A stretch of 64,000 nucleotides of DNA from contig JAJEFD010000013.1 of NCBI GenBank assembly GCA_022820645.1, forward strand, positions 71,308 through 135,307. Direction: 5' to 3'. The first letter of the stretch is position 1. Every line of letters starts with the position of its first letter. A program made the position numbers and the translations under genes. Shown here one piece after another: positions 1-64,000 of the stretch. A model generated the notes under the pieces. The model saw nothing but the letters and a program-made list of their open reading frames with translations, did no database searches and was not told where the DNA came from. This DNA comes from Dehalococcoidia bacterium (lineage in GTDB: Bacteria > Chloroflexota > Dehalococcoidia > Lucifugimonadales > Australimonadaceae).

Positions 1-396
1 CACCATGAGCGACGCCGTCAGGGCGCCGAACGCCAGGTACACGCCCGGCGCGTCCGCGTCGCGCATGTAGTAGACCGCGAGCCCGAACAGCACCGCCGCC
101 TCGCCGAGCCGGTCCATCACCGAGTCGAAGAACGCCCCGAACGTCGACGCCTTCCCGGACAGCCGCGCGACCGAGCCGTCCAGCATGTCCATCGCGGCCC
201 CCGCGAGCATCACGATGCCCCCGATCAGCAGCTCCCCTTCCGCGAGCAGCCACGCCGCAACCACCGCGACGCCGAACCCGGCGAGCGTCAGCAGGTCCGG
301 CGACACCTTGAGCGCGATGAGCACGCGCGCGATGGGGTGCGCGAAGTAGCGCTCGGCCATCTCCCGCGCGCGCAGTCTGGGGGCGAGCGATCTCAT
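1..396 (-). CDS. CDP-alcohol phosphatidyltransferase family protein (N-terminal part; gene runs off the left edge)
   Basis: My own minus-strand translation from ATG 396 gives [36 protein letters not shown]...[33 protein letters not shown]. This is the D-x2-DG-x2-AR-x8-G-x3-D-x3-D motif. The start overlaps the stop of the upstream GT gene (ATGA). It is absent from the ORF track because there is no stop in the window. Confidence 0.75.
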
Positions 397-1580
397 CCGG
401 CCTTCTCTCGCTGAGCCCTGCGCCACAGCAGCGAGCGGTAGTGCGCGAGCACCCGGTCCGCGACGCGCTCCCACCGGTACTGCTCGACCGTGATGCGGCC
501 CCGCGCGCCCATCTCCTTGCGCAGCTGCTCGTTCACGATGAGCCGTTCGAGCGCATCCGCGAGTTCCCCGTCGTTCTTCGGCTTGACCAGCAGCCCCTCG
601 ACGCCGTTCGAGAGCACCCGGCTGAACCCGTCGATGCGCGACGCCGCGATCGGCTTGCCCGCGGCCATCGCCTCCAGCAGCACGATGCCGAAGCTCTCGC
701 GCCCCGTGTTCGGCGCGCAGTAGATGTCGGCGGTCTGGTAGTAGCGCGGCACGTCCTGGTAGGGAACGAGGCCGAGGAACTCCACGTCCTCCAGGTTCCG
801 CTCCCCGATGAGCGACAGCACCTCCTCGCCCGGGTTGCCCCCGCCCGCGATGAGGAGCCGGATGTTCGGGTAGCGCCACTTCAGCCTGCTGTACGCCATC
901 ACGAGGTACTTCAGCCCCTTGCGCCGCTCCAGCCTGCCGAGGAAGAGGATGTTGAGCTTGCCGTCGTTGAAACGCTCTATCGGCCTGGCGTTCTCGAACC
1001 GCTCGATGTCCACGCCGTTCGGGATGATCTCGTACTCGCCGGGGTAGAACTTGCTCACGAAGTCCATCGCCGGCTTGGAGACCGCGATGCGCCCGTCCAG
1101 CTTGCGGAACCACCGGCGGCTCAGGTACCGCCACGCGCGATAGAAGCGCGAGCCGTTGAACGTGTGGAACGTCCCGACGTTCACCGACGTCGAGTTGTGG
1201 AGGAACGCGAACGGCAGCGCCGGGGTCATCGGCTCGTGCAGGTGCACGATGTCGAACCGCTCGCGGCGCAGCAGCCTGCGGACGTTCGGCTCCAGCCACA
1301 CGGAGAACGTGATCCGCGCCACCGCCCCGCCGCTCGGCACCGGAACGGGCCTCCCCATCGGGATGAACCCCGGCTCCAGCATGCGCTCCCTGGAGTTCGC
1401 GAGCGGCCCGACGACCGTGACGGAGTGCCCCTTCGCCCGCAGCTCGCGCGCGAGGTTGTTCACGTGGTCGTTCACGCCCCCCGGCGTGCCGAAGTCGTAC
1501 GGCGAGACGAGCGCTATCTTCAGCGCCGCGTGATTGCTCGGGCGCTGCGCGGGATTGGCGGGCGTGGCTGTCTCGATCAA
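393..1580 (-). CDS. GT4 family glycosyltransferase, PimA-like
   Basis: The C-terminal ~377 aa of track ORF 393..2489 read [36 protein letters not shown]...[18 protein letters not shown], a GT-B/GT4 signature. No ATG lies near the conserved N-terminus, so TTG at 1580 is my best start guess. The upstream 300 aa of the track ORF are REP-derived and Arg/Pro/Gly-rich, not real. Confidence 0.85.
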
Positions 1581-1751
1581 GGTGCTCGTACGTCCTTCGT
1601 CTTCCGCTCGGACAGACGCCCAGTATATGCCGTCGCGCCATCTCCGTCGTTCCTGCGCAGGCAGGAACCTCGCATCCCACCTCGCCCTCTGGGAGAGGTC
1701 GACGCGCTTGCGCGGCGGGTGAGGGTAACCCAGACGCGGGGCGCAGCCCCC

Positions 1752-1778
1752 GTCATTCCCGTGAAGGCGGGAATCCAG
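1752..1778 (+). repeat. type-A REP hairpin copy
   Basis: gtcattcccgtgaaggcgggaatccag. 8-bp stem attcccgY/gcgggaat with loop gaag. It translates as VIPVKAGIQ in the track. Confidence 0.9.
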
Positions 1779-1825
1779 ATGCCCGACAGGGCACATGACG
1801 CCGCGCTTGCGCGGCGGGTGAGGGT

Positions 1826-2029
1826 TCACCCCACGGGACGCTTCATGAACCCCGTGAGCATCCTGCCTCCGGGAGCATCCGCCTCCTCCAGCCATTCCAC
1901 CGCAACCAGCTCCCACCCGTCCGCGCCGAGCGCGTTCAGCGCGCTCGTTACGTCTCCCGTGTCGTTCATGGCGTCCGCGTCGTTTCCCAGCCGGGGCCAC
2001 AGCGGAACGGCGCGGTATTCCCAGCGCAT
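1826..2029 (-). CDS. small DUF4177-like protein
   Basis: 67-aa ORF starting 3 nt after the truB stop. MRWEYRAV...[16 protein letters not shown] resembles DUF4177 proteins; the family call is from memory. Confidence 0.6.
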
Positions 2030-2032
2030 CGC

Positions 2033-2974
2033 CTACGGTTCCGGCGCGTAGCGCGAGAGGACGGGCTTCGCCATGATCTTCTCCGGCTTCCACGAGCTCT
2101 CCGCCCGGTTGAACCGCACGAGGCCGAGGAAACGCCCGTCCTCCGAGTACGCCCGCCGGGGTTCGAGATGCTTCGCGTACGGCGCGGAGCCCGGCAGATT
2201 GACCGGCTGGCCGTTCCGCAGGTGGCGCTCGCCCGCCGAGGGCACCAGGAGCGCGGGGGTCTCCTTGAGCGCGGCGTCCGGAGGCTCCAGCAGCCCTTCC
2301 CAGTCCTCCTCCGCTTCCAGCTGCTCTATCGTCAGCGCGTCGTCCAGCGAGAACGGACCGACGCGGGTGCGCGTGAGTGCGCTCAGGTGCGCGGGACAGC
2401 CGACGGCCTCGCCGAGGTCGTGCGCGAGGCTCCGCATGTAGAACCCCTTGCCGCAGTCGACCTCCACCACCGCGCGCGGCGGCTCCCACTCACGCAGCGT
2501 CAGCGAGTACACGACCACCTCGCGCTCCGGGCGCTCCACCTCCACGCCCGCGCGGGCGAGATCGTAGAGGCGCTGACCCTCGTGCTTCACGGCGGAGTAC
2601 ATCGGGGGCCGCTGCAGCACGACGCCGGTGAAACGCTGGAGGTGCTCCTCGATCTGCTCCCGCGAGAGCGATGCGTAGTCCCCCGTCGCCGTCGTTTCGC
2701 CTTCCGCGTCGTACGTGTCGGTCGCCGCGCCGAACGTGATCTCGCCGACGTACGTCTTGCCGCTGTCCACGAGGTAGTCCATGAACCGCGTGGCCTGCCC
2801 GAGGCAGACGGGCAGCACGCCCTCCGCTATCGGGTCGAGCGTGCCGGCATGTCCCACGCGCTTCACGCGGGTGATGCGCCGCACTGCGCGCACCACGTCC
2901 ATCGAGGTGATGGCCTTCGGCTTGTTGATGACGAACGCGCCGTCAGCCTCGACCCTTGTTGTCGTTCCGCTCAT
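2033..2974 (-). CDS. truB: tRNA pseudouridine(55) synthase TruB
   Basis: [59 protein letters not shown] contains the HxGTLDP catalytic motif. ATG 2974 overlaps the rbfA stop (ATGA). The longer track ORF to 3427 is an antisense-frame extension. Confidence 0.92.
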
Positions 2975-3318
2975 CCCTGTTCCTTGATGTCGTCCAGCAG
3001 GCTGAGCACGCGGTCGCCCTCTTCGATGGCGGTGTCGCGTACGAAGTGCAGCTCGGGCGTGCGTTTCAGGTTCAGCCGCTGGTGCAGTTCTCTCTTGATG
3101 TAGCCCGACGCCGACCGCAGACCCGCGAGCGCCTCGCGGGCGTCGTCCGGTGTCCCCGCGACCGTGACGGCTACCGTGGCGTGGCCGAGGTCGGCGCTTA
3201 CCTTCACGTGCGCGAGGGTCACGAGGCGCGACAGCCTCGGGTCCTTCAACCGGCCGGTGGTCAGCCTGCCGATCTCGCTCTGCAGCAGCCCTGCGATACG
3301 GTCCGTCCTGCGGGTCAT
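2971..3318 (-). CDS. rbfA: ribosome-binding factor A
   Basis: 115 aa, MTRRTDRIAGLLQSEIGRLTTGRLKDPRL...VKVSADLGHATVAV, typical RbfA. It sits in the infB-rbfA-truB context. Confidence 0.9.
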   Translation of the reverse strand: MTRRTDRIAGLLQSEIGRLTTGRLKDPRLSRLVTLAHVKVSADLGHATVAVTVAGTPDDAREALAGLRSASGYIKRELHQRLNLKRTPELHFVRDTAIEEGDRVLSLLDDIKEQG

Positions 3319-3348
3319 GGGTCGCTCGATTCCGCGCGCAGCCTGGGT

Positions 3349-5127
3349 TCAGGCGCGCTGCTGGCGGTGCGACTCGATGATGTCGCCTTCCTGGAAGTCG
3401 TTGAACCCTTCGAGTGAGACGCCGCACTCGTAGCCGGTCGCGACTTCGCGCACGTCGTCCTTGAACCGGCGCAGCCCGGCGATCGCGCCGTCGAAGACCG
3501 TCTCGCCGTCGCGGATGACCCGTCCTCGCGCGCCTCGCGTCAGTCTTCCGTCCGTCACGTAGCAGCCCGCGCTCTTCCGGTTGCGCCCGAGCGAGAACAC
3601 GGCGCGCACTTCCGCCGTGCCTTCGGTCACGTCCTGGATCGTCGGTTCCAGCAGGCCGTGCAGCGCCTTCTCCACGTCCTCCGTGAGGCGGTAGATGATG
3701 TCGTAGCGCCGTATCTGCACGTTGTCCTGATCGGCAAGGCGTTGCGCGCCCTGGTCCGGGCGGACGTTGAAGCCGATGACGATGGCGTCCGACGCAACCG
3801 CGAGCATCACGTCGCTCTCGGTGACGGCGCCCGTGCCGCTGTGGATGAGGCGTATCTGCGTCTCCGGGGTGCTCAACCGCTCCAGCGCCTGCCGGACGGC
3901 TGCGATGCTGCCCTGCACGTCCGTCTTGAGGATGAGCCGCAGCTCCTTCGTCTGGCCGGACGATATGCGCGCGCCCATCTCTTCCAGCGTCGCGCCACGC
4001 ACCCGGTTGAGGTCCTCACGCCGCAGCCGCTCCGCGACCGTCGCGCGCGCGGTCTTCTCGTCCGGCACCACGACCAGCCGGTCCCCCGCGCCGGGGAGTT
4101 CGCTGAGGCCCAGCACCTCGACCGGCATGGACGGCCCGGCATTGTGAGTGCGCTTCCCCTCAGCGTTCACGAGCGCCTTGACGCGCCCGCGCGTCGAGCC
4201 GACGACGATGTGATCGCCGACCCGCAGCGTACCGGTCTGCACGAGTATCCGCGCCAGCACGCCCCGGTTGCGGTCCAGCTCCGCCTCCACGACCACCCCG
4301 ACGCCGGGACGCTTCGGGTTCGCCTTCAGCTCCGCGACCTCGGCAACGAGCTCGATGCTCTCCAGCAGGTCGGGGATGCCGTCGCCTGCCTTCGCCGAGA
4401 CCTCGACGTCGATCACGTCGCCGCCCCACTTCTCGACCACGAACTCGTGCTCGGAGAGCTGCCGCCGTACCCGCTCGGGGTCGGCGTTGGGGCTGTCCAT
4501 CTTGTTGATGGCCACGATGATCGGCACTTCCGCCGCCTTGATGTGGTCGATCGCCTCGACGGTCTGCGGCATCACGCCGTCGTCTGCTGCGACGACGAGC
4601 ACAGCGATGTCCGTCACCTGCGCGCCGCGTGCGCGCATCGCCGTGAACGCCTCGTGACCGGGCGTGTCGATGAACGTGACGGGTGTGCCGTTGTGCACCA
4701 CCTGGTACGCCCCGATGTGCTGCGTGATGCCGCCCGCCTCCCTCGCGACGACGTTCGTGCGGCGGATGGCGTCGAGCAGGGTCGTCTTCCCGTGGTCGAC
4801 GTGACCCAGCACCGTTACGACGGCGGGCCGGGTTTCGAGGTCGGCGGACTCGTCCTCCGCCACGCCGCCGCCTGCGGCGCTGACGGAGTCCTCCACCTTC
4901 CGCGCGGCGTACCCGAACACCCGGGCCACGCCTGCTGCGGTATCGAAGTCGATGATCTGGTTGATGCTCGCGAACACTCCGCCGCGCATCAACTGCTTGA
5001 TGACCTGCACGGGTTCCACGCGCATCCGCTCCGCAAGCACCCCGACGGCGATCGCCTCGCCTATGGGCAGCGCCCGGAGTGTGACTCGACGGGTGGCGGT
5101 TGCCGACCTCTGTGGTTCTTCGACCAT
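3349..5127 (-). CDS. infB: translation initiation factor IF-2 (short N-terminus)
   Basis: GTPase motifs are present: [28 protein letters not shown]. The conserved C-terminal domains follow. The start is taken at MVEEPQRSA (ATG 5127); upstream track residues are Arg-rich and overlap ylxR. Confidence 0.95.
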
Positions 5128-5135
5128 CTGCTCTC

Positions 5136-5435
5136 CTATGCCGTGGTCCCTGCGGTCTCCGCAGCCGTCCGTATGCCCTCGGCGAACGCCGCGAGCCGTT
5201 CGCGGTCGTCCTGCTCGATCCTGCCGCGCAGAGCGGCGGCGAGACGCCCGCCCTTGAGCGCTGCGTCCCAGCATCCGGGCCGGCGGCAGAGGTACGCGCC
5301 GCGTCCTGAGCGTTTGCCCGTGTCGTCCACGGCGCACTCGCGCTCCGGTGTCATCACTATCCTGACCAGCTCGCGCTTGGAGGTCTTCACGCCGCAGATA
5401 ACGCAGGAGCGCTGCGGTATGTGGCGGTTACGCAT
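5136..5435 (-). CDS. ylxR: YlxR/RnpM (DUF448) family RNA-binding protein
   Basis: 99 aa, IPQRSCVICGVKTSKRELVRIV...GRGAYLC. It occupies the canonical position between nusA and infB. Confidence 0.85.
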   Translation of the reverse strand: MRNRHIPQRSCVICGVKTSKRELVRIVMTPERECAVDDTGKRSGRGAYLCRRPGCWDAALKGGRLAAALRGRIEQDDRERLAAFAEGIRTAAETAGTTA

Positions 5436-5455
5436 ATAAGTCCTCCGTGCGGGGC

Positions 5456-7030
5456 CTAGCCCGGGAAGTCGCCACCCCCGGCAGGACCTCCCTGGGCTCC
5501 CGGACCTCCCGGCCGCCGTGGGCCGCGGTTGGCATTGCCGCGGCGAGGGCCGCCGCCTCTTCGACGACCGCCTCCGCGCCGCGCCTGGGGCGCGCCCAGT
5601 ATGTCCTCGGCGAACCGGATGGTCGGGCCGCCGCCTATGGGCTCCGGCACCTTCCAGATATCGTCGTCTATCACGTCTTCCTCGACCTCTTCGACGATGA
5701 TCTCTTCGATCTCCTCGTCGATCTGGTCGAGCGATTCGAGCGCCAGCAGCTCCTCTGCACTCAGGCCGCCGGCGGTTTCCTCGACCTCCTCCGCCTGGAC
5801 GGCGGCCTCGGCTTCCAGCTCCGCCATGATGGCAGCCTCTTCCGCCGCGATCGCGGCGGCGCGCTCCGCCGCCTCCTCCGTGTCTGCCGCCTCCGGAGCA
5901 ACGGCGACCGCCTCCGTCGGCTCTGTCTCCGCCGTCTCGCGCTCGGCGACCGTGCCCTCTATCTGGATGCGCATCCGCTCAATCTCGATCTCGGTCGAGC
6001 TCTTGATGTCTATCTTCCAGTTCGTCAGCTTGGCCGCGAGGCGGGCGTTCTGCCCCTCGCGTCCGATGGCGAGCGACAACTGCCTGTCCGGCACCACGAT
6101 GATCGCCGCCTGCTCGGCCTCGTTCAGGTCGACGCGCAGCGGCTGGGCGGGGCTGAGCGCGTGCGAGATGTAGACCGACAGGTCGCGCGACCACTGGATG
6201 ACGTCGATCTTCTCGCCCTGCAGCTCGTTGACGATGTTCTGGATGCGGATGCCGCGCAGCCCGACGCACGCGCCGACCGGGTCGACCCCGTCCTGGCGCG
6301 CGTAGACCGCGACCTTGGAACGCGATCCCGGCTCGCGCGCGATGCCGCGTATCTCCACGATGCCGTTGTAGATCTCCGGCACCTCCATCTCGAACAGGCG
6401 CTTGAGAAGGTCCGGGTGCGTCCGGGAGACGATGATCTCCGGCCCGCGCTGCGTGCGCGTGACCTCCGTGATGATGACCTTCATCTTCATCCCGGGACGG
6501 TAGCGTTCGAGCGGCGACTGTTCGCTCGGGGGCAGGACGGCCGACGCCCGGCCGTTGAGGTCCATCGTTATCACGCCGCCGAAGCCGCGCTGCACCGTGG
6601 CCGTGTAGACCTCGCCGCTCTTCTCCGCGAACTCGGCGTACACCAGTTCGCGCTCGGCCTCGCGCAATCGCTGGAACACCACCTGCTTCGCGGTCTGCGC
6701 CGCGATGCGTCCCGCCGCGTGGGCGGAGAGCTGCTCTTCGATCATGTCGCCGATGGCGAAGGTCTGGCCCTTCCTGATCTTCTTCGCTTCGGCGAGCGTT
6801 ATCTCGGCAAGGTCGTTCGTGACTTCGTCGACGACCGTCCGTATCTGGAAGACCTCCACCTCGCCCGTGTTGGGGTCGAGATGGACGCGGATGTTGCTCT
6901 GTGCGCCGGAGGCGCCGTCTTTGCGGTATGCGGAGGCGAGCGCCGCCTCTACCGCGGAGACGACCATGTCCTGCGGCAGGTTGCGCTCAGCCGCGAGCTG
7001 CGTAACGGCGATGAGAAAGTCGCTCTTCAT
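5456..7030 (-). CDS. nusA: transcription termination/antitermination factor NusA with acidic + RGG-rich C-terminal tail
   Basis: [37 protein letters not shown] is followed by S1 and KH regions ([37 protein letters not shown]). The SD ggaggtagaaggga lies upstream of ATG 7030. The last ~180 aa are low complexity. Confidence 0.95.
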
Positions 7031-7224
7031 GCGTCCCTTCTACCTCCAGCATCGGCAGTTCCGAGAAAGCGCGAGAGTGGGCTGCGCCCACTCTCAACAG
7101 GGCAATACTACTCCTTTAAACGCCTGCCGTCCACTCGTAACCGGAGGCATTCTGCCAACTGAGACCCCATGTCGGCGCATGGCTATCAACACGCGCAGCA
7201 AGACAACGCACGCAGCAAACCTCC

Positions 7225-7432
7225 GTCATTCCAGCACCGGCTGGAATCCAGGGGGCGCGGGCAGCGCACGTGGGCGAGGCGGAGCGTGGGGGAGGGAATG
7301 TTGTCATGCTGAGCGGAGCGCAGCGGAGTCGAAGCATCCTCGGAGTTGTCTGGTGTAGGGGCGTCCCTTGTGGGCGCCCTTCCCCCACCTCTCCCAAAGG
7401 GCGAGGTGGACGCGCTTGCGCGGCGGGTGAGA
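7225..7432 (+). repeat. composite REP cluster (types A, E, D, C in series)
   Basis: Type A variant gtcattccagcaccggctggaatccag at 7225-7251. Type E tgtcatgctgagcggagcgcagcggagtcgaagcatcctcgg at 7302-7343. Type D gtaggggcgtcccttgtgggcgccc at 7355-7379. Type C cccacctctcccaaagggcgaggtggacgcgcttgcgcggcgggtgagag at 7383-7432. Confidence 0.9.
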
Positions 7433-7523
7433 GCGGACCTACTCCGTAGACAACTTGACCGCGGATGATTACGATTCGCACTGTGAACTACTAGGCACGA
7501 TTGGATTCGCAAGGAGGGCAGCC

Positions 7524-8924
7524 ATGGTGGCCATCATTCGAGCACGCGGGGACCGCTCGATCCGCGACTACATCGACCCCGAGCGCGGTACGGTGAGCCG
7601 GGAGCTCTACGTCAACCCGGACATCTTCGAGCAGGAGATGGAGCAGATATTCCAGCGATGCTGGCTGTTCCTCGGACACGAGAGCCAGATCCCCAACCCG
7701 GGGGACTTCATCATCAGCCGCATGGGCACCGAAGAGGTGATCGTCGTGCGCGACAGGAAGGACAACCAGATCCGCGCCTTCCTCAACTCCTGCCGCCATC
7801 GCGGCATGAAGGTCGTCCGGTACGATCAGGGCAACGCCCTCATCTTCACCTGTCCCTTCCACGCCTGGACCTACGACACCACCGGGCGCCTCGTGGGCGC
7901 CGGCTTCCAGCACTCCCCCGAGGCCTACTGCGGAACGCTCCCCAAGGAGCAGTGGGGCCTCGCCGAAGTCGCCCAGTTCAAGAACTTCTACGGCTCCCTC
8001 TGGGCGACCTGGGACCCCAAGGCGCCGTCGTTCGAGGAGTACCTGGGCCCCTTCACCGAGAGCCTTCGCCACTGCCTGCAGGCCAGCGACGGCACGGACG
8101 CGGGACTGGACATGTTTACGCCCTTCCAGCGTCACCGCCTCCCCACCAACTGGAAGGTGCCCGGCTTCACGTCCGTCACCGACCTCACCCACACGGCGAT
8201 GACCCACCGCTCCGCCGCCGCCGCCAGGCTCCACCAGGACCGCGGCTCGAAGGGCGGGCGCGACCGTGCACGGCAGGCCACCCCGTTCCCCATGAGCAAG
8301 TACGCCATCGGCGACCACAACCTCGGCCACGGCGGCATGTGCACGCTCTACCACCAGAACGGCGTCCCGGAGTACGAGGAGGAGTGGTACGAGGCCGGCG
8401 TGGACGACTACTTCCGCGAGGCCACCGCTCGCAAGGCTGAACTGCTGGCGGACAAGATCATGGCCCCGCACGGCTGGGGCGGCGGCCACTTCGCCATCTT
8501 CCCCTCCGTCATGGTCGACAGCTGGCGGCTCCGCTGGTGGCAGCCCCACTCCGTCGGCGTCGTCGAGCGCTGGACCCTCTCCGGCGTCGACAAGACCGCG
8601 CCCAAGCACGTGCGCGACGCCGTCCGCCACTACTCGGAGCGCTTCAACGGCCCCGTCGGCTTCTTCGAGTCCGACGATATGGAGAACTGGAACTACGTCT
8701 TCCCCGCCAGCCAGGGCGCAAGGGCGCGGAAGCTCGACTACTACTTCGCCAACGGCAAGGGCCTCGGCAAGTACAACGACCGCCTGCCGGGCGTCGTCTT
8801 CAACGGCTCCTACACGGAAGAGGCCCAGCGCGCGCGCTTCAGCCGCTGGCTCGCCTTCATGGAGGCCGCCAGCTGGGACGACCTCTACCCCGTCAACAAG
8901 GCCGCAGACCACCGCATCTGGTAG
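7524..8924 (+). CDS. Rieske non-heme iron aromatic ring-hydroxylating oxygenase, alpha subunit
   Basis: Rieske motif CRHRGMKV...CPFHAW and iron site DLTHTAMTH are present. The SD aaggaggg (7511-7518) lies before ATG 7524, and the track start 7455 is upstream of that SD. Confidence 0.9.
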   Translation: MVAIIRARGDRSIRDYIDPERGTVSRELYVNPDIFEQEMEQIFQRCWLFLGHESQIPNPGDFIISRMGTEEVIVVRDRKDNQIRAFLNSCRHRGMKVVRYDQGNALIFTCPFHAWTYDTTGRLVGAGFQHSPEAYCGTLPKEQWGLAEVAQFKNFYGSLWATWDPKAPSFEEYLGPFTESLRHCLQASDGTDAGLDMFTPFQRHRLPTNWKVPGFTSVTDLTHTAMTHRSAAAARLHQDRGSKGGRDRARQATPFPMSKYAIGDHNLGHGGMCTLYHQNGVPEYEEEWYEAGVDDYFREATARKAELLADKIMAPHGWGGGHFAIFPSVMVDSWRLRWWQPHSVGVVERWTLSGVDKTAPKHVRDAVRHYSERFNGPVGFFESDDMENWNYVFPASQGARARKLDYYFANGKGLGKYNDRLPGVVFNGSYTEEAQRARFSRWLAFMEAASWDDLYPVNKAADHRIW

Positions 8925-8933
8925 AGGAGAACC

Positions 8934-9164
8934 GTGACAGAACCGAAGAAGTACGTCCTATCCGGCCCCCACGGCGCGCTGACGTTCATGTCCCTGCCGG
9001 AGGGAACGAAGATCACCACCATCTACGGGGGGGCCGGCGAGATCACGGCGAACCCCGGCGACGGCGCCTACGTCCTCGTCCGGTTCACCGAACATCAGGA
9101 CCCCGCCGTGGTGGGGACGGAGGAGTTCGTCTTCTTCAACGAGGTCCGCGAGGCAACGGAGTAG
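8934..9164 (+). CDS. hypothetical 76-aa protein between oxygenase alpha and beta genes
   Basis: GTG start 9 nt after the alpha stop, preceded by gaggag. GC3 is strongly high, like neighbouring genes. No family recognised. Confidence 0.5.
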   Translation: MTEPKKYVLSGPHGALTFMSLPEGTKITTIYGGAGEITANPGDGAYVLVRFTEHQDPAVVGTEEFVFFNEVREATE

Positions 9165-9171
9165 GCCTTCC

Positions 9172-9198
9172 GTCATTCCCGCGAAGGCGGGAATCCAG
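9172..9198 (+). repeat. type-A REP hairpin copy
   Basis: gtcattcccgcgaaggcgggaatccag, 8 nt after the stop of the 76-aa ORF. Confidence 0.9.
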
Positions 9199-9299
9199 TG
9201 CGGCCGTCAGGCCACGTAGGGTGGTTGGCCGTGCGGCAGCGCGGCGGGTGAGGGTGGACCGGCGGGCGCGAAGCGGTATGCAGACGCATCCGAGGAGGG

Positions 9300-9839
9300 A
9301 TGGCGATGGTTGAGACTCAGAACGCGCTGGAGATGGTCGTCCTCAGGCACGAGGTCGAGCAGTACCTCTTCAAGGAGGCACGGCTCCTCGACGAGCGCAG
9401 GCTCGAGGAATGGCTCGACCTGCTGGCCGAAGACCTCCACTACTGGATGCCCATGCGCCGGAACGTCAAGTTCGGCGACTGGGACCTCGAGTTCACCAGC
9501 ATGGACGAGGAGATCAACTGGTTCGACGAGGGCAAGGACATCCTCGCCGGACGCATCCGCCAGTTGAACACCGGCGTCCACTGGCCCGAGGAGCCCGTCT
9601 CCCGGTTCGAGCACATCATCTCCAACGTGGAGCTCGTGAGCGTCGAGGGCGACGAGATCAGGGTCAACAGCAAGTTCTTCTGCTACCAGAACCGCCTCCA
9701 GGACGAGGTGAACCAGTTCGTGGGCCGTCGCGAGGACCTTCTCCGCCGCGACCCCGACACCGGCTTCAAGCTCGTCTTCCGCAAGCTCATCCTCGCCCAG
9801 AACGTCATGCTCCCCAAGGTGCTCAACACCTTCCTGTAA
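9300..9839 (+). CDS. aromatic ring-hydroxylating dioxygenase beta subunit (NTF2/SnoaL-like)
   Basis: VEQYLFKEARLLDERRLEEWLDLLAEDLHYWMP is the typical beta-subunit N-terminus. The SD gaggaggg lies directly upstream of ATG 9300. Confidence 0.85.
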   Translation: MAMVETQNALEMVVLRHEVEQYLFKEARLLDERRLEEWLDLLAEDLHYWMPMRRNVKFGDWDLEFTSMDEEINWFDEGKDILAGRIRQLNTGVHWPEEPVSRFEHIISNVELVSVEGDEIRVNSKFFCYQNRLQDEVNQFVGRREDLLRRDPDTGFKLVFRKLILAQNVMLPKVLNTFL

Positions 9840-9844
9840 CACCC

Positions 9845-9871
9845 GTCATTCCCGCGAAGGCGGGAATCCAG
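9845..9871 (+). repeat. type-A REP hairpin copy
   Basis: gtcattcccgcgaaggcgggaatccag, 6 nt after the oxygenase beta stop. Confidence 0.9.
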
Positions 9872-9887
9872 AGAACGAGAGAAACGA

Positions 9888-10238
9888 ATGGCCGCACGCA
9901 TCGAATGGAGGACCAGGGGCAGGGGCGACGACGCCCTCCTGTACGTCGGCGAGTTCGGCGAGGACGACAACACCGTCCTGCGCACCTGGAGCGCCGACTC
10001 CGACGTCCTCACCGACTTCCTGAACGACATGACCGGCCTCGACACCACCGTCAAAGGCCTCGAGGTCGACGCCGATCGGCGCGACCCCGAGCAGTGGGGC
10101 AAGCTCGTCCTGACCCGCCTGCCCACCGGCGAGGTCGTACACGTCGACCCCGAACCCTACTGGGACGGCATCTACTACTGGTTCCGCTCCAAGGGCGTCG
10201 ACCCCCACAAATGGCGCGGCCAGCACCGTCAGGCCTGA
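9888..10238 (+). CDS. hypothetical protein (116 aa)
   Basis: ORF with high GC3 coding bias immediately after the oxygenase beta gene and a REP. No recognisable motif. Confidence 0.5.
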   Translation: MAARIEWRTRGRGDDALLYVGEFGEDDNTVLRTWSADSDVLTDFLNDMTGLDTTVKGLEVDADRRDPEQWGKLVLTRLPTGEVVHVDPEPYWDGIYYWFRSKGVDPHKWRGQHRQA

Positions 10239-10362
10239 TCCCCTCTCCCTACAAGGGGAGAGGGTGAGGGTGAGGGTACTGCGGAGGCTGGGGGTCTGGT
10301 GTAGGGGCGCCCCTCGTGGGTGCCCTTTGCGTCCCTCCTGCATGAGACCTCGCAACGGGAGA

Positions 10363-10863
10363 ATGCCCATGTTCATGACCGACGAACAATCCCAACTCGC
10401 GAACGACGTCGCCGAGCGCCTCATCGCACGCGGCGAGACCCTCGCCGTCGCTGAGTCGACGACCGGCGGCCTCGTCTCCGCGGCGCTGCTGGCGGTCGCG
10501 GGCGCATCGCGCTACTTCGCCGGAGGCGGCGTCCTCTACACCCGCGACTCCCGCATCGCGCTCGCCGGAGTACCCGCCGAAACCTACGAGAACTACCGCG
10601 GCACGACGCCCGAGATGCTCGCCGACCTCGCCGAGGCGATGCGCGAACGTCTGGGCGCCACGTGGTGCATCGCCGAGTCAGGTGTCGCCGGGCCGGGCCG
10701 AAGCCGCTTCGGTTTCCCTGCCGGGCGCACGACGCTCAGCGTCGCGGGCCCCGTCACCCGCACCGAGGTCATCGAGACCGGCATCGACGACCGCGTCGCC
10801 AACATGTCCGAGTTCGCCACCCGCACCCTCCGCTACCTCCGCGACGCCCTCAACGACGCCTAG
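10363..10863 (+). CDS. pncC: CinA-family nicotinamide-nucleotide amidohydrolase PncC
   Basis: MPMFMTDEQSQLANDVAERLIARGETLAVAESTTGGLVSAALLAVAGASRYF carries the AES(C/T)TGG motif. The track ORF start 10264 lies inside REP sequence. Confidence 0.85.
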   Translation: MPMFMTDEQSQLANDVAERLIARGETLAVAESTTGGLVSAALLAVAGASRYFAGGGVLYTRDSRIALAGVPAETYENYRGTTPEMLADLAEAMRERLGATWCIAESGVAGPGRSRFGFPAGRTTLSVAGPVTRTEVIETGIDDRVANMSEFATRTLRYLRDALNDA

Positions 10864-10870
10864 CTTCTCC

Positions 10871-10975
10871 GTCATTCCCGCACCGGCAGGAATCTCGCTT
10901 GGGTGTAGGGGCGTCCCTTGTGGGCGCCCTCTTGCCCACCTCTCCCTTGAGGGGGGAGGGTCAGGGAGAGGGTGA
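10871..10975 (+). repeat. composite REP cluster (A variant, D, B)
   Basis: gtcattcccgcaccggcaggaatctcg at 10871-10897. gtaggggcgtcccttgtgggcgccc at 10905-10929. ccacctctcccttgaggggggagggtcagggagagggtg at 10937-10975. Confidence 0.85.
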
Positions 10976-11052
10976 ATAACCTGCTGGCCTAAGCGGTTGG
11001 ATCGGACAGGCTGCCAGCGTAGGCTGGGAGGTCCTAAAGGGGAGGCGCGACC

Positions 11053-11277
11053 ATGCAGGAGATAGTCGATAGGCGGTTGAGCAATGCGAGAGAACTCCTG
11101 GGGCTTGCCAGTAAGGAACTGGATGCTCTTGATGAGGTCCTGCCCGATATGGATTGGATAAAGTCGATTGCGAAGGCGAGGATGGGCGCAAGATTCTGCG
11201 ATGAGGCTCTGAGGTCTGCTGAGACTCTTGCATTGAAGAACCGGGCGTTGATCAGACAATACTTGCGGATCGCATAA
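11053..11277 (+). CDS. hypothetical helical 74-aa protein in a low-GC islet
   Basis: The SD aaaggggagg precedes ATG 11053. Local G+C is visibly lower than the surroundings. No family recognised. Confidence 0.35.
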   Translation: MQEIVDRRLSNARELLGLASKELDALDEVLPDMDWIKSIAKARMGARFCDEALRSAETLALKNRALIRQYLRIA

Positions 11278-11330
11278 GCATCTTTTCGGTTCCGCCTCGA
11301 ACACGACAAGGAGAGGCAGGCCCGCAACCT

Positions 11331-11500
11331 CGTCGTTCCTGCCTTCGCAGGAACCTCGGTTGGCGTGTAGGGGCGTCCCTTGTGGGCGCCCTGTCTGACC
11401 CACCTCTCCCCGGGGGAGAGGTCGACGCGCTTGCGCGGCGGATGAGGGTTGGCAGCGGGGAGGGGGCTGTCATTCCGAGCGAAGCGCCGCGGGGTCCCCC
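11331..11500 (+). repeat. composite REP cluster (A variant, D, C, E-like)
   Basis: It includes gtcgttcctgccttcgcaggaacctcg, gtaggggcgtcccttgtgggcgccc (11367-11391), cccacctctccccgggggagaggtcgacgcgcttgcgcggcggatgagggt, and ctgtcattccgagcgaagcgccgcgggg. Confidence 0.85.
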
Positions 11501-11577
11501 GCTTTAGCGCGCGGAATCCTCTCGGGGATAGCCCGCTCATGGTGAGCCTGTCGAACCACAGATGACTGTAACTCCCG

Positions 11578-13776
11578 TCACCCGGTGCAAAACGGGAGAT
11601 CGAGGGCACCCAGCTCTAGTGTTCGAACATTTCGGAACGAGGCGGGGATGCATGTAGTAACGGAGAAGGGATTGGGGCCTAGCTCCAGGTTCTCCAAGTT
11701 GGTCAGCCGGCCTAGCTCGTAAGGGATCTCGCCGGTGAGCTGATTGCCGCCCAGCCTGAGCCACTTGAGCCCAGTCAGGTTCGCCAGGGCGGCTGGGATA
11801 GCACCGGTGAGCTGATTGTTGGACAGGAGGAGGAAGCCCAGGCCTGTCCGGTTCCCGAGTTCGACAGGGATTGCGCCGGTGAGCTGATTATCGGACAGGA
11901 GCAGGGACCGGAGTCTCGGCATGCTTCCGAATTCGGCAGGGATCCCTCCGGTGAGTAGATTGCCGGAAAGGTCCAGCCATCCCAGTTTCGGCATACTCGC
12001 CAGTTCGACGGGGATCCCGCCGGTGAGTTGGTTGACGGACAGTGTCAGCGAATCCAGGTTCGCGAGGCGCGCCAGCTCAGCGGGGATCTCGCCTGTGAGT
12101 TGATTCCCTGACAACTGCAGTGATTTCAGGTTGGACAGGTTCGCCAATTCGGTCGGGATCGCGCCCGTGAGCTTGCCGCCCAGGTGGAGTCCTTCCAGGT
12201 TTGACAGGTTGCCGAGTTCAGGCGGAATAGCGCCCGTGAGGCCATCGCTATAAAGCCTCAGTTCTGTGACGCCAGTCAGGTCTCCCAGTTCAGGCGGGAT
12301 CGGCCCTGTGAGGCGGAGATTGGCCAGGCTCAGCTGCGTCACGCGCTGGGGCGAGCCGCCGAGCGTGACACCGTCCCACGCTCCCAGGGGCACCTCTTCG
12401 AACCAGTTGAGTTGGTCCCCCGCCCCAAGAGCGTCCCGCGCCGACAGCAGTATTGCGCGGTCCCGTTCGAGAGCGGGGTTGGTTTCGTGGACGTTCATGT
12501 CGTCGCAGACGCCGAGACGCATCCCCCCTAGCTCCAGGGTAGGGATGTCGAGGTAGGAGGCAGGCAGGCAGGAGAAGGGGTTGGATCCCAGCGACAGTCC
12601 ATTGAGGTTCGGCAGGTCTCCCAGCGCGGGCGGAAGTGGATCGGTGAGTTGGTTGTGGTCTAGCCACAACTGGATCAGGTTCGTCAGTCTGCCGAGTTCA
12701 GACGGTACCGCGCCGGTCAGTTGGTTGTGAGAGAGGCGCAGGTACTGCAGAGATGTGATCTCCCCGAGTTCAGGAGGGATTTCGCCCGTGAGCATGTTTG
12801 CTCGTACGCTCAACCCGGTCAGTTTCCTCAGCCTTCCCAGTTCGGGAGGGATCTCGCCCGTGAGTCGATTGTGGACCAGATACAGGTTCTGCAATTCCTC
12901 CAGGTTCCCCAGTTCGGATGGGATATTGCCAGTCAGATCGTTGACCGCCAGCCGCAACGTCTCCAGGTTTGTCAGGCTTCCGAGCTCAGGCGGAATCTCG
13001 CCCGTGAGGTCGTTGTGCGTTAGTTCCAAGTGCTGCAGTTCCCTCAGACTCCCCAACTCAGATGGGATCCCGCCCGTGAGGTCATTGCCGGAAAGGTTGA
13101 GGTTCTCCAGCTCCTTCAGGTTTCCCAGCTCAGGTGGGATCGCACCCGTGAGGCCGACCCTATTGAACCCGTTGTCAGCCAGGTCCAGTGTCCGCAGTTT
13201 CTCCAGCATCCCCAACGCAGCCGGGACCGCTCCGGACAGTTCTCGGTTGGGCAACGAGAGCGCTATTACCCGTAGCGGGTCTCCGCCGACCGTCACCCCG
13301 TCCCACTCCTGTATCCGCACCGTGCCTTCCCAGTTGAGCGTCGCGGTCCCCGCCAGGGTGTCCCGCAGCAGCAGGAGCGTCGAGGCATCCTGCGTGAGGC
13401 CGGGCCCGGCCGTCAGCCTATAGGCCGGCGTCGGTGTGGGCGTGGGTGTCGGCGAGGGCGTAGGGGTCAGGCTTGGGGTCGGAGTGGACGTGGACGTGGG
13501 AGTGGGAGTCGGTGTGAGCGTAGGCGTGGGCGTCGGAACAGGCGTTGGAGTTGCGGTTGGCGTGGGTGTAGGGGTAGGCGTGGGAGTTGGAGTGCTCGTG
13601 GGTGTGGCCGTTGCCGTTGGGATGGCCGTGGCGGTGGGCGTCGGCGAAGCGCATGCGGCAGCATCACGCCCAGCAGGACGACCACCAGTATGGAAAGGAC
13701 TCGCATCGACACTCCGCCTACCTGTGTGCGACGCAACGGCAAGAGGCACCACGACTCGCAGTGCCGCCGCGCGCAC
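11578..13776 (-). CDS. leucine-rich repeat (plant-type LRR) protein with Pro/Thr-rich linker; N-terminus uncertain (possible frameshift)
   Basis: There are about 25 tandem 24-residue repeats LxxLxxLxLxxNxLTGxIPxELGx in two blocks. Each block is preceded by a cap like [19 protein letters not shown] / [19 protein letters not shown]. The track start at 13776 is a GTG. A much better lipoprotein signal peptide is in the -1 frame (see findings). Confidence 0.85.
13428..13650 (-). repeat. Pro/Thr-rich low-complexity coding repeat (linker of LRR protein)
   Basis: It encodes [74 protein letters not shown]. At nucleotide level it is (ggygtN)n on the plus strand. Confidence 0.9.
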
Positions 13777-13977
13777 GGCAGTCTACCCGCTTTTCCCTGG
13801 CGAGGGACGGCCCCCATGTTGGTGCAGGGCGCGTCCCTTGTGGGCGCCCTGTCTGACCCACCTCGCCCTCTGGGAGAGGTCGATGCGCGACAGTACGGCG
13901 GGTGAGGATCCCCACGCTTGCCACGCCCGCTTGCTCTATACTGAGCGCCTTGCCGCCACCGGTGAAAGGAGAGCGTC

Positions 13978-15174
<1,197 letters not shown>

Positions 15175-15195
15175 AGACAACGAAGGAGACTTACG

Positions 15196-15933
15196 ATGCG
15201 AGGACTCGAAGGGCGAACGGCAGTCGTCACCGGCGGAGCGCGCGGCCTCGGCAAGGCCGCAGCCGAGCGGCTGGCGGAAGAAGGCGTGAAGGTCGGCATC
15301 CTCGACCTGCGCGGCGACGAAGCGAACGAGGTCGCGAACGCCATCGGCGGCGCGGCGTTCCAGTGCGACACCACGGACGAGGCCCAGCTCGCCGCCGCTA
15401 TGGAGGGCGTCAACGCGGCCTTCGGCGGCATCGACATCCTCGTCAACAACGCGGGACTCATCGCGCAACGCAAAGACTGGGCGACCTGGACGAAGGAGGA
15501 GGTCGAGCGGTTCGCCCAGGTGAACTACATCGGTTACTTCCTCACCATCAAGGCCGCCCACCCCTACCTCAAGGCGAGCGGGCGGGGCCGCATCATCAAC
15601 GTCGCCTCCCGCACCTTCTTCATGGGCAACCCCGGCCAGACGCCGTACGTCTCCGCGAAGGGCGCCGTCATCGGCCTCAGCTGGAACATGGCCAAGGAGC
15701 TCGGCGGCGACAACATCACCGTCAACGCCGTGATGCCCGGACAGGTCGCGACCCCCGGCACGCTGGAGTACAACGACGAGGAGATGTTCAACCGCACGAT
15801 GCAGAACCAGGCGATCAAGGCGCGCGTCTACCCGGAGCACCTCGCCGCCCTCATCGCCTTCCTCGCCAGCGACGACGCCTCCATGATCTCCGGCCAGTCC
15901 ATCGTCGTCGACGGAGGCGGCCTCCTGCACTGA
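15196..15933 (+). CDS. SDR family oxidoreductase (FabG-like)
   Basis: TGGARGLGKAAAERLAEEG (TGxxxGxG), NNAG, and the YxxxK region YVSAKGAV. Confidence 0.9.
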   Translation: MRGLEGRTAVVTGGARGLGKAAAERLAEEGVKVGILDLRGDEANEVANAIGGAAFQCDTTDEAQLAAAMEGVNAAFGGIDILVNNAGLIAQRKDWATWTKEEVERFAQVNYIGYFLTIKAAHPYLKASGRGRIINVASRTFFMGNPGQTPYVSAKGAVIGLSWNMAKELGGDNITVNAVMPGQVATPGTLEYNDEEMFNRTMQNQAIKARVYPEHLAALIAFLASDDASMISGQSIVVDGGGLLH

Positions 15934-15938
15934 TCCCG

Positions 15939-15965
15939 TCATTCCCGCGAAGGCGGGAATCCAGA
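15939..15965 (+). repeat. type-A REP hairpin copy
   Basis: gtcattcccgcgaaggcgggaatccag, 6 nt after the SDR stop. A second hairpin agtggccgccaggccac follows. Confidence 0.9.
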
Positions 15966-16032
15966 GTGGCCGCCAGGCCACACGGTGGGGTGGCTGGGGG
16001 AGGGGCGCTTGCGCGGCGGGTGAGGGTTCCCC

Positions 16033-16785
16033 CTACGCGTGCGCGTGGACGTGCGGCGCCGACCCTTCGCGTTCCGCGAGGAACCCCGCGTACGGCGCCT
16101 CCGACAGGTGCAGCGCGTGCCTCTCCGGGTCGCATGCCGCCCCCACCCACACCTCGCCGTCCGCGAAGTGCTCCTTCTTCCACACCGGCACCACGTGCTT
16201 GATGCGGTCGACCACGTACAGCCCCGCGAGGAACGCTTCGAGCCGGTGCGGCGCGCCCGCAGCCACCACGAGGCTCACGTCGCCGATCTCCAGCCGCCCG
16301 ATCCGGTGCCGCGCCGACATCGCCGGAACGTCGAACCGCGCCATCGTCTCTTCGAGGATCTGGCCGATGACCTTCTGCGCCATCCGCTCGTCGGCTTCGT
16401 ACTCCAGCCGCACCACCGGACGCCCGCCCGTGTTGTCGCGCGTCGTCCCCTCGAACGTCACGACTGCGCCGTTGTACGCGCGCTTCACCGCGTCCGCCGT
16501 CTCACCCGCGTCGATCTCCTCCGTACCGACCCACACGTCCACGCCCCCGCTCACCGGCGGATAGAATGCCACGTCGTCGCCGTCGCTGAGCGGGTACGCC
16601 AGGTTGCCGAACTCCTCGTTCACCGCGATGAGGTGCGGCTTGAAGTCGCGCGGCAGCGCGGGCGCCGCGGCCAGCAGCGCCTCGACCGCATCCGCGACGA
16701 CCGCGCCGTCGTTCAGCGGCAGCGTCACCCGGTCGAGCCCTGCGGTCTCGCGGTACGAGGCGTAGAGGCGTATCAGGACGTCCAT
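16033..16785 (-). CDS. molybdopterin synthase MoaD-MoaE fusion protein
   Basis: The N-terminal ~82 aa are ThiS/MoaD-like and end in YPPVSGG. MoaE follows directly (VVTFEGTTRDNTGGRPVVRLEYEA...VPVWKKEHFADGEVWVG). Confidence 0.85.
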   Translation of the reverse strand: MDVLIRLYASYRETAGLDRVTLPLNDGAVVADAVEALLAAAPALPRDFKPHLIAVNEEFGNLAYPLSDGDDVAFYPPVSGGVDVWVGTEEIDAGETADAVKRAYNGAVVTFEGTTRDNTGGRPVVRLEYEADERMAQKVIGQILEETMARFDVPAMSARHRIGRLEIGDVSLVVAAGAPHRLEAFLAGLYVVDRIKHVVPVWKKEHFADGEVWVGAACDPERHALHLSEAPYAGFLAEREGSAPHVHAHA

Positions 16786-16833
16786 GCCCGGATTATAACC
16801 CCGTATAATTCAACGAAAGGAGACCAAACGCCC

Positions 16834-17859
16834 ATGCCCCGACTCGCCCTGCTGACCGCACTCCTCATCACCGCCCTCTTGGCCGCCGCGTGCGGCGCTG
16901 ATCCCGCCCCCACGCCCACAGCCACCCCGACGCCTACCGCGACTCCCGAGCCGCCCGCGGCGACGCCCACCCCGACACCGATTCCGACCGCCACGCCCCG
17001 GCCCGCGACGGCAACACCCGTGCCACCGACTCCCACGCTGGCGCCCACTGCCACGTCGCAGCCGACTGCCACTCCCACACCAACGCCCCTGCCGGAGCCG
17101 CCGACCGAACTCGAAGCGCTCTGCATCACGACAGAGGCCTACGCCTCCGAGTACCTGATGGCCGGGATAGGCCGGGACCCCGTCCCCACCGCATACGACG
17201 CCATCAACGGCGGCGGCTGCGACTTCCCCATCGCCGTCCACGCCGTGCGGATCGAGCTGACCAGCGGCGAGCACTCCTGGACCGCCGATGTCAGGCTCCC
17301 TCAGCCTGCGCGCAACCTCGGCGTGCCCTTCAACGACCTGGACGTTCCTGTCATAAACGCCGATCTGCCGGATGGGCGCTACGCCCGCCGGGTTGCCGCG
17401 CTTGCCTGGGTCCGGAACAGCGAGGTGGAGATGGAGGTCCCCGGCTTCGAGGACGTCTTCCTCGTGCGGGACATCGACTCGCAGCAGGCGCACCTCTTCC
17501 GCAACCGCGGCATATGGGAGCGCAGGGGCCTCGTCAACTACGACTACACCGGCGCGTGGGTCTGCGTCACCTGCGACGAGTTCTACGTCGCCACGGCAGC
17601 AGTGAGCGTGCGGGACGGCGCAGTGACGTCTGTCTCTTCGGCCGACCCGAACATCGCTGTCATCCCCGTGCCGGAGCGCTTCATCCCCATCGCAGGCCTG
17701 TTCGAACTCCTGCAGACGGCCGTCGACCAGGGTGCGCACAACATCGACGTCAACTACGACGACGAGTACTCCTACCCCACGTTCTTCTTCATCAACTACG
17801 ACGACGAGGTCGAGGACGAAGAGCGCGGCTTCACCATCCGCAGCTTCGAGCCGCGCTGA
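16834..17859 (+). CDS. lipoprotein with Pro/Thr-rich linker and C-terminal globular domain (possibly DUF6174-like)
   Basis: The SD aaaggag precedes ATG 16834. MPRLALLTALLITALLAAAC has a lipobox (LAAAC) and is followed by about 70 aa of PT-rich linker. The track ORF start 16039 is an antisense artefact over moaDE. Confidence 0.7.
   Translation: MPRLALLTALLITALLAAACGADPAPTPTATPTPTATPEPPAATPTPTPIPTATPRPATATPVPPTPTLAPTATSQPTATPTPTPLPEPPTELEALCITTEAYASEYLMAGIGRDPVPTAYDAINGGGCDFPIAVHAVRIELTSGEHSWTADVRLPQPARNLGVPFNDLDVPVINADLPDGRYARRVAALAWVRNSEVEMEVPGFEDVFLVRDIDSQQAHLFRNRGIWERRGLVNYDYTGAWVCVTCDEFYVATAAVSVRDGAVTSVSSADPNIAVIPVPERFIPIAGLFELLQTAVDQGAHNIDVNYDDEYSYPTFFFINYDDEVEDEERGFTIRSFEPR
16894..17106 (+). 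repeat. Pro/Thr-rich low-complexity coding repeat (lipoprotein linker)
   Basis: It encodes [70 protein letters not shown]. Confidence 0.85.
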
Positions 17860-17918
17860 CCGCCCCGCAGGTGCGACGCCTGATCCCTTCCCCCTTGATG
17901 GGGGTGAACAGGGCGCGG

Positions 17919-17963
17919 TGTCATGCTGAGCGAAGCCGCAGGCGAAGTCGAAGTATCTCTCGG
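17919..17963 (+). repeat. type-E half-element (single MITE arm)
   Basis: tgtcatgctgagcgaagccgcaggcgaagtcgaagtatctctcgg. Confidence 0.85.
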
Positions 17964-18005
17964 GGCGTCCTCACCCCACTGCCGTTCTAGGTGTAACCTG
18001 AAGGT

Positions 18006-19370
18006 ATGACACAGCGCGGCATGCGGAAGGAACAGACCCTCTTCGAGCACGTGCGGCGACAGCACGAGGACGAGAACGCCCCGCTCGCGGCCCGCATGCG
18101 CCCCCGCACGCTCCAGGAGTACGTCGGACAGCGCCACCTCCTCGGCGAGGGCCACGTGCTGGAGCGCGCCATCCGCACCGGCCAGGTGCCCTCCATGGTG
18201 CTCTGGGGCCCGCCCGGCACCGGCAAGACCACCCTCGCAAGGCTCGTCGCCGGCCTCACGAAGTCCCACTTCATCGGCGTCTCCGCCGTCACCTCCGGCG
18301 TCGCCGACCTCCGGCAGGCCGTCGAGGAGGCCCGCGAGATACGCGCCACCGAGGACCTCGGCACCATCCTCTTCGTCGACGAGGTGCACCGCTTCAACAA
18401 GGCCCAGCAGGACGCCATCCTCCCCCACGTCGAGAACGGCACCGTCACCTTCATCGGCGCGACCACCGAGAACCCGTCGTTCGAGGTCATCTCCGCGCTC
18501 CTCTCCCGCACCCGCGTCCTCACGCTCCACCCGCTCTCCGACGACGAGATCGCGCACGTGGTGCGTCACGCGCTCGCCGACACCGAGCGCGGGCTCGGCA
18601 ACGAGAACGCGACGCTCGACCCCGACGCGCTGGCCTTCCTGCAGGAGGTCGCCTCCGGCGACGCCCGCGTCGCGCTGAACGGCATCGAGCTCGCGACCGA
18701 GATCGCGCTCCGCCACCCCGACGGCACGAAGCGGATCGACCGCCCGCTGATGGAGGAGGCGCTCCAGCGCCGCGCCCTCCACTACGACAAGGCGGGCGAC
18801 AGCCACTACGACACCATCTCCGCGTTCATCAAGTCGGTGCGCGCGTCGGACCCGGACGCCGCGGTCTACTGGCTCGCGCGGATGCTCGAGGCGGGCGAGG
18901 ACCCGCTCTTCATCGCGCGGCGCATCGTCATCCTCGCGGCGGAGGACGTCGGCATGGCCGACCCGCATGCGCTGCCGGTTGCCGTAGCGGCGCAGCAGGC
19001 CGTCCACTTCGTCGGCCTGCCGGAAGGCGCGATTCCGCTGGCCGAGGCGACGGTCTACCTCGCGACCGCCCCCAAGAGCAATGCCTCATACATGGCGCTG
19101 AACCGCGCGATGGACGAGGTCCGCACCGGGCGCCAGCACCCCGTGCCGCTCCACCTGCGCAACGCCGTCACCGGTCTGATGCGCAACCTCGGCTACGGCG
19201 CGGACTACAAGTACGCCCACGACTACAAGGGGCACTTCGCGGGTCAGCAGAACCTGCCGGACGAGCTCGCGGGCAAGCGCTTCTACGAGCCCGGCGACCA
19301 GGGCTACGAGCAGACCGTCCGCCAGCGGCTCGAGGCCTGGTGGGGGAAGGCGAAGCGCGAGGGTGCTTAG
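18006..19370 (+). CDS. rarA: replication-associated recombination protein A (AAA+ ATPase)
   Basis: LAARMRPRTLQEYVGQRHLLGEG...MVLWGPPGTGKTTLARL (Walker A), ILFVDEVHRFNKAQQD (Walker B), and the MgsA C-terminal domain. Confidence 0.93.
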   Translation: MTQRGMRKEQTLFEHVRRQHEDENAPLAARMRPRTLQEYVGQRHLLGEGHVLERAIRTGQVPSMVLWGPPGTGKTTLARLVAGLTKSHFIGVSAVTSGVADLRQAVEEAREIRATEDLGTILFVDEVHRFNKAQQDAILPHVENGTVTFIGATTENPSFEVISALLSRTRVLTLHPLSDDEIAHVVRHALADTERGLGNENATLDPDALAFLQEVASGDARVALNGIELATEIALRHPDGTKRIDRPLMEEALQRRALHYDKAGDSHYDTISAFIKSVRASDPDAAVYWLARMLEAGEDPLFIARRIVILAAEDVGMADPHALPVAVAAQQAVHFVGLPEGAIPLAEATVYLATAPKSNASYMALNRAMDEVRTGRQHPVPLHLRNAVTGLMRNLGYGADYKYAHDYKGHFAGQQNLPDELAGKRFYEPGDQGYEQTVRQRLEAWWGKAKREGA

Positions 19371-19382
19371 AGGAAGAGTGAG

Positions 19383-20303
19383 ATGCGCTTGCGCGAAGAA
19401 GACATGCTCGCGCCGTTGAGGTCAGGTAACCTGCGCCGCTTCCTCTCCACCTATCGCTGGGAGGTTTGGTTCTTCCTCGGTGTGCCCGTGATCGTTGGAG
19501 CAGTCCGCCAGTTGGTCCGGTGGTTGGTGCACTTTGATAGCAGCACTTGGTATCACGGATCGGACCTAGCGATTGGTGCACTGGGGCTTGCTCTGCTGGC
19601 CGCTGCTTTCCCGCTCGTTCTCCGACGAGGGCGTCAACTCTTGGTTCTGTTATGGGGCTTTGAACTTGTTACGCAGGGCACGAGCATCGCTTTGAAAGGA
19701 TTTGACCTGACCAGGGGAGAACCACCCGCTGGGGTACAGCTGTTCACGATACACACCGTTGGTGATCTGCATTACTTTTCTACGGTCAGTGCTTGGGTCG
19801 GGGTTCTCGCTCTGGTCTGGTTTGCGAGACAGGCCTCGCGCATAAGCACTGCTCATGCATTCCTGTTTGTGGGTTTGTCTTTCGCTACTTCCAGTTTCAG
19901 TCTGCAGCCGTTCGTGTTTGAATCGTCATCAGGATATGTGGACTTATTCGCCGCGATCTATCTGATATCTGCAATAGCCGTGAACATCCTTGCCCTGTGG
20001 GCGATGGTACATCTTGAATCCAAGAGGATGGCTTTCCCTGTAACTGCTACGGTGGGATTGTTTGGAATGGCAATAGGGAAGTCCTTGTTTGGGGTATATG
20101 CCTTGTTCCCGGTACTCGCCGCATCTTACGGATACAGGCTTCTTGAGCAACTGTTTGAGGACTGGGGCGTGATCAGTATGGCGATGTTGGGGCACGCCCT
20201 GCAGTTCGGGTTGTACAACCTCCTCCCACTCCCGCTCATATACCTCGTGCGCGTACGCCGCCGCGCACCAGTCGTATCTGCTCCTGCGTACCGGGAGAGT
20301 TGA
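19383..20303 (+). CDS. hypothetical polytopic membrane protein, low-GC gene
   Basis: 306 aa with about 7-8 hydrophobic segments (WEVWFFLGVPVIVGA, AIGALGLALLAAAFPLVL, ...). G+C is visibly lower than in flanking genes. It starts 13 nt after the rarA stop. No family recognised. Confidence 0.55.
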   Translation: MRLREEDMLAPLRSGNLRRFLSTYRWEVWFFLGVPVIVGAVRQLVRWLVHFDSSTWYHGSDLAIGALGLALLAAAFPLVLRRGRQLLVLLWGFELVTQGTSIALKGFDLTRGEPPAGVQLFTIHTVGDLHYFSTVSAWVGVLALVWFARQASRISTAHAFLFVGLSFATSSFSLQPFVFESSSGYVDLFAAIYLISAIAVNILALWAMVHLESKRMAFPVTATVGLFGMAIGKSLFGVYALFPVLAASYGYRLLEQLFEDWGVISMAMLGHALQFGLYNLLPLPLIYLVRVRRRAPVVSAPAYRES

Positions 20304-20367
20304 TGCATGCCGCATGGGGTCCGTATGCAAGGCGTGGTGGGGAAGGCCCGGCGTGCTCCCCAGCCCC

Positions 20368-20394
20368 GTCATTCCAGCGAAGGCTGGAATCCAG
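20368..20394 (+). repeat. type-A REP hairpin copy
   Basis: gtcattccagcgaaggctggaatccag. Confidence 0.9.
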
Positions 20395-20480
20395 AGCCCG
20401 ACAGCCGCTGACGCAGGGGAATCGTTACCGTTTTCACAATATCTGCGCGAAATCCGCCGGAAATTCCGTGTGAATAGGGA

Positions 20481-20509
20481 TTGCATGTCCGCACATGAGG
20501 GCTTACAGT
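20481..20509 (+). promoter_or_regulatory. candidate sigma70-type promoter (TTGCAT-17 nt-TACAGT)
   Basis: TTGCAT at 20481-20486, a 17-nt spacer, then TACAGT at 20504-20509. Pattern match only. Confidence 0.3.
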
Positions 20510-20612
20510 GGACTCAAGGAGCCTTGCCGGAGGCGGGCGGTCGAGTTCTGCGGAGGCAGACGCGGTCCAGGTGCCGCTCCGGAAGGGTCCGCTGAACGAA
20601 AGGAGGTGCACC

Positions 20613-20684
20613 ATGGGCATACGCGCGGTCTACGTGCTGCATCACCGGTGGCACTTCCCTTGTCCGGCCCTCCCGCCGGCGTAA
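20613..20684 (+). CDS. candidate 23-codon micro-ORF (MGIRAVYVLHHRWHFPCPALPPA)
   Basis: The near-perfect SD GAAAGGAGGTG (20598-20608) lies 6 nt before ATG 20613, and the TAA stop is at 20682-20684. It is too short for the ORF track. An anti-SD CACTTCCCTT (20652-20661) lies inside the ORF. Confidence 0.25.
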   Translation: MGIRAVYVLHHRWHFPCPALPPA

Positions 20685-20851
20685 CGCGCTGACGGAGGAG
20701 GGCAAGCGGAAGCCGGAAGCTCCGTTACACAGAGCAGGCAGAAGCGCCCGGAACGGCTCGACGAAGCCCGAGGCGGCCTGAGTCCGGCAGTGATTGCCGG
20801 GAACGGCAACGGAGCGGAAGGTGAGCCCCGCGCGACGCGGGGCACAAACCA

Positions 20852-20890
20852 GTGCCGGAGCGGCTGGCAAGCCTCTCCGGCACTTTTATT
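20852..20890 (+). terminator. intrinsic (rho-independent) terminator
   Basis: GTGCCGGAG (20852-20860) pairs with CTCCGGCAC (20875-20883). There is an inner GGCT/AGCC extension, and TTTTATT follows. Confidence 0.7.
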
Positions 20891-20893
20891 CTC

Positions 20894-20920
20894 GTCATTC
20901 CCGCGAAAGCGGGAATCCAG
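20894..20920 (+). repeat. type-A REP hairpin copy
   Basis: gtcattcccgcgaaagcgggaatccag, immediately after the terminator T-run. Confidence 0.9.
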
Positions 20921-20967
20921 GAGCGTTCGCCAAGGCACACGGCCACGCGGTGTGGCGGCACTCGCTC

Positions 20968-22029
20968 TTACACCCCGTAGAACGCCGCCGGGTTGTCCTC
21001 CAGGATCTTCCGCGCGACCGTCTCGCTGATGCGTCCCTCCGACGCCCAGCGGCGCACCGCGTCGATCGCGTCCGGCTCCGCCGACGTATCGAAGTGCGAG
21101 TAGTCGGTGCCCATCATCAGGCTGTCCTCGGTGCCGTAGGTCAGGATGTGCGAGATGTCCTCGACCGCGTCCACGGCCACGAAGAACTTGTTCTTCTTGA
21201 AGAGGTCTTCGCCCATCTCGAACTTCCGTATCCAGGAGCGCCGCTTCTTCTCGGCCTTCAGCCGGTCGACCACGTACGGGATCCACGTCGAGCCCGCCTC
21301 GATGAAGCCCCAGCGGATGTTCGGGAACTTGTCCGGCACCTCGTAGAGCACCAGCGCGTGGAACGCGTCCATGATGGGGATGCCGCCCAGGCTGTCGCCG
21401 TGTCCCAGCCGCGCCTCGGTGGGGTTGCCCGCGCCCGTGTGGATGCAGACCGGCATGTCCAGCGCGCTCGCCTCCTCGTACAGCGGGAAGAAGTACGGGT
21501 CGCTGACGCGCCTGCCGTGCTCCAGCCCGCGCTTGAACACACCCACCGCGCCGTTCTCTTTCGCCCAGCGCAGGTAGCTCACCGCCGCGTCCATGTCCAG
21601 CAGCGGCGGGACCGCGACCCACCGCAGCCGTCCCTCCGTCGGGGCGCACTTGCTGGAGACGTAGCGGCTCCAGCTGTCGACCAGCGCGCGCTCCGCCTCC
21701 GGGTTGCCGGTGATGTAGGAGAGGAAGAACGTCGGGTAGATGACGTGCATGTCGACCCCGCGCTCGTCCATGTGCTGCAGCCGTTCGTTCACGTCCAGCA
21801 GCTCGCGCGAGTTGAGCGTCGTGCCGGTCAGCTCGTCGTTGCGGATCATCCGCTGGCGGAGCCTGCCGTCCACGAGCCACCACCTGCTCGCCGAGGCGTC
21901 CATCCCGCCGGGGACCACGCCCTCGGGCGGGGAGATCGTGACGGGGCGGAACCGCGCCGCCGCGCCCTCCATGTACTGCCACGCCTCTTCCGGTTCGTCG
22001 ATGTGGGTATCTGCGTCTATAACGGGCAT
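20968..22029 (-). CDS. amidohydrolase-2 (ACMSD-like) family metal-dependent hydrolase
   Basis: MPVIDADTHIDEPEEAWQYMEG...DMHVIYPT...VCIHTG...GTDYSHFD. The SD gggggagg lies before ATG 22029. Confidence 0.85.
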   Translation of the reverse strand: MPVIDADTHIDEPEEAWQYMEGAAARFRPVTISPPEGVVPGGMDASASRWWLVDGRLRQRMIRNDELTGTTLNSRELLDVNERLQHMDERGVDMHVIYPTFFLSYITGNPEAERALVDSWSRYVSSKCAPTEGRLRWVAVPPLLDMDAAVSYLRWAKENGAVGVFKRGLEHGRRVSDPYFFPLYEEASALDMPVCIHTGAGNPTEARLGHGDSLGGIPIMDAFHALVLYEVPDKFPNIRWGFIEAGSTWIPYVVDRLKAEKKRRSWIRKFEMGEDLFKKNKFFVAVDAVEDISHILTYGTEDSLMMGTDYSHFDTSAEPDAIDAVRRWASEGRISETVARKILEDNPAAFYGV

Positions 22030-22327
22030 GTCGCGCCTCCCCCGTTCGTGCTCGCATGCGGCTGCCACCGCGCGCGCAGTCTACTACGCCCCGCCTCAGG
22101 TGCAACGCCCATATCCTGTGCATCCTGCACATCCCTGTCGATTGTCGGATGTGTGACACGCGCCACTTGCGCGAATGTCCGACCGTGCCGCACGATGGTA
22201 GAGCGCGATAACAGAGCGCGCACTTGAACCCTTGCGGACAAGCCGCAGGAAGACCGCTGCCCCCTCAGCGAAGAGCACGAGGGGGCTTTCTGTGTTAACC
22301 GGGTATCCGGGTGGAGAAGGTGGACCC

Positions 22328-23905
22328 GTGGCAGAAGACCTCACAAGATACAGGAACGACCCCGTCGGCTTCGTGACGGACGTGCTCGGCGAGGCAGGGG
22401 CGCCGTACTCGAAGCAGGTCGAGATGCTCGAGGCGGTCGTGGAGCATCGGCGCGTCTCGGTCGTCGGAGCGAACGGCTCCGGCAAGGACTGGACCGCCGC
22501 ACGCGCCGTGCTCTGGTGGCTGGAGACACGTCCGGAGGCCACCGTCCTCGTCACGGGCCCGACCCAGCGGCAGGTCGAGGAGATCGTCTGGCAGCAGATG
22601 CGCCTGGCGCACGCAGCCGGGGAAGACCGCCTCAGCGGGAAGATGTTCACGTCGAAGTACCGCATCGACGACAAGCGTTTCGCCATCGGCTTCTCCACCA
22701 ACAAGGCCTGCAACATCCAGGGCTTCCACTCCCCGGAACTGCTCGTCATCGTCACGGAGGCGCACGCCATGCCCCAGGACCAGATGGACGCCATCAAGCG
22801 CCTGCACCCCAACCGGTTGCTGCTCGTGGGCAACGCCATGTCGCTCGACGGCGAGTTCTACGAGTCCCACCACTCGAAGCGCGCCCGCTATCACCGCATC
22901 CGCATCTCCGCCTACGACACGCCCAACTTCACCGGCGAGAACGGCGGCGTCCCCGGGATGATCACGCCCGACGACGTCGAGGAGCTCGCCCTCGACTGGT
23001 CGGAGGACCACCCCGCGTACGTCTCCGCCGTCCTCGCGCAGTTCCCGGACGCCCAGGAGGACTCGCTCGTCGTACGCGACGCCGTGGAAGCCGCCATGGA
23101 GCGCGGCGAGGCTCTGCTCGATTGTCATTCCGAGCGGAGCGCAGCAGAGCCGAGGAATCTCTCGGGTGCAGACCCCGCTGTGGACGAACGTTCTCCGAGA
23201 GATGTTTCGACTTCGCTCAACATGACAGCCCTGTCCGTCGACGACCCCGACGCGGGCATGCCCGTCTACGTGGGCGTCGACGTGGCGCGGTTCGGCTTCG
23301 ACAAGTCCGCCATCTGCGTGCGGCGCGGGCAGCGCGTGCTGAGCCTGCGCTCCTTCCAGGGGATGGACACGATGCGGCTGGTCCACGAGATCCTGCAGAC
23401 GGTGGAGCAGACGGGCGCAGAGGCCATCTTCGTGGATGAGGGCGGTATCGGCGGGGGCGTCGTGGACAGGCTGAAGGAGCTCGGGGCGCCCGTCTACGGC
23501 AAGCACTTCGGCGGGAAAGCGCCGCACCGCACGCGCTTCTACAACATGCGCTCCGAGTTCTTCTGGGAGTTGCGGCTGCTGCTCAACGACGGCCTCGTCG
23601 CGCTGCCGCGCGACGAGGAGCTCGCCGGACAGCTGGTCTCGCTGCGCTACGACGTATCGAGTTCCGGTCAGGTGCGGCTGCAGGGGAAGAAGGAGATGCG
23701 GAAGCGGGGCCTGCCGTCGCCCGACAAGGCGGACGCGCTCGCGCTTGCTTTCCTCGTGCCGCCGTCGCTCGGCATCTGGACGGGCACCGAGCCCCTCCTC
23801 GACGACGACCGCCGTTCGCCGCACTTCGGCCTCGGCTACCGGCCTCCGCCCGATGAGGACTCGCAGCCCAGCCCCAGCCTCGGGATATGGTTCGGACGAC
23901 CTTGA
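22328..23905 (+). CDS. phage terminase large subunit-like protein (orphan), carrying an in-frame repeat insertion
   Basis: ATPase motifs: VSVVGANGSGKDW (Walker A) and PELLVIVTEAH (Walker B). RNase H-fold nuclease motifs: VGVDVARFGFDKSAI, FVDEGGIGGGVVDRL, SPDKADALALAF. GTG 22328 after ggtggagaagg is my start guess; the track ATG is 22232. Confidence 0.8.
   Translation: MAEDLTRYRNDPVGFVTDVLGEAGAPYSKQVEMLEAVVEHRRVSVVGANGSGKDWTAARAVLWWLETRPEATVLVTGPTQRQVEEIVWQQMRLAHAAGEDRLSGKMFTSKYRIDDKRFAIGFSTNKACNIQGFHSPELLVIVTEAHAMPQDQMDAIKRLHPNRLLLVGNAMSLDGEFYESHHSKRARYHRIRISAYDTPNFTGENGGVPGMITPDDVEELALDWSEDHPAYVSAVLAQFPDAQEDSLVVRDAVEAAMERGEALLDCHSERSAAEPRNLSGADPAVDERSPRDVSTSLNMTALSVDDPDAGMPVYVGVDVARFGFDKSAICVRRGQRVLSLRSFQGMDTMRLVHEILQTVEQTGAEAIFVDEGGIGGGVVDRLKELGAPVYGKHFGGKAPHRTRFYNMRSEFFWELRLLLNDGLVALPRDEELAGQLVSLRYDVSSSGQVRLQGKKEMRKRGLPSPDKADALALAFLVPPSLGIWTGTEPLLDDDRRSPHFGLGYRPPPDEDSQPSPSLGIWFGRP
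23123..23227 (+). mobile_element. 105-nt MITE-like inverted-repeat element inserted in frame inside the terminase-like CDS
   Basis: Left arm tgtcattccgagcggagcgcagcagagccgaggaatctctcgg, ~30-nt core, right arm ccgagagatgtttcgacttcgctcaacatgaca. The architecture matches the intergenic copy at 24005-24119. It translates as CHSERSAAEPRNLSGADPAVDERSPRDVSTSLNMT. Confidence 0.8.
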
Positions 23906-23936
23906 TCGGAGGAGGCCGCGTCATGCCGCGATCCTC

Positions 23937-23963
23937 GTCATTCCCGCGAAGGCGGGAATCCAG
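23937..23963 (+). repeat. type-A REP hairpin copy
   Basis: gtcattcccgcgaaggcgggaatccag, followed by a second hairpin gtgaccgtgaggtcac. Confidence 0.9.
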
Positions 23964-24004
23964 AGTGACCGTGAGGTCACACGGTGGGGAGGTGCGAGGA
24001 GGGG

Positions 24005-24119
24005 TGTCATGTTGAGCGGAGCCGGAGGCGCAGTCGAGATATCTCTCGGGATGCGTTGGCTGCCATGCGGCGTTATCCGAGAGATTCCTCGACTCCGCTG
24101 CGCTGCGCTCGGAATGACA
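24005..24119 (+). mobile_element. 115-nt MITE-like inverted-repeat element (intergenic full-length copy)
   Basis: tgtcatgttgagcggagccggaggcgcagtcgagatatctctcgg ... ccgagagattcctcgactccgctgcgctgcgctcggaatgaca. The arms are imperfect inverted repeats of each other. Confidence 0.8.
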
Positions 24120-24140
24120 GTGACGGGTGAGGGGCTTCCC

Positions 24141-25193
<1,053 letters not shown>

Positions 25194-25256
25194 CGTCCTT
25201 CGTCCTTCACCGGGGGGATACGGGGATTCTACCAGCGCCTGCTAAACTGGGGAGCG

Positions 25257-25769
25257 ATGGTCGCGTTCCTCTACAAGCACGGGCTGGTCATCCTGATCGC
25301 GCTGCTGGCGTTCACGGCGGACCAGTTCTCCAAACTGGGCATCGAGCTCTACCTCCCGATGTATTCGTCCTGGCCGGAGGAGGGTTTCTTCCGTTTCACG
25401 CACGTCGCGAACACGGGAAGCGCGTTCGGGCTCTTCGGCGGGAACAACATGCCGCTGACCATCGCCTCCATCGTCGGCATCGTCGTGCTCGTCCTCTTCT
25501 ACCGCTCGCAGGGCACGCCGGGCGTCTGGGTGCAGACGAGCCTGGGCCTGATGTTCGCGGGCGCGTTCGGGAACCTGGCCGACCGCATCAGGCTGGGGCA
25601 CGTCACCGACTTCATCGACGTCGGCCCCTGGTACATCTTCAACCTCGCGGACGCGTCCATCGTCACCGGCATCATCATCTTCGGTGCGATGCTCCTCTTG
25701 ACCCGCCCGGCGCCCCGCCCCACGCTCGTCACAACGAGCACCCCCGGCGACGAGGAGTACGTCGATTAG
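25257..25769 (+). CDS. lspA: lipoprotein signal peptidase II
   Basis: FTADQFSKL...HVANTGSAFGLF...GAFGNLADRIRLGHVTDFID...FNLADASI, the LspA catalytic Asp motifs. ATG 25257 lies within track ORF 23745..25769. Confidence 0.9.
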   Translation: MVAFLYKHGLVILIALLAFTADQFSKLGIELYLPMYSSWPEEGFFRFTHVANTGSAFGLFGGNNMPLTIASIVGIVVLVLFYRSQGTPGVWVQTSLGLMFAGAFGNLADRIRLGHVTDFIDVGPWYIFNLADASIVTGIIIFGAMLLLTRPAPRPTLVTTSTPGDEEYVD

Positions 25770-25794
25770 GGAGAGGGGACCAGAGAGCACGGAA

Positions 25795-26706
25795 GTGCGG
25801 TTCACCGCAAGCGAGGCCGACACCGGCTCGCGGGTGGACACGTTCGTGCAGGCGCGGGACCCGTCGTTCAGCCGCTCGCGGGCGGCCGCGCTGGCGCGCG
25901 ATGGCCATGTCACCCTCAACGGACGCCCCGTCAAGCCGTCGGCCGCCGTGCGCGGCGGCGACGTGGTGGTCGTCGTCGTGCCGCCGCCGTCGCCGCTCGA
26001 CCTCGCGCCGCAGGACATCCCCGTCGGCATCGTCTACGAGGACGACCAGCTCATCGTGGTGGACAAGCCTGCGGGGCTCACGGTGCACCCCGCGCCGGGA
26101 CACCCGGACGGCACGCTCGTGAACGCGCTGCTGGCGCTCGTGCCGGACCTGCCGGGCATCGGGGGCGTGGAACGCCCCGGCATCGTGCACCGGCTCGACA
26201 AGGACACGTCCGGGCTCATCGTCGTGGCGAAGACGGACGCGGCGCACCGCAGCCTCTCGCGGCAGATGAAGGAGCGCAGCGTCGACAAGTCTTACGTCGC
26301 GTTGACGACCGGGGCGATACGCGATCCCATAGGCGAGATCGACGCGCCCGTCGGCAGGCATCCGAAGCAGCGCAAGAAGATGGCGGTGGTGGAGGGAGGA
26401 CGCGCTGCCCTTACGCAGTATCGGGTCGTCGAACGCTTCGACGGGCCGCGCGGCAGGTTCACGCTGGTCGAGGCGCATCCGGTCACCGGGCGCACGCACC
26501 AGATACGCGTGCATCTCGCCTCGATCGGCCACCCGCTCGTGGGCGATCCGGTGTACGGCAGACACTCGCCGCTCGTGCCCCGGCACTTCCTGCACGCTGC
26601 GCGGCTGGAGATAGCGATGCCTCCGGGGGAAACGGAGCGTAAGACGTTCGAGTCGCCGCTGCCGGACGACCTCTCCGACACGCTGTCGGAGTTGCGGAGC
26701 GTCTAA
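25795..26706 (+). CDS. rluD: RluA-family 23S rRNA pseudouridine synthase (RluD-like) with S4 domain
   Basis: HRLDKDTSGLIVVAKT catalytic motif plus GRTHQIRVHLASIGHPLVGDPVYG. GTG start. Confidence 0.9.
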   Translation: MRFTASEADTGSRVDTFVQARDPSFSRSRAAALARDGHVTLNGRPVKPSAAVRGGDVVVVVVPPPSPLDLAPQDIPVGIVYEDDQLIVVDKPAGLTVHPAPGHPDGTLVNALLALVPDLPGIGGVERPGIVHRLDKDTSGLIVVAKTDAAHRSLSRQMKERSVDKSYVALTTGAIRDPIGEIDAPVGRHPKQRKKMAVVEGGRAALTQYRVVERFDGPRGRFTLVEAHPVTGRTHQIRVHLASIGHPLVGDPVYGRHSPLVPRHFLHAARLEIAMPPGETERKTFESPLPDDLSDTLSELRSV

Positions 26707-28706
26707 CCTCCCGTGAACCAGTTGCGGATGAACGGCTCCGGGTAGATGACGAAGAGGATGTTGTCCAGGAACACCTTGATGAATATGCCGACGACCGCGG
26801 CGGCGATGAGCGCCATGAGGAACCGCCCGTAGCCGCGCAGCAGCACGATCGGCCCCGCGAGCGCGAACGCAAGGGCTCCCCACCTGAGTCCTACGGTCGT
26901 GCCGATCAGCAGGAAGAGAGCGAACAGGCCCAGCATCCGGTACGCCGCCTCCCGCGCGCCCTCGGCGTTTCCACTGACGAGGCCGAGGTCCATGATGGTG
27001 GAGGGACGCGGCCGGCCACGAAGCCCGCGGAACAGCTCGAAACCGAGCAGCACCAGCGCGATGACCGGCAGCCAGAACGGGTAGGTGGTGAACCGCCAGC
27101 GGTCCTGCACGGGGTGCGACAGGTGGTCTGACAGCATCAGCGCCATCCCCGCCATGACCACGAGCGGGATGAGCACGTCCGGGTTCAGGAAGCGCTCCTT
27201 CCACCCTCGGGTTGGGGTGCTTTCGGCGCCGGCCTCCTCCACCGCGAGCTCCGTTTCGCGCTCCATGCGTCTGACGGAGCGTAGGAGCACCGCAGCGACG
27301 GTGATCGCGATGAGCAGGATGACGATGGTGATGGGGCGGGTGAGCGATCCGGGATAGCCGTGGATGCTGACCGCGTTGAAGTGGTTGCGCTCGATGACGT
27401 CGACGAGGATGAAGCCGAGGATCATGGGCGGCCTCGGCCAGTTGTAGCGCTTCATCACGAGCCCCATCGCACCGATGCCGAGGGCGATCTGGATGCCGCG
27501 CCAGCTCGTCGTGTCCACGAACGTGGAGAGCAGCGCGATAGGGATGACGACCGCGCCGATGATGGGATACGGGACAGCGGTGAGGCGCGCGAGGAAGCCG
27601 GTGACGCCCACGCCGATGCCGGAGATGATGAGGTTCGCGAGCGCCAGCGTTATCACGAGGAGGATGGTGATGTGGGCCTGCGAGCCCAGCATCTCCGGGC
27701 CGGGTGCGACGCCGTACGGGATCATGGCCACCACGACGAGCGCCCACGTCGGCGCGCCGGGGACGCCGAGCGCCAGCGTGGGGAGCGCCGCGCCCGCCTC
27801 TTTCGCGTTCTGGGCGGACTCCGCGAAGAGCACGCCGTCCAGCGAGCCCTTGCCGAACTCCGAGCGGTCCTTCGCGAGGATGATGCCGAACGCGTACGCC
27901 AGCCAGTCCACCACGGCGGAGCCGACGCCGGGGATCGCCCCGAGGAAGACGCCGAAGGCGGACTGCCGCACCGTCATCTTCCACCGGGAGATGCCGTAGC
28001 CCACGCCGCGCAGGACCTCGCTTCTGCCGAAGGTCGCGCCCTCCGCGGCCACCGGACGGCGGCTCATCATCAGGTCGACGAGCTCCGGCAGCGCGAACAG
28101 GCCGATGATGAACGGCACGAGCGGCATGCTCACGAACGGGTCCACCGTCAGCCTGCCCATCGTGCCGATGATGCCGAGCAGCATCCCCACGATCGCGGAG
28201 ATGAGGCCGCGCACCATCGCGCCCCGGCTCAGCACGATGACCATGGCGATGCCGACCATGCCAGTCGCCGCTATCTCCGGGAAGCCGAAGCGGAGCACGA
28301 ACGGGCGCGCGACAGGGATGGCGATGGTGAGCAGCGCCGCCCCGACGATGCCGCCCAGCGCGGAGACGGCGTAGACCGCGCCGAGCGTATGCGCGGCGTA
28401 CCCCCGCCGGGCGAGCTGGTGGCCTTCCAGGAACGTCACCTGCGTCGCGGCGCTCGGTTGCCCGATGAGGATGGCGGGCACGGAGTCGAGCGTGTTGCTG
28501 ACGCCGCTGATGGTCGCGAGGGCGACGAGCCCGATGGCGGGTTCGTCGACCTCGAAGAGGATGAAGGGGAAGGCGAGCGCCATCACGAGGAAGGCGTTCA
28601 TGCCGGGGATCGCGCTCGCGAGGGCGGCGAGCGCGACGACGCTGAGGAGCACGGCCCAGTAGACGGGGTCGAGCAGGTAGCCGAGCGCCGTGAGGATGGC
28701 TTCCAT
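26703..28706 (-). CDS. tripartite tricarboxylate transporter permease, TctA with C-terminal TctB-like extension
   Basis: The first ~500 aa are TctA-like (MEAILTALGYLLDPVYWAVLL...GMNAFLVMALAFPFI...). An extra ~160 aa with 4 further hydrophobic helices follow, giving 667 aa in total. The TctB assignment is inference. Confidence 0.8.
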   Translation of the reverse strand: MEAILTALGYLLDPVYWAVLLSVVALAALASAIPGMNAFLVMALAFPFILFEVDEPAIGLVALATISGVSNTLDSVPAILIGQPSAATQVTFLEGHQLARRGYAAHTLGAVYAVSALGGIVGAALLTIAIPVARPFVLRFGFPEIAATGMVGIAMVIVLSRGAMVRGLISAIVGMLLGIIGTMGRLTVDPFVSMPLVPFIIGLFALPELVDLMMSRRPVAAEGATFGRSEVLRGVGYGISRWKMTVRQSAFGVFLGAIPGVGSAVVDWLAYAFGIILAKDRSEFGKGSLDGVLFAESAQNAKEAGAALPTLALGVPGAPTWALVVVAMIPYGVAPGPEMLGSQAHITILLVITLALANLIISGIGVGVTGFLARLTAVPYPIIGAVVIPIALLSTFVDTTSWRGIQIALGIGAMGLVMKRYNWPRPPMILGFILVDVIERNHFNAVSIHGYPGSLTRPITIVILLIAITVAAVLLRSVRRMERETELAVEEAGAESTPTRGWKERFLNPDVLIPLVVMAGMALMLSDHLSHPVQDRWRFTTYPFWLPVIALVLLGFELFRGLRGRPRPSTIMDLGLVSGNAEGAREAAYRMLGLFALFLLIGTTVGLRWGALAFALAGPIVLLRGYGRFLMALIAAAVVGIFIKVFLDNILFVIYPEPFIRNWFTGG

Positions 28707-28716
28707 GGGCTAGGCG

Positions 28717-29664
28717 CTAGAGGACGGCAATCGGGTTCAGGGGCGAGCCGGTCGCCAGCGGGAAGTTCATCGGCGCGACGGTGAACATGAACTCGTAGCG
28801 GCCCACCTGCGCGCACGCCTCGGCGAGCGCGTCGAAGTCGGCGTTGTCGACGAGCCAGAGGCCCATCGCGACCTGCCCCACCGAGTGGATGGGGCCGAAG
28901 AAACGGTCGTAGCCGGTGGGGCGCACCTCCTGCGCGCTGTCGCACGCGAGGACGGAGATACCGCGCTCGTGGAGCCAGGGGAGGCAGGAGGCGTGCAGGC
29001 CGGCGCGTCCGCCCTCGCGCGGCACGGGGCCGAGCATGTAGCGCCGCTTCGACCAGCCGAACCGGAGCAAGAGCGCATCGCCCTCCTCGACGCGGACGCC
29101 GTGCGCCTTCTCCGCCGCCTCGAGGTCGTCCACGTAGGCGGCCTCGCCGGGCTCGTACCAGAGCACGTCGCGCATCCTCGCGAGGTCGAGGAGCACGCCC
29201 TTGGTGACGAGTCCGTCCTTCATGCCGTCGACCGCGCCGAACGCCGCCTTCCCGCTCGACGATATGAGGCTGGAGGGGCGTCCGTTGTACATCTTCCCCT
29301 GCCAGAACTGGTGACAGAGCGCGTCCAGGTGCGTCTGGCCGGGGCCGTGGATGGCCATGCCGAAGTAGTCGGCGGAGGTCTGGGTCGTCCACTCCTTCTC
29401 GTCGTCGAGGCAGTACTCCTCGCCGGTGTCGACCATGAAGTGGACGGGCGTTATCGGCTGGTCGAGCGCGTACTGGGTGCTGACGGGGCGCGCGCAGCCG
29501 ATGCTGAGGCCGTCCTTGACGAGCGCCGCGGCCTGCCTGCGCTTCTCCGGCGTGACGAGGTTGAGCGTGCCGAGCTCGTCGTCGTCGCCCCAGCGTCCCC
29601 AGTTGCTGAGCGATTCGAAGTAGCCGAGCACTTCCTCTTCGGTGGGCAGTTGGCGCGTGGTCAT
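28717..29664 (-). CDS. cyclase family protein (kynurenine formamidase-like)
   Basis: SNWGRWGDDDELGTLNLVTPEKRRQAA..., HGPGQTHLDALCH, and a C-terminal ATGSPLNPIAV pattern typical of putative cyclases. Confidence 0.8.
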   Translation of the reverse strand: MTTRQLPTEEEVLGYFESLSNWGRWGDDDELGTLNLVTPEKRRQAAALVKDGLSIGCARPVSTQYALDQPITPVHFMVDTGEEYCLDDEKEWTTQTSADYFGMAIHGPGQTHLDALCHQFWQGKMYNGRPSSLISSSGKAAFGAVDGMKDGLVTKGVLLDLARMRDVLWYEPGEAAYVDDLEAAEKAHGVRVEEGDALLLRFGWSKRRYMLGPVPREGGRAGLHASCLPWLHERGISVLACDSAQEVRPTGYDRFFGPIHSVGQVAMGLWLVDNADFDALAEACAQVGRYEFMFTVAPMNFPLATGSPLNPIAVL

Positions 29665-29772
29665 GGCGGACCTCCGTCACGGGAGATGGGCGTAGGGAGC
29701 GAGCATACCAAAGATGCCGAACGGGGGAGGGCCCCACGCACCGCACCCCGCCGTGTGACCTGCCCGGTCACT

Positions 29773-29799
29773 CTGGATTCCCGCCGGTGCGGGAATGAC
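29773..29799 (-). repeat. type-A REP hairpin copy (inverted orientation)
   Basis: ctggattcccgccggtgcgggaatgac, preceded by gtgacctgcccggtcac. Confidence 0.9.
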
Positions 29800-29872
29800 G
29801 GGGGAGCGTGTCATTGACCGCCCTCCGAGCCCGTCCCCATAATGGCCGCGTCACCAGACAAGGGGGTGTCCC

Positions 29873-31015
29873 ATGATCGAATGGCTCGGCATCGAACATC
29901 TCTTCGAGCTTTCCGGGACTGAAGCGGTCTGGGCGTTCTTCACCCCGCTCATCGTCTTCGCCGTGTTCGCCGTGTTGCAGATCGTCCTGCCGGCGAGGCG
30001 GGTGCCCGGCTACGTCATCGACGAGGCGACCGGCCAACCCCGCAACTACCGGCTGAACGGTCTCCTCGTGTTCGTTATCGTGCTCATCGTGTGGGCCACG
30101 GAGGTCACCGGGATGCCGCGCGAGTGGTTCTACCGGGCGTCGGTCTACTCCGTGGCGGGCGGGACGGTCTTCACGCTCATCTTCGCGCTCGTGGCCGTGT
30201 TCGGCCAGCCGAAGGGCGACAGTGCGAAAGGCCCCCTCGCGGAGCTGTGGACCGGGCGGGTGCGGGAGATCTCGCTGTTCAAGGACCGTTTCGACATCAA
30301 GATGTGGTTCTACGTCGTGGGCGGGTCGATGCTGTCGCTCAACGCGCTGTCGGGGGCCGCGTACCACTACGACCGCTTCGGCGACAACGCCAACCCGGGC
30401 GTGTTCCTGTACGCCGCGTTCTTCACGTTCTACATCCTCGACTACTTCGTCTTCGAGCGCGTCCAGCTCTACACCTACGACCTGATCCACGAGCGGCTCG
30501 GCTTCATGCTGTTCTGGGGTGGCCTCGTAATCTACGGGTGGCTGTTCATCCTGCCGCTGTGGGGCATGGCCGCTCACCCTGACCCCGGGTTCTCCGCGCC
30601 GTGGACGTACGTGTGGCTCATCGGGACGCCTCTGCTCTTCCTGTTCGGATGGAGCATCTCGCGCGGGGCGAACATGCAGAAATACATGTTCAAGCGGTTC
30701 CCCGACCGCAAGTTCCTCGGCATCATCGAGCCGAAGTACATCGAGGTCGGCGAGCGCAAGATCCTGTACAGCGGTTACTGGGGCGTGGCCCGCCACTTCA
30801 ACTACATGGGCGAGGGGTTCGCCTCGCTCTCGATAGCCCTCGTGTTCGGCCACTTCGGCAATCCCTGGGCGTGGATCTACTTCGTTTTCATCGTCTCGCT
30901 GTTCACGTCGCGCCAGCGCGACGACGACAAGCACTGCGCCGAGAAGTACGGCGAGGAGAAGTGGGCGGAGTACAAGTCGCTGGTGAAGTACCGGATATTC
31001 CCAGGGGTGTACTAG
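29873..31015 (+). CDS. ERG4/ERG24-type sterol reductase family membrane protein
   Basis: Polytopic, 380 aa. It has LYSGYWGVARHFNYMGEGF and the C-terminal SRQRDDDKHCAEKYGEEKWAEYKSLVKYRIFPGVY signature. The SD aagggggtg lies upstream. Confidence 0.8.
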   Translation: MIEWLGIEHLFELSGTEAVWAFFTPLIVFAVFAVLQIVLPARRVPGYVIDEATGQPRNYRLNGLLVFVIVLIVWATEVTGMPREWFYRASVYSVAGGTVFTLIFALVAVFGQPKGDSAKGPLAELWTGRVREISLFKDRFDIKMWFYVVGGSMLSLNALSGAAYHYDRFGDNANPGVFLYAAFFTFYILDYFVFERVQLYTYDLIHERLGFMLFWGGLVIYGWLFILPLWGMAAHPDPGFSAPWTYVWLIGTPLLFLFGWSISRGANMQKYMFKRFPDRKFLGIIEPKYIEVGERKILYSGYWGVARHFNYMGEGFASLSIALVFGHFGNPWAWIYFVFIVSLFTSRQRDDDKHCAEKYGEEKWAEYKSLVKYRIFPGVY

Positions 31016-31154
31016 GGGACAGGGCACCCACGAGAGGTGTCCCTACACCAGACACCAACCCTCACCCGCCGCGCGAGCGCGTCGACCTCTCCCAGGGGGC
31101 GAGGTGGGGGGCTACCTCCGCGCCACACCCCACCGTGTGACCTCCCCGGTCACT

Positions 31155-31181
31155 CTGGATTCCAGCCGGTGCTGGAATGAC
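31155..31181 (-). repeat. type-A REP hairpin copy (inverted orientation)
   Basis: ctggattccagccggtgctggaatgac, preceded by gtgacctccccggtcac. Type D and C copies lie at about 31020-31110. Confidence 0.9.
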
Positions 31182-31199
31182 GAGGCTTGCGCCGCGCGG

Positions 31200-32564
31200 C
31201 TAGGGCTCGGTGAGGAGGGGGCGGAGGACGGAGGCGGGGGTCGTGTCGAGGGCGTGGACGGCGGAGACGACGTCGCGGGCGCGCTGCTCGCCGTAGACGC
31301 CGCCGATGAGGTCCAGCGCCTTCTCGTCGACCTCTTCGGTGGTCATGGGGTTGTCCGCGGTGCCGTGGACGGCGGGGACGTGGCGCTCCAGGACGGCGTT
31401 CGCGGTGTGGATGCGCACGGTGGCGGGGCGCTGGCGCTCCATCCCCGCGAACTCCGGGTTGCCCTGCAGGCGGACCTTCGCCATCAACTCCTGCACGTCG
31501 GGGTCGCTCATGCGCTCGTAGGTGTGGGTCGCCTGGAAGGTGAGCCTGCCGCCGTCGAGGGCGATGACGGCCATGCAGTACTGCAGGTTCACGTCCGGCA
31601 TGTGGCGTCCGTTGACGATGTTCGCGCCCTGCGGCGGGAGCAGCGCCTCGACCTCGCGGATGTCGGAGGGGGTGAGGCCGTGCTCGACGACGAGGGAGGT
31701 CATCGCCTCGGCGGCGGCCTGGATGGGCGAGCCGACGGAGAATTTCTTGATGTTGGTGAGCGTGATCTCGTAGTGGTCGCCGAGGCTCGAAACCCACTGA
31801 GGGAAGTCGTCGCGGCGGGGGCAGAAGACGTCCAGGAAGCCGTTCTCGCCCTCGAAGGCGTCCTCCTCGCCGCTCATGCCGCTCTCGACGAAGAGCGCGG
31901 AGGTGACGCCGGAGCGCGCGCCGTTGCCGCCGAACACGAACGACTTCTCGACGTGCTCAGAGTCGCGGGCCCACGACGTGATGCCGGAGGCCTGCTGCGC
32001 GGTGTAGGAGAGGGCGTAGCGGACGCCCTGCGGATCGAGTCCGACGAGGGCCGACGCGGCAGCTGCCGAGCCGAACATGGGGCCGATGGTGTGGGTGGCG
32101 TGGCCGTGCCAGCCCCGGGCGTCGATGCCGCCCATGAGCCGCGCGATGCGCGAACCGACGTCGTAGCCGAGGGCGACGGCGCGCAGCAGCGCCTCGCCCG
32201 AGGCGTCCTGACGCTCGGCCACCGCGAGCGCGGCGGGGACGACGGCGCAGCCGGGGTGAGTGAGCGACGGCGCGTGGGAGTCGTCGGTCTCGTCGGAGTG
32301 GGCGAGCATGCCGTTGGCCATCGCGGCGTTGATGGCGGTAGTGACGACGTTCGAGCCGACGACGGCGGCCTCGGGGACGCCTCCCTGCGAGCGGACGAAG
32401 TTGATGGCGGCCTCGCCGGGTTTGAGCCGGGAGCCGGTGACCATCGCCGCGATGGTGTCGAGGACGTGGTGCTTCGTCTTCTCCAGCACGGCGGGCGGCA
32501 GGGGCCTGTCGAGCGCGGTTGCGACGTAGGAGGCGAGGGTTTCGAGCGTGGATTGCTGGGGCAT
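31200..32564 (-). CDS. MmgE/PrpD family protein (2-methylcitrate dehydratase-like)
   Basis: LASYVATALDRPLPPAVLEKTKHHVLDTIAAMVTGS..., 454 aa, typical PrpD N- and C-domains. Confidence 0.88.
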   Translation of the reverse strand: MPQQSTLETLASYVATALDRPLPPAVLEKTKHHVLDTIAAMVTGSRLKPGEAAINFVRSQGGVPEAAVVGSNVVTTAINAAMANGMLAHSDETDDSHAPSLTHPGCAVVPAALAVAERQDASGEALLRAVALGYDVGSRIARLMGGIDARGWHGHATHTIGPMFGSAAAASALVGLDPQGVRYALSYTAQQASGITSWARDSEHVEKSFVFGGNGARSGVTSALFVESGMSGEEDAFEGENGFLDVFCPRRDDFPQWVSSLGDHYEITLTNIKKFSVGSPIQAAAEAMTSLVVEHGLTPSDIREVEALLPPQGANIVNGRHMPDVNLQYCMAVIALDGGRLTFQATHTYERMSDPDVQELMAKVRLQGNPEFAGMERQRPATVRIHTANAVLERHVPAVHGTADNPMTTEEVDEKALDLIGGVYGEQRARDVVSAVHALDTTPASVLRPLLTEP

Positions 32565-32583
32565 GGGGTCTCCTCCCGGGGCG

Positions 32584-33339
32584 CTACTGGAGTATCTCGC
32601 CGCCGTTGATGTGGAAGGTCTGTCCCGTCACGTAGCCCGCGTGTTTGCCGCAGAGGTAGACGACGAGGGCCGCGACCTCCTCCGGGTGGCCGAAGCGGGG
32701 GATGGGGAGCCTGGGGTCGATGCCGGAGATGTCGACGTCGCGCTCGGTGCCGGGGTCGCGTTCGCCTTCGATGGAGGCGGGGGCGATGGCGTTGACGGTG
32801 ACGCCGTGCTTGCCGAACTCGCGGGCGAGCCCACGGGTGAGGCCGACGACGCCGAGTTTGACGGCGGCCTTCATCGCGCCGCCGCCACGATAGGCGGAGA
32901 CGCCGGAGTAGTTCACGATGCGCCCCCAGCCGCGCTCGACCATGCCGGGCAGCACCGCGCGGCTGGCGAAGATGGGGCCGTCCAGGTTCGCGGCGGCGGT
33001 CGCGCGCCAGTCCTCGTTGGACATACTGAGGAAGGGGCCCTGCACACGGTTCGTCGCGTTGTTGACGAGGACGTCGACTCCGCCGAAGGCGCGTTCCGCC
33101 GCCTGGACCGCGTCCCTCACCTGGTCCTCGTCACCAACGTCGCAGAGGGCGGTCACGACCTCGGCGCCGGCGGCGCGGCAGGCGGCAGCTGTCTCCTGGA
33201 GGAGGCTGTCGCTGCGGCGCGTCGTGAGCACGAGGCGCGCGCCTTCGGCGGCGAACGCTTCGGCAGTCGCCCGTCCGATGTTCCGTCCCGCGCCCGTGAT
33301 GAGCACGACCTTGTCCGTGAGACCCATGTCCATGGCCAC
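32584..33339 (-). CDS. SDR family oxidoreductase
   Basis: KVVLITGAGRNIGRATAEAFAAEGARLVL, NNAT, and the YxxxK region AYRGGGAMKAAVK. Confidence 0.9.
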   Translation of the reverse strand: MAMDMGLTDKVVLITGAGRNIGRATAEAFAAEGARLVLTTRRSDSLLQETAAACRAAGAEVVTALCDVGDEDQVRDAVQAAERAFGGVDVLVNNATNRVQGPFLSMSNEDWRATAAANLDGPIFASRAVLPGMVERGWGRIVNYSGVSAYRGGGAMKAAVKLGVVGLTRGLAREFGKHGVTVNAIAPASIEGERDPGTERDVDISGIDPRLPIPRFGHPEEVAALVVYLCGKHAGYVTGQTFHINGGEILQ

Positions 33340-33342
33340 ACC

Positions 33343-34596
33343 TCAGGCAGCGTTGTTGACGACGACGCGCCCGGCCTTCAGGACGGCGAGGACGCGCGCG
33401 ACGTCGGATATCTGTTCGTCCGGGTTACCGTTGACGATGAGCAGGTCGGCTTCCTTGCCGGGCGCGACGGTGCCGACAGTGTCGTCGATGCCGAGCGCCT
33501 TCGCGTTGCCTCCCGTCGCCGAGGCGACCGCTCCGGCGGGGGTGAGCCCTGCGTCCACCATCGCGGCGAGTTCGAGGTCGAAGCGTCCGAACGGGTAGAC
33601 GCCCCAGCCGCAGTCGGAGCCGGCCATCAGCTGAACGCCGTGCTCGATCAGCTTGCCCACCTGTTCGAGGGTCGTGGCGTGGCCGCGGCGCATGCGGTCG
33701 AGCATCGTCGTCTCTTCTTCCGTGGCGACGCCCCGGTCGACGCGGTCCTGGAGGATGGGGATGCGGCTGCGCGTGATCTGCAGCGTGGGGTTCACGCATA
33801 TCCCGCGCTCCGCGATGTCGGCGGCGAGGTGCTCGTCGAAGACCCGCGTGCCGTGTTCGTCGGTGAACCAGCCGTGCATGATGGCGTCGTACTCGGCGTC
33901 GACGACCATCCGCATGGCCTCGTTCGAGCGGCAGTGGGCGACGACCTTGCGGTCGCGGCGGTGTCCTTCCAGCGAGATGGTGGTCAACTCCTCGGGCGAG
34001 AACTGCGGACGGAACGGGTCCGACCCAAGCGTGCTGCCGCCCGTCGCCATGACCTTCAGGAAGTCGGCGCCCTCCTTGATGAGCTGACGCGCCGCATGCC
34101 GGACACCGTCCACGCCGTCGGCCTCGGAGCCCATGAACCAGCAGTGGCCGCCGCTGACCGTGATGGGGCGGCCCGAGGCGAGCACGCGGGAGCCGTGGAC
34201 GACGCCCTGCTGCAGGCCGTCCTTGAGGCGGAACGTGGTCTGGTTCCAGCCGCCGCAGTCGCAGACCGTCGTCACGCCGGTCTCGAGAGCACGCCCCACG
34301 TTGTGCGCCGAGCGCAGCAGGCGGATGGCGTCGTCATCGACGAGGTGCACGTCCTCGCCGCGCCTGCCGTCGCCGGGCATGTTCGTGTGCGTGTGGCAAT
34401 CGATCAGGCCGGGCAGGAGCGTTGCGTTGGAGAAATCGAGCACCTGCCCGTCAGGGGGCGCGGCGTCGGAGGCGGGGCCCACCGACACGATGCGCGACCC
34501 CTCGATCCGCACGACGACGTCGGTCGCGGCAGCCGCGCCGGTGCCGTCGAGCACTCTCCCCGCGTGGATGGTCAGCGAGCCATTCGAGCGTTGCAT
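33343..34596 (-). CDS. amidohydrolase family protein (metal-dependent, TIM barrel)
   Basis: MQRSNGSLTIHAGRVLDG...LLPGLIDCHTHT..., with HC/AH/GSD metal ligands further on. ATG 34596 was chosen because the track start is 19 aa upstream. Confidence 0.85.
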   Translation of the reverse strand: MQRSNGSLTIHAGRVLDGTGAAAATDVVVRIEGSRIVSVGPASDAAPPDGQVLDFSNATLLPGLIDCHTHTNMPGDGRRGEDVHLVDDDAIRLLRSAHNVGRALETGVTTVCDCGGWNQTTFRLKDGLQQGVVHGSRVLASGRPITVSGGHCWFMGSEADGVDGVRHAARQLIKEGADFLKVMATGGSTLGSDPFRPQFSPEELTTISLEGHRRDRKVVAHCRSNEAMRMVVDAEYDAIMHGWFTDEHGTRVFDEHLAADIAERGICVNPTLQITRSRIPILQDRVDRGVATEEETTMLDRMRRGHATTLEQVGKLIEHGVQLMAGSDCGWGVYPFGRFDLELAAMVDAGLTPAGAVASATGGNAKALGIDDTVGTVAPGKEADLLIVNGNPDEQISDVARVLAVLKAGRVVVNNAA

Positions 34597-34816
34597 GGCG
34601 ACACCCCCTTCTCCGCACGGGAAGATTAGCATGTCGCGCCAACCCTCACCCACACGCTGGGGGGACCCTCACCCACACGCTGGCGCGTGTTGCCCTCTCC
34701 CAGGGGGCGAGGGGGGCGAACAGCCCGAGAGGATGTTGCGCGCTAAAGCGCGGGCTTCGCTCAACATGACAATATCCCCCACACCCGCCACGCCCCACGT
34801 GCGCTGCCCGCGCACC

Positions 34817-34842
34817 CTGGATCCAGCCGGTGCTGGAATGAC
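34817..34842 (-). repeat. type-A REP hairpin copy (inverted orientation)
   Basis: ctggatccagccggtgctggaatgac, within a REP-filled 320-nt gap (34597-34915). Confidence 0.85.
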
Positions 34843-34915
34843 GGGGGCTGCGCCCCGCGTCCGGTCACCCTCTCCCGCCGCTGCGCGGCGACCTCTCCCC
34901 TCAAGGGAGAGGGGG

Positions 34916-35875
34916 TCAGAGGAGGGAGGTGACTTCCGCGTGGGAGGGCATGGCTTCCTGTGCGCCGGGGCGGGTTACGGCGAGCGCGCCTGCGGCGGCG
35001 CCATATCTGACCGCATCGTGGAGCGGCATACCCTCGGCGAGGGCGCAGGTCATGGCAGCGCCAAAGGCGTCGCCGGCCGCGACGGTGTCGACGGCCTCGA
35101 CCTCGAAGGGCGGCACGTAGCCGCTGTCGTCGTCCGGCTGGTAGACGGTGGCGGCGTTCGGCAGGGAGCCGCTGTTGGCATTCGACAGGTAGAACGCGCC
35201 GTGCTCGCCCATCTTGACGACGACCGCTCTTACGCCGCGTTGGACAAGGGCGCGGGCCGCCGACTCGGCGGATGCCACGTCCGTGACGTCGATGCCGGTC
35301 AGCGCTGTGGCCTCGGCCTGGTTCGGGGTCAGTACGTCGACGAGTCCATACGCCTCCGGCGGGAAGCCCTCGGCAGGAGCAGGGTCCCAGACGACCCGAA
35401 CGCCCATCTCCTTCGCGATACGGGCGGCCTTCAGCGACACGGCGGGCGGTATCTCGCACTGGAGCATGAGCGCGTCCGCGCCCTCCAGCGCCGACTTCAC
35501 GGCTTCGACCTGCGAGTCGTCGCAGCGCATGTTCGCGCCGCCGGCCACCAGGATGCGGTTCTCGCGGGACGCGTCGAGCAGGATCATCGCGACGCCTGAT
35601 GCGGCGTCGGGGTCCTGTGCGACGCCGGTCACGTCGACACCGTTCGCCCTGAGGTTGTCCAGGAGTTGCGGGGCGAACAGGTCGCTGCCCACGCGGCCAA
35701 TCATGCGGACGGAAGCGCCCATGCGGGCCGCCGCGACCGCCTGGTTGGCGCCCTTGCCGCCCGGCGCGGTGGAGAAGTCGCTGCCGAGGACGGTCTCGCC
35801 GGGCGACGGCAGCCGGGGAGCGGCCCCAACCAAGTCGATGTTGATGCTGCCGAGGACGACGATGGCCGGGGGCAT
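34916..35875 (-). CDS. rbsK: ribokinase / PfkB family sugar kinase
   Basis: VVLGSINIDLV...PGETVLGSDFSTAPGGKGANQAVAAARMG...DTVAAGDAFGAA. Confidence 0.88.
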   Translation of the reverse strand: MPPAIVVLGSINIDLVGAAPRLPSPGETVLGSDFSTAPGGKGANQAVAAARMGASVRMIGRVGSDLFAPQLLDNLRANGVDVTGVAQDPDAASGVAMILLDASRENRILVAGGANMRCDDSQVEAVKSALEGADALMLQCEIPPAVSLKAARIAKEMGVRVVWDPAPAEGFPPEAYGLVDVLTPNQAEATALTGIDVTDVASAESAARALVQRGVRAVVVKMGEHGAFYLSNANSGSLPNAATVYQPDDDSGYVPPFEVEAVDTVAAGDAFGAAMTCALAEGMPLHDAVRYGAAAGALAVTRPGAQEAMPSHAEVTSLL

Positions 35876-35884
35876 GGCGATGGA

Positions 35885-36256
35885 TCAGCCCTGCCCGACG
35901 GACAGCTCCAGATGGTTGCCGTTGGGGTCGTCGACGTAGAGCGAGTAGCCCGCGCCGTCACGGTGCTCGCGGACATGGTCGACGACGAAGCCGCGCCCCT
36001 CGATCTCGCGCTGCAGCTCGGCGGGGTCGGCCGGGCCTTCGAGGTCGAAGGTGTGGTGGGGGACGCCTTCATTCTCGCCCGCCGAGCCGTCGAACAGACC
36101 GATGGCGAAGTCGCCGACGCGGAGGCGCACGACGTCGACGCCGCGCACCTGGTGCCGCGTCGTGACCTCGGCCCCGAACAGGTCCTGGTAGAACCGCACC
36201 GCGTCCTCGAGGTCGGCGACGGTGTAGTTCCACGAGCGTATGCCTTTCGCTTTCAT
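35885..36256 (-). CDS. VOC/glyoxalase family protein
   Basis: MKAKGIRSWNYTVADLEDAVRFYQDLFG...HHTFDLEG...LYVDDPNGNHLEL. The SD aaaggaggg lies before ATG 36256. Confidence 0.8.
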   Translation of the reverse strand: MKAKGIRSWNYTVADLEDAVRFYQDLFGAEVTTRHQVRGVDVVRLRVGDFAIGLFDGSAGENEGVPHHTFDLEGPADPAELQREIEGRGFVVDHVREHRDGAGYSLYVDDPNGNHLELSVGQG

Positions 36257-36667
36257 GGGGCCCTCCTTTCGATGGCAACGGGACGACGCGGGCAGCGTAG
36301 CGTGCGGAGAAGGGCGGTTCAAGTGCGAGCACTCTCACCGCGCGCTGAAGCGCGTTCCTCTCCCAGGGGGCGAGGTGGGGGAAAAGGGCGCCCACGAGGG
36401 ATGCCCCTACACCAGACTTCACCCGAGAGGTTTCTCGGCTACGCTCGAAATGACAACACCCGCGCCACCACCGGTTCACCCTCTCCCGCCGCGCAGGCGC
36501 ACGGCGACCTCTCCCCTCAAGGGAGAGGGGGACCCTCACCCACACGCTGAAGCGTGTTGCCCTCTCCCAGGGGGCGAGGGGGAGGCGAGATTCCTGCCTA
36601 CGCAGGAATGACAGGGGGCTCGCCGTGTGGCGAGCCCCTTTGTCACTTACGCTGCGTGGGACGTGTC

Positions 36668-37978
36668 TTACAGCACGTCGCCGACCATGCGATTGCGGCG
36701 GACGGCGGACGGGTCGTCGATCGCGATGCCCTCCCACTCCGGGAGTTTGGCGCCGTCGCCGGAGAGCTCGGCCTCGATGGTGTTGTTGACGACGATGTCC
36801 TTGAACGGCCCGCGCATGCTGCCCTCGAAACCGGGGTACTCGAAGAACTCCACCGGGTAGATGAGGATCTCGTTCTCGTCCGGGTTGCGGATGACGTTCA
36901 TGGGCTCGCCGCCGCTCTCGACGATGCGCATCTGCTCCTCGAGCATGCGGCGGAACATGATGAGCCCGACGTCGGAGACGCCGAGGCGCTCGGTCGTGCG
37001 GTCGGTGATGGGGCCCTGCATGACCCACGCGGCCTGGTCCTGTCCGAGCACCCAGTCAGCCTTGATGCGGCCGTCCTCGTTGAAGACAGGCACCTCTTCG
37101 TGCGGGACCACGTCCGGCTGCTCCTGCCCGGGTTCGAGCGGCTGGAGGTCGACGACGAAGTGGAGGGTGTGGGTGTCGTCCACGGGCACGCGGTACTGGA
37201 GGTTGGAGGTGATGTGCAGGACGTGGGGGAAGAGGATGGGGTGCCCCATCCGCCAGTAGTCGTTCTCTTCGGTCTCGTCGCCGACGAGGCGGCGCTTGAT
37301 GACGCCGTAGTCCGTGACCTCGAAGCCGATCTTGCGGTGGTCCGCACCGCGCGAGCCGATGCGTGCGTTCCAAGCGTCGCGAAGTTCGGGGGGCTTGTCG
37401 CGGTTCATCACCCAGCCGCCCCAGTAGCGGTGGAGCCACTGGAAGTGGAGCGGGTCGAGGGAGTTCTCGTGGCACTGCAGCCAGTTGCACGGGATCATGA
37501 TGGACTGCGTGCGGCGGACGCCGGGCCAGACGAGGACGTCGACGCGGGGGAGCAGGGGCGCGGGTTCCGGCCCCATGTAGGCGAAGATGGCGCCGCCCAG
37601 TTCCTGCGCCTTGTACGCCTTGATGCGCACCTTCTCCTTGAACTTGGAGCCCTCGGGCTCGGACGGCTGGTCGACGCACTGGCCGGTCTCGTTGAATATC
37701 CAGCCATGGTAGGCGCAGCGGATGCCGTTCTCCTCGGGGATGCCGTAGGAGAGGTTGGCCTTGCGGTGCGCGCACGAGGGTTCGATGAGGCCGACGGTGC
37801 CGCTGGCGTCGCGGTAGAGGACGAGGTCCTCGCCCAGCAGGCGCACTTCCTTCGTGGGGTTGTCGGCGTCGAGTTCGACGCTGGCGGCGATGGGGTGCCA
37901 GTAGCGGCGCATGAGTTCGCCCATCGGGGTGCCGGGGCCTACGCGAGTAAGTCGTTCGTTCTGCTCTGCGGTCAGCAT
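36668..37978 (-). CDS. Rieske (2Fe-2S) aromatic ring-hydroxylating oxygenase, single-subunit (phthalate/KshA-like) type
   Basis: CAHRKANLSYG...CAYHGW Rieske motif and the NWLQCHENSLDPLHFQWLH iron site. The SD ggaggagg lies before ATG 37978. Confidence 0.88.
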   Translation of the reverse strand: MLTAEQNERLTRVGPGTPMGELMRRYWHPIAASVELDADNPTKEVRLLGEDLVLYRDASGTVGLIEPSCAHRKANLSYGIPEENGIRCAYHGWIFNETGQCVDQPSEPEGSKFKEKVRIKAYKAQELGGAIFAYMGPEPAPLLPRVDVLVWPGVRRTQSIMIPCNWLQCHENSLDPLHFQWLHRYWGGWVMNRDKPPELRDAWNARIGSRGADHRKIGFEVTDYGVIKRRLVGDETEENDYWRMGHPILFPHVLHITSNLQYRVPVDDTHTLHFVVDLQPLEPGQEQPDVVPHEEVPVFNEDGRIKADWVLGQDQAAWVMQGPITDRTTERLGVSDVGLIMFRRMLEEQMRIVESGGEPMNVIRNPDENEILIYPVEFFEYPGFEGSMRGPFKDIVVNNTIEAELSGDGAKLPEWEGIAIDDPSAVRRNRMVGDVL

Positions 37979-38183
37979 GAGGTTCGCCTCCTCTCGTGGT
38001 GGCTTTGCTCTTAGCGCGCCAAGCATAGCGCATCGGGGTGTGGGAGGCGAGGGGGTTTACCCTCACCCACACGCTGGCGCGTGTTGCCCTCTCCCAGGGG
38101 GCGAGGGGGAGAACAGGGCGGGTGGTAGACTGGTCTTGTGGGAAGTGGCCCCGCACAGATGCAGACGAGGAGGACGTGATCGG

Positions 38184-38873
38184 ATGAGGACGGAGATCGA
38201 GTTCGACCCCAGTTTCACGATACTCACGGCGGAGCTCTCGCCGGGAGAGTCGCTCAAGGCGGAACCCGGAGCGATGGCAGCCCAGCAGGGGCTGGATATG
38301 CGGACGGGCATGGGCGGAGGCGGCGGACTGTTCGGCGGGTTCAAGCGGATGCTGGGCGGCGAGTCGTTCTTCCTCAACACGTTCACCGCAGGGCCGGGCG
38401 GAGGCTGGATAAGCCTCGCACCGCCGACGCCGGGCGACATCATCTCCCACGACCTGTTGCCGGGGCAGAACCTCTACATCCAAGGCAGCTCGTTCCTCGC
38501 GTGCACGGAGAACGTCCAGACGGACGCGAAGTTCCAGGGCATGAGGGGCATGTTCAGCGGGGAGAAGATCTTCTTCCTGCGCGCATACGCCGAAGGCGGA
38601 CAGGGCACGGTTCACGTCAACTCGTACGGCGCCATCAAGAAGCTTAACATCCAGCCGGGCAGTGAACTCGTCGTGGACACCGGGCACGTCGTGGCGTTCA
38701 CGGACAACGTGCAGTACTCGGTGGGCAGGGTCGGCGGTCTCGGCTCGCTCATCGCCGGCGGCGAGGGGTTGGTGCTGAAGTTCACGGGCAGCGGCGACGT
38801 GTGGATACAGACGCGCACGCTCTCCTCGTTGATGGACAAGCTCGCGCCGTTCCTGCCGTCGACCAAGAGCTGA
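38184..38873 (+). CDS. AIM24 / TIGR00266 family protein
   Basis: MRTEIEFDPSFTILTAELSPGESLKAEPGAMAAQ...FGGFKRMLGGESFFLNTFT...GEGLVLKFTGSGDVWIQTR. Confidence 0.8.
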   Translation: MRTEIEFDPSFTILTAELSPGESLKAEPGAMAAQQGLDMRTGMGGGGGLFGGFKRMLGGESFFLNTFTAGPGGGWISLAPPTPGDIISHDLLPGQNLYIQGSSFLACTENVQTDAKFQGMRGMFSGEKIFFLRAYAEGGQGTVHVNSYGAIKKLNIQPGSELVVDTGHVVAFTDNVQYSVGRVGGLGSLIAGGEGLVLKFTGSGDVWIQTRTLSSLMDKLAPFLPSTKS

Positions 38874-38876
38874 GGC

Positions 38877-40334
38877 ATGACGGTCCGCGTCAGGTACGCA
38901 CCGAGCCCGACCGGCGACCCGCACGTCGGCAACATACGGTCGGCGCTGTTCAACTGGCTGTACGCCCGTCACACCGGCGGCACGTTCATCGTGCGCATCG
39001 AGGACACCGACCAGGCGCGGATGGTCCCCGGCTCGGTCGAGACGATCCTGGACGCGCTCCGATGGCTCGGCCTCGACTGGGACGAGGGGCCGGGGTCGGA
39101 CACGCCGCACGGGCCGTACGTGCAGTCGGAGCGTCTCGACCTCTACACGGAGCACGCGGAGCGGCTGATCACCGAGGGGAAGGCGTACTACTGCTACTGC
39201 ACGCCGGAGCGGCTCGACGCGGTGCGGAAGGAGCGGCAGAAGGCGCGCCAGCCTACGGGCTACGACCGGCGCTGCCGCGAGCCGGAGGGGGCCGAGCAGG
39301 CGCAGGAGGAGAACCCGAACCCTCCCGTCGTGCGGTTCAAGATGCCAGTCGAGGGCTCGCTCACGGTCAACGACTTCGTTCGCGGCGAGGTGACGTTCGA
39401 CGTATCGCTGCTGGACGACTTCGTGCTGCTGAAGTCGGACGGCTACCCCACGTACCACCTCGCGAACGTGGTGGACGATCACCTGATGGAGATAACGCAC
39501 GTGATGCGGGCGGAAGAGTGGCTGCCGAGCGCGCCGCGCCACCGGCTGCTGTACGAGGCGTTCGGCTACGAGATGCCGGTGCTGGTGCACCTGCCGCTCA
39601 TCCTGGGGCCGGACCGTTCCAAGCTGAGCAAACGTCACGGCGCTGCGTCGGTGCTGGAGTTCCGCGACATGGGCTACCTGCCGGACGCGCTGGTCAACTT
39701 CCTCGCGCTGCTCGGCTGGTCGCTCGATGAGACGAGCGAGGTGTTCACGAAGGACGAGCTCGTCGAACACTTCACGCCGGAGCGCATCGTGGCGAGTCCG
39801 GCGGTGTTCAACATCGAGAAGCTGGACTGGTTCAACGGCCTGTACATCCGGGGCATGAGCGACGACGCGCTCGCGGACGCTCTCGTGCCGTGGCTGGAAG
39901 ACGAGGAGCACGGGCTTCCCGGTAACACGCTTCCGGTGGACCGCGACTACCTTGCCTCTATCGTGCCGCTGGAGCGCGAGCGGCTGAAGCGGCTGTCGGA
40001 GGCGCCGGAGATGCTGTCGTTCTTCTTCGAGGAGCGCCTGACGTACGACGCGTCGCTGCTCGTGCCGAAGGGGCTGGACGCCGACGGCGCGCGCGGCGCG
40101 CTCGAAGCGGCGCTCGCTACTGCCGAAGGCGCCGACGACTGGAGTGTCGCCGCGCTGGAAGCCTCATACCGGGCGCTCGCGGAGGCGTCGGGCATCAAGA
40201 CCGGGCAGCTGTTCGGGGCGATACGCGTCGCGGTCACGGGGCGCACCGCCGCACCGCCGCTGTTCGACACGCTGTCGGTGCTGGGCAGGGAGCGCTGCGT
40301 GTCGCGGCTGCGCGCCGCGCTGGAAGCGCTCTGA
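38877..40334 (+). CDS. gltX: glutamate--tRNA ligase
   Basis: VRVRYAPSPTGDPHVGNIRSALFNWLYAR (HIGH-type motif) and LSKRHG (KMSKS-type). Confidence 0.95.
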   Translation: MTVRVRYAPSPTGDPHVGNIRSALFNWLYARHTGGTFIVRIEDTDQARMVPGSVETILDALRWLGLDWDEGPGSDTPHGPYVQSERLDLYTEHAERLITEGKAYYCYCTPERLDAVRKERQKARQPTGYDRRCREPEGAEQAQEENPNPPVVRFKMPVEGSLTVNDFVRGEVTFDVSLLDDFVLLKSDGYPTYHLANVVDDHLMEITHVMRAEEWLPSAPRHRLLYEAFGYEMPVLVHLPLILGPDRSKLSKRHGAASVLEFRDMGYLPDALVNFLALLGWSLDETSEVFTKDELVEHFTPERIVASPAVFNIEKLDWFNGLYIRGMSDDALADALVPWLEDEEHGLPGNTLPVDRDYLASIVPLERERLKRLSEAPEMLSFFFEERLTYDASLLVPKGLDADGARGALEAALATAEGADDWSVAALEASYRALAEASGIKTGQLFGAIRVAVTGRTAAPPLFDTLSVLGRERCVSRLRAALEAL

Positions 40335-40376
40335 GGCGTCGGCAGCGCCGGTTTGCTATCATAGTTCCCTGGGCAC

Positions 40377-40450
40377 TGGGGATTCGGCTAGTGGTAGGCC
40401 GCCTGACTCTGGATCAGGTAACGATGGTTCGAATCCATCATCCCCAGCCA
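40377..40450 (+). tRNA. tRNA-Gln (anticodon CTG), CCA encoded
   Basis: Hand-folded cloverleaf. Acceptor TGGGGAT/ATCCCCA, anticodon stem CCTGA/TCAGG with loop CT-CTG-GA, and T-arm GATGG-TTCGAAT-CCATC. Confidence 0.9.
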
Positions 40451-40469
40451 ATCTCCCCCGCGTTCGACA

Positions 40470-40871
40470 TCAGCCCCTTCCCGTTGCAACCGATCCCGGG
40501 TCAGTCATTGCGTCTTGCGCCTGGAGGAGGACGTCGGCGGGTATGTCGAGGTGCTTGTGGAGCGCCCTGGCCATGGGCATCGTGATGTCCCGTTTGCCTG
40601 CGAGGACCTCCGACACCTCGGCATGGCTCCCTATGAGCGGCACGAGGTCGCGCGGAGTCAGCCCGGCCTGCTCCATGCGGAATTCTATAGCGGCGGCGGG
40701 GCTGGGCAGTTCCTTCTCCATGTACCTGGACTCGTAGAGGATGACGAGATCCCCCAGAAGGTCGAGCTCTTCACCCTCAGGAGTGCCGGGCGCAGCGTCC
40801 ATCAGTTCCCCGATGCGCGCCACGGCAGCATCGTAGTCCGCCTCAGTGCGGACCGGTTTGACAGAGACCAT
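40470..40871 (-). CDS. higA: HigA-family antitoxin (XRE HTH)
   Basis: MVSVKPVRTEADYDAAVARIGELMDA...EFRMEQAGLTPRDLVPLIGSHAEVSEVLAGKR. It starts 3 nt after the higB stop. Confidence 0.85.
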   Translation of the reverse strand: MVSVKPVRTEADYDAAVARIGELMDAAPGTPEGEELDLLGDLVILYESRYMEKELPSPAAAIEFRMEQAGLTPRDLVPLIGSHAEVSEVLAGKRDITMPMARALHKHLDIPADVLLQAQDAMTDPGSVATGRG

Positions 40872-40873
40872 CG

Positions 40874-41167
40874 CTACACCTCCTCCGCGTCGACCCTGTC
40901 GTATTCGGCGTGAGTGCCCAGGAAGCGTACGTACACCGACCGGTAAGGGTAGTTGATATGGACGACCAGCCGGTAGTCGTTGCCCTTGATGTTGAAGACG
41001 ATGCGATTGTTCTTTATGACGCTGGCGTTGGGATACCGTGACTTCACAGCGGCCGGCGTATCCCAATCCGCGTTCTCTGCTTCCTTGTACCAGGCGAGCA
41101 GTGGGTGCTTGGCATCCGGGTGACCGCCCCAGAACTCGCGCAATCGTTTGTAGGTGAAGATGCGCAC
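40874..41167 (-). CDS. higB: type II toxin HigB (RelE-fold mRNA interferase)
   Basis: MRIFTYKRLREFWGGHPDAKHPLLAWYKEAENADWDTPAAVKSRYPNASVIKNNRIVFNIKGNDYRLVVHINYPYRSVYVRFLGTHAEYDRVD, the classic HigB_toxin family pattern. Confidence 0.87.
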   Translation of the reverse strand: MRIFTYKRLREFWGGHPDAKHPLLAWYKEAENADWDTPAAVKSRYPNASVIKNNRIVFNIKGNDYRLVVHINYPYRSVYVRFLGTHAEYDRVDAEEV

Positions 41168-41251
41168 TCAAGCATCACGGCTAAGGATATCCCCATTATA
41201 GTATCGGTGCTTGCGCTACACTTGCCGCGCAGCACGCAGGAGGGAGCGCCG

Positions 41252-42067
41252 ATGACCAACAACGCTGGCGAACACCTACGGATGGGGGCCGGACTCGGCA
41301 GGCTGAACGGGCAGGTAGCGGTGGTGACCGGCGCCGAGAGCGGCATCGGCAGGGCGACGGCGCGGCTGTTCGCCCGCGAGGGCGCCAGGGTCGTCTGCGC
41401 CGACGTGGCGGAGCGGGGCAACCCGCGCACGGACCGGCTCATCGAGGCCGACGGCGGCGAGGCGCACTTCCTGCTGGGCGACGTGTCGCAGAAGGCGGTG
41501 TGCGAGGAGATGGTGAGCACCGCGATCGACCGGTTCGGGGGGCTGGACGTGCTGTACCTCAACGCCGGCACCGGCGTTCGGAAGAAGCTCCACGAGATGT
41601 CCGACGAGGAGTGGGACCACGTCATCAACCTGAACCTGTACGGCGTCTATCACGGGGTGCAGGCCGTGCTCCCGCACTTCATGGAGCAGGGGCACGGGAA
41701 CATCGTCATCACAGCGTCGAGCTTCGGGCTGCGGGCAAGCCCGCGCTATCCGTCGTACAGCGCGACGAAGGCGGCGCTGGTGAACCTGACGCGGCAGTTG
41801 GCGGTGGACTACGGGCCGGAGATACGCGTCAACTGCGTGTGCCCGGGGCCGATCGACACGAACCGCATCCGCGAGTTCCCGCCGCGCCCGCGCCCCATCG
41901 ACGAGGACCAGCGGTACGAGGCGGGACAGCGCGTCGCGGCGCTGCACCGCATGGGGCAGCCGGAGGAGGTCGCGTACTGCGTGCTCTTCCTGGCGAGCGA
42001 GGAGTCGTCGTTCGTGACCGGCCACGCGCTCGTGGTCGACGGCGGACAGACGATAACGGTGCAATGA
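41252..42067 (+). CDS. SDR family oxidoreductase
   Basis: VAVVTGAESGIGRATARLFAREGARVV, NAG, YSATKAALVNL. The SD aggaggga lies before ATG 41252. Confidence 0.9.
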   Translation: MTNNAGEHLRMGAGLGRLNGQVAVVTGAESGIGRATARLFAREGARVVCADVAERGNPRTDRLIEADGGEAHFLLGDVSQKAVCEEMVSTAIDRFGGLDVLYLNAGTGVRKKLHEMSDEEWDHVINLNLYGVYHGVQAVLPHFMEQGHGNIVITASSFGLRASPRYPSYSATKAALVNLTRQLAVDYGPEIRVNCVCPGPIDTNRIREFPPRPRPIDEDQRYEAGQRVAALHRMGQPEEVAYCVLFLASEESSFVTGHALVVDGGQTITVQ

Positions 42068-42471
42068 GCGACCTCACTCCCGAACAGATGGCCGAGTTCC
42101 TGGAGCGGCCGCTCGTCGCGGTGTTCGTAACGCTGCGGGCGAACGGGACGCCGCACGCCATCCCCGTGTGGTACGAGTACCGGGACGGCGAGTTCATCGT
42201 GTTCACGAGCAGCAAGTTCCAGCGGGTGAAGAACCTCGAACGGAACAACCGCGCAGCGATCACTATCTCGACGCACGACGAGCCGTACAGGTACGTATCG
42301 GCAGAGGGGCCGGTCGTCATCACGAAAGAGGGCGTGGAGGAGACGGGGTACTCGATAGCAAGGCGCTACATGGGGGAGAACGCCCAACAGTTCATGGACG
42401 ACGTGTACGATGAGACCGCAGTGTTGCTGCGGCTCACCCCGGAGCGCATCCTGACCTGGATCGAGGACTAG
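42064..42471 (+). CDS. pyridoxamine 5'-phosphate oxidase family / F420-binding split-barrel protein
   Basis: MSDLTPEQMAEFLERPLVAVFVTLRANGTPHAIPVWYEYRDGEFIVFTS. ATGA overlap with the upstream SDR gene. Confidence 0.8.
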   Translation: MSDLTPEQMAEFLERPLVAVFVTLRANGTPHAIPVWYEYRDGEFIVFTSSKFQRVKNLERNNRAAITISTHDEPYRYVSAEGPVVITKEGVEETGYSIARRYMGENAQQFMDDVYDETAVLLRLTPERILTWIED

Positions 42472-42523
42472 GGGGTAACCCTCACCCCCAGCCCCTCTCC
42501 CAGGGGAGAGGGGAGCAGGCACC

Positions 42524-42566
42524 CCGAGAGATTCCTCGACTCCGCTACGCTTCGCTCGGAATGACA
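42524..42566 (-). repeat. type-E half-element (single MITE arm, inverted orientation)
   Basis: ccgagagattcctcgactccgctacgcttcgctcggaatgaca. Confidence 0.85.
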
Positions 42567-42611
42567 ACTCCACGAGCAGGGTAGCAAGCCGCTGCGTGTA
42601 CTGTCGCGCCT

Positions 42612-42638
42612 CTGGATTCCCGCCTTCGCGGGAATGAC
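42612..42638 (-). repeat. type-A REP hairpin copy (inverted orientation)
   Basis: ctggattcccgccttcgcgggaatgac. The extended unit runs up to the yajQ stop codon. Confidence 0.9.
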
Positions 42639-42678
42639 GGAGAAGAGCGGGAAGACGAGAAAGGCGGGAATGACGAGG

Positions 42679-43164
42679 TTACTCGCGGAAGTTGACGTAC
42701 TGCAGGGGCTGCTCGATGCCCATCTCCTTGATGAAGGCGATGACTTCCTGCAGGTCGTCGCGCTTCTTGCCGGAGACGCGGAGTTCGTCCCCCTGGATGG
42801 CAAGTTGGACGCGGATCTTCGTGCCCTTCACGGCCTTCACGATCTTCCGGGCGAGGTCGCCGTCGATGCCCTGCCGGATGGTGACCTGCTGGCGGAGGCT
42901 GTCGCCGGTGGCCTTCTGCGGCGTTTCGAACGAGAGCGAGCGGCTGTCGACGTCGCGGCGGGCAAAGTAGGTGTGGATGAGGTCGTGCACCTGGCGGAGC
43001 TGGAGGTCGTTGTCGGCGGTGACGGTGAGGGCGCCGCCCGAGCGCTCGACACCCGCGCGGGTGCCCTTGAGGTCGAAGCGCTGCTGGGTCTCGCGTTTCA
43101 CGCCGTTGACGGCGTTGTCCACCTCCGTGAGATCGACCTTTGATACGACATCGAACGACGGCAT
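42679..43164 (-). CDS. yajQ: YajQ family nucleotide (cyclic di-GMP)-binding protein
   Basis: MPSFDVVSKVDLTEVDNAVNGVKRETQQRFDLKGT...LQYVNFRE. The SD ggaggt lies before ATG 43164. Confidence 0.9.
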   Translation of the reverse strand: MPSFDVVSKVDLTEVDNAVNGVKRETQQRFDLKGTRAGVERSGGALTVTADNDLQLRQVHDLIHTYFARRDVDSRSLSFETPQKATGDSLRQQVTIRQGIDGDLARKIVKAVKGTKIRVQLAIQGDELRVSGKKRDDLQEVIAFIKEMGIEQPLQYVNFRE

Positions 43165-43228
43165 TCTAAGGACCTCCATGGCCAGCGTAGTTATTCCCTT
43201 TTTGTGACCGTGTGCGCGCTGCGCACCG

Positions 43229-43255
43229 CTGGATTCCCGCCTTCGCGGGAATGAC
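43229..43255 (-). repeat. type-A REP hairpin copy (inverted orientation)
   Basis: ctggattcccgccttcgcgggaatgac. The extended unit runs up to the MBL hydrolase stop codon. Confidence 0.9.
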
Positions 43256-43278
43256 GGGGAGAAGCGGGAGTGACGAGA

Positions 43279-44202
43279 TTACTTGGCCCTGCGGGCCTGA
43301 CGTTCATAGTAACGCACGTAGGAGACGACGACCGGCCAGTAGGAGCGGTCGGCCTTCGCGGGGTCGGCGAAGAGATGGGTGCGGACGTCGACCTCCATCT
43401 CGGCCTCACTCTTGCCTGCAGCCATGCCTTTCTTGATGAGTTCGCCGAGCTCGACGGTGATGCGCTCGACGGCGTCGATGGCGAAAGCGGGGTTGGAGGC
43501 GAGGAAGCCGGAGTGGACGGGCAGCAGGTACTTCGGAGCGAGCTCGCGCGCCTTGCGGATCGAGGCGATGCTCGCGTCGACGTCGAAGTACGGCAGCGTC
43601 ATCGGGGGGTCGGGGAGGAAGCGCGGCGGCTTGTAGTTGCCGAGGCCGTGGCCGCAGTAGAGCGCCTCGTTCGCCTCGTCGTAGACGCCGATGTGGTCGA
43701 GCGAGTGCCCCGGCATGAACACGATGCGGTATGGCGCTCCGCTGCCGAAGTCGAGCGTGTCGCCGTCCTCGACCGTGACCATGTCCTCGTCCGGCACAGG
43801 GAGGATGTCGCCGAAGACGGCCGCCCACGTCTCGCCGAAGACGTCGGCGGTGCCCGCGATGAGGCGTGCGGGGTCGCGCATGAAGGGTGCGCCGCGCGTG
43901 TGGAAGACGGCCTTCGCGCGGGGGAGTTCCCGTACGAGCCAGCCGCTGCCGCCCGCGTGGTCTATGTGGATGTGCGACGGGACGATCCATTCGATGGCGT
44001 CGGTGTCATGGCCGAGCTTGCGGATGGCGTCGAGCAGCTCCTCGGCGATGGACGTGGGGCCGGGATCGAGGATGGCGGGGTGGTCGCCCGCGACGAACCA
44101 CGCGGCATGGGGCATCGCACCGTCGGTGAAGAGCTCGGCGGTGTCGCGCCCGTACTCGGTGCGGAACTCCCAGACGCCGGGGAAGATGCGTTCGGTCTCC
44201 AA
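43279..44202 (-). CDS. MBL-fold metallo-hydrolase
   Basis: VPSHIHIDHAGGSG (HxHxDH motif), 307 aa. Confidence 0.85.
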   Translation of the reverse strand: METERIFPGVWEFRTEYGRDTAELFTDGAMPHAAWFVAGDHPAILDPGPTSIAEELLDAIRKLGHDTDAIEWIVPSHIHIDHAGGSGWLVRELPRAKAVFHTRGAPFMRDPARLIAGTADVFGETWAAVFGDILPVPDEDMVTVEDGDTLDFGSGAPYRIVFMPGHSLDHIGVYDEANEALYCGHGLGNYKPPRFLPDPPMTLPYFDVDASIASIRKARELAPKYLLPVHSGFLASNPAFAIDAVERITVELGELIKKGMAAGKSEAEMEVDVRTHLFADPAKADRSYWPVVVSYVRYYERQARRAK

Positions 44203-44222
44203 GGGTGGCCTCCTGCAGAGGC

Positions 44223-45632
44223 TTAGGATATCAGTCCCCGTACACCAGACGCCTGCAGGTCAGGCAGCCGCCCCCCGGCGCGCGGCGCGCCACGGCTTGC
44301 GCGTGAACCGGCGCCCGAGGCCCGCTGGATCTCACTCCACTTGCGCTCTTCTTCCGGAGTGATGAACGTCACGGCTTCGCCGGTGCGGCCCATGCGGCCC
44401 GTGCGTCCTATGCGGTGCGTGAAAAGCTGTTCCGAGTCAGGGAGGTCGTAGTTGATAACCTGACCTATGCCTTCGATGTCCAGCCTCCTGGCCGCCACGT
44501 TCGTTGCCACAAGGATGGGGGCTGCGCCGGAGCGGAAGTCGACCATCACGCGTTCACGCGCGTTCTGGCTGAGGTTCCCCTGGAGCGCGCCGACCGGATA
44601 GCCCAGTGCGTCGAGTTGCTTCGCCAGCTTCTTGACGCCGTGCTTAGTCTTGCCAAAGACGAGGACCGGTGCGTCGTCGCGCTGGTCCAACAGCGTCTGC
44701 AGGGCGCCTATCTTGTCGCCCTTCTCGATGGAGTAGACGAGGTGCTCCACAGTAGGCACGGCCTGCATCCCGGCGTCCACTTCCACGGTCACGGGGTCGT
44801 GCAGCTGCCTGGAAGCGGTCTTCGCCACCCACTCCGGCATGGTCGCGGAGAGGAGAGCCGTCTGCCGCTCGGATGGGGTCTCGCCGAGGATGGCCTCCAC
44901 GTCGTGGGCGAACCCCTTGTCCAGCATCTCGTCCGCCTCGTCCAGGACGAGGAAGCGCACCGAGCGGAGGTCGAGCGTGCCTCGCCGGAGGTGGTCCAGC
45001 GTGCGGCCCGGCGTACCGATGACGATCTGGGCCCCGCTATCCAGCGCCTTTGCCTCGGGCAGCAGCGAGCGGCCGCCGTACAGCAGCGTCGTGCGCAGCC
45101 GCCGCGATGCAGCGAGGGACTCGGTGACACCGGCCACCTGGATGGCAAGTTCCCGTGTGGGCACGAGCACCAACGCCTGCACCCGCCGGAGTGACGGGTC
45201 GCAACGCTCCACGAGGGGTGCGGCGAATGCAAGCGTCTTCCCGGACCCGGTGCGCGCTTGCCCTATCACATCACGGCCCGCCAGGAGGTGAGGGATGGAC
45301 TTCTCCTGTATGGGCGTGGGCTCCGTTATGTTCATCCGGGCGATGGCGGCCCTGGTTCCTGCCTGCAGGGGGATGCCGGGAAACACAACTCCACCCTCCG
45401 ATGCGCCACCGGAACCGGGTCGAGCCGCGGCTGGCAATGCCGTTGCGGGACCACCCTTCGCGGGAAGACGGCCGGCACGACGGGCCCTGAAACACGGGGA
45501 GCAGTAGACGGGCCTACCCTGGCGAGGCCGGAAACGGACAACGGTGGGCGTACTACAGTCAGCACAAAGGGTGGAGTGTCGCTGGGTACGGTTAGTGGGA
45601 CGCGGGCGGGCCGGTAGAGATTCAAAAGGCAT
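44223..45632 (-). CDS. DEAD-box ATP-dependent RNA helicase with N-terminal CxxC...CxxC zinc-ribbon-like segment
   Basis: Q motif/I: EPTPIQEKSIP, AQTGSGKT-like ARTGSGKTLAF. II: VLDEADEM. III: SAT. VI: HRIGRTGRMG. The N-terminal 45 aa read CADCSTPTVVRFRPRQGRPVYCSPCF. The start is taken at MPFESL (ATG 45632); the upstream track extension is the antisense of the next gene. Confidence 0.9.
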   Translation of the reverse strand: MPFESLPARPRPTNRTQRHSTLCADCSTPTVVRFRPRQGRPVYCSPCFRARRAGRLPAKGGPATALPAAARPGSGGASEGGVVFPGIPLQAGTRAAIARMNITEPTPIQEKSIPHLLAGRDVIGQARTGSGKTLAFAAPLVERCDPSLRRVQALVLVPTRELAIQVAGVTESLAASRRLRTTLLYGGRSLLPEAKALDSGAQIVIGTPGRTLDHLRRGTLDLRSVRFLVLDEADEMLDKGFAHDVEAILGETPSERQTALLSATMPEWVAKTASRQLHDPVTVEVDAGMQAVPTVEHLVYSIEKGDKIGALQTLLDQRDDAPVLVFGKTKHGVKKLAKQLDALGYPVGALQGNLSQNARERVMVDFRSGAAPILVATNVAARRLDIEGIGQVINYDLPDSEQLFTHRIGRTGRMGRTGEAVTFITPEEERKWSEIQRASGAGSRASRGAPRAGGRLPDLQASGVRGLIS

Positions 45633-45744
45633 ATATGACAGGTTACGTGAGTGCGCGGGATAAGCGCAATGATTGAGTGACGCAACGAGAGCCCGCCTTA
45701 CGGGATCGCCTGTGCAGGTGCGGGATGACGGCGCTGCCGGAGGC

Positions 45745-46905
45745 TCAGTCCCAGTGGAAGCAGGCGGCAGGGTTGTCCCAGAGGAGACGGCGCTTGTCGT
45801 CGTCGTTGAGCTGGTCCCAGCCGAGGACGAGGTCGACGGAGTCGGGGAAGCGGGACTCGGCGTGCGGGAAGTCGGAGCCAAACATGAGGACGTGGTCGCC
45901 CATCATCTCCGAGACCATCTTCACCATGTCCGGGCCCTCGTGGAGGACGACGGCGGCGAAGAAGCGTCCGCCGGTCATGTACTCCTCCATCGTGTGCCGG
46001 AGGTCTTCGGCGACGTAGCCCATGTAGTGCACCTGGTCTTCCATCCGCTTCATCCAGAAGGGGAGCCAGCCGAAGCCCGACTCCAGGATGGCGAGGTTGA
46101 GGTTGGGGTACTTGTCGAGCAGCCCCGCGCCGATGAAGGCGGCGGTCATGCGCATCGCGCCCCACGGGTGCGAGGCGGTGCGTCCGATGAAGGGGTTGTC
46201 CCAGAGGTCGCGGTAGCCAGGGTAACCGGCGGAGTTGCTGTGGTGCACGACGGTCAGTCCGGCGTCGTCTGCTGCGGCCCAGACGGGGTGGAGGTCCGGA
46301 TGGTCGATGGGATAGTCGAGGGGGAGTTCCAGCATGACGCCGCGCGCCCAGCGCGAGCCGCCCCACGTCTTGATCTCGCCGACGGCGTTCTCGATATCGC
46401 GAGCGTTCACGGTGATGAGCGAGGTGAGGCGGTCCGGGTAACGGCCACAGACGTCGTCCAGGAAGCGATGCACCGCGCCGATCATCGCGGCGTCGACGCT
46501 CAGGTCGTCGTGGCCGGTGAACGCGCCGTGCACCATGAGCTCGACGTCCACCCCCTCCTCGTCCATCTCCCGGATGCGGGTCTCGATGTCCCCATCCTCG
46601 GAGTAGCGCGAGGGGTAGATGCGGCCCTGGAAGTTCTGGAAGTGGCGCTCCTCCTGCTCGCGCGGTCCGGCCTCGCCGAGATGACGCGGTTTGCCGCTGC
46701 CCCATCCGCCCCTGCTCTCGAAGCGGTACCAGTGGGTGAACGGTGGTTCCAATACCTGCCCTGCTCTGCCGGTCCTAACCTCGCGCAGGAACCGGGCGAG
46801 CTCAGGCTGGCGGGCCTGAGTCGCGGCGTCCATGTAGGGCGTCAGCGTCTCGACCGACGGCTGGAGGTGCGTGTCGGCGTCGAAGACCTTGAATCCGTTG
46901 CGCAT
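45745..46905 (-). CDS. amidohydrolase-2 family protein, tandem copy 1
   Basis: MRNGFKVFDADTHLQPSVETL...VVHHS...MFGSDFPHAESRF. Confidence 0.85.
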   Translation of the reverse strand: MRNGFKVFDADTHLQPSVETLTPYMDAATQARQPELARFLREVRTGRAGQVLEPPFTHWYRFESRGGWGSGKPRHLGEAGPREQEERHFQNFQGRIYPSRYSEDGDIETRIREMDEEGVDVELMVHGAFTGHDDLSVDAAMIGAVHRFLDDVCGRYPDRLTSLITVNARDIENAVGEIKTWGGSRWARGVMLELPLDYPIDHPDLHPVWAAADDAGLTVVHHSNSAGYPGYRDLWDNPFIGRTASHPWGAMRMTAAFIGAGLLDKYPNLNLAILESGFGWLPFWMKRMEDQVHYMGYVAEDLRHTMEEYMTGGRFFAAVVLHEGPDMVKMVSEMMGDHVLMFGSDFPHAESRFPDSVDLVLGWDQLNDDDKRRLLWDNPAACFHWD

Positions 46906-46920
46906 CGTGTTTCTCCTTGC

Positions 46921-48078
46921 TCATTCCCAGTGGAAGCAGGTGGCGGGGTTGTCCCAGAAGAGGCGGCGCTTGTCGTCGTCGTTGAGCTGGTCCCAGCCGA
47001 GCACGACGTCAACAGAGTCGGGGAAGCGGGACTCGGCGTGCGGGAAGTCGGAGCCGAACATGAGGACGTGGTCGCCCATAAGTTCGGAGACCATCTTCAC
47101 CATGTCCGGGCCCTCGTGAAGGACGACAGCGGCGAAGAAGCGTCCGCCGGTCATGTACTCCTCGATGGTGCGCAGGCCGTCGGCGACGTAGCCCATGTAG
47201 TGCACCTGGTCTTCCATGCGCTTCATCCAGAACGGCAGCCAGCCGAAGCCCGATTCGAGGATGGCAAGGTTGAGGTTGGGGTACTTGTCGAGCAGCCCCG
47301 CGCCGATGAAGGCGGAGATCATGCGCATCGCGGCCCAGGGGTGGGAGGCGGTGCGTCCGATGAATGGGTTGTCCCAGAGATCGCGGTAGCCGGGATAGCC
47401 GGACGCGAAGCTGTGGTGGACGACGGTGAGTCCGGCGTCGTCGGCAGCGGCCCAGACGGGTTGGAGGTCCGGGTGGTCGACGGGGTAGTCGAGCGGCAGG
47501 TCCATGATGATGCCGCGCGCCCAGCGCGAGCCGCCCCACGTCTTGATCTCGGTGACGGCGCTCTCCACGTCGCGCGCGCTGGCGGTGATGAGCGAGGTGA
47601 GGCGGTCCGGATAGCGGGAGCAGACGTCGTCGAGGAAGCGGTGGAGCGCACCGATCATCGCGGCGTCGACGCTCGGGTCGTCGTGGCCGGTGAAGGAGCC
47701 GGGGACGAGGAGCTCGATGTCGACGCCTTCCTCATTCATCTCGCCGATGCGGGTCTCGATGTCCCAGTCCTCGGAGTAGCGCGAGGGGTACTTGCTGCCC
47801 ATGAAGTTCTGGAAGTGGCGCTCCTCCCGCTCGCGCGGCCCGGCCTCGCCGAGGTGGCGCGGCTTGCCGCCGCCCCAGCCGCCCGCGCTCCCGAAGCGGT
47901 ACCAGTGGTTGAACGGCGGGTCCAGCACCTGCCCCGCGCGACCGATCTTGACCTCGCGCAGGAACCGGGCGAGGTCCGGCTGCCGGGCCTGGGTCGCGGC
48001 ATCCATGTAGGGCGTCAGCGTCTCGACCGACGGCTGGAGGTGGGTATCGGCATCGAAGACCTTGAATCCGTTGCGCAT
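46921..48078 (-). CDS. amidohydrolase-2 family protein, tandem copy 2
   Basis: Near-identical N- and C-termini to copy 1 (MRNGFKVFDADTHLQPSVETLTPYMDAATQARQP...FHWE). ATG 48078 lies within track ORF 46921..48873. Confidence 0.85.
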   Translation of the reverse strand: MRNGFKVFDADTHLQPSVETLTPYMDAATQARQPDLARFLREVKIGRAGQVLDPPFNHWYRFGSAGGWGGGKPRHLGEAGPREREERHFQNFMGSKYPSRYSEDWDIETRIGEMNEEGVDIELLVPGSFTGHDDPSVDAAMIGALHRFLDDVCSRYPDRLTSLITASARDVESAVTEIKTWGGSRWARGIIMDLPLDYPVDHPDLQPVWAAADDAGLTVVHHSFASGYPGYRDLWDNPFIGRTASHPWAAMRMISAFIGAGLLDKYPNLNLAILESGFGWLPFWMKRMEDQVHYMGYVADGLRTIEEYMTGGRFFAAVVLHEGPDMVKMVSELMGDHVLMFGSDFPHAESRFPDSVDVVLGWDQLNDDDKRRLFWDNPATCFHWE

Positions 48079-48161
48079 GGCGGTTCCCTCCTGTGGTTGG
48101 GAATTTACACCCTCACCCGCCGCGCTGTCCGCGCGACGACCTCTCCCAGAGGGAGAGGGGA

Positions 48162-49823
48162 TCAGGCGTCGAGGCCGTAGGTGTCGCGGGCCTTGGCGGG
48201 GGTGAGGACGCCATCCTCGACGTCTGCGCGGGTGCGGGCGGGGTCGCGGTCGGCGGCGGGGAGGACGCCCCCGCCTCCGCCGGTCTCGATGCGGAAGACG
48301 TCGCCGGGTTCGAGGCCGACGTTGGAGACGATGCCGGGGTAGCGCTGCTCGCGCTCCTCGCCGGGGTGGACGACGACCCACGCGTTGCGGCCGTCGCCGC
48401 CGCCCTCGACGCCCGCGGCCTCGCGCTTCGACGCGCCGCCGGAGAGCCGGCTGGGAGCGCGGACGCGGTACTCGCGCACGTAGCCGGGGCCGCCGCGGTA
48501 CGCGCCGTCGCCGCCGGAGTCGGGGAGCACCTCGAAGCGGGTCATGTCGACGGGGAACTCGGACTCGATGACCTCGACGCTGGTGAACTTCGCGCCGTAA
48601 CTGGCGCGGGAGCCGACGCCGGAGAAGCCGTCGCCGCCCTCCCACGCGGGCGCTCCGGCGTACATCAACTCGTACTGGACGTACTGGCGCTTCGCGCCGG
48701 TGTAGCCGACGACGATGGAGCTCTGGGTGGCGATGTGGGCGAGGGCGGGCCTGCCGGATGCCTTGGCCATGACCGCGCCGATGACGCTCTCGGCGAGCGC
48801 GAGGGTCTTGGAGTAGAAGCCGACAGGGCCGGGGAACGTGGGATCGAGGAGGCTGCCGCGCCGGAAGCGGCACTCGACGGCCTCCGTCATGCCGTGGTTG
48901 AGGGGGATGTGGCGGTCGGTGAGGCGTATCGCCATGTTGCGGGCGAGTCCCTCGATGAACGGCGGGCGGAGGTTGATAGGCGCGGTCGCCTGGTCGCCGG
49001 TGCCGGTGAAGTCGAGGACGAGGCGCTGTCCCTCCTTGATGGAGGCGACGTGCATGCGTATCGGCTCACCGGTGCTGGGGTCGTCGACCATGGCCTCAAC
49101 CTCGCAGACGCCGTCGGGCCAGGCGTCGAGCTGCTCGCGGATGCGGTGGGCGGTGCGCTCGCCCGCCTGCTCGAACTGCTGCAGGAGCGCGGGCGCGCCG
49201 TACGTGCGGATGAGGTCGTGCAGGCGCGCCTCGCCGATGGTGTGGCAGACACCGGCCTTGGCCGTGAGGTCGCCGATCATCATCTCGGGCACGCGGCTGT
49301 TGGCGCGGACGAACGTCGCGGTGTCCTGCTCGAGACGGTAGTCGCGCATGTAGCGCACGGGCGGTACCTGGAGGCCCTCGCCGAAGAGGTCGCGTGCGGT
49401 CGCGTTGCGCGAGCCCGCGGCGACGCCCCCGATGTCGGGCGTGTGGCCGATGCTGGCGGCGAACGCGATGAGCCTGCCGTCCGCGAAGATGGGGGTCATC
49501 ACGACCATGTCGTTCGCGTGGGGGCAGCCGCTGTGGTACGGGTGGCTGGCGAGGTAGGCGTCGCCCTCGCGCATGCCGGCGGGGGAGTGGAAGTCGAAGA
49601 GCCCGTGGACGCAGGCGGGGAGGCCGCCCATGTGTCCGGGGTGAGAGCCGCGCGCGACGAGGCGTCCGGTAGCGTCGAGCAGTCCGCAGCTGAAGTCGTG
49701 GGACTCGCGGACGATGGTGGAGAAGCCGGTGCGGAAGACGGCGTTCTCCATCTCGCGGACGATGCCGTCGAGGCGTGCGCTCATCACCTCGAAGGTGATG
49801 ACGTCGAGCGGGGGGCTGGTCAT
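48162..49823 (-). CDS. hydantoinase B / oxoprolinase family protein
   Basis: MTSPPLDVITFEVMSARLDGIVREMENAVFRTGFSTIVRESHDFSCGLLDATGRLVA, a typical HyuB N-terminus, 553 aa. Confidence 0.88.
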   Translation of the reverse strand: MTSPPLDVITFEVMSARLDGIVREMENAVFRTGFSTIVRESHDFSCGLLDATGRLVARGSHPGHMGGLPACVHGLFDFHSPAGMREGDAYLASHPYHSGCPHANDMVVMTPIFADGRLIAFAASIGHTPDIGGVAAGSRNATARDLFGEGLQVPPVRYMRDYRLEQDTATFVRANSRVPEMMIGDLTAKAGVCHTIGEARLHDLIRTYGAPALLQQFEQAGERTAHRIREQLDAWPDGVCEVEAMVDDPSTGEPIRMHVASIKEGQRLVLDFTGTGDQATAPINLRPPFIEGLARNMAIRLTDRHIPLNHGMTEAVECRFRRGSLLDPTFPGPVGFYSKTLALAESVIGAVMAKASGRPALAHIATQSSIVVGYTGAKRQYVQYELMYAGAPAWEGGDGFSGVGSRASYGAKFTSVEVIESEFPVDMTRFEVLPDSGGDGAYRGGPGYVREYRVRAPSRLSGGASKREAAGVEGGGDGRNAWVVVHPGEEREQRYPGIVSNVGLEPGDVFRIETGGGGGVLPAADRDPARTRADVEDGVLTPAKARDTYGLDA

Positions 49824-49900
49824 GGGCGCATGATACTCTCACGACGGAGACGGGGGCTTGCTATTCCGTATTCGGTACCAACATCTGACCGTAGACAAGC

Positions 49901-51052
49901 ATGAAAGAAGTTACGCTTTACACCGACGGCGCCTGCCAAGGTAACCCTGGCCCAGGAGGGTATGGGGTCGTCCTAGCCTACGGACCTCATCGGAGGGAAC
50001 TCTCGGGCGGGTACCGAAAGACGACGAACAATCGCATGGAGCTCACGGCCGCCATCAAGGGGCTAGAGGCTCTGAAGGAACAGTGCGAGGTCCAACTGCA
50101 CAGCGACTCCAAGTACGTCGTCGACGGTTACTCGAACGGGTGGGCGGCAAGATGGCGTGCAAACGAATGGAGGCTCAGCAACAATGAGTTGGCTGCCAAC
50201 TCCGACCTGTGGAGCAGATTACTCGACCTCTGTGAGTCCCACGATGTGACACTCCACTGGGTGCAAGGGCATTCAGGCAACCCGGATAACGAACGGTGCG
50301 ACCAGTTGGCGACAGGGGCCGCTACCCAACCCAATCTGCCTCCTGACGAACCATATGAAGGCGCCATGGGAGAAGAGCTTGCACCTAGGGCAACTACTCT
50401 TGTCAACCACAGCAGTCAGTCCACCGCTGCACACAACGTGAGGGACAGCTTGCTCTCAGCAGGTGTCGGCTTGAAAAGGCAAACCATATTCCGTGCTGTA
50501 GAGGAGAAAGATACCAAATTCGCCCCTACCCTCCTTGAACTGATGAAGTCCGAAGGAGACCCTGGCATCAAGAGCAGGTGTGCGTGGGCACTAGGCAGGC
50601 TGAATTACCGGGAAGCAGAGCCAAGCCTCATCATCGCGCTCAAAGATTCTTCGGTGGAAGTACGAAAATGGTCGGCTTGGGCACTAGGGGAGATAGGCAG
50701 TGCCAGAACAGAGGCGCATCTCAGGGGCGCCTTAGATCGCGAGGAGGTTGAGGCTGTCCGCAGCTCTATCGGAGGAGCGCTCAAGAAGCTCAACTTCGAG
50801 CCGACTCGCGTCCACGTCAGCCAACTCACTAAGGCGCTGCAACCACCCAAGACTACCGACTCCACTCTGTCGATCCTCATAGATAAACTGGAACAACTTG
50901 ATTCGATTGCAGACGCTGACGAAGTCATCAGACTCCGGACAGCAATGAAGGAACATGACCCCAGCTTCTTCAAGACATACATGGACTGGGTGAAGAGAAA
51001 GCCTGCAATTGCAGCCGCGCTCAAAGACGACAGACAAGTCTTCCACACCTGA
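49901..51052 (+). CDS. rnhA: ribonuclease HI fused to a C-terminal HEAT (PBS-lyase-type) repeat domain
   Basis: The N-terminal 145 aa align by eye with E. coli RNase HI, with DEDD present ([29 protein letters not shown]). The C-terminal ~235 aa hold repeats such as [53 protein letters not shown]+C is visibly lower. Confidence 0.85.
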
Positions 51053-51284
51053 GTCCATCAGCAGGCCCTCACCCCTCCCGGTTCACCCTCACCCTAGCCC
51101 TCTCCCCTCAAGGGAGAGGGGACCCGAGAGATTCCTCGGCTGCGCTCGGAATGACAGCCACGCAGCACCCCATCGAGGGCCCTCACCCCAACCCCCTCCC
51201 ACAGGAGGAGGCGGGCATGCGGAGCCGGAGGCGTTTCGGATATACTGAGCGTCGGGCCGAGGCCGTAAGGCCGTTCCACCGCGT

Positions 51285-51361
51285 GGCGCATTCGTCTAGC
51301 GGCCCAGGACACCGCCCTCTCAAGGCGGAGATCACGGGTTCGAATCCCGTATGCGCCACCA
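51285..51361 (+). tRNA. tRNA-Glu (anticodon CTC), CCA encoded
   Basis: Hand-folded. Acceptor GGCGCAT/ATGCGCC, anticodon stem CCGCC/GGCGG with loop CT-CTC-AA, and T-arm ACGGG-TTCGAAT-CCCGT. Confidence 0.9.
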
Positions 51362-51409
51362 CTGCGCCACCGAACACCCCGCTAGAATGTGCAGCCAGAG
51401 GAGTTCGTC

Positions 51410-51802
51410 ATGCCCATCGCCCGCGGGACGTTCGAGGTCAACATGGAGCCGGAACCGCCGTTCCTGGAGCAGGACGGGGTAACGCTGAACCGCAACGTCG
51501 TGCGCAAGGAGTTCTCCGGCGGCATGGCCGGCACGTCCGAGGCGCAGATGCTCGCAGCCTTCACCGGCACCCCCGGCTCGGCGGGTTACGTGGCCATCGA
51601 GCACTTCACGGGCTCGGTGGACGGGAAGCCGGGCTCGTTCGTGCTCCAGCACAGCGGGGTGATGGACAAGGGCGACGCGCGGTTGACGGTCACCATCGTG
51701 CCGGACTCCGGCACCGGAGAGCTGGCCGGCATCTCGGGGACGATGGAGATCGACAACGCCGAGGGACAGCACTCGTACGTCCTCGACTACGAGCAGGCAT
51801 AA
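51410..51802 (+). CDS. DUF3224 domain protein
   Basis: MPIARGTFEVNMEPEPP...FSGGMAGTSEAQMLAAFT...GSFVLQHSGVMDKGD...GTGELAGISGTMEID. The SD agaggag lies before ATG 51410. Family call from memory. Confidence 0.7.
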   Translation: MPIARGTFEVNMEPEPPFLEQDGVTLNRNVVRKEFSGGMAGTSEAQMLAAFTGTPGSAGYVAIEHFTGSVDGKPGSFVLQHSGVMDKGDARLTVTIVPDSGTGELAGISGTMEIDNAEGQHSYVLDYEQA

Positions 51803-51823
51803 GCGCAAGGGAGAGACGAGGCG

Positions 51824-52615
51824 ATGGTCAGGTCAACGGGCCGCTCGACGGCGTCACGGAAGATCGACGAGAAGATCGCGGAGCTGGGCGACTGGCGCGG
51901 CGAGCGGTTGAGCGAGGTCCGCAGGCTCGTCCTGGAAGCCGACCCCGAGGCGGTCGAGGAGTGGAAGTGGCAGAACTCCGCCGTGTGGTCGCACGACGGG
52001 GTGGTCGCCGCCGCGAAGGCGACCAGGGACAAGGTGCGGCTGACGTTCGCGCAGGGGGCAAGTCTCCCGGACCCCGGAAATCTGTTCAACGCGAACCTGG
52101 ACGGGGACACGATGCGGACGATAGCCATCCTCGAGGGCGACGCGATAGACGGCGCCGCGCTGCAGGCGCTGGTGCGCGAGGCCGTCGCCTACAACGCCAG
52201 CCGGGACGGCACGGCGCCGGTGCTGCTCTCAGGCGGCAACCCGCAGATACCGAAGGGCGACGGCGACGCTCCCGTGCAGGCGTACATCGCGGCGATGCCG
52301 GGCTGGAAGAGCGACGTCGGTCGTCACCTCGACGACCTCATCGCGCGTACCGTGCCGGACGTACGCAAGGCGGTGCGGTGGAACTCGCCCTTCTACGGCG
52401 TCGAGGGCATGGGCTTCTTCCTGAACCTCCACGTCTTCACCCGCCACGTGCGCGTGACGTTCTTCCGGGGTGCGGCGCTGGAGCCCGAGCCGCCCAGCAG
52501 GATGAAGGACCCGGACGCGCGCCACATCGACATCCATGAGGGGGAACTCGACGAGGCGCAGATGGCGGCGTGGGTGCGGCAGGCGGCAGCCGTCCCCGGT
52601 TGGGACCTGAAATGA
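51824..52615 (+). CDS. tandem DUF1801 (YdhG-like) domain protein
   Basis: Two repeats of the pattern WRGERLSEVRRLVLEADPEAVEEWKW...VRLTF and WKSDVGRHLDDLIARTVPDVRKAVRWNSPFYG...VRVTFF. Confidence 0.75.
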   Translation: MVRSTGRSTASRKIDEKIAELGDWRGERLSEVRRLVLEADPEAVEEWKWQNSAVWSHDGVVAAAKATRDKVRLTFAQGASLPDPGNLFNANLDGDTMRTIAILEGDAIDGAALQALVREAVAYNASRDGTAPVLLSGGNPQIPKGDGDAPVQAYIAAMPGWKSDVGRHLDDLIARTVPDVRKAVRWNSPFYGVEGMGFFLNLHVFTRHVRVTFFRGAALEPEPPSRMKDPDARHIDIHEGELDEAQMAAWVRQAAAVPGWDLK

Positions 52616-53025
52616 CATCCCGGAGCGAAAGCTCAGGCATGAGCACCCAACATTCACCTATCGGGTTCCTCGAAGCCGTCTGCTACGACGTTTCGGACAT
52701 CGACCGCGCGGCGGCGTTCTGGTCGGGGCTGCTCGGGTGTACGTTCGGCGCGTCCACGCAGACCGGGTTCCGCCGGGCGCAGCTTCCGAGCGGCCTCTAC
52801 TTCCTGCTGCAGCAGAGCGACGAGCCGAAGACGGGCAAGAACCGCGCGCACGTCGACTTCGAGACGGACGAGATGGAAGCCGCGGTGGCGCTCGTCGTGG
52901 AGCTCGGCGGGCGGGCGCTCCATCCGGTCGACAACGGCCTCGCCGGTTTCTGGGTGTGCGCGGACCCGGACGGGAACGAGTTCTGCATCGGCCCGCCGGA
53001 GTCGCGTCCGCCGAGGGGGAGTTAG
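52612..53025 (+). CDS. VOC/glyoxalase family protein
   Basis: FLEAVCYDVSDIDRAAAFWSGLLG...NRAHVDFETDEMEAAVALVVELGG...ADPDGNEFCI. ATGA overlap with the upstream gene. Confidence 0.75.
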   Translation: MTSRSESSGMSTQHSPIGFLEAVCYDVSDIDRAAAFWSGLLGCTFGASTQTGFRRAQLPSGLYFLLQQSDEPKTGKNRAHVDFETDEMEAAVALVVELGGRALHPVDNGLAGFWVCADPDGNEFCIGPPESRPPRGS

Positions 53026-53159
53026 CCCTAGCCGTTGACGTGGCGCGCGAGGAATGACCACACGAGGGCGATGGGAGAAGGTTTGGGCACCCACAAGGGA
53101 TGCCCCTACATCAGGCGCCACCCCGCACCACACCCCACCGTGTGACCTGCCCGGTCACT

Positions 53160-53186
53160 CTGGATTCCAGCTGGTGCTGGAATGAC
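53160..53186 (-). repeat. type-A REP hairpin copy (inverted orientation)
   Basis: ctggattccagctggtgctggaatgac, preceded by gtgacctgcccggtcac. Confidence 0.9.
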
Positions 53187-53193
53187 GACAACC

Positions 53194-54051
53194 TTAGCCG
53201 TTGATCTGGCGCGCGAGGAATGAGCGCATGAGGTCGATGGCGCGGTCGGACTCGGGGCCGGGGTCGCGCGCGAACCCGTGCGGCATGCCGGGGAAGGCTT
53301 CGTACTCGGCGTGGCCGCCCGCGCGGTTCCAGGATTCGGCGAAGCGCTGGGGGATCTCGTGCGGGATGTTGCCGTCGGCGGTGCCCTGCACGACGAGCAA
53401 CGGCGGCAGGACGGCGTCCTCGCCCCGGTCGAGTATCTCCTGCGGGTTGGCCTCGTGGACGGCGTCCCACGGCCGGAAGTAGTTCTCGGTAGAGCGCACG
53501 AGGCGTTCGACAGGCGCTCCCTTCGCCCACTCGTAGCGCGTGAGCGGGTCGACGATGGTCCACATCGCGATGAGGAAGGCGAGGCTGGCGTCGTCGCCGA
53601 CGCCGTCTGCTGAAAGCGCGGCGTAGCGCGGGTCGCGGGGGCGCATCGCGGTGAGGAGGATGGTGTGTCCGCCGCTCGAATCGCCCGCGCCGCCGACGCA
53701 CGCGGGGTCGCCGTTGAAGTCGCCCGCGTGGGCCTTCAGCCAGCGCACAGCGAAGTTGGTCTGGGCGACCTGCACGGGATACGGGTAAGCGGGCGCGAGT
53801 CCGAAGTCGTGCGCCGCAACGACCATGCCGCACTCGGCGAGCTGGGTGTCGATCGGGGATGCCGCGAGGCGGTCGCCGGTATTCCACGCGCCGCCGTGCG
53901 CCCGGAGGAGCATGGGGAACGGCCCGTCGCCCACCGGGCGGTAGACCGTCATCAGCAGCGGCTCGCCGTCGACGCGCAGGTACTCGGCGTCCTGCGAGAC
54001 GACGTCGTAACGGGCGGCGGGGTCGTAGGTGGTCATGGGGGGAGGATACAT
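53194..54051 (-). CDS. alpha/beta hydrolase fold-3 (HSL-type esterase/lipase)
   Basis: LLRAHGGAWNTGD (HGG oxyanion motif) and the GDSSGGH nucleophile elbow. The start is taken at ATG 54051, which overlaps the upstream stop (TGATG). The long track extension to 54591 is REP-derived. Confidence 0.85.
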   Translation of the reverse strand: MYPPPMTTYDPAARYDVVSQDAEYLRVDGEPLLMTVYRPVGDGPFPMLLRAHGGAWNTGDRLAASPIDTQLAECGMVVAAHDFGLAPAYPYPVQVAQTNFAVRWLKAHAGDFNGDPACVGGAGDSSGGHTILLTAMRPRDPRYAALSADGVGDDASLAFLIAMWTIVDPLTRYEWAKGAPVERLVRSTENYFRPWDAVHEANPQEILDRGEDAVLPPLLVVQGTADGNIPHEIPQRFAESWNRAGGHAEYEAFPGMPHGFARDPGPESDRAIDLMRSFLARQING

Positions 54052-54449
54052 CAGCCGTCGACGGCGATGACCCACATATCGACGCCGCGGCCGGGGTTGC
54101 CCCGCGTGAGGACGTCGAACGCGGTATCGTTGATGTAGATGAGGCGGTCGTTGAGGGTGACGCGGACCTGCAGGCCGTAGACGGCGCGGGGGTCGATATC
54201 GTCCGGCTCGTAGGACACGGCGAAGTCGACGGGGAAGCGTCCGGGGTCCTCGATGGTCTGGGAGGCGATGAGGGGTGCGGGGGCGTCCAGGTAGGAGACG
54301 TCGCGCAGTTGCACCTCGAGGACGGCGCCATCGGGGATGGCCTGGTCGCCGTCGAAGGTGATCGTGCCGGTGACGGCGTTGCGGTCGCCGCAGGCGGCAA
54401 GGGTGAGCGCGAGAGCGGCGGTTAGAATGATGGCGGAGACGATGCGCAT
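54051..54449 (-). CDS. YbaY-like lipoprotein
   Basis: MRIVSAIILTAALALTLAAC has a lipobox. VLEVQLRDVSYLDAPAPLIASQTI...YGLQVRVTLNDRLIYIND matches the YbaY/YscW-like pattern from memory. Confidence 0.7.
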   Translation of the reverse strand: MRIVSAIILTAALALTLAACGDRNAVTGTITFDGDQAIPDGAVLEVQLRDVSYLDAPAPLIASQTIEDPGRFPVDFAVSYEPDDIDPRAVYGLQVRVTLNDRLIYINDTAFDVLTRGNPGRGVDMWVIAVDG

Positions 54450-54703
54450 GAGTGTGCTCCCCGGTAGCTATGCCTCTACGTGATATTACGCATGAACGGG
54501 ACGGCGGGTTCCGTGGGCCGCCGCGCCTCCCAGCCGGTTCACCCTCTCCCCAACCCTCTCCCCTCAAGGGAGAGGGGGCCAAGCGCCCCACGCCCGGCCC
54601 ACGCCCGCGAGCGGCGCAGCGAGCCGCTCCACCACCGTTCCACCCTCACCCGCCGCGCAAGCGCGTCGACCTCTCCCAGGGGGGCGAGGGCGCGCTAAAG
54701 CGC

Positions 54704-54746
54704 GGGAGAGATCCCTCGACTTCGCTGCGCTCCGCTCGGAATGACA
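54704..54746 (-). repeat. type-E half-element (inverted orientation)
   Basis: gggagagatccctcgacttcgctgcgctccgctcggaatgaca. Confidence 0.85.
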
Positions 54747-54754
54747 GGCCAGGA

Positions 54755-55660
54755 ATGCTCTTCCGAACGCTACTGGCAGTGGGAGTGGCGCTTGTGGCGT
54801 TGATGGCCGGGTGCGGCGGGGAGCCGGAGCCACCTGCGCCGGTGTACAGCGGCATCGTTGCGGCGGCGGAGTTCGTTGCAGGGGAGCAGCCGAACCGGTT
54901 CCCGTTCGGGCTCGCGGACAAGAACGGGGCGTTCCTCGAGGGGGCCGAGGTGTCGGTGCGGTTCTTCGAGCTGGACGGCGAGGACTCGCGGTTCCACGCG
55001 GAGGCGCCTGCGGTGTGGCGGGAGGTGGAGGGAGTGACGCCACACATACACGACGACGGTGAGTTGCACCTGCACCTCGACTATACGGGGCTGTACGTGG
55101 TCGACGCGGTGACGTTCCCGTCGCCGGGCATCTGGGGCGCGGAGTTCGTCGTGGAGGGAGGAACGCTCACCAAGGGAACGGCGTTCCAGGTGCAGGCGGA
55201 GGCGAGCGCGCCGACCGTAGGCGAGGCCGCGCCGCGCACGGAGAACCTGACGATCCACGACGCGCCGTTCGCGGAGATCTCGACGCGCCCGGTGGAGGGC
55301 GACGCGCTGCACAACGTATCGGTCGCGGAGGCTATCGACACGGGCGAGCCATTCGTGGTGTTCTTCGCGTCGCCGCGGTTCTGCGTCAGCGCGCTGTGCG
55401 GGCCGGTGACGGACACGCTGGAGCGCGTGCACAAAGAGTCAGGCGGAACAGTGGAGGTCATCCACATAGAGCCGTGGGACCTCGACGCCGCGCGGAACGA
55501 GGGGCGGCTGACGCCGTCGGCGGAGATGGCGGAGTGGGGGTTGCCGTCGGAGCCGTGGACGTTCGTGGTGGACGGCGGAGGCCGCATCTCGGCGCGCTAC
55601 GAGGGGCTGGTGACGGCGGAGGAGGTGCTGGGGGCGGTGCGGGCGGCGGGTGCGGGGTAG
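54755..55660 (+). CDS. lipoprotein with C-terminal thioredoxin-like fold
   Basis: MLFRTLLAVGVALVALMAGC has a lipobox. The C-terminal FVVFFASPRFCVSALCGPV resembles TlpA/Sco-like thioredoxin-fold proteins. The family call is tentative. Confidence 0.6.
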   Translation: MLFRTLLAVGVALVALMAGCGGEPEPPAPVYSGIVAAAEFVAGEQPNRFPFGLADKNGAFLEGAEVSVRFFELDGEDSRFHAEAPAVWREVEGVTPHIHDDGELHLHLDYTGLYVVDAVTFPSPGIWGAEFVVEGGTLTKGTAFQVQAEASAPTVGEAAPRTENLTIHDAPFAEISTRPVEGDALHNVSVAEAIDTGEPFVVFFASPRFCVSALCGPVTDTLERVHKESGGTVEVIHIEPWDLDAARNEGRLTPSAEMAEWGLPSEPWTFVVDGGGRISARYEGLVTAEEVLGAVRAAGAG

Positions 55661-55706
55661 CGGCAGCCTCGCGTCACACCCTGACGAGCGGCTCCCTATG
55701 AGTCCT

Positions 55707-55733
55707 CTGGGTTCCCGCTTTCGCGGGAATGAC
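55707..55733 (-). repeat. type-A REP hairpin copy (inverted orientation)
   Basis: ctgggttcccgctttcgcgggaatgac. Confidence 0.85.
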
Positions 55734-55737
55734 GGGG

Positions 55738-56496
55738 TTACACGGCGATGCCGACGGCTGTGCCGATGCCGTAGGCGGCCGCGACGGCGATGCCCGCGAG
55801 GACGACCATCTCCGTGCCTTTGCGGAGCATGTTGCCCTGGCTGAGCGTGGCGCGCCACGCGCCGACGGTGAAGAGCGCAAGCCCACTCATGATGAACGTC
55901 GCGGCGAGCGCGGCGGCGCCCTCGGCGAAGAAGAACGGCAGCACCGGCACGATGGCGGCGAAGGCGAACGAGACGCCCATCACGCTTGCGGCGAGGTGCG
56001 GTTTCGGGGGCTTGCTGGGCAGGCCAAGCTCCTCGGTCATCATCAGTTTCACCCACTGGTCGTGGTCGCGGGAGACGGCGTCGACGACCTCGTCGAGGAG
56101 CGGGCCGGTGATGCCCTTGAGGCGGAAGATGCGGCGCGTCTCGGCGAGCTCGTGCTCGCGCATGTGCTCGATCTCCCAGAACTCGCGGGCCTCCTCGTAC
56201 TCGTGGAGCTCGCGCTGGCTCTTCGTGGAGACGTACGCGCCGAGCGCCATCGAGATGGTGCCTGCGACCATCCCTGCAACGCCGCCGAGGATGATGATGC
56301 CGGGGTCCGACGTGCCGCCCGCGACCGCGGCGACGAGGGCGGTGTTCGAGACGAGGCCGTCGTTCGCGCCGAAGACGACCTCCCGGACGGTCGCCCCTTC
56401 CGTGCGGTGGTGATGCTCTCCGTGCGCGTGAGTACCCAGGTTAAGGTTGATGGCACGGCGGATGCCGGTGAGAGCGGTCTGGATGAGCGTGGTCAT
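55738..56496 (-). CDS. VIT1/CCC1 family iron/manganese transporter
   Basis: VREVVFGANDGLVSNTALVAAVAG...MALGAYVSTKSQRE..., with C-terminal TM helices. 252 aa. Confidence 0.85.
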   Translation of the reverse strand: MTTLIQTALTGIRRAINLNLGTHAHGEHHHRTEGATVREVVFGANDGLVSNTALVAAVAGGTSDPGIIILGGVAGMVAGTISMALGAYVSTKSQRELHEYEEAREFWEIEHMREHELAETRRIFRLKGITGPLLDEVVDAVSRDHDQWVKLMMTEELGLPSKPPKPHLAASVMGVSFAFAAIVPVLPFFFAEGAAALAATFIMSGLALFTVGAWRATLSQGNMLRKGTEMVVLAGIAVAAAYGIGTAVGIAV

Positions 56497-56524
56497 GTCA
56501 GGAACAGCGTATCACCGACGGGCA

Positions 56525-57241
56525 TCACGGGTAGAGGCCGCCCTGCGGGAGGAGGAGCAGGTCCTCGACGACCTGCCTGTCCGAGAGCGTCATCGCGCTC
56601 ACGATGGCGTCGGCGACCTCGTCCACGGTGAGCATCTCCTCGCGCGGGAGCGGCGTGCTCATGCCCTCCCATATCGGCGTGTCCACGGGGCCGATGCAGG
56701 CGTTGACGACGCGCACGCCCTGCCGCCGCACCTCGGTCGTGAGGGCGCGCGCGAAGCCGGTGACCGCGTGCTTGGTCGCGCCGTAGCCGGTCATGCCCGC
56801 GAAGCCGCGATGCGCGACGACGGAGGAGACGATTACGATGCAGCCGGAGCCGCGCTCCAGCATGCCGGGCAGCAGCGCGCGCGTGGGGAAGAGGGTGCCG
56901 TTGACGTTCGTCTCCCACAACTCGCGCCAAGTCTCGTCGTCGAGCTCCGTGAGCGGCGCGGCCTTGAAGGCGCCTGCCGAGTTCACGAGGATGTCGACCC
57001 GTCCCAGCTCCCGCTCAGCGCGGGCGGCCATCGCCTGCACCGCTGCACTGTCGCGAACGTCGCAGGGGAGCGCGAGCCACGAGTCGTCGGGCCAGCCGGA
57101 GGCGGCCTCGCGCAGCCGCTCCTCGCTGCGTCCTACCAGTGCGACCCGCGCTCCCGCGTCGATCAGGCGACGGGCGACGGTCTTGCCGATGCCGCTCGAC
57201 GCGCCGGTGACGACGGCGGTCTTTCCCGCGAGGTCCATCAT
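56525..57241 (-). CDS. SDR family oxidoreductase
   Basis: MMDLAGKTAVVTGASSGIGKTVARRLIDAGARVALVGR, NSAG, YGATKHAV. Confidence 0.88.
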   Translation of the reverse strand: MMDLAGKTAVVTGASSGIGKTVARRLIDAGARVALVGRSEERLREAASGWPDDSWLALPCDVRDSAAVQAMAARAERELGRVDILVNSAGAFKAAPLTELDDETWRELWETNVNGTLFPTRALLPGMLERGSGCIVIVSSVVAHRGFAGMTGYGATKHAVTGFARALTTEVRRQGVRVVNACIGPVDTPIWEGMSTPLPREEMLTVDEVADAIVSAMTLSDRQVVEDLLLLPQGGLYP

Positions 57242-57313
57242 AGGGCGGGCTCCCAGTTCACCCTCACCGGCTGCCATGCGGCAGCTTCCTCTCCCCTTGT
57301 AGGGAGAGGGGAT

Positions 57314-57356
57314 CCGAGAGATCCCTCGACTCCGCTGCGCTCCGCTCGGGATGACA
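57314..57356 (-). repeat. type-E half-element (inverted orientation)
   Basis: ccgagagatccctcgactccgctgcgctccgctcgggatgaca. Confidence 0.85.
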
Positions 57357-57362
57357 AGGGGG

Positions 57363-57791
57363 TCACGGTGTCGTTCCGGCGGCGGGGTATTCGAAACGGT
57401 TGTTGCGGGTCTCGTCCACGATGACGCGCTCGAGGCGCCCCGCGAGGTGGCCGCTGAGGCGCTGCCATATCGTGCGGGCGATGTTCTCGCCGGTGGGGAC
57501 GAGATGGAAGTAGTCCTCGACATCCAGATTCAGGTAGCGGTGGTCGTAGAGGTCAAGGACGTTGCGCCTGACCGCATCGTCAAGCTCGGTGAGCGGCATG
57601 ACGAAGCCGGTGTCGGGGTCGACGGGGCCGCCGACGGTGACAGTGAGCCCGTAGTTGTGGCCGTGGCCGTTGGGGTTGGCGCACTTGCCGAAGATGGCCT
57701 CGTTCGCCTCGGGCGAGAGGTCATCCGCGTAGAGGCGGTGAGAGGCGGCGAAGGTGTAGCGCCGCGAGAGGTAGACGACGGGGGCGGTCAT
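57363..57791 (-). CDS. queD: 6-carboxytetrahydropterin / 6-pyruvoyl-tetrahydropterin synthase (QueD/PTPS) paralog 1
   Basis: FAASHRLY...FGKCANPNGHGHNY...YDHRYLNLD. ATGA overlap with the upstream paralog. Confidence 0.88.
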   Translation of the reverse strand: MTAPVVYLSRRYTFAASHRLYADDLSPEANEAIFGKCANPNGHGHNYGLTVTVGGPVDPDTGFVMPLTELDDAVRRNVLDLYDHRYLNLDVEDYFHLVPTGENIARTIWQRLSGHLAGRLERVIVDETRNNRFEYPAAGTTP

Positions 57792-58204
57792 ACAGTCGCT
57801 CCGTAATAGTCGACGTAGAGGTCGTCAGCCTCGTAGAGGCGGATGCGCGAGAGCGTTGCGCCATCGAGTGCGCCGTCGATCAGGTCCCAGAGCACGGCGG
57901 CGAGGTTCTCGGTAGTGGGCTGGCGGTCAGTGAACCACGGGGTGTCGAGGTTGAGGTGCTTGTGGTCGAAGTCGACGAGCACGCCCTCGACCGCAGACTT
58001 GAGATCGACGAGGTTGATGACCATGCCGGTGGAAGAGTCAGGTTCGCCTGAGACGGCGACCTCGAGCTTGTAGTTGTGGCCGTGGCCGTTGGGCAGCGCG
58101 CAGAGGCCGAAGACACGCCGGTTCTCCTCCTCGCTCCAGTCGTCGCGGTAGTAGCGATGGCTGGCGGAGAAGTCGAACCGGCGTGAGATGGTTACGGGGC
58201 CCAT
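57788..58204 (-). CDS. QueD/PTPS family paralog 2
   Basis: FSASHRYY...FGLCALPNGHGHNY...FDHKHLNLD. Confidence 0.85.
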   Translation of the reverse strand: MGPVTISRRFDFSASHRYYRDDWSEEENRRVFGLCALPNGHGHNYKLEVAVSGEPDSSTGMVINLVDLKSAVEGVLVDFDHKHLNLDTPWFTDRQPTTENLAAVLWDLIDGALDGATLSRIRLYEADDLYVDYYGATV

Positions 58205-58216
58205 GCGGGTGTCCGC

Positions 58217-58552
58217 TTACTTCACGTCACCGACGAGGACCTCACCGCCCTCGACCTTGCACTCGTAGATGGCGATGCTGTGGCCGTCGCCGCGGGCGGA
58301 CTTGCCGTCGCTTACGTTGAACTGCCATGCGTGCCAGGGGCACTCGATGACGCCGCCCTCGATCTTGCCCTCGCTGAGGGGGCCTCCGCTGTGGGGGCAG
58401 ACGTAGTTGGTGATGTGGAACTCGCCGTTCTCGTTCCAGACGGCCATGGGCTTGAGGCGCCATTTGCCCGCGGTGGGCCGGAAGTGGCGCGCCTCGCCGG
58501 GCTTGACGTCGTCCACGTTGCAGAGGGCTACGAATTCAGGCTGTTCGGTCAT
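58217..58552 (-). CDS. Rieske (2Fe-2S) ferredoxin-like protein (NirD-type)
   Basis: CPHSGGPLSEG...CPWHAWQF. 111 aa. Confidence 0.85.
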   Translation of the reverse strand: MTEQPEFVALCNVDDVKPGEARHFRPTAGKWRLKPMAVWNENGEFHITNYVCPHSGGPLSEGKIEGGVIECPWHAWQFNVSDGKSARGDGHSIAIYECKVEGGEVLVGDVK

Positions 58553-58679
58553 GGTACCTCCCCTGAAGCGCCAGGTTGTGGGAGCGAGTGTAGCACTCGC
58601 GGGGCGGGAGTGGCATGGACAGGCAGTCGAAGAGCTGCTGCGCTTGTACGATACGATACAATCGACACCGGAGGGCGGG

Positions 58680-58985
58680 ATGGACGAGCAGCAGTTGCCT
58701 GAACCAACAGCAGTGGAAGCACGCGACGGCTACCGGATATGGCTCCGGTACAGCGACGGCGCATCCGGTGAGGTTGACCTGTCACATCTCGCAGGCAAGG
58801 GCGTGTTCGCCGCATGGCACGACCGCTCCTTCTTCGAAGAGGTTCGTATCACGCCGCACTGCTCCATCGCCTGGGGAGCGGGCGACGACCTCGAGATCTG
58901 TCCCGACGCGCTCTACATGGAGATCACGGGCAAGACCGTGGACGAGCTTATGCCGGGGTTGCAGAGCCTCACAACCAATGTCTGA
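58680..58985 (+). CDS. DUF2442 domain protein
   Basis: AVEARDGYRIWLRYSDGASGEVDLS...ITPHCSIAWGAGDDLEICPDALY is a typical DUF2442 pattern. ATG 58680 lies within track ORF 58407..58985. Confidence 0.75.
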   Translation: MDEQQLPEPTAVEARDGYRIWLRYSDGASGEVDLSHLAGKGVFAAWHDRSFFEEVRITPHCSIAWGAGDDLEICPDALYMEITGKTVDELMPGLQSLTTNV

Positions 58986-59238
58986 ACTCTGCCGGTTCTA
59001 CGGAATCGTCATCCATATGTACTACAACGACCACGGCCCTCCTCACTTCCATGCGACTTATCAGGGAGCGAGGGCGGCAGTCGATATCAACACCCTCGCC
59101 TTTGGACCCGGACATCTGCCCACACGGGCACGCCGACTGGTTGCCGAATGGGCCTCGCTGCACCGGCAGGAGTTACGTGCCGCGTGGGAGCGGATCGAGC
59201 GAGCGGAGTCACCCGGTTCTATCGACCCCTTGCCGTAG
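58978..59238 (+). CDS. DUF4160 domain protein
   Basis: MSELCRFYGIVIHMYYNDHGPPHFHATYQGARAAVDINT, the DUF4160 hallmark (HxPPHFHA). It overlaps the DUF2442 gene by 8 nt. Confidence 0.8.
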   Translation: MSELCRFYGIVIHMYYNDHGPPHFHATYQGARAAVDINTLAFGPGHLPTRARRLVAEWASLHRQELRAAWERIERAESPGSIDPLP

Positions 59239-59246
59239 CACCATCC

Positions 59247-60428
59247 CTACAGCACGGGGCGAACGGCTGCAGCAGCCCGGCGGGCTTTGGCGCGGGCGTC
59301 GTCGACGGTTGCGCCGAGGGCGAGGGCGACGCCCATGCGTCGGTGGCCGGCGACCTCCGGTTTGCCAAAGAGGCGTAGGACGGTGTCGGGCTCGGCCAAG
59401 GCTCCATCCAGCCCCTCGTAGGTGACGGACGAGGATGTACCGTCCACGAGCAGGGCGCAGGAGGCGGCGGGGCCGAGCTGGCGTATGGCGGGGACGGGCA
59501 GGCCGAGGATGGCGCGGACGTGCAGGGCAAACTCAGAGAGGTCCTGCGAGGCGAGCGTCACCATGCCGGTGTCGTGGGGGCGGGGCGAGACCTCGCTGAA
59601 CCAGACGTCGTCACCCTTGATGAAGAGCTCGACGCCGAAGATGCCCGTCCCGCCGAGCGCGCCGGTGACAGCCTCGGCGATGCGTTGTGACTCTGCCAGC
59701 GCGCCGGGCGTCATGGGCTGGGGCTGCCATGACTCGCGGTAGTCGCCGTCCACCTGCAGGTGGCCGATCGGCTCGCAGAACGACGTCCCGCCCGCGTGGC
59801 GCACGGTGAGGAGCGTGATCTCGTAGTCGAACGGGACGAAGCCCTCGACGATGACGCGGGCGCTGTCACCGCGAGCGTTCTCGATGGCATAGCGCCACGC
59901 GGGGGCGATGTCGTCAGCAGTGCGCAGCACGCCCTGGCCGTGGCCGGAGGAGCTCATCGCGGGCTTCACGATGGCGGGCAGGCCGATGGCGTCGACGGCG
60001 TCACGTACCTCCTGCTCGCTGTCTGCAAAGCGGTAGGGCGAGGTGCGGAGCCCGAGCTCCTCGGCGGCGAGGCGGCGGATGCCCTCCCGGTCCATGGTGA
60101 GGCGCGCCGCTCGTGCGGTGGGGATGACGCGCCAGCCCTCGCTCTCCAGCTCGACGAGCGTTGGGGTCGCGATGGCCTCTACCTCGGGCACGATGAGATG
60201 GGGGCGTTCGCTCTCGACGACGCTGCGGAGAGCATCGCCGTCCAGCATCGAGAAGACGTGGGCCCGGTGCGCGACCTGCATCGCGGGGGCGTTGGCATAG
60301 CGGTCGGCGGCGATGACCTCGACGCCAAGGCGCTGCGCCTCGATGGCGACCTCCTTGCCCAACTCGCCGGAGCCGAGCAGCAGGAGGCGCGTCGCCGTCG
60401 GGGAGAGCGGTGTGCCGATGGACGCCAT
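59247..60428 (-). CDS. purT: formate-dependent phosphoribosylglycinamide formyltransferase
   Basis: [43 protein letters not shown]..., an ATP-grasp body. The start is at MASIGTP (ATG 60428). Confidence 0.92.
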
Positions 60429-60435
60429 GCGCGGG

Positions 60436-61428
60436 TCAGGACTCGTAGCGGATCTTGTCGAGGCGGTCGAAGTTGTGGATGGCGTCGATCCAGCGGATGG
60501 TGCCGGAGCGGGAGCGCATGACGAGCGACTGCGTGGTCGCGCGGCCTGAGGAGAAGCGGACGCCGCGGAGGAGTTCGCCGGTACTCGCGCCGGTGGCGGC
60601 GAAGAAGACGTCCTCTCCGCCAACGAGCTCCATGGTGTCGTAGACGTGGTCGACGTCGGTGCCGCGCTCGATGGCGGCCTGCCGCTCCTCATCGTTACGC
60701 GGCCAGGGCTTGCACTGGATAGCGCCGCCGGTACAGCGCACGGCAGCAGCAGCGAGGACGCCCTCCGGAGAGCCGCCGACACCCATAGCAGCCTGGATGG
60801 GGCCGTCCGGCAGCGCAGCCTGGATGACGGTGGCGATGTCTCCGTCCGGCACGAGCTTCACGCGCGCCCCCACGGAGCGTATCCGCCTGAGCAGTTCCTC
60901 GTGACGAGGGCGGTCCAGCACGCCGACGGTGATCTCCCTCATCGAGCGTCCGAGCGCCTTGCCGATGTTGGCGAGGTTGGTCTCGACCGGGGCCTCGATG
61001 TCGATCACGCCGGCAGCGCCGGGGCCGACGGCGATCTTGTCCATGTAGAAGATGTCGGCGGGGACGTGCATGGTCCCCCGGGGGGAGAGGGCGATAGTCG
61101 CGATGGCGCCCGGCATGCCCTTGGAGAGGAGCGTGGTGCCGTCGATGGGGTCAACGGCGATGTCCACGCGGGGGTCGGAGCCGTCGCCGATCTGCTCGCC
61201 GATGTAGAGCATGGGCGCTTCGTCCTTCTCACCTTCGCCGATGACGACGATGCCGTCCATGCTGACACCGTCCAGCGTGTGGCGCATGGCGTCGACGGCG
61301 GCCTGGTCGACCATCTCCTTGTCACCGAAGCCCATGTGGCGTGCGGCGGACATGGCGGCGGCCTCGGTGACGCGGACGAGCTCCATGGCGAGGTTGCGCT
61401 CGATGGGTTGGCGTGTTCGTTCTGTCAT
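60436..61428 (-). CDS. glpX: class II fructose-1,6-bisphosphatase
   Basis: [37 protein letters not shown]...[13 protein letters not shown]...DPIDGTT. Confidence 0.93.
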
Positions 61429-61552
61429 TGCGGGTCGATCCTCCGGGTTGCGATGGGGCGCGGTGAGATTCTAGCAGCGGGGCGGCGGGGATGCCGTATA
61501 CTCCGCGCGGGCGCCCCCGGAACCGAACCCTTCGCGGCAGGAGGACGGGAGC

Positions 61553-62374
61553 ATGTGCACGACTATCAAACACACGTTCCACCTGATGAAGATGAGTTGG
61601 GACGTGCTGATGCTGGACAAGGAGTTGCTGCTGTTCCCGGTGTTCTCGGCGATATCCCTGCTCATCCTGGTCATCGTGTTCGGCGGGCTGGGACTGTTGG
61701 GAGAGATCACCGGCGGAGACGGCACGACCACCGCCGAGAGTTCACTCCAGGCGGGGATGGTGATCTTCGTGGTGCTGGCGTACATCATCACGACGTTCTT
61801 CAACGCCTCGCTGGTGTCGGCGGCGCTGGAGCGGCTGCGCGGAGGCGACCCCGACGTGGGTTCCGGCCTGCGCCACGCGCTGAAGCACGCGCATCACCTC
61901 GTGCTGTGGGCGATCATCACGGCAACCGTCACCATCGTCCTGGCCGCCCTCCGGGCGGCGGCGAAGCGGTTCCCCATCGCACAGATCCTGCTGCGGATGG
62001 TTGGCGGGGTCTGGGAGTTCCTGACGTTCTTCGTGGTGCCGGTGATCGTCGCGGAGGAGCAGGGGCCCATCAGCGGCATCAAGCGCTCGGCGAGTATCGT
62101 GCGCCAGACGTGGGGGCGGCAGATCACCGCGAGTTTCAGTTTCATCATCTTCTACTTCGTGGCGGGGGTCATCGCCATCGTACCCGCGGTGTTGGTGGGG
62201 CTGGTCAACGTCGGCGCGGGCATCCTGCTCGGCGTCGTGCTGATGGCAACCGCACTGACCGTCGTGCAGACGCTGGAGGGCATCTTCAAGGCGGCGCTAT
62301 ACGACTACGCGGTGGGGCAGCAGCCGCAGGGGTTCGACCTGCCGACGCTGCAAATGGCGTACCGTCCGGCGTAG
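61553..62374 (+). CDS. DUF6159-like membrane protein
   Basis: FHLMKMSWDVLMLDKELLLFPVFSAISLLILVIVF plus further TM segments. Family call from memory. Confidence 0.65.
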   Translation: MCTTIKHTFHLMKMSWDVLMLDKELLLFPVFSAISLLILVIVFGGLGLLGEITGGDGTTTAESSLQAGMVIFVVLAYIITTFFNASLVSAALERLRGGDPDVGSGLRHALKHAHHLVLWAIITATVTIVLAALRAAAKRFPIAQILLRMVGGVWEFLTFFVVPVIVAEEQGPISGIKRSASIVRQTWGRQITASFSFIIFYFVAGVIAIVPAVLVGLVNVGAGILLGVVLMATALTVVQTLEGIFKAALYDYAVGQQPQGFDLPTLQMAYRPA

Positions 62375-62387
62375 CGGCGCGGACGCG

Positions 62388-63419
62388 GTGCGGATAGCGC
62401 AGATCACGAGCGTCTACATCCCCGTGCCGCCGCCTACGCACGGGGGCACGGAGATGATGGTCTCTCATCTCACGGAGGAACTCGTGCGGCGCGGACACGA
62501 CGTGCGGCTCCACGCCTCCGGCGACTCCTCGACGGCCGCGTCGCTGCACGCAGTGACGGAGCGCGCGACGCTCGACGAGCCGGACGTGACGCTGTACATC
62601 GAGAAGGAGCTGGAGGCGCGCAACGCGTTCGAGGCGTACCGGGGCGCGGGGGAGGTGGACGTCGTCCACGCGCACTGGCCGGTGCTCGCGCAGTACTTCG
62701 CGCCCTTCACGGCAACACCGACGCTGCTGACGTACCACTACATCGAGCGTCACCTGCACGAGTACTACCGGCGGGAGATGCCGGACCTGCGCCCGGTGTG
62801 CGTGAGCCGCAGGCAGGCGGAACTGCTGGGCGAGCCTGACCTGCCGGTGGTCTACAACGGGCTGGACATCGAGCGCATCCCATTCGGGGCAACAGCGGAT
62901 GATTACCTCGTGCTCGTGGCGCGCATGACACCCACGAAAGGCATCGTCGAGGCGATACGCATCGCGCGGGCGGCTGGCGAGCGCCTCGTGCTCATCGGGC
63001 CGGTGTCGCGCTACCTGCCGTGGAGCCGCGCGTTCTACGAGGAGGAGGTGCTGCCGCACGTCGACGACGACCACGTGAGCCACGTCGAGGAAGCGCCGAA
63101 CGCGGAGGTGCTCGGTATCGTGTCGCGGGCGAAGGCGTTCCTCTTCCCACTGCAGTGGGAAGAGCCGTTCGGACTCGCAGCGGCAGAGGCGATGGCGTGC
63201 GGGACGCCGGTGGTCACCTACCCGCGCGGGGCCATGCCAGAGCTGGTGGCGGACGGCGTGTCGGGGTGCATCGCGGAGTCGGAGGATGAGGCCGTCGCGG
63301 CCATCGCGCGGGCGTCCACGCTTGATCGGCGCGAGGTGCGGTCGCACGTCGAGGGTCGGTTCACGGTGGAGCGCATGGTAGACGGCTACGAGGCGCTGTA
63401 CCGGGAGTGCGTGGGGTAG
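62388..63419 (+). CDS. GT4 family glycosyltransferase
   Basis: GTG start. RIAQITSVYIPVPPPTHGGTEMMVSHLTEELVRRGHDV...EEPFGLAAAEAMACGTPVV. Confidence 0.85.
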   Translation: MRIAQITSVYIPVPPPTHGGTEMMVSHLTEELVRRGHDVRLHASGDSSTAASLHAVTERATLDEPDVTLYIEKELEARNAFEAYRGAGEVDVVHAHWPVLAQYFAPFTATPTLLTYHYIERHLHEYYRREMPDLRPVCVSRRQAELLGEPDLPVVYNGLDIERIPFGATADDYLVLVARMTPTKGIVEAIRIARAAGERLVLIGPVSRYLPWSRAFYEEEVLPHVDDDHVSHVEEAPNAEVLGIVSRAKAFLFPLQWEEPFGLAAAEAMACGTPVVTYPRGAMPELVADGVSGCIAESEDEAVAAIARASTLDRREVRSHVEGRFTVERMVDGYEALYRECVG

Positions 63420-63490
63420 CGAGGGGCGCCCTTCGTGGGCGCCCCTACATCACAGGACGGTGCGCGTTCAGCCGACGCCGGAGGGGGTCC

Positions 63491-64000
63491 CTACTCCATG
63501 TCGGGGGAGTAGGCGCCCTGGCGGGCGGCGCTGGTGAGTCTGCAGCGGTGGAGGTACGCCTTCTGGGCGGCGGGGACGTTGGCGGGGTCGCCGAGCCAGG
63601 TGTTGAGCGGGAGGGCCTGCAGACCGCGTCCGAAGGAGTAGCTCAGCTCCCACGGCGCGTTGACCGCTGCGCCACGGCGGGCGATCTCGTGCATGTTGAG
63701 CGTGGCCTCGTCGTCCGGCTGGCCGCCCGAGAGGAAGACGATGCCCGGCACGGCGGCGGGGACGCTTCGCATGAAGGCGTCGACCGTCCTGACGGCGACC
63801 TCGGTGGCCGGGGCGCGGTCGGACGCAGTCGAGCCAGAGGTGACCATGTTGGGCTTCAGAAGCGTCCCTTCGAGCGCAACGTCGTAGAGCGCGAGCGCGC
63901 TGTAGACCTCGCGGAGCGTCCACTCGGTTATCTCCTGGTCCGCCTCGATGGTGTGGTCGCCGTCGATGAGCACTTCGGGTTCGACGATGGGGACGAGTCC
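63491..64000 (-). CDS. class I fructose-bisphosphate aldolase (C-terminal part; gene runs off the right edge)
   Basis: The reading frame is open to the window edge (GLVPIVEPEVLIDGDH...). The Schiff-base region LEGTLLKPNMV is present, and the frame ends ...GAYSPDME. Confidence 0.85.
   Translation of the reverse strand, partial: GLVPIVEPEVLIDGDHTIEADQEITEWTLREVYSALALYDVALEGTLLKPNMVTSGSTASDRAPATEVAVRTVDAFMRSVPAAVPGIVFLSGGQPDDEATLNMHEIARRGAAVNAPWELSYSFGRGLQALPLNTWLGDPANVPAAQKAYLHRCRLTSAARQGAYSPDME

Follow-up and report, generated by a model that had tools for sequence, protein, structure and literature searches.

Does the gap between two convergent genes in the genome of an uncultured Dehalococcoidia bacterium hold anything more than repetitive filler and, if so, what kind of gene is it? 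In the 64,000-nucleotide stretch of DNA analyzed here (hereafter, the window; JAJEFD010000013.1, 71308-135307), the gap is bordered by open reading frames ending at 20303 on the + strand and 20968 on the - strand, as the preliminary description of the locus had reported. As judged from its conservation, the intergenic stretch is a separate gene of uncultured marine Chloroflexota (SAR202), with its own predicted promoter and terminator. The predicted product of this unit is a folded RNA of approximately 370 nt, which encodes a conserved 23-residue peptide and appears to occlude its own ribosome-binding site, and the unit matches no described RNA or protein family. The evidence that the small-protein coding and the RNA structure are both real is strong, and it is comparative in nature. 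The interpretation that we consider probable is a lineage-specific small-protein RNA of SAR202-type Dehalococcoidia, whose translation is gated by its own fold and which is a candidate dual-function RNA.

The simplest answer, namely that the gap consists of REP filler, is rejected. A REP-like element, ATTCCCGCGAAGGCGGGAATCCAG, is present in 15 copies in the window, and two of these flank the unit at ~20364-20396 and ~20891-20920. Both copies adjoin the unit without overlapping it and lie outside of the conserved portion, whereas the segment from 20400 to 20890 is unique within the window and 20408-20885 is conserved in relatives, which bears out the earlier remark that the gap is "not only REP filler". 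The upstream gene, which had been described as encoding a membrane protein, is indeed present on the + strand, but it is not the ancestral neighbor: this 306-aa gene is a genome-specific insertion between rarA and the element found in none of the relatives compared, and rarA is the ancestral neighbor. Folding energy is no guide to the functional strand, as both strands fold more stably than their shuffles (z of about -3.3 and about -3.1) and z alone provides no discrimination. Invariant G-U pairs, including in the hairpin of the Shine-Dalgarno (SD) sequence discussed below, are consistent with a functional + strand. A protein gene on the opposite strand, in the form of a 118-aa antisense ORF, was rejected because this frame is broken or frame-shifted in several homologues.

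The conserved block (20408-20885) was found in more than 35 SAR202/Dehalococcoidia contigs. When the gap was compared by blastn with amidohydrolase loci, 20400/20408-20885 aligned at 72-95% nucleotide identity in 21 loci of related MAGs; the convergent amidohydrolase (Amidohydro_2) is itself 85-98% identical in approximately 25 Dehalococcoidia/SAR202 MAGs, many of them from sponges. The family was recovered solely from a single uncultured clade, in MAGs and metagenome contigs. The gene escapes standard annotation, since callers either pass over it or predict spurious antisense ORFs that span it. In the search for extra copies, a metagenome pattern scan yielded only two contigs, while another four were those in which gene callers had placed a spurious antisense ORF across the element, the 118-aa antisense ORF having served solely as a bait to retrieve contigs with that call. 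No second copy of the peptide occurs in the window or in any of the loci, and no similar DNA was detected in phage, plasmid, or viral-contig collections. A mobile-element origin was accordingly rejected.

Synteny places the element with a single partner. It is present downstream of rarA in loci whose RarA is 86, 85, 76, 72, and 71% identical to the protein of the window (L062-L066), and it is absent at 66 and 65% identity (L067 and L068). In every copy with an examined flank of sufficient length, rarA precedes the element and is transcribed in the same direction. On the opposite side, the neighbors vary and include the convergent amidohydrolase, a convergent beta-eliminating lyase/aminotransferase, an AAA_21 protein with DUF4276, a Fic module, and a giant transglutaminase-like protein, so the upstream rarA is the only constant neighbor. 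In one genome, the amidohydrolase locus (L025) is without the element and the rarA locus elsewhere on the same chromosome (L062) carries it. As a side observation, accessory genes such as the Fic module and AAA_21 with DUF4276 tend to insert beside the element.

This arrangement bears directly upon one conceivable function, in which the element is a cis-regulatory leader (an attenuator, or a riboswitch plus leader peptide) for a downstream gene and has merely been orphaned in the window. A short ORF followed by hairpins and a terminator is certainly attenuator-like, and five loci (L003, L015, L018, L060, and L063) do have a co-oriented gene after the element. However, the downstream neighbor differs from locus to locus, the most distant members have a convergent gene there, and the unit closes with a strong terminator. 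Since downstream genes vary or converge, the element is not a leader for a downstream gene, and attenuation of such a gene is contradicted by synteny; we regard the orphaned leader as barely credible.

If the element is a gene in its own right, it should have its own beginning and end. A putative sigma-70-type promoter at 20481-20509 (+) consists of the -35 hexamer TTGCAT (20481-20486) and the -10 hexamer TACAGT (20504-20509) separated by a 17-nt spacer, from which a transcription start near 20516 is predicted. Both hexamers lie where the preliminary description had located them, and the assignment as a promoter rests on conservation: a regular-expression search recovered the pattern TTGnnn-17/18-TAnnnT at the corresponding site of 29 of 32 homologues, and the remaining three, inspected by eye, appear to have it with a 19-nt spacer. 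Variation within the -10 element is confined to the inner bases, the T, A, and final T being fixed, and some members carry the consensus TTGACA at -35. Upstream of the -35 hexamer lies a conserved block (20408-20480, +) that begins at 20400-20408 in blastn alignments with close relatives and extends from the 3' end of rarA, of which a remnant persists in the window. This block, a possible UP element or operator, is relatively A+T-rich and holds TTTCACAA as well as the repeat GAAATCCG / GAAATTCCG.

The other end of the unit is marked by an intrinsic terminator (20852-20890, +), comprising a stem-loop at 20852-20883 followed by TTTTATT. Its core, CCGGAG...CUCCGG, is invariant, and pairing at its 13-14 pairs is complete (100%) across 33 sequences, 3-4 of these pairs having undergone compensatory changes, which agrees with the strong terminator proposed earlier. 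Conservation of the block among relatives, as judged by blastn, stops exactly after the terminator stem. Neither the promoter at 20481-20509 (7/12 consensus matches) nor the terminator at 20852-20883 was called by our consensus scanner, the latter because its apical part exceeds the loop limit of the scanner, and the reality of both therefore rests on the comparative evidence. On that evidence, the unit would give rise to a short transcript of its own, bounded by the promoter and the terminator. The predicted RNA is approximately 372 nt in the window, close to the ~370 nt first proposed, and approximately 345 nt in members without a 25-nt leader insertion, for an overall range of roughly 345-375 nt.

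This insertion lies in the 5' leader (20516-20597, +), which in the 23-sequence alignment (A1) forms a variable GC-rich hairpin and is only 20-27% identical to distant homologues. Its helix 1 nonetheless covaries, with GC, AU, or GU occurring at alignment columns 85:99. A hairpin at 20547-20560 that had been noted earlier does exist in the window; however, it is contained within the ~25-nt insertion, which is found in 7 of the 23 sequences, exclusively the closest relatives of the window, and it is consequently not a core feature. A fold-back of the 5' end upon the 3' end, between GCCGCUCCGG of the leader and CCGGAGCGGC of the terminator, was also considered and rejected: the segments are complementary in the window, but alignment inspection found this not to be conserved in other groups.

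The most conserved portion of the unit begins with its SD region, GAAAGGAGGTG (20598-20608, +), in which GGAGG (20602-20606) precedes the ATG at 20613 by 6 nt. Both the sequence and its position conform to the original reading, and GGAGG is invariant in 33/33 sequences with constant spacing to the ATG. The ORF itself (20613-20684, +) encodes MGIRAVYVLHHRWHFPCPALPPA and ends with TAA at 20682-20684, again as first described. All but one of the aligned copies (32 of 33) are 23 codons long, the exception being L066 with 17, and the stop codon may be TAA, TGA, or TAG, always at the same alignment column. There is no frame-breaking indel inside the ORF, whereas indels are common around it. Using Nei-Gojobori proportions for eight divergent representatives, pN/pS across the core codons 4-16 is 0.25 in frame versus 1.54 and 2.04 in the shifted frames. 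A count of synonymous and nonsynonymous changes among the 23 close sequences was uninformative and became decisive only after divergent members were added. In L018, moreover, two changes in the 5' arm of a hairpin inside the ORF are synonymous, though they break that hairpin. The small-ORF conservation check that had been suggested for this frame thus returned a coding substitution pattern, and the comparison shows the ORF to be coding and under purifying selection at the amino acid level, with its translation predicted accordingly.

The conserved core of the peptide is RAVYVLHHRWHFP, which across the family reads R-A-V/L-Y-x-x-x-H-R/Q/K-W-H-F-P. M1, H11, W13, and P16 are invariant, and R4, A5, Y7, H14, and F15 are nearly so. 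Residues 2-3 and 17-23 are variable, such that the seven residues following Pro16 differ among members and are missing from one, L066, which stops after residue 17. The peptides contain several His, Arg, and Pro residues and at most approximately 5 consecutive hydrophobic residues, and none has a hydrophobic stretch of transmembrane length. A comparison between the window and the five members of the first alignment (A1) that are most distant from it places the constraint on this region in context: identity is 29-59% at 4-fold degenerate sites of rarA and the amidohydrolase, versus 75-82% for the SD plus ORF block, and the 3' domain, which includes long invariant runs, has an overall identity of 59-68%.

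Such constraint could derive from the RNA as well as from the peptide, and the structural comparison suggests that it does. Among 23 sequences, the 69 predicted pairs are 98.2% paired and 14 of them exhibit compensatory changes, versus 1-6 in slid controls, in which the partners were shifted by 1-3 columns; none of 500 shuffles reached the observed value. When RNAalifold was applied to 33 sequences, it predicted 58 pairs, 19 of them with compensatory changes. By RNAalifold and pair counts, therefore, the helices covary and the hairpins are conserved, two properties whose absence had been named as grounds for refutation. Together with the distribution, these comparative data establish a conserved, single-copy, vertically inherited predicted transcription unit, with constraint acting on its coding sequence and on its RNA structure alike.

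According to RNAalifold, pair counts, and minimum free energy (MFE) folds, the first of the major structures (20602-20658, +) sequesters the SD and the start codon. In this predicted hairpin, GGAGGUG (20602-20608) pairs with CACUUCC (20652-20658, codons 14-16), while CCAU (20611-20614), which overlaps the start codon, pairs with GUGG (20648-20651, codons 12-13); an inner hairpin joins GCGCG at 20623-20627 with CGUGC at 20633-20637. The anti-SD suspected within the ORF, CACTTCCCTT (20652-20661), is present, and sequestration of the SD by this part of the ORF is kept in every homologue examined, with one re-registered partner. Segment folds by MFE give identical SD pairing in the window, L018, L064, and L065 and a different in-ORF partner in L066, and sequestration of the SD is recovered in this manner in five divergent members, L066 being re-registered. 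In L018, a U-A pair of the hairpin is replaced by C-G at the cost of changing His14 to Arg. In the predicted fold, comparison thus shows the codons for W13-H14-F15-P16 to be the pairing partners of the SD and AUG. These codons may be invariant on account of the peptide, the anti-SD, or both.

An occluded SD within a structured mRNA of a few hundred nucleotides is a trait shared with the type I toxin mRNAs, such as hok and tisB, which are likewise structured, a few hundred nucleotides long, and inert at full length due to occlusion of the SD of a tiny ORF (PMC8309996). A type I toxin-antitoxin-like locus, in which a closed, structured mRNA for a toxic peptide would be controlled by an antisense RNA, has several points of contact with the element, including the in-ORF anti-SD, the highly structured ~370-nt mRNA with its own promoter, and the insertion of the Fic module and AAA_21 with DUF4276 beside it. 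However, the element is not homologous to the type I toxin mRNAs, the peptide that it encodes is not hydrophobic, and we detected no antisense partner. The scanner called no promoter-like site on the opposite strand, although this is weak evidence since the scanner missed the sense promoter as well. Furthermore, the element is strongly conserved, single-copy, vertically inherited, and strictly syntenic down to a RarA identity of 71%, whereas type I systems are patchy and multi-copy, and neither phages, plasmids, nor viruses yielded a copy. A peptide that is not hydrophobic, encoded at a single-copy locus, is not a typical type I toxin, and we consider a locus of this kind very improbable.

Immediately beyond the SD hairpin, a second hairpin (20667-20703, +; helices 4 and 5) presents the stop codon (20682-20684) in its apical loop. 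Its 5' arm consists of ORF codons 19-22 and its 3' arm of the purine-rich ACGGAGGAGGGC. Compensatory changes occur at 4 pairs of helices 4 and 5, and the hairpin alone folds at -19.6 kcal/mol. L064-L066 retain a hairpin at this place with a different sequence.

The arrangement of these two hairpins around the conserved residues invites a different view of the ORF, as a cis-acting, stand-alone nascent-peptide sensor rather than as the source of a functional peptide. Under this scenario, H-x-W-H-F-P would be an arrest motif, and a ribosome stalled at Pro16 would cover the anti-SD along with the 5' arm of the hairpin that holds the stop codon, thereby keeping the RNA open and altering either its stability or the activity of the 3' domain. 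Arrest peptides such as SecM, TnaC, MifM, and VemP have a conservation pattern much like that of the peptide described here, with its variable N-terminus, its block ending sharply at Pro16, and its variable tail that is absent in L066. The key residues, W13, F/Y15, and P16, are aromatics and Pro, and their codons are exactly those that form the anti-SD. Likenesses to the arrest leader peptides SecM, TnaC, MifM, VemP, and SpeFL extend to the aromatic-rich block ending in Pro, the dispensable tail, and mRNA structure that overlaps the putative stall site. However, the element differs from them in having no regulated downstream cistron, and the sequence similarity is limited to short chance resemblances. 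The same pattern also fits a short peptide whose functional part is residues 4-16. Moreover, constraint folding, in which a ribosome was mimicked on codons 11-20, produced no conserved alternative structure; among seven members, there was no common alternative helix, and a ribosome-induced conformational switch was rejected. A sensor of this type appears decidedly unlikely. A fuller version, which we regard as a long shot, would make the element a free-standing, translation-sensing riboregulator, wherein arrest at H-x-W-H-F-P, perhaps in response to a metabolite or to the state of the translation apparatus, would switch the RNA between closed and open forms and thereby set the level or activity of a 3' domain acting in trans. 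It builds on the W-H-F-P codons serving as the anti-SD and abutting the stop hairpin, such that a stalled ribosome would switch the RNA between the two forms. Were it true, it would represent an arrest peptide whose controlled partner is an RNA effector rather than a gene downstream, which to our knowledge has not been described so far.

The remainder of the transcript is dominated by a 3' domain (20712-20822, +), which RNAalifold and pair counts resolve into a GCC/GGU helix, a symmetric GGAA/GGAA internal loop, a closing helix GCUCCG/CGGAGC, and a three-way junction. The internal loop has possible tandem G-A pairs, and its central G-A/A-G is kept in distant members. One junction arm (~20737-20779) is variable and covarying, and the other is the invariant UCCGGC-loop-GCCGGG (20783-20801), corresponding to a hairpin previously placed at 20784-20800. 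In helix 8, AU is replaced by GC in 11 of 23 sequences, and helix 10 has compensatory changes in L065. None of the 23 sequences of A1 departs from the purine-rich unpaired segments GGAA, AACGGCAA, and GGAA. Because the most conserved 3' helices never vary in the present sample, their support comes from invariance, without covariation. Between this domain and the terminator lies the GC-rich hairpin GCCCCGCG-CGA-CGCGGGGC (20825-20843, +; helix 11), another feature of the preliminary description; its pairing is conserved while the sequence of the stem varies. A kissing interaction between a loop, AGUGAUC, and AUCAC of the ORF was rejected, as it is unsupported by the changes in L007, L013, L014, and L018.

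It is with the 3' domain that the most serious competing interpretation must be weighed. The element could be a plain small-protein gene, in which the hairpins of the leader and of the stop codon, together with the 3' domain, do no more than determine mRNA stability, the rate of translation, and termination; the element may also serve as the terminator of rarA, and the RNA would have no separate function. The coding signal is strong, the element always follows rarA, and a conserved terminator closes the unit, all of which accord with this simpler view. In addition, the core of the peptide persists in L064-L066, the most distant three members, even though large parts of their 3' domain have diverged in sequence, and the RNA-level function could thus be limited to stability and termination. 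Countering this is the approximately 200 nt of 3' sequence, three times the length of the ORF, which retains invariant unpaired segments even as about half of the synonymous sites of the neighboring genes have changed. Likewise, a three-way junction with covarying arms is more elaborate than a stabilizing 3' end. We consider a plain small-protein gene unlikely, though it is the strongest of the rivals.

None of the searches against known families assigned the unit to any of them. With Rfam 15 at E<=10, the region of the window produced only chance-like hits far below gathering scores, the best inside the unit being ncS01 at 16.5 bits versus a threshold of 58, and the whole window contained two tRNAs only. 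Five divergent homologous loci gave no Rfam hit at E<=1. The absence of a significant family hit in both the window and the divergent homologues supports the earlier judgment that the RNA could not be matched to RNase P, tmRNA, SRP RNA, 6S RNA, or common riboswitch cores; none of these, nor any Chloroflexi motif, appeared at or near its gathering score. Pfam-A and NCBIfam searches with four divergent peptides returned no family even at E<=10, although queries this short have little statistical power. ARAGORN detected neither a tRNA nor a tmRNA in 20000-21200. We also found no DnaA-box cluster near the GC-skew switch. Among described RNAs, tmRNA (SsrA) has a superficial likeness to the element, as both are approximately 350-400 nt with a short frame ending in an Ala-rich stretch, a stop codon in a hairpin, and further structured elements. 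However, tmRNA has a tRNA-like acceptor/T-arm domain and a tag ORF with neither an SD nor an AUG. A tmRNA identity was rejected because GGAGG and ATG are both invariant in the element, a tRNA-like domain is absent, and neither ARAGORN nor Rfam gave a hit.

Among known systems, the element appears to work most like the dual-function sRNAs, for example Spot 42/SpfP (PMC8916003). Like SgrS/SgrT, RNAIII/delta-haemolysin, SR1/SR1P, Spot 42/SpfP, and AzuCR, it is predicted to be a short, independently transcribed RNA with its own promoter and intrinsic terminator, a very small ORF, and a structured segment outside of the ORF that is too conserved for a simple UTR. The analogy is one of organization, as there is no sequence or structural homology to these RNAs and the RNA-level activity of the element is one that we infer. 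It is also set apart from them by the use of its own ORF codons as the anti-SD, by the location of the stop codon in a hairpin loop, and by its occurrence in an uncultured Chloroflexota clade.

From these features, a working model of the preferred reading, the fold-gated small-protein RNA, can be proposed. Translation would be gated by the RNA fold, since the SD and AUG are occluded by codons of the ORF that they serve. A ribosome would load either before the nascent transcript has made the anti-SD or when the hairpin is opened, and the folded, full-length RNA would be translationally closed. The 23-residue peptide would be the coding output, while the conserved 3' domain may have a separate RNA-level role, such as binding of protein or RNA or control of stability; a role of this sort would make the unit a dual-function RNA. 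The invariant unpaired segments of the 3' domain make the RNA itself a candidate regulator of targets. Three options had been listed at the outset, namely a dual-function sRNA, a small-protein gene with self-sequestered translation, and a new class of structured RNA, and the conservation, covariation, coding pattern, and predicted SD sequestration lend support to them; of the refuting outcomes named with them, none of those open to sequence analysis was observed.

We regard the element as a new family as well as a novel architectural variation within the known structured RNAs that bear small ORFs. The bacterial RNAs known to combine the coding of a small protein with a function as RNA number only about a dozen, and nearly all were found in model Proteobacteria and Firmicutes. 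Elements of this kind are rare, none is known to have been described in Chloroflexota, and our search found no described sRNA in SAR202 Chloroflexota. The coding signature, covariation, and strict synteny make this a well-supported new family combining an sORF with a structured RNA, and one from SAR202 Chloroflexota, abundant and uncultured organisms of sponges and the ocean, in which the gene had been missed entirely by standard annotation. Its most conserved residues, W-H-F-P, are also its anti-SD, and two codes are thereby written on the same 12 nucleotides. The element thus offers a compact test case for the co-evolution of peptide and RNA constraints and for the structure-gated translation of very small ORFs.

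The ancestral order of genes around the small-ORF RNA gene (window 20408-20885, + strand) appears to run from a gene for a DUF6174 protein through rarA, the constant upstream neighbour on the same strand, to the RNA gene itself and then to a convergent gene for a beta-eliminating lyase / aminotransferase. All of these components are present in the window (DUF6174 protein, 16039-17859; rarA, 18006-19370; lyase / aminotransferase, 24141-25193), where the amidohydrolase gene and further genes (20968 to ~24000) separate the RNA from the lyase. The interval that separates rarA from the RNA gene is an insertion site, both in the window (19383-20303 and 20330-20347) and at four homologous loci of related genomes (L004, L012, L019 and L020). 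When extra DNA lies in this interval, a short duplicate of the rarA 3' end, comprising its last ~20-27 codons, adjoins the RNA gene. In the window, the insert is a gene encoding a 306-aa membrane protein (19383-20303), and a degraded remnant of the rarA tail (..KAWWGRPG..) can be recognized at ~20330-20347. Because copies of the rarA tail accompany the inserts, a site-specific or homology-driven insertion of cassettes at the rarA 3' end is suggested.

Genomes differ in the accessory genes inserted directly 3' of the RNA terminator, as is evident from four of the homologous loci (L015, 5096-6876; L061, 124-1841; L063, 4928-5550; L060, 1-3900). The cargo consists of an AAA_21 ATPase with DUF4276 in two cases, a small ORF together with a Fic-domain protein in one genome, and a protein of >2400 aa that contains both transglutaminase and HEAT repeats in one genome. 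In its behaviour, this convergent gap is a hotspot where defence or TA-like genes are inserted.

Within the RNA, a symmetric internal loop flanked by helices places 5'-GGAA-3' (20715-20718) opposite a second 5'-GGAA-3' (20816-20819), an arrangement that might allow a stack of four G-A/A-G pairs. Even L064 and L065, which are among the most distant copies, retain the central G-A/A-G. Such motifs are often binding sites for proteins or metal ions. Conservation among close relatives extends 5' of the -35 sequence as well (20408-20480), a stretch that includes TTTCACAA plus the repeat GAAATCCG / GAAATTCCG. At the matching place, L065, a distant copy, carries two palindromes, TTCACTTGTGAA and CCGTGAACGTCACGG. 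This conserved upstream stretch may be a transcription factor operator.

On a larger scale, the window contains 15 copies of a REP-like palindromic element, ATTCCCGCGAAGGCGGGAATCCAG, spanning 1755-55730. Every copy up to 23963 is on the + strand and every copy from 29773 onward is on the - strand, while GC skew is negative to ~24 kb and positive from ~28 kb, so that its sign changes in the same interval. The coincident switches might correspond to an origin or terminus of replication, or might reflect nothing more than a shift in gene orientation. A search for clustered DnaA boxes near the skew switch found none.

A weak Rfam match to the Pseudomonas sRNA P10 (21021-21087, + strand; 21.4 bits, gathering threshold 37, E = 0.025) falls within the amidohydrolase coding region and is most likely a chance match in GC-rich sequence. 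At five of the homologous loci (L058, L060, L061, L062 and L064), the 23-codon ORF is never among the public gene calls, which instead place spurious ORFs of 89-196 aa antisense to the RNA gene, none having a Pfam hit. These antisense calls are an annotation artefact, one which could be exploited to uncover further structured RNAs that lie hidden in genomes of high GC content.

Follow-up and report, generated by a model that had tools for sequence, protein, structure and literature searches.

How a phage DNA-packaging gene comes to be kept whole among the housekeeping genes of a bacterium is the question raised by a Dehalococcoidia locus in which a gene for a large terminase subunit (TerL) has host genes on both sides. 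The window, meaning the whole 64-kb stretch of DNA that was analyzed, holds an open reading frame at 22232..23905, within which a conserved GTG start at 22328 and a TGA stop at 23905 delimit an intact coding sequence of 525 amino acids (22328..23905; + strand, as are the other features of the gene and its upstream region). Eight nucleotides before the GTG lies a ribosome-binding site, GGAGAAGG (22313..22320), whose form, GG(A/T)G(A/G)GAAGG/GAGAGG, is kept at that distance in types A-D of the paralogue family described below.

The product is a large terminase with both an ATPase and an RNase H-like nuclease domain. The original prediction had credited it with a complete TerL architecture, and all of the motifs quoted there are present. 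The ATPase domain (residues 1-265) carries the Walker A motif VGANGSGKDW (22463..22492; G52, K53, D54, and W55) and the Walker B motif with the catalytic glutamate, LLVIVTEAH (22739..22765; T143, E144, A145, and H146). The nuclease domain (about residues 305-478) is followed by a C-terminal tail and has its RNase H-like core at 23270..23752, with the acidic motifs GVDVARFG (D318), FVDEGG (D370/E371), and SPDKADALALAF (D466/D469); the nuclease motifs as quoted are VGVDVARFGFDKSAI at 23270-23314, FVDEGGIGGGVVDRL at 23429-23473, and SPDKADALALAF at 23717-23752. All of these residues are invariant across an alignment of 60 homologues, as are the ATPase motifs in the forms GANGSGKDW and LLV(I/V)VTEAH, so that no catalytic residue has been lost. 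The acidic motifs also align with those of the E217 TerL nuclease (8dkr). Profile and structure comparisons agree: PHROG_2 matches the protein with E=8.6e-36, and the best Foldseek matches of an AF2 model are all large terminases, led by Sf6 gp2 (6e-17) and followed by D6E, T4 gp17, and HK97, with further matches to TerL ATPase domains and a TM of about 0.7 to the nuclease domains of Sf6, G20c, and E217. Searches of Pfam and NCBIfam returned nothing over cut-off (Terminase_6N of Pfam, at 15.8 bits, falls short of its cut-off of 22), and a look-up of the exact protein sequence gave no match. The family, which stands in public annotation as "hypothetical protein," can now be named.

The surroundings of the gene are those of the host. 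As had been proposed, an amidohydrolase gene (Amidohydro_2, 20968-22068, - strand) and a gene of the Beta_elim_lyase/threonine-aldolase type (24141-25193, - strand) flank it; all of the remaining neighbors are housekeeping genes, with a MgsA/RarA gene one gene away. A tblastn search across the 64-kb window found no portal, protease, capsid, or small terminase (TerS) gene, and neither an integrase nor att-like repeats were found near any TerL copy. The gene is thus not adjacent to a portal or TerS gene, unlike the TerLs of more distant relatives. Its composition is host-like, with a GC3 of 0.92-0.93 when the inserted repeat is left out versus 0.93-0.95 in neighboring genes. That repeat, a host MITE/REP element (TGTCATTCCGAGCG...CGCTCAACATGACA; 23123..23227), adds 105 nucleotides in frame, or 35 codons, encoding residues 266-300 (CHSERSAAEPRNLSG...LNMT), which lie in the linker between the two domains where the AF2 pLDDT falls below 50. 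Several orthologues and paralogues lack the element, and elsewhere the same linker is filled by other REP types. Downstream of the gene lie a REP element of the GTCATTCCCGCGAAGGCGGGAATCCAG type (23934-23964) and an inverted second copy of the intragenic MITE (24005-24119), so that both the gene and its surroundings have been colonized as originally described.

Such a setting could be that of a decaying prophage remnant whose reading frame is intact by chance, the alternative that the original prediction had kept in view. The absence of other phage genes from 64 kb, the host MITE within the frame, and the disruption of about 10% of the family would suit this explanation. Against it, dN/dS between the window gene and the related loci L012, L001, and L002 is 0.14, 0.16, and 0.18, inside the spread of 0.00-0.25 shown by the host genes on either side. 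The catalytic residues are invariant, nine or more other genome bins have the gene at the same conserved, syntenic site, and of 49 complete loci about 44 are intact, their linker insertions reaching about 200 amino acids and all preserving the frame; the regulatory region is conserved even above the coding sequence. A remnant, fresh or decaying, is scarcely credible on these grounds, and the retention under selection that had been suggested from the single gene is borne out.

The window gene is also not alone in its clade. The original prediction had treated it as an orphan; comparison with related genomes places it as one of five paralogues, with a conserved regulatory leader and with an ancestral, contiguous head module in sister lineages. 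In related Dehalococcoidia/SAR202 bins there are three to five solo TerL paralogues per genome, and one record, OY764542.1, holds all five types (A-E), of which the window gene represents type A. Each type occupies its own chromosomal site, with flanks conserved across bins. Paralogous types share 57-80% amino acid identity and are ancient duplicates, each fixed at its site in one clade of these bins. All of the genomes compared are metagenome bins, and the names of their records suggest that the host clade consists of sponge symbionts.

In pairwise blastn comparisons, DNA similarity between paralogues begins sharply about 190 nucleotides upstream of the gene and stops at the stop codon. A reading of the copies as mobile elements such as insertion sequences or transposons, suggested by the copy number, was rejected, as the shared DNA is confined to the stretch between about -190 and the stop codon, lacks terminal inverted repeats and target duplications, and sits at sites that are fixed for each type. 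A selfish unit of about 1.8 kb, composed of the 190-nucleotide upstream region and the reading frame and spreading within genomes with TerL as its own mobilization enzyme, would account for several copies per genome, for the sharp bounds of similarity, and for orphan copies of the upstream region in two places (L015 4502 and L017 5162). It is nevertheless highly improbable, as the syntenic site of each type is shared by many bins, the paralogues are old, comparison of the copies revealed neither terminal inverted repeats nor target duplications nor an integrase, and the upstream unit also precedes portal, protease, and TerS genes unrelated to TerL.

The upstream region itself, common to all solo TerL copies, is composed of a promoter-like element and a leader, and is more strongly conserved than the coding sequence that follows. 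In the window, the promoter-like element (22152..22196) includes TGTGACAC (22152-22159), a -35-like TTGCGC (22167-22172), an 18-nucleotide spacer, and a -10-like CACGAT (22191-22196). The general form before TerL genes, TGTGACA-N8-TTGCGC-N18-CACGAT, is kept 5' of every solo paralogue and occurs once in the 64-kb window, where 0.00 matches would be expected by chance. A sigma-54 reading of TGTGACA...TTGC was considered and rejected: sigma-54 promoters have a spacing of 5 nucleotides, and the spacing here is 8. The leader (22197..22298) holds a GCGCG hairpin (22203-22221), a hairpin termed P1, CCUUGCGG-ACAAG-CCGCAGG (22230-22249), and a terminator-like hairpin, GCCCCCTC/GAGGGGGC (22259-22286), followed by the tail TTTCTGTGTT (22287-22296) and then TTAA. 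In other TerL copies, REP elements have been inserted only 3' of this TTAA.

When 40 leaders are aligned, pairing is kept in 98.4% of cells and three pairs show compensatory changes, the covariation amounting to two or three events. A search of Rfam with the leader and the TerL gene gave no match, and scans for sigma-70 and terminator consensus across 21900-24300 called no site; the hexamers of the promoter-like element are weak, and the loop of 10-12 nucleotides and the interrupted T-run of the hairpin fall outside the rules of the terminator scan. The minimum free energy of the leader is likewise ordinary for its composition (z = -0.43). With the scans negative and the folding energy unexceptional, it is conservation, together with the few compensatory changes, that argues for the leader structure.

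The same control region links TerL to other genes of phage heads that lie far from it, known from related genomes, as the genome of the window was sampled over 64 kb. A TerS-like helix-turn-helix gene (phrog_2538, 1.4e-6) has the same promoter as the solo TerLs. On one 2.91-Mb contig, some 1 Mb separates a solo TerL from a solo portal gene; the latter has the same promoter and hairpin, and recurs in the same context on two metagenome contigs; as the best 120 matches of a portal profile search include a single solo-type genome, the generality of the solo portal extends to that one contig and those two metagenome contigs. In OZ220673.1, a genome that also has TerL types A, C, and E, a protease-major capsid protein (MCP) operon is again preceded by the same promoter and hairpin. 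Across samples and bins, conservation is 92% for the portal and about 80% for the MCP, and the portal site and the protease-MCP site are syntenic, as are the five TerL sites. The head genes are thus dispersed, and the promoter shared by the TerS-like, portal, and protease-capsid genes, with the hairpin shared as well by the last two, argues for a single regulon, as far as control can be read from sequence.

Sister lineages suggest where these genes came from. In many sister bins, TerL is followed by Phage_portal, Peptidase_S78, and Phage_capsid genes in one block, joined in some loci by a head-tail adaptor; tail genes are not seen next to the module in these loci. Where sister lineages have the full block, solo-type genomes retain just the protease and capsid genes, and two loci (L054 and L082) are collinear apart from a 5.8-kb segment encoding ImmA-XRE-TerL-portal-DUF7700. 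Identity between solo and module-linked TerLs is about 52%, versus 82% for the portal and 80% for the capsid in comparable genome pairs. Divergence of TerL so far above that of the portal and capsid would also suit an arms race or a neofunctionalized role.

The ends of the TerL proteins differ between the two arrangements. Module-linked TerLs terminate ...PxSxxVW, whereas all solo types retain this motif and add an extra tail ending LG(I/V)W. In the window, the tail (23762..23902) begins with the ancestral PPSLGIWTG and continues as a clade-specific extension of 39 amino acids with a second PSLGIWFG at its end, the duplication noted in the original prediction (PSLGIWTG at 23762-23785 and PSLGIWFG at 23873-23896). 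In the AF2 model the tail is disordered.

These features bear on the proposal that the TerL paralogues have taken on a cellular role that needs no capsid, for instance as a translocase-nuclease in DNA repair, recombination, or chromosome processing, with the portal and capsid genes as independent relics. Placement of the solo genes among housekeeping genes, their host-like composition, purifying selection, and the nearby MgsA/RarA gene are all compatible with such a role. It leaves unaccounted for the promoter and leader hairpin shared with the portal and protease-capsid genes and the promoter shared with the TerS-like gene, the 80-92% conservation of portal and capsid themselves, and the portal-type C-terminal motif, which has been retained and even re-created at the new C terminus. 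A purely cellular function is decidedly unlikely in view of these observations.

The explanation that best accommodates the evidence, at a probability of roughly one half, is that the window gene is a domesticated TerL within a dispersed, co-regulated, and vertically inherited phage-head and packaging regulon resembling a gene transfer agent (GTA). A dispersed GTA-like system was among the options first raised for this gene, and the solo portal, protease-capsid, and TerS-like genes with their shared promoter architecture strengthen it. The regulon would comprise HK97-type head and packaging genes, namely the TerLs, the TerS-like protein, the solo portal, and the prohead-protease/major-capsid operon. 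It would derive from a contiguous, vertically inherited ImmA/XRE-TerL-portal-DUF7700-protease-capsid module that sister lineages keep at one conserved site. Each member may be driven by a promoter of the form TGTGACA-N8-TT(G/T)CGC-N18 plus a -10 element, with a leader closed by an intrinsic terminator-like hairpin. As the leader after each promoter closes with this hairpin, the genes are probably silent unless an activator or antiterminator permits read-through, so that control of the regulon is probably by antitermination; upon read-through, its members would fire together. TerL might then dock on the portal by its C-terminal ...GIW tail and fill capsids with DNA, its ASCE ATPase domain moving the DNA and its RNase H-like domain cutting it, which would make the outcome a GTA-like (viriform) system. 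A dispersed head and packaging system with a shared promoter looks like one that has not been described before. More tentatively, it may represent the first GTA-like viriform lineage of the Chloroflexota, with scattered genes, one antitermination-controlled promoter type, and five intact TerL paralogues. To our knowledge, no known GTA needs five. With them the motor might acquire different DNA specificities, or they could even form a mixed ring on the portal, an idea that draws only on the pentameric nature of TerL rings.

The same control layout can be viewed from the side of an infecting phage. The diversified TerLs, perhaps along with portal and capsid, may be kept as defense: the late activator or antiterminator of the phage would switch on the host genes through their late-type promoter and terminator, and the host TerLs would compete for phage portals or cut phage concatemers, aborting packaging. 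A promoter followed by a terminator is the classic layout of phage late operons, by analogy with lambda PR'-tR'/Q. The family is expanded and evolves rapidly, with a TerL dN of 0.13 at the type-A site against 0.02-0.04 for the flanking genes, a three- to sixfold difference; TerL has diverged far beyond portal or capsid; types C and D intermingle in the TerL tree, consistent with gene conversion; and the docking-type motif is duplicated. Toxin-antitoxin-like genes, named BrnT/BrnA and HigA from sequence resemblance, and a Pfam-confirmed GIY-YIG gene adjoin several TerL copies. However, known defense genes are not consistently adjacent, PADLOC returned no match for TerL, the TerS-like protein, c9, or the portal, and the loci are fixed in synteny instead of lying in variable defense islands. 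A matching promoter is not known from any phage, and a complete head set of TerS, portal, protease, and capsid under the same control better fits particle assembly. Interference with phage packaging, although coherent, is unlikely.

If the GTA-like reading is correct, its importance lies partly in the states that can be compared. GTAs are known from just a handful of lineages, and the origin of domesticated phage particles is an open question. In the Dehalococcoidia, intermediate states appear side by side: some members have a contiguous, vertically inherited head module, and in their relatives the module is scattered and re-wired, with a common promoter and leader terminator that are legible in the sequence itself. 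How a phage module is dismantled yet stays co-regulated, what purpose multiple terminases serve, and whether such particles carry DNA between sponge symbionts that are abundant but uncultured have become directly testable.

Comparison with known GTAs shows both a common plan and departures from it. Like them, the proposed Dehalococcoidia regulon has phage-derived TerS, TerL, portal, prohead protease, and HK97-type capsid genes that have a fixed place in the chromosome, pass by vertical inheritance, and evolve under purifying selection. Several loci encode RcGTA (PMC5026251), and in both systems distribution of the genes over several loci would keep them from being co-packaged (PMC5026251, PMC9662315). 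[quoted passage not shown] RcGTA and CcGTA belong to the Alphaproteobacteria, whereas the regulon described here belongs to the Chloroflexota/Dehalococcoidia, for which no GTA was found described in the literature searched; it is known here from head and packaging genes alone. Known GTAs have a single-copy TerL within the main head-tail cluster. In the Dehalococcoidia, TerL has left the cluster and is represented by five solo paralogues that have diverged from one another and that each come with a promoter and leader terminator. Known GTAs offer no precedent for such a five-fold expansion of the packaging enzyme.

The ancestral module also has a likeness to phage satellites (PICI/cf-PICI), some of which make their own heads and borrow tails: it encodes ImmA/XRE, TerL, portal, protease, capsid, and, in some loci, a head-tail adaptor. 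Unlike satellites, it is without an integrase or replication module, its site is fixed and syntenic across divergent bins where satellites vary in presence from strain to strain, and in the clade of the window a spread of the genes over about 1 Mb is incompatible with a mobilizable island. With Sf6 gp2, HK97 TerL, D6E, and T4 gp17, the window protein shares the two-domain fold, Walker A and B motifs, catalytic glutamate, and three acidic nuclease motifs. It differs from phage TerLs in sequence, being only 31-36% identical to its closest relatives in IMG/VR viral contigs and below the Pfam and NCBIfam thresholds, in its REP-tolerant linker, in its clade-specific C-terminal extension repeating ...GIW, and in being encoded away from a phage genome.

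The large terminase (TerL) gene of the window lies on the + strand, with a conserved start at GTG 22328, GGAGAAGG eight nucleotides 5' of it and a stop at 23905, and encodes a product of 525 amino acids in which the motifs quoted in the original prediction are all found where it placed them. Residues 9-479 match PHROG_2 (terminase large subunit) at E=8.6e-36; a Pfam search gave sub-threshold matches only and an NCBIfam search zero matches. An AlphaFold2 model built from 60 homologues has a mean pLDDT of 73, with long low-confidence stretches only at residues 266-300 and 485-525. Every top Foldseek match of this model among PDB structures is a large terminase, with Sf6 gp2 the best (6e-17), followed by D6E, T4 gp17, HK97 and the E217 nuclease, and a profile search of PDB sequences places GVDVARFG.D and SPDKADALALA opposite the E217 TerL nuclease's catalytic motifs. 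As predicted, the gene is flanked by an Amidohydro_2 gene (divergent) and a gene of the Beta_elim_lyase/threonine-aldolase type (convergent), with MoaE/ThiS, MgsA/RarA, pseudouridine synthase, TctA and other genes farther away. Queries for portal, protease, capsid, adaptor and small terminase (TerS) gave zero tblastn matches across the whole 64 kb, bearing out the absence of other phage genes nearby. The lone, intact TerL gene is confirmed as a real feature of the window.

Host-like composition, also predicted, is seen in the GC3 of the gene without its MITE (0.92-0.93), similar to that of the flanking genes. The window has a G+C content of ~68% and is dense with short REP/MITE families, and their presence in both the gene and its surroundings proved correct: a MITE of 105 nt (35 codons; 23123-23227), with termini TGTCATTCCGAGCG...CGCTCAACATGACA, lies in the inter-domain linker, where it keeps the reading frame exactly and supplies residues 266-300, and a second copy lies in opposite orientation at 24005-24119. 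At least six distinct REP/MITE-like families, including GTCATTCCCGCGAAGGCGGGAATCCAG, CCCTCTCCC...GGGAGAGGG and CGCGCTTGCGCGGCGGGTGAGGG, occupy most intergenic spaces of the window, often as concatenated modules (for example at 1676-1826, 7222-7434, 9169-9239, 15935-16027, 31052-31190, 34660-34915 and 36332-36585), and several of them are also translated within the TerL linkers of other paralogues.

Other features of the window are of separate interest. Cumulative GC skew drops steadily, bottoms out near 25-26 kb and climbs from there to the window end; the turning point (~19000-27000 region) may reflect a replication origin or terminus near the TerL locus. At 11695-13152, where G+C is lower (0.61), seventeen tandem 72-nt (24-codon) units, 61-100% identical to the reference unit, look like a gene for a leucine-rich-repeat-type protein; sponge symbionts typically encode eukaryote-like repeat proteins. 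Adjacent stretches of ~555 nt at 45743-46297 and 46919-47470, 90-91% identical with a spacing of 1173-1176 nt, are a tandem gene duplication involving a 392-aa ORF (45745-46920, - strand).

Retention of the gene under selection, as originally proposed, is borne out by comparison with its closest orthologues, in which dN/dS is 0.14, 0.16 and 0.18 (loci L012, L001 and L002 of relatives, respectively), within the 0.00-0.25 range of the flanking host genes. Across 60 homologues that are 58-95% identical to the window's TerL, Walker A G52 K53 D54 W55, Walker B with its glutamate (T143 E144 A145 H146) and the nuclease acids D318, D370/E371, D466 and D469 are invariant in all 60. About five of some 49 loci free of contig-end cuts are disrupted (L033, L042, L043, L058 and L067); the remaining ~44 are intact, many with REP-derived linker insertions of up to ~200 aa, all in frame. 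The less likely view of the gene as a decaying remnant is excluded by these dN/dS values, the invariant catalytic residues and the mostly intact, in-frame loci.

The gene belongs to a paralogous family. A homologue search gave 1644 matches; identity is 53% or higher throughout the best 120, which are, where named, all from Chloroflexi/Chloroflexota bins, with several on one contig in some cases (five on one of 3,235,595 bp). A one-genome-per-species scan found 158 relatives; all but one of the 80 loci fetched belong to bins of Dehalococcoidia, SAR202 or Chloroflexota. The odd one out, L043 (NZ_CBDBNY010000003.1, titled Candidatus Palauibacter, Gemmatimonadota), carries a type-B TerL broken in its linker and is probably mis-binned, since its flanks match Dehalococcoidia type-B synteny. 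After ORF calling in all fetched loci and clustering of neighbour genes, five syntenic classes emerge among the close relatives (55-95% identity): type A in the amidohydrolase-aldolase interval (the window, L001, L005, L006, L009, L011, L012, L033, L035 and others); type B between an MFS transporter and neighbour-gene clusters c57-c60; type C 3' of a ferredoxin-like gene, a TerS-like gene and cluster c9; type D close to Ku and ligase genes, with a TerS-like gene present too; and type E after pyrG, amid large proteins of ~976 aa. Chromosome OY764542.1 has all five, and the window's nearest relatives (CBDCQO01, DAOUJO01 and OZ244813.1) have three or four. A distance tree places type E at the base, joins A with B and has C and D intermixed, which suggests gene conversion between these last two. 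Compared with L005 or L011, which share its type-A site, the window's TerL has a dN of 0.13, against 0.02-0.04 for flanking genes, so TerL is either fast-evolving or overwritten from a paralogue. That such a family is a selfish multicopy gene, or that it serves in cellular DNA transactions, are less likely accounts.

Small toxin-antitoxin-like genes, resembling BrnT/BrnA, ribbon-helix-helix and HigA types in sequence, stand directly beside several type C/D paralogues (L018 10905-11288, L024 5125-5373, L025 5430-5690), as do Pfam-confirmed GIY-YIG nuclease genes beside several TerL paralogues. A ~1.1-kb element, probably an insertion sequence, is present on OY764542.1 in 99%-identical copies (L019 4854-5938, L024 3136-4222, L015 1-812); in L019 it lies between the TerL leader and ORF, which are 1.2 kb apart.

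DNA similarity between paralogues extends from ~190 nt 5' of the start codon to the stop codon. Alignments of the upstream regions reveal TGTGACAC (22152-22159), then, after 7 nt (8 nt counted from TGTGACA), TTGCGC (22167-22172) and, after 18 nt, CACGAT (22191-22196; CATAAT in type B). The leader contains a GCGCG hairpin (22203-22221), a GCGG-ACGAG-CCGC hairpin (22230-22249) and a third, strong one, GCCCCCTC/GAGGGGGC (22259-22286), ahead of TTTCTGTGTT and TTAA; REP insertions in other copies occur only 3' of this TTAA, and the RBS and GTG come next. In 40 leaders, 98.4% of proposed pair cells are paired, versus 38-64% in slid controls, and compensatory changes occur at three pairs: every type E leader has GC for CG at one, L065 and L071 have UA for CG at another, and the third is UA, UG or CG. 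Conservation and layout suggest a promoter and an intrinsic terminator, a reading that stays provisional because it is weakened by the zero Rfam matches of the leader, by simple promoter and terminator scans that did not call the sites and by a folding energy ordinary for the leader's composition. Across the 64-kb window the promoter motif has a single occurrence, against a chance expectation of 0.00.

The motif precedes every solo TerL (one not linked to a head module) among the fetched loci and, in types C and D, also a 133-aa HTH protein that matches small-terminase PHROGs (phrog_2538 at 1.4e-6). A portal profile search identified protein P0199 on a contig of 2,911,394 bp, a length shared with the contigs of TerLs P0034 and P0103; a single record (ena:ERZ25069191:ctg587063_24x_l) was confirmed to carry both TerL, at 0.91 Mb, and portal, at 1.93 Mb. 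This portal is solo, amid TRCF, RCC1-repeat, Ada, RDD and EF-G genes, and is preceded by GTGTGACA-N8-TTGCGC-N18-TAGCAT, with the hairpin GCCCCGGTCT/AGACCGGGGC and then TCTTTCG after it; on two independent metagenome contigs the portal is 92% identical, with context and upstream elements alike. Major capsid proteins (MCPs) ~80% identical to one from the contiguous head module of sister lineages are found on solo-TerL chromosomes (OZ220673.1, OZ242210.1 and two others). On OZ220673.1 the order is Amidohydro_2-UDG-x-LigT, Peptidase_S78 - 82 aa - Phage_capsid, the protease being preceded by TTGTGACAC-N8-TTTCGCG...TAACCT and a hairpin, GCCCCGGCC/GGCCGGGGC, then TTTTTTCG. Portal and MCP, both above NCBIfam HK97 equivalog cut-offs, are known from related genomes, the window's own genome being seen for 64 kb.

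Orphan promoter-leader copies with no TerL downstream occur at L015 4502-4660, where the next gene is an RCC1-repeat gene on the opposite strand, and L017 5162-5320; RCC1-repeat genes also adjoin the solo portal (L081, L165, L166) and lie near TerL P0034 (L164). An extra motif copy at L081 4028-4048 (-), TGTGACAC-N7-TTACGC-N18-TACCCT, lies ~245 nt 5' of a Meth_synt_2 family gene with no obvious terminator hairpin; it may have arisen by chance or mark an additional member of the regulon.

In more distant relatives (39-54% identity) the fetched loci include a single TerL per genome, with ImmA-like and XRE genes upstream, Phage_portal (E=7e-66) directly 3', and Peptidase_S78 and Phage_capsid often nearby. 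One subclade has this module flanked by LigT and an alpha/beta hydrolase, in the Amidohydro-UDG-LigT location that the protease-MCP locus occupies on OZ220673.1. The flanks of L054 and L082 are collinear by tblastx, with the solo-type genome lacking a 5.8-kb ImmA-XRE-TerL-portal-DUF7700 segment and keeping protease and MCP; the head module was therefore resident and vertically inherited, and was later taken apart. In the window's clade the portal was relocated and TerL multiplied. Module-linked TerLs end in ...PxSxxVW*, and the solo TerLs keep this motif, as PPSFGIWTG, and add 35-45 residues ending in a second LG(I/V)W, which makes the predicted C-terminal duplication a clade-wide feature. The extension is missing from the closest viral-contig TerLs (IMG/VR), whose identity is only 31-36%.

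Confidence is high that selection maintains the window's gene as a functional TerL paralogue, part of a dispersed regulon of phage origin, and moderate that this regulon makes DNA-packaging particles. The cautious interpretation first offered holds, and its option of a dispersed system resembling gene transfer agents (GTAs) is supported by the control architecture shared at portal and protease-capsid loci and by the promoter motif at the TerS-like gene. The main rival, a role of the family in defence or packaging interference, draws on a five-fold TerL expansion and faster TerL evolution, neither with GTA precedent, but PADLOC lends it no support. The simplest account remains that these head and packaging genes form a domesticated, GTA-like set, dispersed and co-regulated, in which the window's gene would be one terminase; its promoter-then-terminator design would imply conditional read-through.

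The literature searched contained no work on Dehalococcoidia terminases or GTAs. The Caulobacter GTA is under two-tier control by activation and antitermination, coordinated with accessory loci elsewhere on the genome (PMC11150451), which the promoter-plus-terminator layout, here read from sequence, resembles. The RcGTA is encoded at multiple loci (PMC5026251), and here too the genes lie at several. Domesticated, GTA-like phage genes are a known kind; in addition to the TerL expansion and rate that set this system apart from known GTAs, what is unusual is the conservation of five solo terminases, a shared promoter and leader legible in the DNA, and the preservation of intermediate stages of module break-up.

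Follow-up and report, generated by a model that had tools for sequence, protein, structure and literature searches.

The terL-like gene and its product

The window analysed in this work, i.e., a 64,000-nt stretch of DNA of a sponge-type SAR202 (Chloroflexota) bacterium, harbours a large-terminase-like (TerL-like) gene, in which a palindromic repeat lies between two domain-encoding parts:

22328–23905, + strand: TerL-like (large-terminase-like) gene, 525 aa from a GTG start
22328–23110, + strand: ATPase domain and the terminal helix before the hinge (AF2 model 2 pLDDT 75–97; helix residues 250–265)
23261–23800, + strand: RNase-H-like nuclease domain (pLDDT 82–96; Foldseek matches 8dkr, 5c12, and 5m1p)

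The full open reading frame spans positions 22232–23905, the likely real start being the GTG codon at 22328, which is preceded by an RBS-like sequence (GGAGAAGG) and supported by MAEDLTRY, the start of the homologous proteins. The product matches phrog_2 (E-value 4.6e-36), and its top Foldseek match is the large terminase gp2 of Sf6 (E-value 1.5e-16, full-length), the TerLs of E217 and G20c being found as well. Both the N-terminal ATPase domain, with a Walker-A-like motif (GANGSGKD) invariant in the homologues, and the C-terminal RNase-H-like nuclease domain, which Foldseek aligned with the TerL nuclease domains 8dkr, 5c12, and 5m1p at a TM of about 0.7, are present, and no TerS, portal, or capsid gene of a phage morphogenesis context was found within the window. 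The phrog_2 and Foldseek matches, together with the AF2 domains on either side, agree with the original prediction, which had placed the repeat between the ATPase and nuclease domains.

The gene is solitary amid housekeeping genes, its neighbours encoding an amidohydrolase and a threonine-aldolase-like protein, and the order Amidohydro_2 / terL-like / Beta_elim_lyase / LspA / RluD is common to the window and the loci L001, L002, L003, and L015 (compared loci carry L numbers). A TerS-like HTH partner gene was found only in a different paralogue clade. The all-against-all clustering of flanking ORFs was largely obscured by peptides that the repeats encode and by spurious ORFs, long ones being frequent in DNA of 67.5% GC; among the neighbours, it was informative just for the GIY-YIG and TerS-like genes. 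A GC-skew switch was also seen, and gene orientation does not match a simple origin.

The synteny of the locus has been kept since a divergence at dS of 0.3–0.5 or more, and more than 100 intact homologues have about 170 invariant residues in common. The dN/dS values of the host gene range from 0.08 to 0.36 in both domains, among orthologues and paralogues, and its GC3 of 0.94 and GC2 of 0.42 are as in real genes nearby. The gene is intact, and purifying selection acts on it.

Anatomy of the in-frame element

The element at positions 23123–23227 is 105 nt, i.e., 35 codons, long and consists of a head-to-head pair of TGTC-tagged hairpin arms. Its parts and immediate flanks are:

23111–23122, + strand: ALLD codons, 5′ hinge flank, missing too from L001 and the empty hinges (orthologous hinge DNA alignment, hinge peptides)
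23123–23165, + strand: left arm, TGTC-tagged hairpin with an ATTCC/GGAAT stem, TGTCATTCCGAGCGGAGCGCAGCAGAGCCGAGGAATCTCTCGG (nhmmer E-value 4e-13)
23166–23194, + strand: spacer, 29 nt, whose 3′ part GAACGTTC... occurs also in the right sub-terminus of ~480-nt GIY-YIG units
23195–23227, − strand: right arm, short-loop hairpin with an ATGTT/AACAT stem, inverted with respect to the left arm, CCGAGAGATGTTTCGACTTCGCTCAACATGACA (nhmmer E-value 3.5e-6)
23228–23239, + strand: ALSV codons, 3′ hinge flank, missing too from L001 (orthologous hinge DNA alignment)

In the host frame the element reads without a stop as CHSERSAAEPRNLSGADPAVDERSPRDVSTSLNMT, and a read-through product would contain junction-spanning peptides such as NLSGADPAVDER; length, codon number, and stop-free frame are exactly those described before. 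Since three of the six frames of the element (+1, +3, and −1) lack a stop codon, the open host frame alone is unsurprising, and the informative feature of the insert is its length divisible by three, not its open frame.

Both arms bear the TGTC tag on their outer side (with CGTC variants in L003 and L287), and the termini of the element are TGTCAT...ATGACA. In the sequence TGTC-ATTCC...GGAAT-C, GTC precedes the palindrome and a C directly follows it. Among 192 unique arms there were seven stem haplotypes, all perfectly complementary (97–99% of positions paired) and all of the form AT.../...AT, and this covariation argues that the intra-arm hairpin, with a covarying stem of 5 bp and a loop of 11–22 nt, is real. 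The long hairpin that would join the two arms is conserved in structure, but compensatory pairs supporting it amounted to zero. The RNA fold of the 105 nt has −40.9 kcal/mol and a modest z of −2.4, calculated for a single sequence, whereas DNA parameters gave a z of −1.25.

Related repeats in the window

Repeats of the same and other types were found downstream of the gene:

23913–24138, unstranded: composite block of repeats, lying between the stops of the terL-like and aldolase genes (L001, L003, and L015 have just 8 nt here)
23936–23963, + strand: Ssn-related canonical hairpin, NTS consensus CGTCATTCCCGCGAAGGCGGGAATCCAG, matching the SRM regex of PMC11893778
24005–24119, − strand: second two-arm element, 115 nt, intergenic, same family in inverted orientation

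As the nearest orthologous loci lack the composite block, it is a recent acquisition. The 43-nt arms of the elements at 24005–24119 and 23123–23227 are 93% complementary, so that the two-arm architecture which they had been said to have in common reflects membership in one family. The arm profile search of the window yielded 12 arms, including all the single arms noticed earlier (7302, 17919, 42524, 54704, and 57314) and further ones at 11468, 36423, and 51124. Similarly, GTCATTCCGAGCG had 12 matches in the window at up to two mismatches versus 3.75 expected, none of 100 shuffles reaching 12. The SRM regex indicated 10 NTS-consensus hairpins in the window versus 1.1 in shuffles, and both the long-loop and the short-loop arm of the 105-nt element fail it. 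Arms and canonical SRMs are enriched at ≤500 nt from the terL-like gene.

At the Rfam gathering threshold, no family besides two tRNAs was found in the whole window; an Rfam miRNA match on 24006–24118 lay below the threshold and was dismissed as meaningless. A composite transposon, in which the inverted elements at 23123 and 24005 would move the nuclease domain, was rejected because the orthologues retain the hinge copy and lack the downstream block.

The hinge as a sink for repeats

The hinge was surveyed at about 80 SAR202 loci, which contain 0–5 copies of the element. Canonical NTS hairpins, GTAG REPs, and repeats of other kinds occur there too, each of them in frame, and almost all members of the sponge-type clade have some repeat in the hinge. 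The phage TerLs, 27–34% identical to the host protein and 436–446 aa long, have no hinge expansion, and the SAR202 paralogues L014, L013, L031/32, and L051 have short hinges of 11–26 aa without the insert. The 35-aa peptide is absent from phage TerLs and basal SAR202 homologues. A protein database search for other host proteins, made with a padded 40-aa query of the insert peptide, failed to give a candidate. Of the proposal that the 35 residues are a clean insertion, the insertion stands, since these homologues lack them, but it is not clean, as L001 and the empty hinges lack the flanking ALLD and ALSV codons too.

Among the orthologous, syntenic loci, CHSERS...LNMT is the hinge content of the window, L003, and L015, whereas the hinge of L001 is PEGEGSQTHLSPGERTARGSAAGEG and that of L002 is VVPAE...AGMT. 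Hinge frames also differ among copies, some of which read the element as SFRAE... or ...AQHD peptides. As an orthologue at a dS of about 0.15 has another repeat in its hinge, the turnover of the hinge is fast, and the insert is therefore a poor dating marker, contrary to what had been suggested: the hinge repeats differ between the sister genes L003 and L001, and the element tree conflicts with the host tree for L005, L008, L019, and L046, its shallow clades agreeing with the host tree. The insertion is not unique, nor is it recent. In this multi-copy SAR202 gene family the hinge acts as a sink that collects several families of palindromic repeats, and its content changes quickly via deletion, tandem duplication, and replacement.

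No recurrent target-site duplication was found in the flanks of 64 copies, and comparisons of filled and empty sites gave composite blocks or tandem duplication without such a duplication. It is also worth mentioning that the L064 paralogue is split by an IS110-family insertion (DEDD_Tnp_IS110, E-value 5e-23) at TGTCAT^TCCGAG of a hinge arm.

In AF2 model 2 (mean pLDDT 78.8), residues 269–302 have a pLDDT of 38–43 and are the sole internal segment below 50, the domains being at 80–97; the insert corresponds to residues 266–300. This model was built with 77 sequences; a model from 40 sequences had a poor ATPase domain, and its low insert pLDDT is uninformative. The insert is thus predicted to be a disordered loop between the ATPase and nuclease domains, which was the outcome looked for when structure prediction was proposed.

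Length, frame, and conservation of the copies

In 1.1 Mb of DNA, 64 two-arm elements were found, the listed copies joining an ATTCC-type arm to an ATGTT-type arm. The copies in the hinge are 105, 117, 120, 129, or 159 nt long, and 24 of the 28 are multiples of three, while those outside the hinge are mostly of 106, 116, 112, or 103 nt, with multiples of three in 8 of the 36 (Fisher p = 7e-7, the copies not being independent). A survey of copy lengths modulo three had been recommended along with the original prediction, and it gave the expected contrast. Furthermore, 27 of the 28 hinge copies agree in site, orientation, and frame. All arm clusters passing the coding-context test (22/22) lie in this hinge and none in other genes within the about 1.1 Mb, so that "any permissive loop" is not the whole story. 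The arm pattern was met in at least 120 metagenome contigs of 43–69% GC, none of them in a coding context by the GC3-based test, which fails at lower GC; the hinge-type spacer pattern had no match in metagenomes.

The mean identity of the element is 87.5%, versus 81.5% for the host domains and 70.7% for host third positions; in the case of L008 and L019, 95% of the element and 75% of the host is shared. Since the arms are equally conserved in hinge and intergenic copies, their conservation is intrinsic to the element and not host-specific. Conservation of the spacer is confined to hinge copies and follows codon phase (0.84/0.74/0.59), and the dN/dS of the insert is 0.13–0.50.

Units encoding GIY-YIG proteins

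In sister genomes (L034, L237, L065, L033, L064, and L069), arms bracket GIY-YIG units of 476–486 nt (~480 nt), which share with the 105-mer the left arm and the right sub-terminus GAACGTTCCCCGAGAGATGTTTCG..CGCTCAACATGACA. The sole ORF of the unit encodes a 97-aa single-domain GIY-YIG protein (PF01541, E-value 8e-15), which matched the UPF0213 protein 1zg2 weakly and no NCBIfam model. The unit has this nuclease domain only and no transposase gene. Such units lie no more than about 1 kb upstream of terL-like genes at at least seven loci, and no GIY-YIG gene was found within the window. The arm-gene-arm layout recurs in L283–L288, which represent Nitrospirae, Planctomycetota, cyanobacteria, Gemmatimonadota, and Verrucomicrobia.

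As its termini and sub-terminal sequence match those of the ~480-nt units, the 105-mer is most simply explained as an internal-deletion derivative that lost the gene, and it looks, at the level of sequence, like a MITE-type derivative of a GIY-YIG unit. The description "MITE-like" given to it at the outset is hence apt for the identical termini, but not with respect to target-site duplication.

Comparison with known repeat systems

In-frame palindromic repeats are known from Rickettsia genes as RPEs (Ogata et al. 2000, summarised in PMC10969869). The CGTC-tagged REPs of PMC3733652 include RPE-4 and RPE-6 as well as intragenic copies, and intragenic GTAG/CGTC REPs have been documented (PMC10969869, PMC3733652). 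The idea that a repeat tolerated as coding sequence is unusual was therefore abandoned: the in-frame palindromic repeat is already known in kind, being RPE-like. As with the Rickettsia RPEs, a palindrome with a (C/T)GTC tag adds tens of residues in frame to a functional gene of a symbiont; it lies within a CDS at a position predicted to be compatible with the fold, its length is a multiple of three, it has no stop, the 525-aa ORF is intact, homologues without the insert exist, and the host is under purifying selection. Unlike RPEs, which are scattered over many unrelated genes, the insertions described here occur in SAR202 (Chloroflexota) and gather in a single hinge, that of a multi-copy gene family, where several repeat families are found at a single site with 0–5 copies. 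This hinge hotspot and the tie to the GIY-YIG unit are what the locus adds.

The terminal tag, the A/T start of the stem, and head-to-head heterodimers are as in CGTC/TGTC-tagged REPs (PMC3733652), but the stem of 8–9 bp and the loop of 4–5 nt specified in the same work fit only the NTS-type hairpins of the window and not the arms. CGTC-tagged repeats were reported without a dedicated enzyme (PMC3733652). Such hairpins were shown to be recognised by Ssn, small single-strand nucleases of the GIY-YIG type (Chenal et al. 2025, PMC11893778), which cut ssDNA adjoining them, and in the case of Nm SsnA the GTC upstream of the palindrome and the C right after it are critical for cleavage and binding (PMC11893778). 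The arms share with this NTS/SRM system the GTC tag, the ATTCC...GGAAT palindrome, and the C directly after it, as well as the arm-gene-arm layout around a GIY-YIG protein with a single domain and about 95 aa and the clustering of repeats near particular genes. Hairpins on both sides of a ~94-aa GIY-YIG gene were found in sister genomes and other phyla, though not in the window, which has no ssn-like gene; unlike SRM/NTS, the arms have an 11–22-nt loop and fail the published regex. The Ssn paper contains no description of two-arm deletion derivatives or in-frame copies, and it leaves the IS-like layout around an ssn-type gene as a hypothesis, transposition by such proteins being undemonstrated (PMC11893778). 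By their sequence, the arms resemble both the CGTC/TGTC-tagged REP superfamily (dRS3, RPE-4/-6) and the Ssn-bound hairpins.

Like REPINs (Bertels & Rainey 2011, PMC3116915), the element is non-autonomous, about 100 nt long, and composed of two inverted hairpins with a short spacer, and, as in the REPIN/RAYT system, one small gene of nuclease type is bracketed by these hairpins. In contrast, the tag is TGTC and not GTAG, the gene is of the GIY-YIG and not of the Y1 (IS200/IS605-type) transposase kind, and REPINs are essentially extragenic, unlike the in-frame hinge copies. With classical MITEs (reviewed in PMC10969869) the element shares small size, terminal inverted repeats, multiple copies, and ends in common with a longer coding unit, and in-frame fusions of several MITEs with host ORFs have been documented (PMC10969869). 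It differs from them in that no target-site duplication was seen and the longer unit lacks a gene for any known transposase. IS110-family elements such as ISPpu9 insert into REP hairpins (PMC12288879), and dRS3 is a phage recombinase target, as cited in PMC11893778; the IS110 insertion into the L064 hinge arm is similar to these cases and is a secondary event in a paralogue, outside the element of the window.

Explanations for the in-frame element

In our opinion, the element is probably a deletion-derivative, REPIN/MITE-like dimer that is read through in a tolerant hinge, a passenger under selection on length and frame. The 105-nt segment is a REPIN/MITE-shaped head-to-head heterodimer of TGTC-tagged hairpins, which would have been produced when a GIY-YIG unit lost its internal gene; having entered the flexible ATPase-nuclease hinge, it would be translated as 35 codons into a disordered loop and would persist because the hinge tolerates almost any length. 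Selection would purge copies that bring a stop codon or are not divisible by three in length, and the inserted peptide would need no function of its own. We infer translation of the insert, its arrival by this route, and its role as a passenger without a function in the protein. A purely passive passenger should decay, yet the element exceeds the host domains and, by far, the host third positions in identity, its arms being as conserved in the hinge as in intergenic copies. Further points against this explanation are the restriction of all 22 coding-context arm clusters to this hinge, the enrichment of arms and canonical SRMs at ≤500 nt from the gene, the conflict of the element and host trees for four loci, and the absence of a GIY-YIG gene from the window and of a target-site duplication. 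The conservation of the element, both against third positions and against the whole host (95% vs 75% for L008/L019), would fit homing-like gene conversion, in which an Ssn-like GIY-YIG enzyme nicks ssDNA arms and repair from a paralogous hinge or a genomic copy re-templates the element across the terL-like genes, so that it is maintained and spread by other means than simple descent. The same process could account for arms equally conserved inside and outside genes, for the grouping of the L005, L008, L019, and L046 elements while their hosts fall into three clades, for the identical site, orientation, and frame of 27/28 hinge copies, and for the GIY-YIG units located up to about 1 kb upstream of terL-like genes at no fewer than seven loci; Ssn enzymes do cleave ssDNA beside such hairpins (PMC11893778). 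It leaves, however, no co-conversion tract, as the sequences directly flanking the element are wholly different between paralogues, the shallow element clades track the host tree, the spacer shows a hinge-specific lineage, as descent predicts, the arms fail the published SRM regex, and the nuclease activity of this subfamily is putative. We therefore consider gene conversion unlikely, though deserving some weight; it is compatible with the passenger explanation. Exaptation, either as a hinge that has to be long and adjustable to connect motor and nuclease or as a hairpin acting in mRNA or DNA (pausing between domains, a regulatory mark), is less probable again. The codon-phase pattern of spacer conservation in hinge copies, the insert dN/dS of 0.13–0.50, the RNA fold (−40.9 kcal/mol, z = −2.4), and the presence of some hinge repeat in almost every member of the sponge-type clade speak for it. 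Nevertheless, close relatives have hinges that are repeat-free or contain unrelated repeats, with copy numbers of 0–5, the consensus of the long hairpin has no compensatory pair, the fold z is modest and weaker with DNA parameters (−1.25), and intergenic copies match hinge copies in arm conservation.

The two remaining readings are disfavoured. That the gene is a decaying prophage remnant, with the repeat in a dead ORF open by chance in GC-rich DNA, could be proposed for a gene that is alone amid housekeeping genes, in a window lacking portal, capsid, and TerS genes, in DNA whose 67.5% GC makes long spurious ORFs common, and with a paralogue, L064, broken by IS110; it is very improbable in view of the dN/dS of 0.08–0.36 in both domains, the GC3 and GC2 like those of neighbouring real genes, more than 100 intact homologues with their about 170 invariant residues, and synteny maintained since dS 0.3–0.5 or more. 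It is hardly credible that the 35 residues are an ancestral linker, from which the genomic repeats arose and which involved no insertion: many paralogues do have the same peptide in the same frame, but phage TerLs and basal SAR202 homologues miss it, the arm occurs in ≥120 metagenome contigs of 43–69% GC and brackets GIY-YIG genes in several phyla, and other hinge copies are read in other frames (SFRAE..., ...AQHD).

Implications for SAR202 and for palindromic repeats

Since the description of the Rickettsia RPEs in 2000, in-frame palindromic repeats have remained a curiosity. The locus described here gives a second such system, in an unrelated phylum and again in a symbiont, and the dozens of paralogous and orthologous hinges with 0–5 copies form a natural experiment, from which the length and frame filter can be read directly. 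Short dimers with the exact ends of nuclease-carrying units are the pattern expected if these units are or were mobile. It may be, though we regard it as doubtful, that the arm-GIY-YIG-arm units are present or past mobile elements with the dimers as their deletion derivatives, that an Ssn-type nuclease mobilises or maintains CGTC/TGTC REPs, RPEs included, and that the terL-like hinge and its flanks are a preferred landing or conversion site, where copies are not just tolerated but kept intact by nuclease-triggered repair. If this is true, the Ssn-type nuclease would be the long-missing enzyme of the CGTC/TGTC-tagged REPs, including the RPEs. The locus also points to an unexplained multi-copy family of chromosomal TerL-like genes in SAR202, ringed by these hairpins.

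The Repeat and Its Host Gene

The segment at 23123–23227 (105 nt; TGTCATTCCGAGCGGAGCGCAGCAGAGCCGAGGAATCTCTCGG / GTGCAGACCCCGCTGTGGACGAACGTTCT / CCGAGAGATGTTTCGACTTCGCTCAACATGACA) comprises a TGTC-tagged left arm, a spacer, and an inverted right arm. Re-reading of the sequence bore out the original observation of a stop-free, in-frame repeat, as in the frame of ORF 22232–23905 it encodes CHSERSAAEPRNLSGADPAVDERSPRDVSTSLNMT with zero stops; the stop-free frames of the 105-mer are +1, +3, and −1 only. The two-arm element at 24005–24119 does share its architecture, as proposed: it belongs to the same family in the opposite orientation, with 43-nt arms 93% complementary to those of the 105-mer. The arm family is well above chance in the window (allowing at most 2 mismatches, 12 occurrences of the 13-mer GTCATTCCGAGCG vs 3.75 expected), and a profile search found 12 arms, including every single arm reported previously.

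The protein encoded by the host gene matches PHROG 2 (terminase large subunit; E 4.6e-36), with only weak Pfam matches, and its predicted structure resembles full-length Sf6 gp2 (E 1.5e-16) as well as the TerL nuclease domains of E217, Sf6, and G20c. Since homologues begin with MAEDLTRY and GGAGAAGG lies 5' of GTG 22328, the true terL-like gene probably spans 22328–23905 (525 aa). A prophage location was rejected; the neighbors are housekeeping genes (amidohydrolase, a threonine-aldolase-like gene, lspA, and rluD) whose order is kept in related genomes.

The homologous loci (L-numbers below) come from SAR202/Dehalococcoidia MAGs, L003 being the nearest (95% identity). The gene is multi-copy, with at least five diverged paralogues on single chromosomes; five copies (L005, L016, L021, L025, and L050) reside on OY764542.1. 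In sponge-type SAR202 (loci L003–L082) it forms a chromosomal family of paralogues 57–80% identical to the window protein, each with its own conserved housekeeping neighborhood, and no other phage structural genes were found near them. One paralogue clade is accompanied by a 133-aa protein (L059:4554–4952; MSHNVPPERTIALSPRQAAALPYVAAEPTLTRAAEAAQVTRRTLARWMNEPAF...). At least 20 loci encode a homologue of it at a distance of 1–2.5 kb upstream of the terL-like gene, and the window has none; a Pfam search of this protein gave no match, and it is possibly a DNA-binding partner resembling a small terminase. In L039 (NZ_CBDBNY010000003.1, labelled Candidatus Palauibacter and assigned to a Gemmatimonadota sponge symbiont), the terL-like gene shares 79% identity with that of the window and has a 117-nt hinge element, which could be a case of binning error or lateral transfer.

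The Inter-Domain Hinge

Alignments of 40 homologues, later extended to about 80 loci, revealed a hypervariable hinge between the conserved blocks ...AVE.AM.RGE and PVY.GVDVARFG. In the second AlphaFold model, computed with 77 sequences and averaging a pLDDT of 78.8, both domains have pLDDT of 80–97 and the single internal low-confidence stretch covers residues 269–302, with which the insert (residues 266–300) largely coincides. Alignment and model thus place the 105-mer within the hinge as a predicted disordered loop, a possibility raised originally. Many members carry one CHSERS...LNMT unit per hinge and some two to five; L014, L013, L031/32, and L051 have short hinges of 11–26 residues. True phage relatives (27–34% identity, 436–446 aa) show no hinge expansion. 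The suggested clean insertion of 35 residues holds insofar as these relatives and the short-hinge paralogues lack the insert, but it is not perfectly clean: empty hinges and the orthologue L001 lack the ALLD and ALSV codons on its flanks as well.

A Hotspot Filtered by Length and Frame

SAR202 loci, together with metagenome contigs unrelated to them, supplied 322 arm matches (192 unique). Their five-base stem exists in seven haplotypes (ATTCC/GGAAT, ATGTT/AACAT, ATGCT/AGCAT, ATTTC/GAAAT, ATCCC/GGGAT, ATGTC/GACAT, and ATGCC/GGCAT) with 97–99% of positions paired among the unique arms, and, as each haplotype is perfectly complementary, the arm is a hairpin. In the copies listed, two-arm elements are heterodimers of an ATTCC-type and an ATGTT-type arm, with the ends TGTCAT...ATGACA. 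The exact arm was found in at least 120 contigs of 43–69% GC in the JGI metagenome collection.

In a survey of 1.1 Mb (82 loci and the window), a strict coding-context test was passed by 22 of 125 arm clusters, and all 22 are located in the terL-like hinge, with no other gene harboring any of them. Further repeat families sit in frame in terL-like hinges:

In-frame hinge repeats other than the arms
Canonical NTS-type hairpins, both orientations: peptides RHSSERWNPE and RDSRLRGNDD, 10 cases
Probable NTS-like variant: peptide VVPAEAGTSQP
Apparent GTAG-type REPs: peptide GAHEGRPYT
Other modules: PLPEGEGSQTHLSPGERSARGSAAGEG

Arm clusters are also frequent in the first 500 nt downstream of terL-like genes (0.27 per locus vs a background of ~0.03), and 39 canonical SRMs, hairpin repeats tied to Ssn nucleases, lie within 500 nt upstream.

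Hinge copies are 105, 117, 120, 129, or 159 nt long, a multiple of three in 24 of 28 cases; the four 118-nt copies, in which the frame switches mid-element, all fall within one clade. Outside the hinge, lengths are mostly 106, 116, 112, or 103 nt (multiples of three in 8/36). This modulo-3 survey, proposed originally and run on the sampled loci, yielded Fisher p = 7e-7, for copies that are related by descent and not independent. Across paralogues the element is read in frames +1 (CHSERS...) and +3 (SFRAE..., ...AQHD). Element lengths and frames are filtered in the hinge.

Turnover of Hinge Content

The hinge copy is common to the window, L003, L015, and L004 (dS about 0.14–0.22), and same-subfamily copies occur in most paralogue clades. 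At the same position, L001, which the host tree places as sister to L003, carries a different repeat and L002 yet another; L016 is devoid of the copy present in its orthologues L006, L008, and L011. A single old founding insertion, or a small number of them, would have been inherited and duplicated along with the gene family, frequent deletions, tandem duplications, and replacements would have reshaped the hinge, and the arms may have been held back from decay by element-intrinsic constraint or by re-templating off other copies. Because of such turnover and of whatever prevents arm decay, the insert is of limited value as the natural dating marker it had been taken for.

Downstream of the gene lies a further assemblage:

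23913–24138: 226-nt composite block between the terL-like and aldolase stop codons, with an NTS hairpin, a two-arm element, and other modules

Only 8 nt occupy its place in L001, L003, and L015, the closest orthologous loci, and this indicates a recent gain of the whole block, possibly in one step. In L008 and L011, copy number rises by tandem duplication of a ~180-nt unit (two-arm element plus GTAG REP).

GIY-YIG Units with the Same Ends

A ~480-nt unit found in seven related loci carries at its ends the left arm and right sub-terminus of the 105-mer (GAACGTTCCCCGAGAGATGTTTCG..CGCTCAACATGACA), and its sole ORF encodes a 97-aa GIY-YIG protein (Pfam PF01541, E 8e-15).

Arm/97-aa GIY-YIG gene/arm units of ~480 nt
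L034:5243–5722
L237:1128–1607
L065:5430–5907
L033:4822–5307
L064:5150–5635
L069:4625–5100 (frameshifted copy)

Some of these units are embedded in two-arm-element arrays directly upstream of terL-like genes, and a second GIY-YIG subtype, without arms, adjoins other paralogues (L019, L022, L054, L056, and L059). The 97-aa protein has over 7,700 relatives in many phyla, the best-listed ones at ~65–75% identity or more, and (T/C)GTCAT...ATGAC(A/G) arms also bracket its gene in loci from Nitrospirae, Planctomycetota, a cyanobacterium, Gemmatimonadota, and Verrucomicrobia. Judging by the matching ends, the 105-mer looks like an internal-deletion derivative of the arm–nuclease–arm unit, following MITE-type logic, and in this respect the "MITE-like" label was apt.

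Other Repeats of the Window

Ten 28-nt hairpins, mostly CGTCATTCCCGCGAAGGCGGGAATCCAG, fit the Neisseria-defined NTS/SRM pattern in this Chloroflexota genome (1.1 in shuffles):

NTS-type hairpins matching the NTS/SRM pattern
1751, 9171, 9844, 15937, 20367, 20893, and 23936 (23936–23963, just downstream of the terL-like gene): + strand
42612, 43229, and 55707: − strand

The window's arms mostly sit in mosaics of short repeats (~7345–7440, 36330–36420, 42470–42523, 51060–51123, 54620–54703, and 57230–57313), beside the modules CCCCTCTCCC...GGGAGAGG...GGTGAGGGT and an apparently GTAG-tagged REP-like module, GTAGGGGCGYCC...GGGCGCCC; these modules recur in other loci, where they lie in frame within the terL-like hinges. 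GC skew flips sign near 24 kb (switch ~22–26 kb). Left of ~24 kb every one of the 21 hairpin repeats (11 TGTC arms plus 10 of NTS type) is on the + strand, and right of it every one is on the − strand; most lie just downstream of genes pointing the same way. A simple origin does not fit the gene orientation (6+/5− left, 8+/19− right), and either replication or transcription may set the orientation of the repeats.

In L064 (7120–8345; OZ242348.1), an IS110-family element with a 331-aa ORF matching DEDD_Tnp_IS110 (E 5e-23) and Transposase_20 interrupts a hinge arm precisely at TGTCAT^TCCGAG, splitting the terL-like paralogue; the arms thus serve as IS110 targets, like REPs and dRS3 in other bacteria.

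Relation to Known Repeats and Nature of the Insert

REP-like repeats with a CGTC (often TGTC) tag were defined by Di Nocera et al. (PMC3733652); A-T pairs start the stem, most are head-to-head dimers, and they seemed to be without a dedicated transposase. Neisseria dRS3 and Rickettsia RPE-4/-6 belong to this group, and some copies are intragenic and in frame. SsnA, a single-domain GIY-YIG protein of 94 aa that is typically encoded between such hairpins, binds the dRS3-containing hairpin NTS (CGTCATTCCCGCGMAVGCGGGAATCYRG) as ssDNA and cuts a few nucleotides upstream (Chenal et al., PMC11893778). Like NTS/SRM, the 105-mer arms have a GTC tag and an ATTCC/GGAAT palindrome followed by C, but their loop is longer and the published SRM regex is not matched; therefore, we file the 105-mer as an element that works like SRM/CGTC repeats and is probably related to them, short of a proven member. 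An in-frame palindromic repeat tolerated in coding sequence is the same phenomenon as the Rickettsia palindromic elements, RPE (PMC10969869); the original reading was largely right, except that the case is not unusual in kind.

The reading we consider likely is that a permissive hinge tolerates the insert as a passenger, which selection filters by length and frame and which derives from a GIY-YIG-associated hairpin element; we infer translation of the insert, mobility, and nuclease specificity. The main rival, compatible with a passenger, holds that nuclease-triggered gene conversion actively maintains the element or spreads it among paralogues, and we assign it a rather low probability. The element tree tracks the host tree in shallow clades; L005, L008, L019, and L046 group together in it, their hosts belonging to three clades, and mean identity is 87.5% for the element, 81.5% for the host domains, and 70.7% for host third positions. 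Exaptation of the peptide or hairpin seems less probable still. Arms are as conserved in hinge copies as in intergenic ones; the spacer is conserved, with a codon-phase pattern, among hinge copies only. The gene is under purifying selection (dN/dS of 0.08–0.36 for both domains), and a pseudogene, like an ancestral linker, is essentially excluded.

What sets this case apart is the hinge hotspot, the in-frame build-up of multiple repeat families, and the relationship between the dimer and the nuclease unit, the last of which bears on the question of what mobilises CGTC/SRM repeats.
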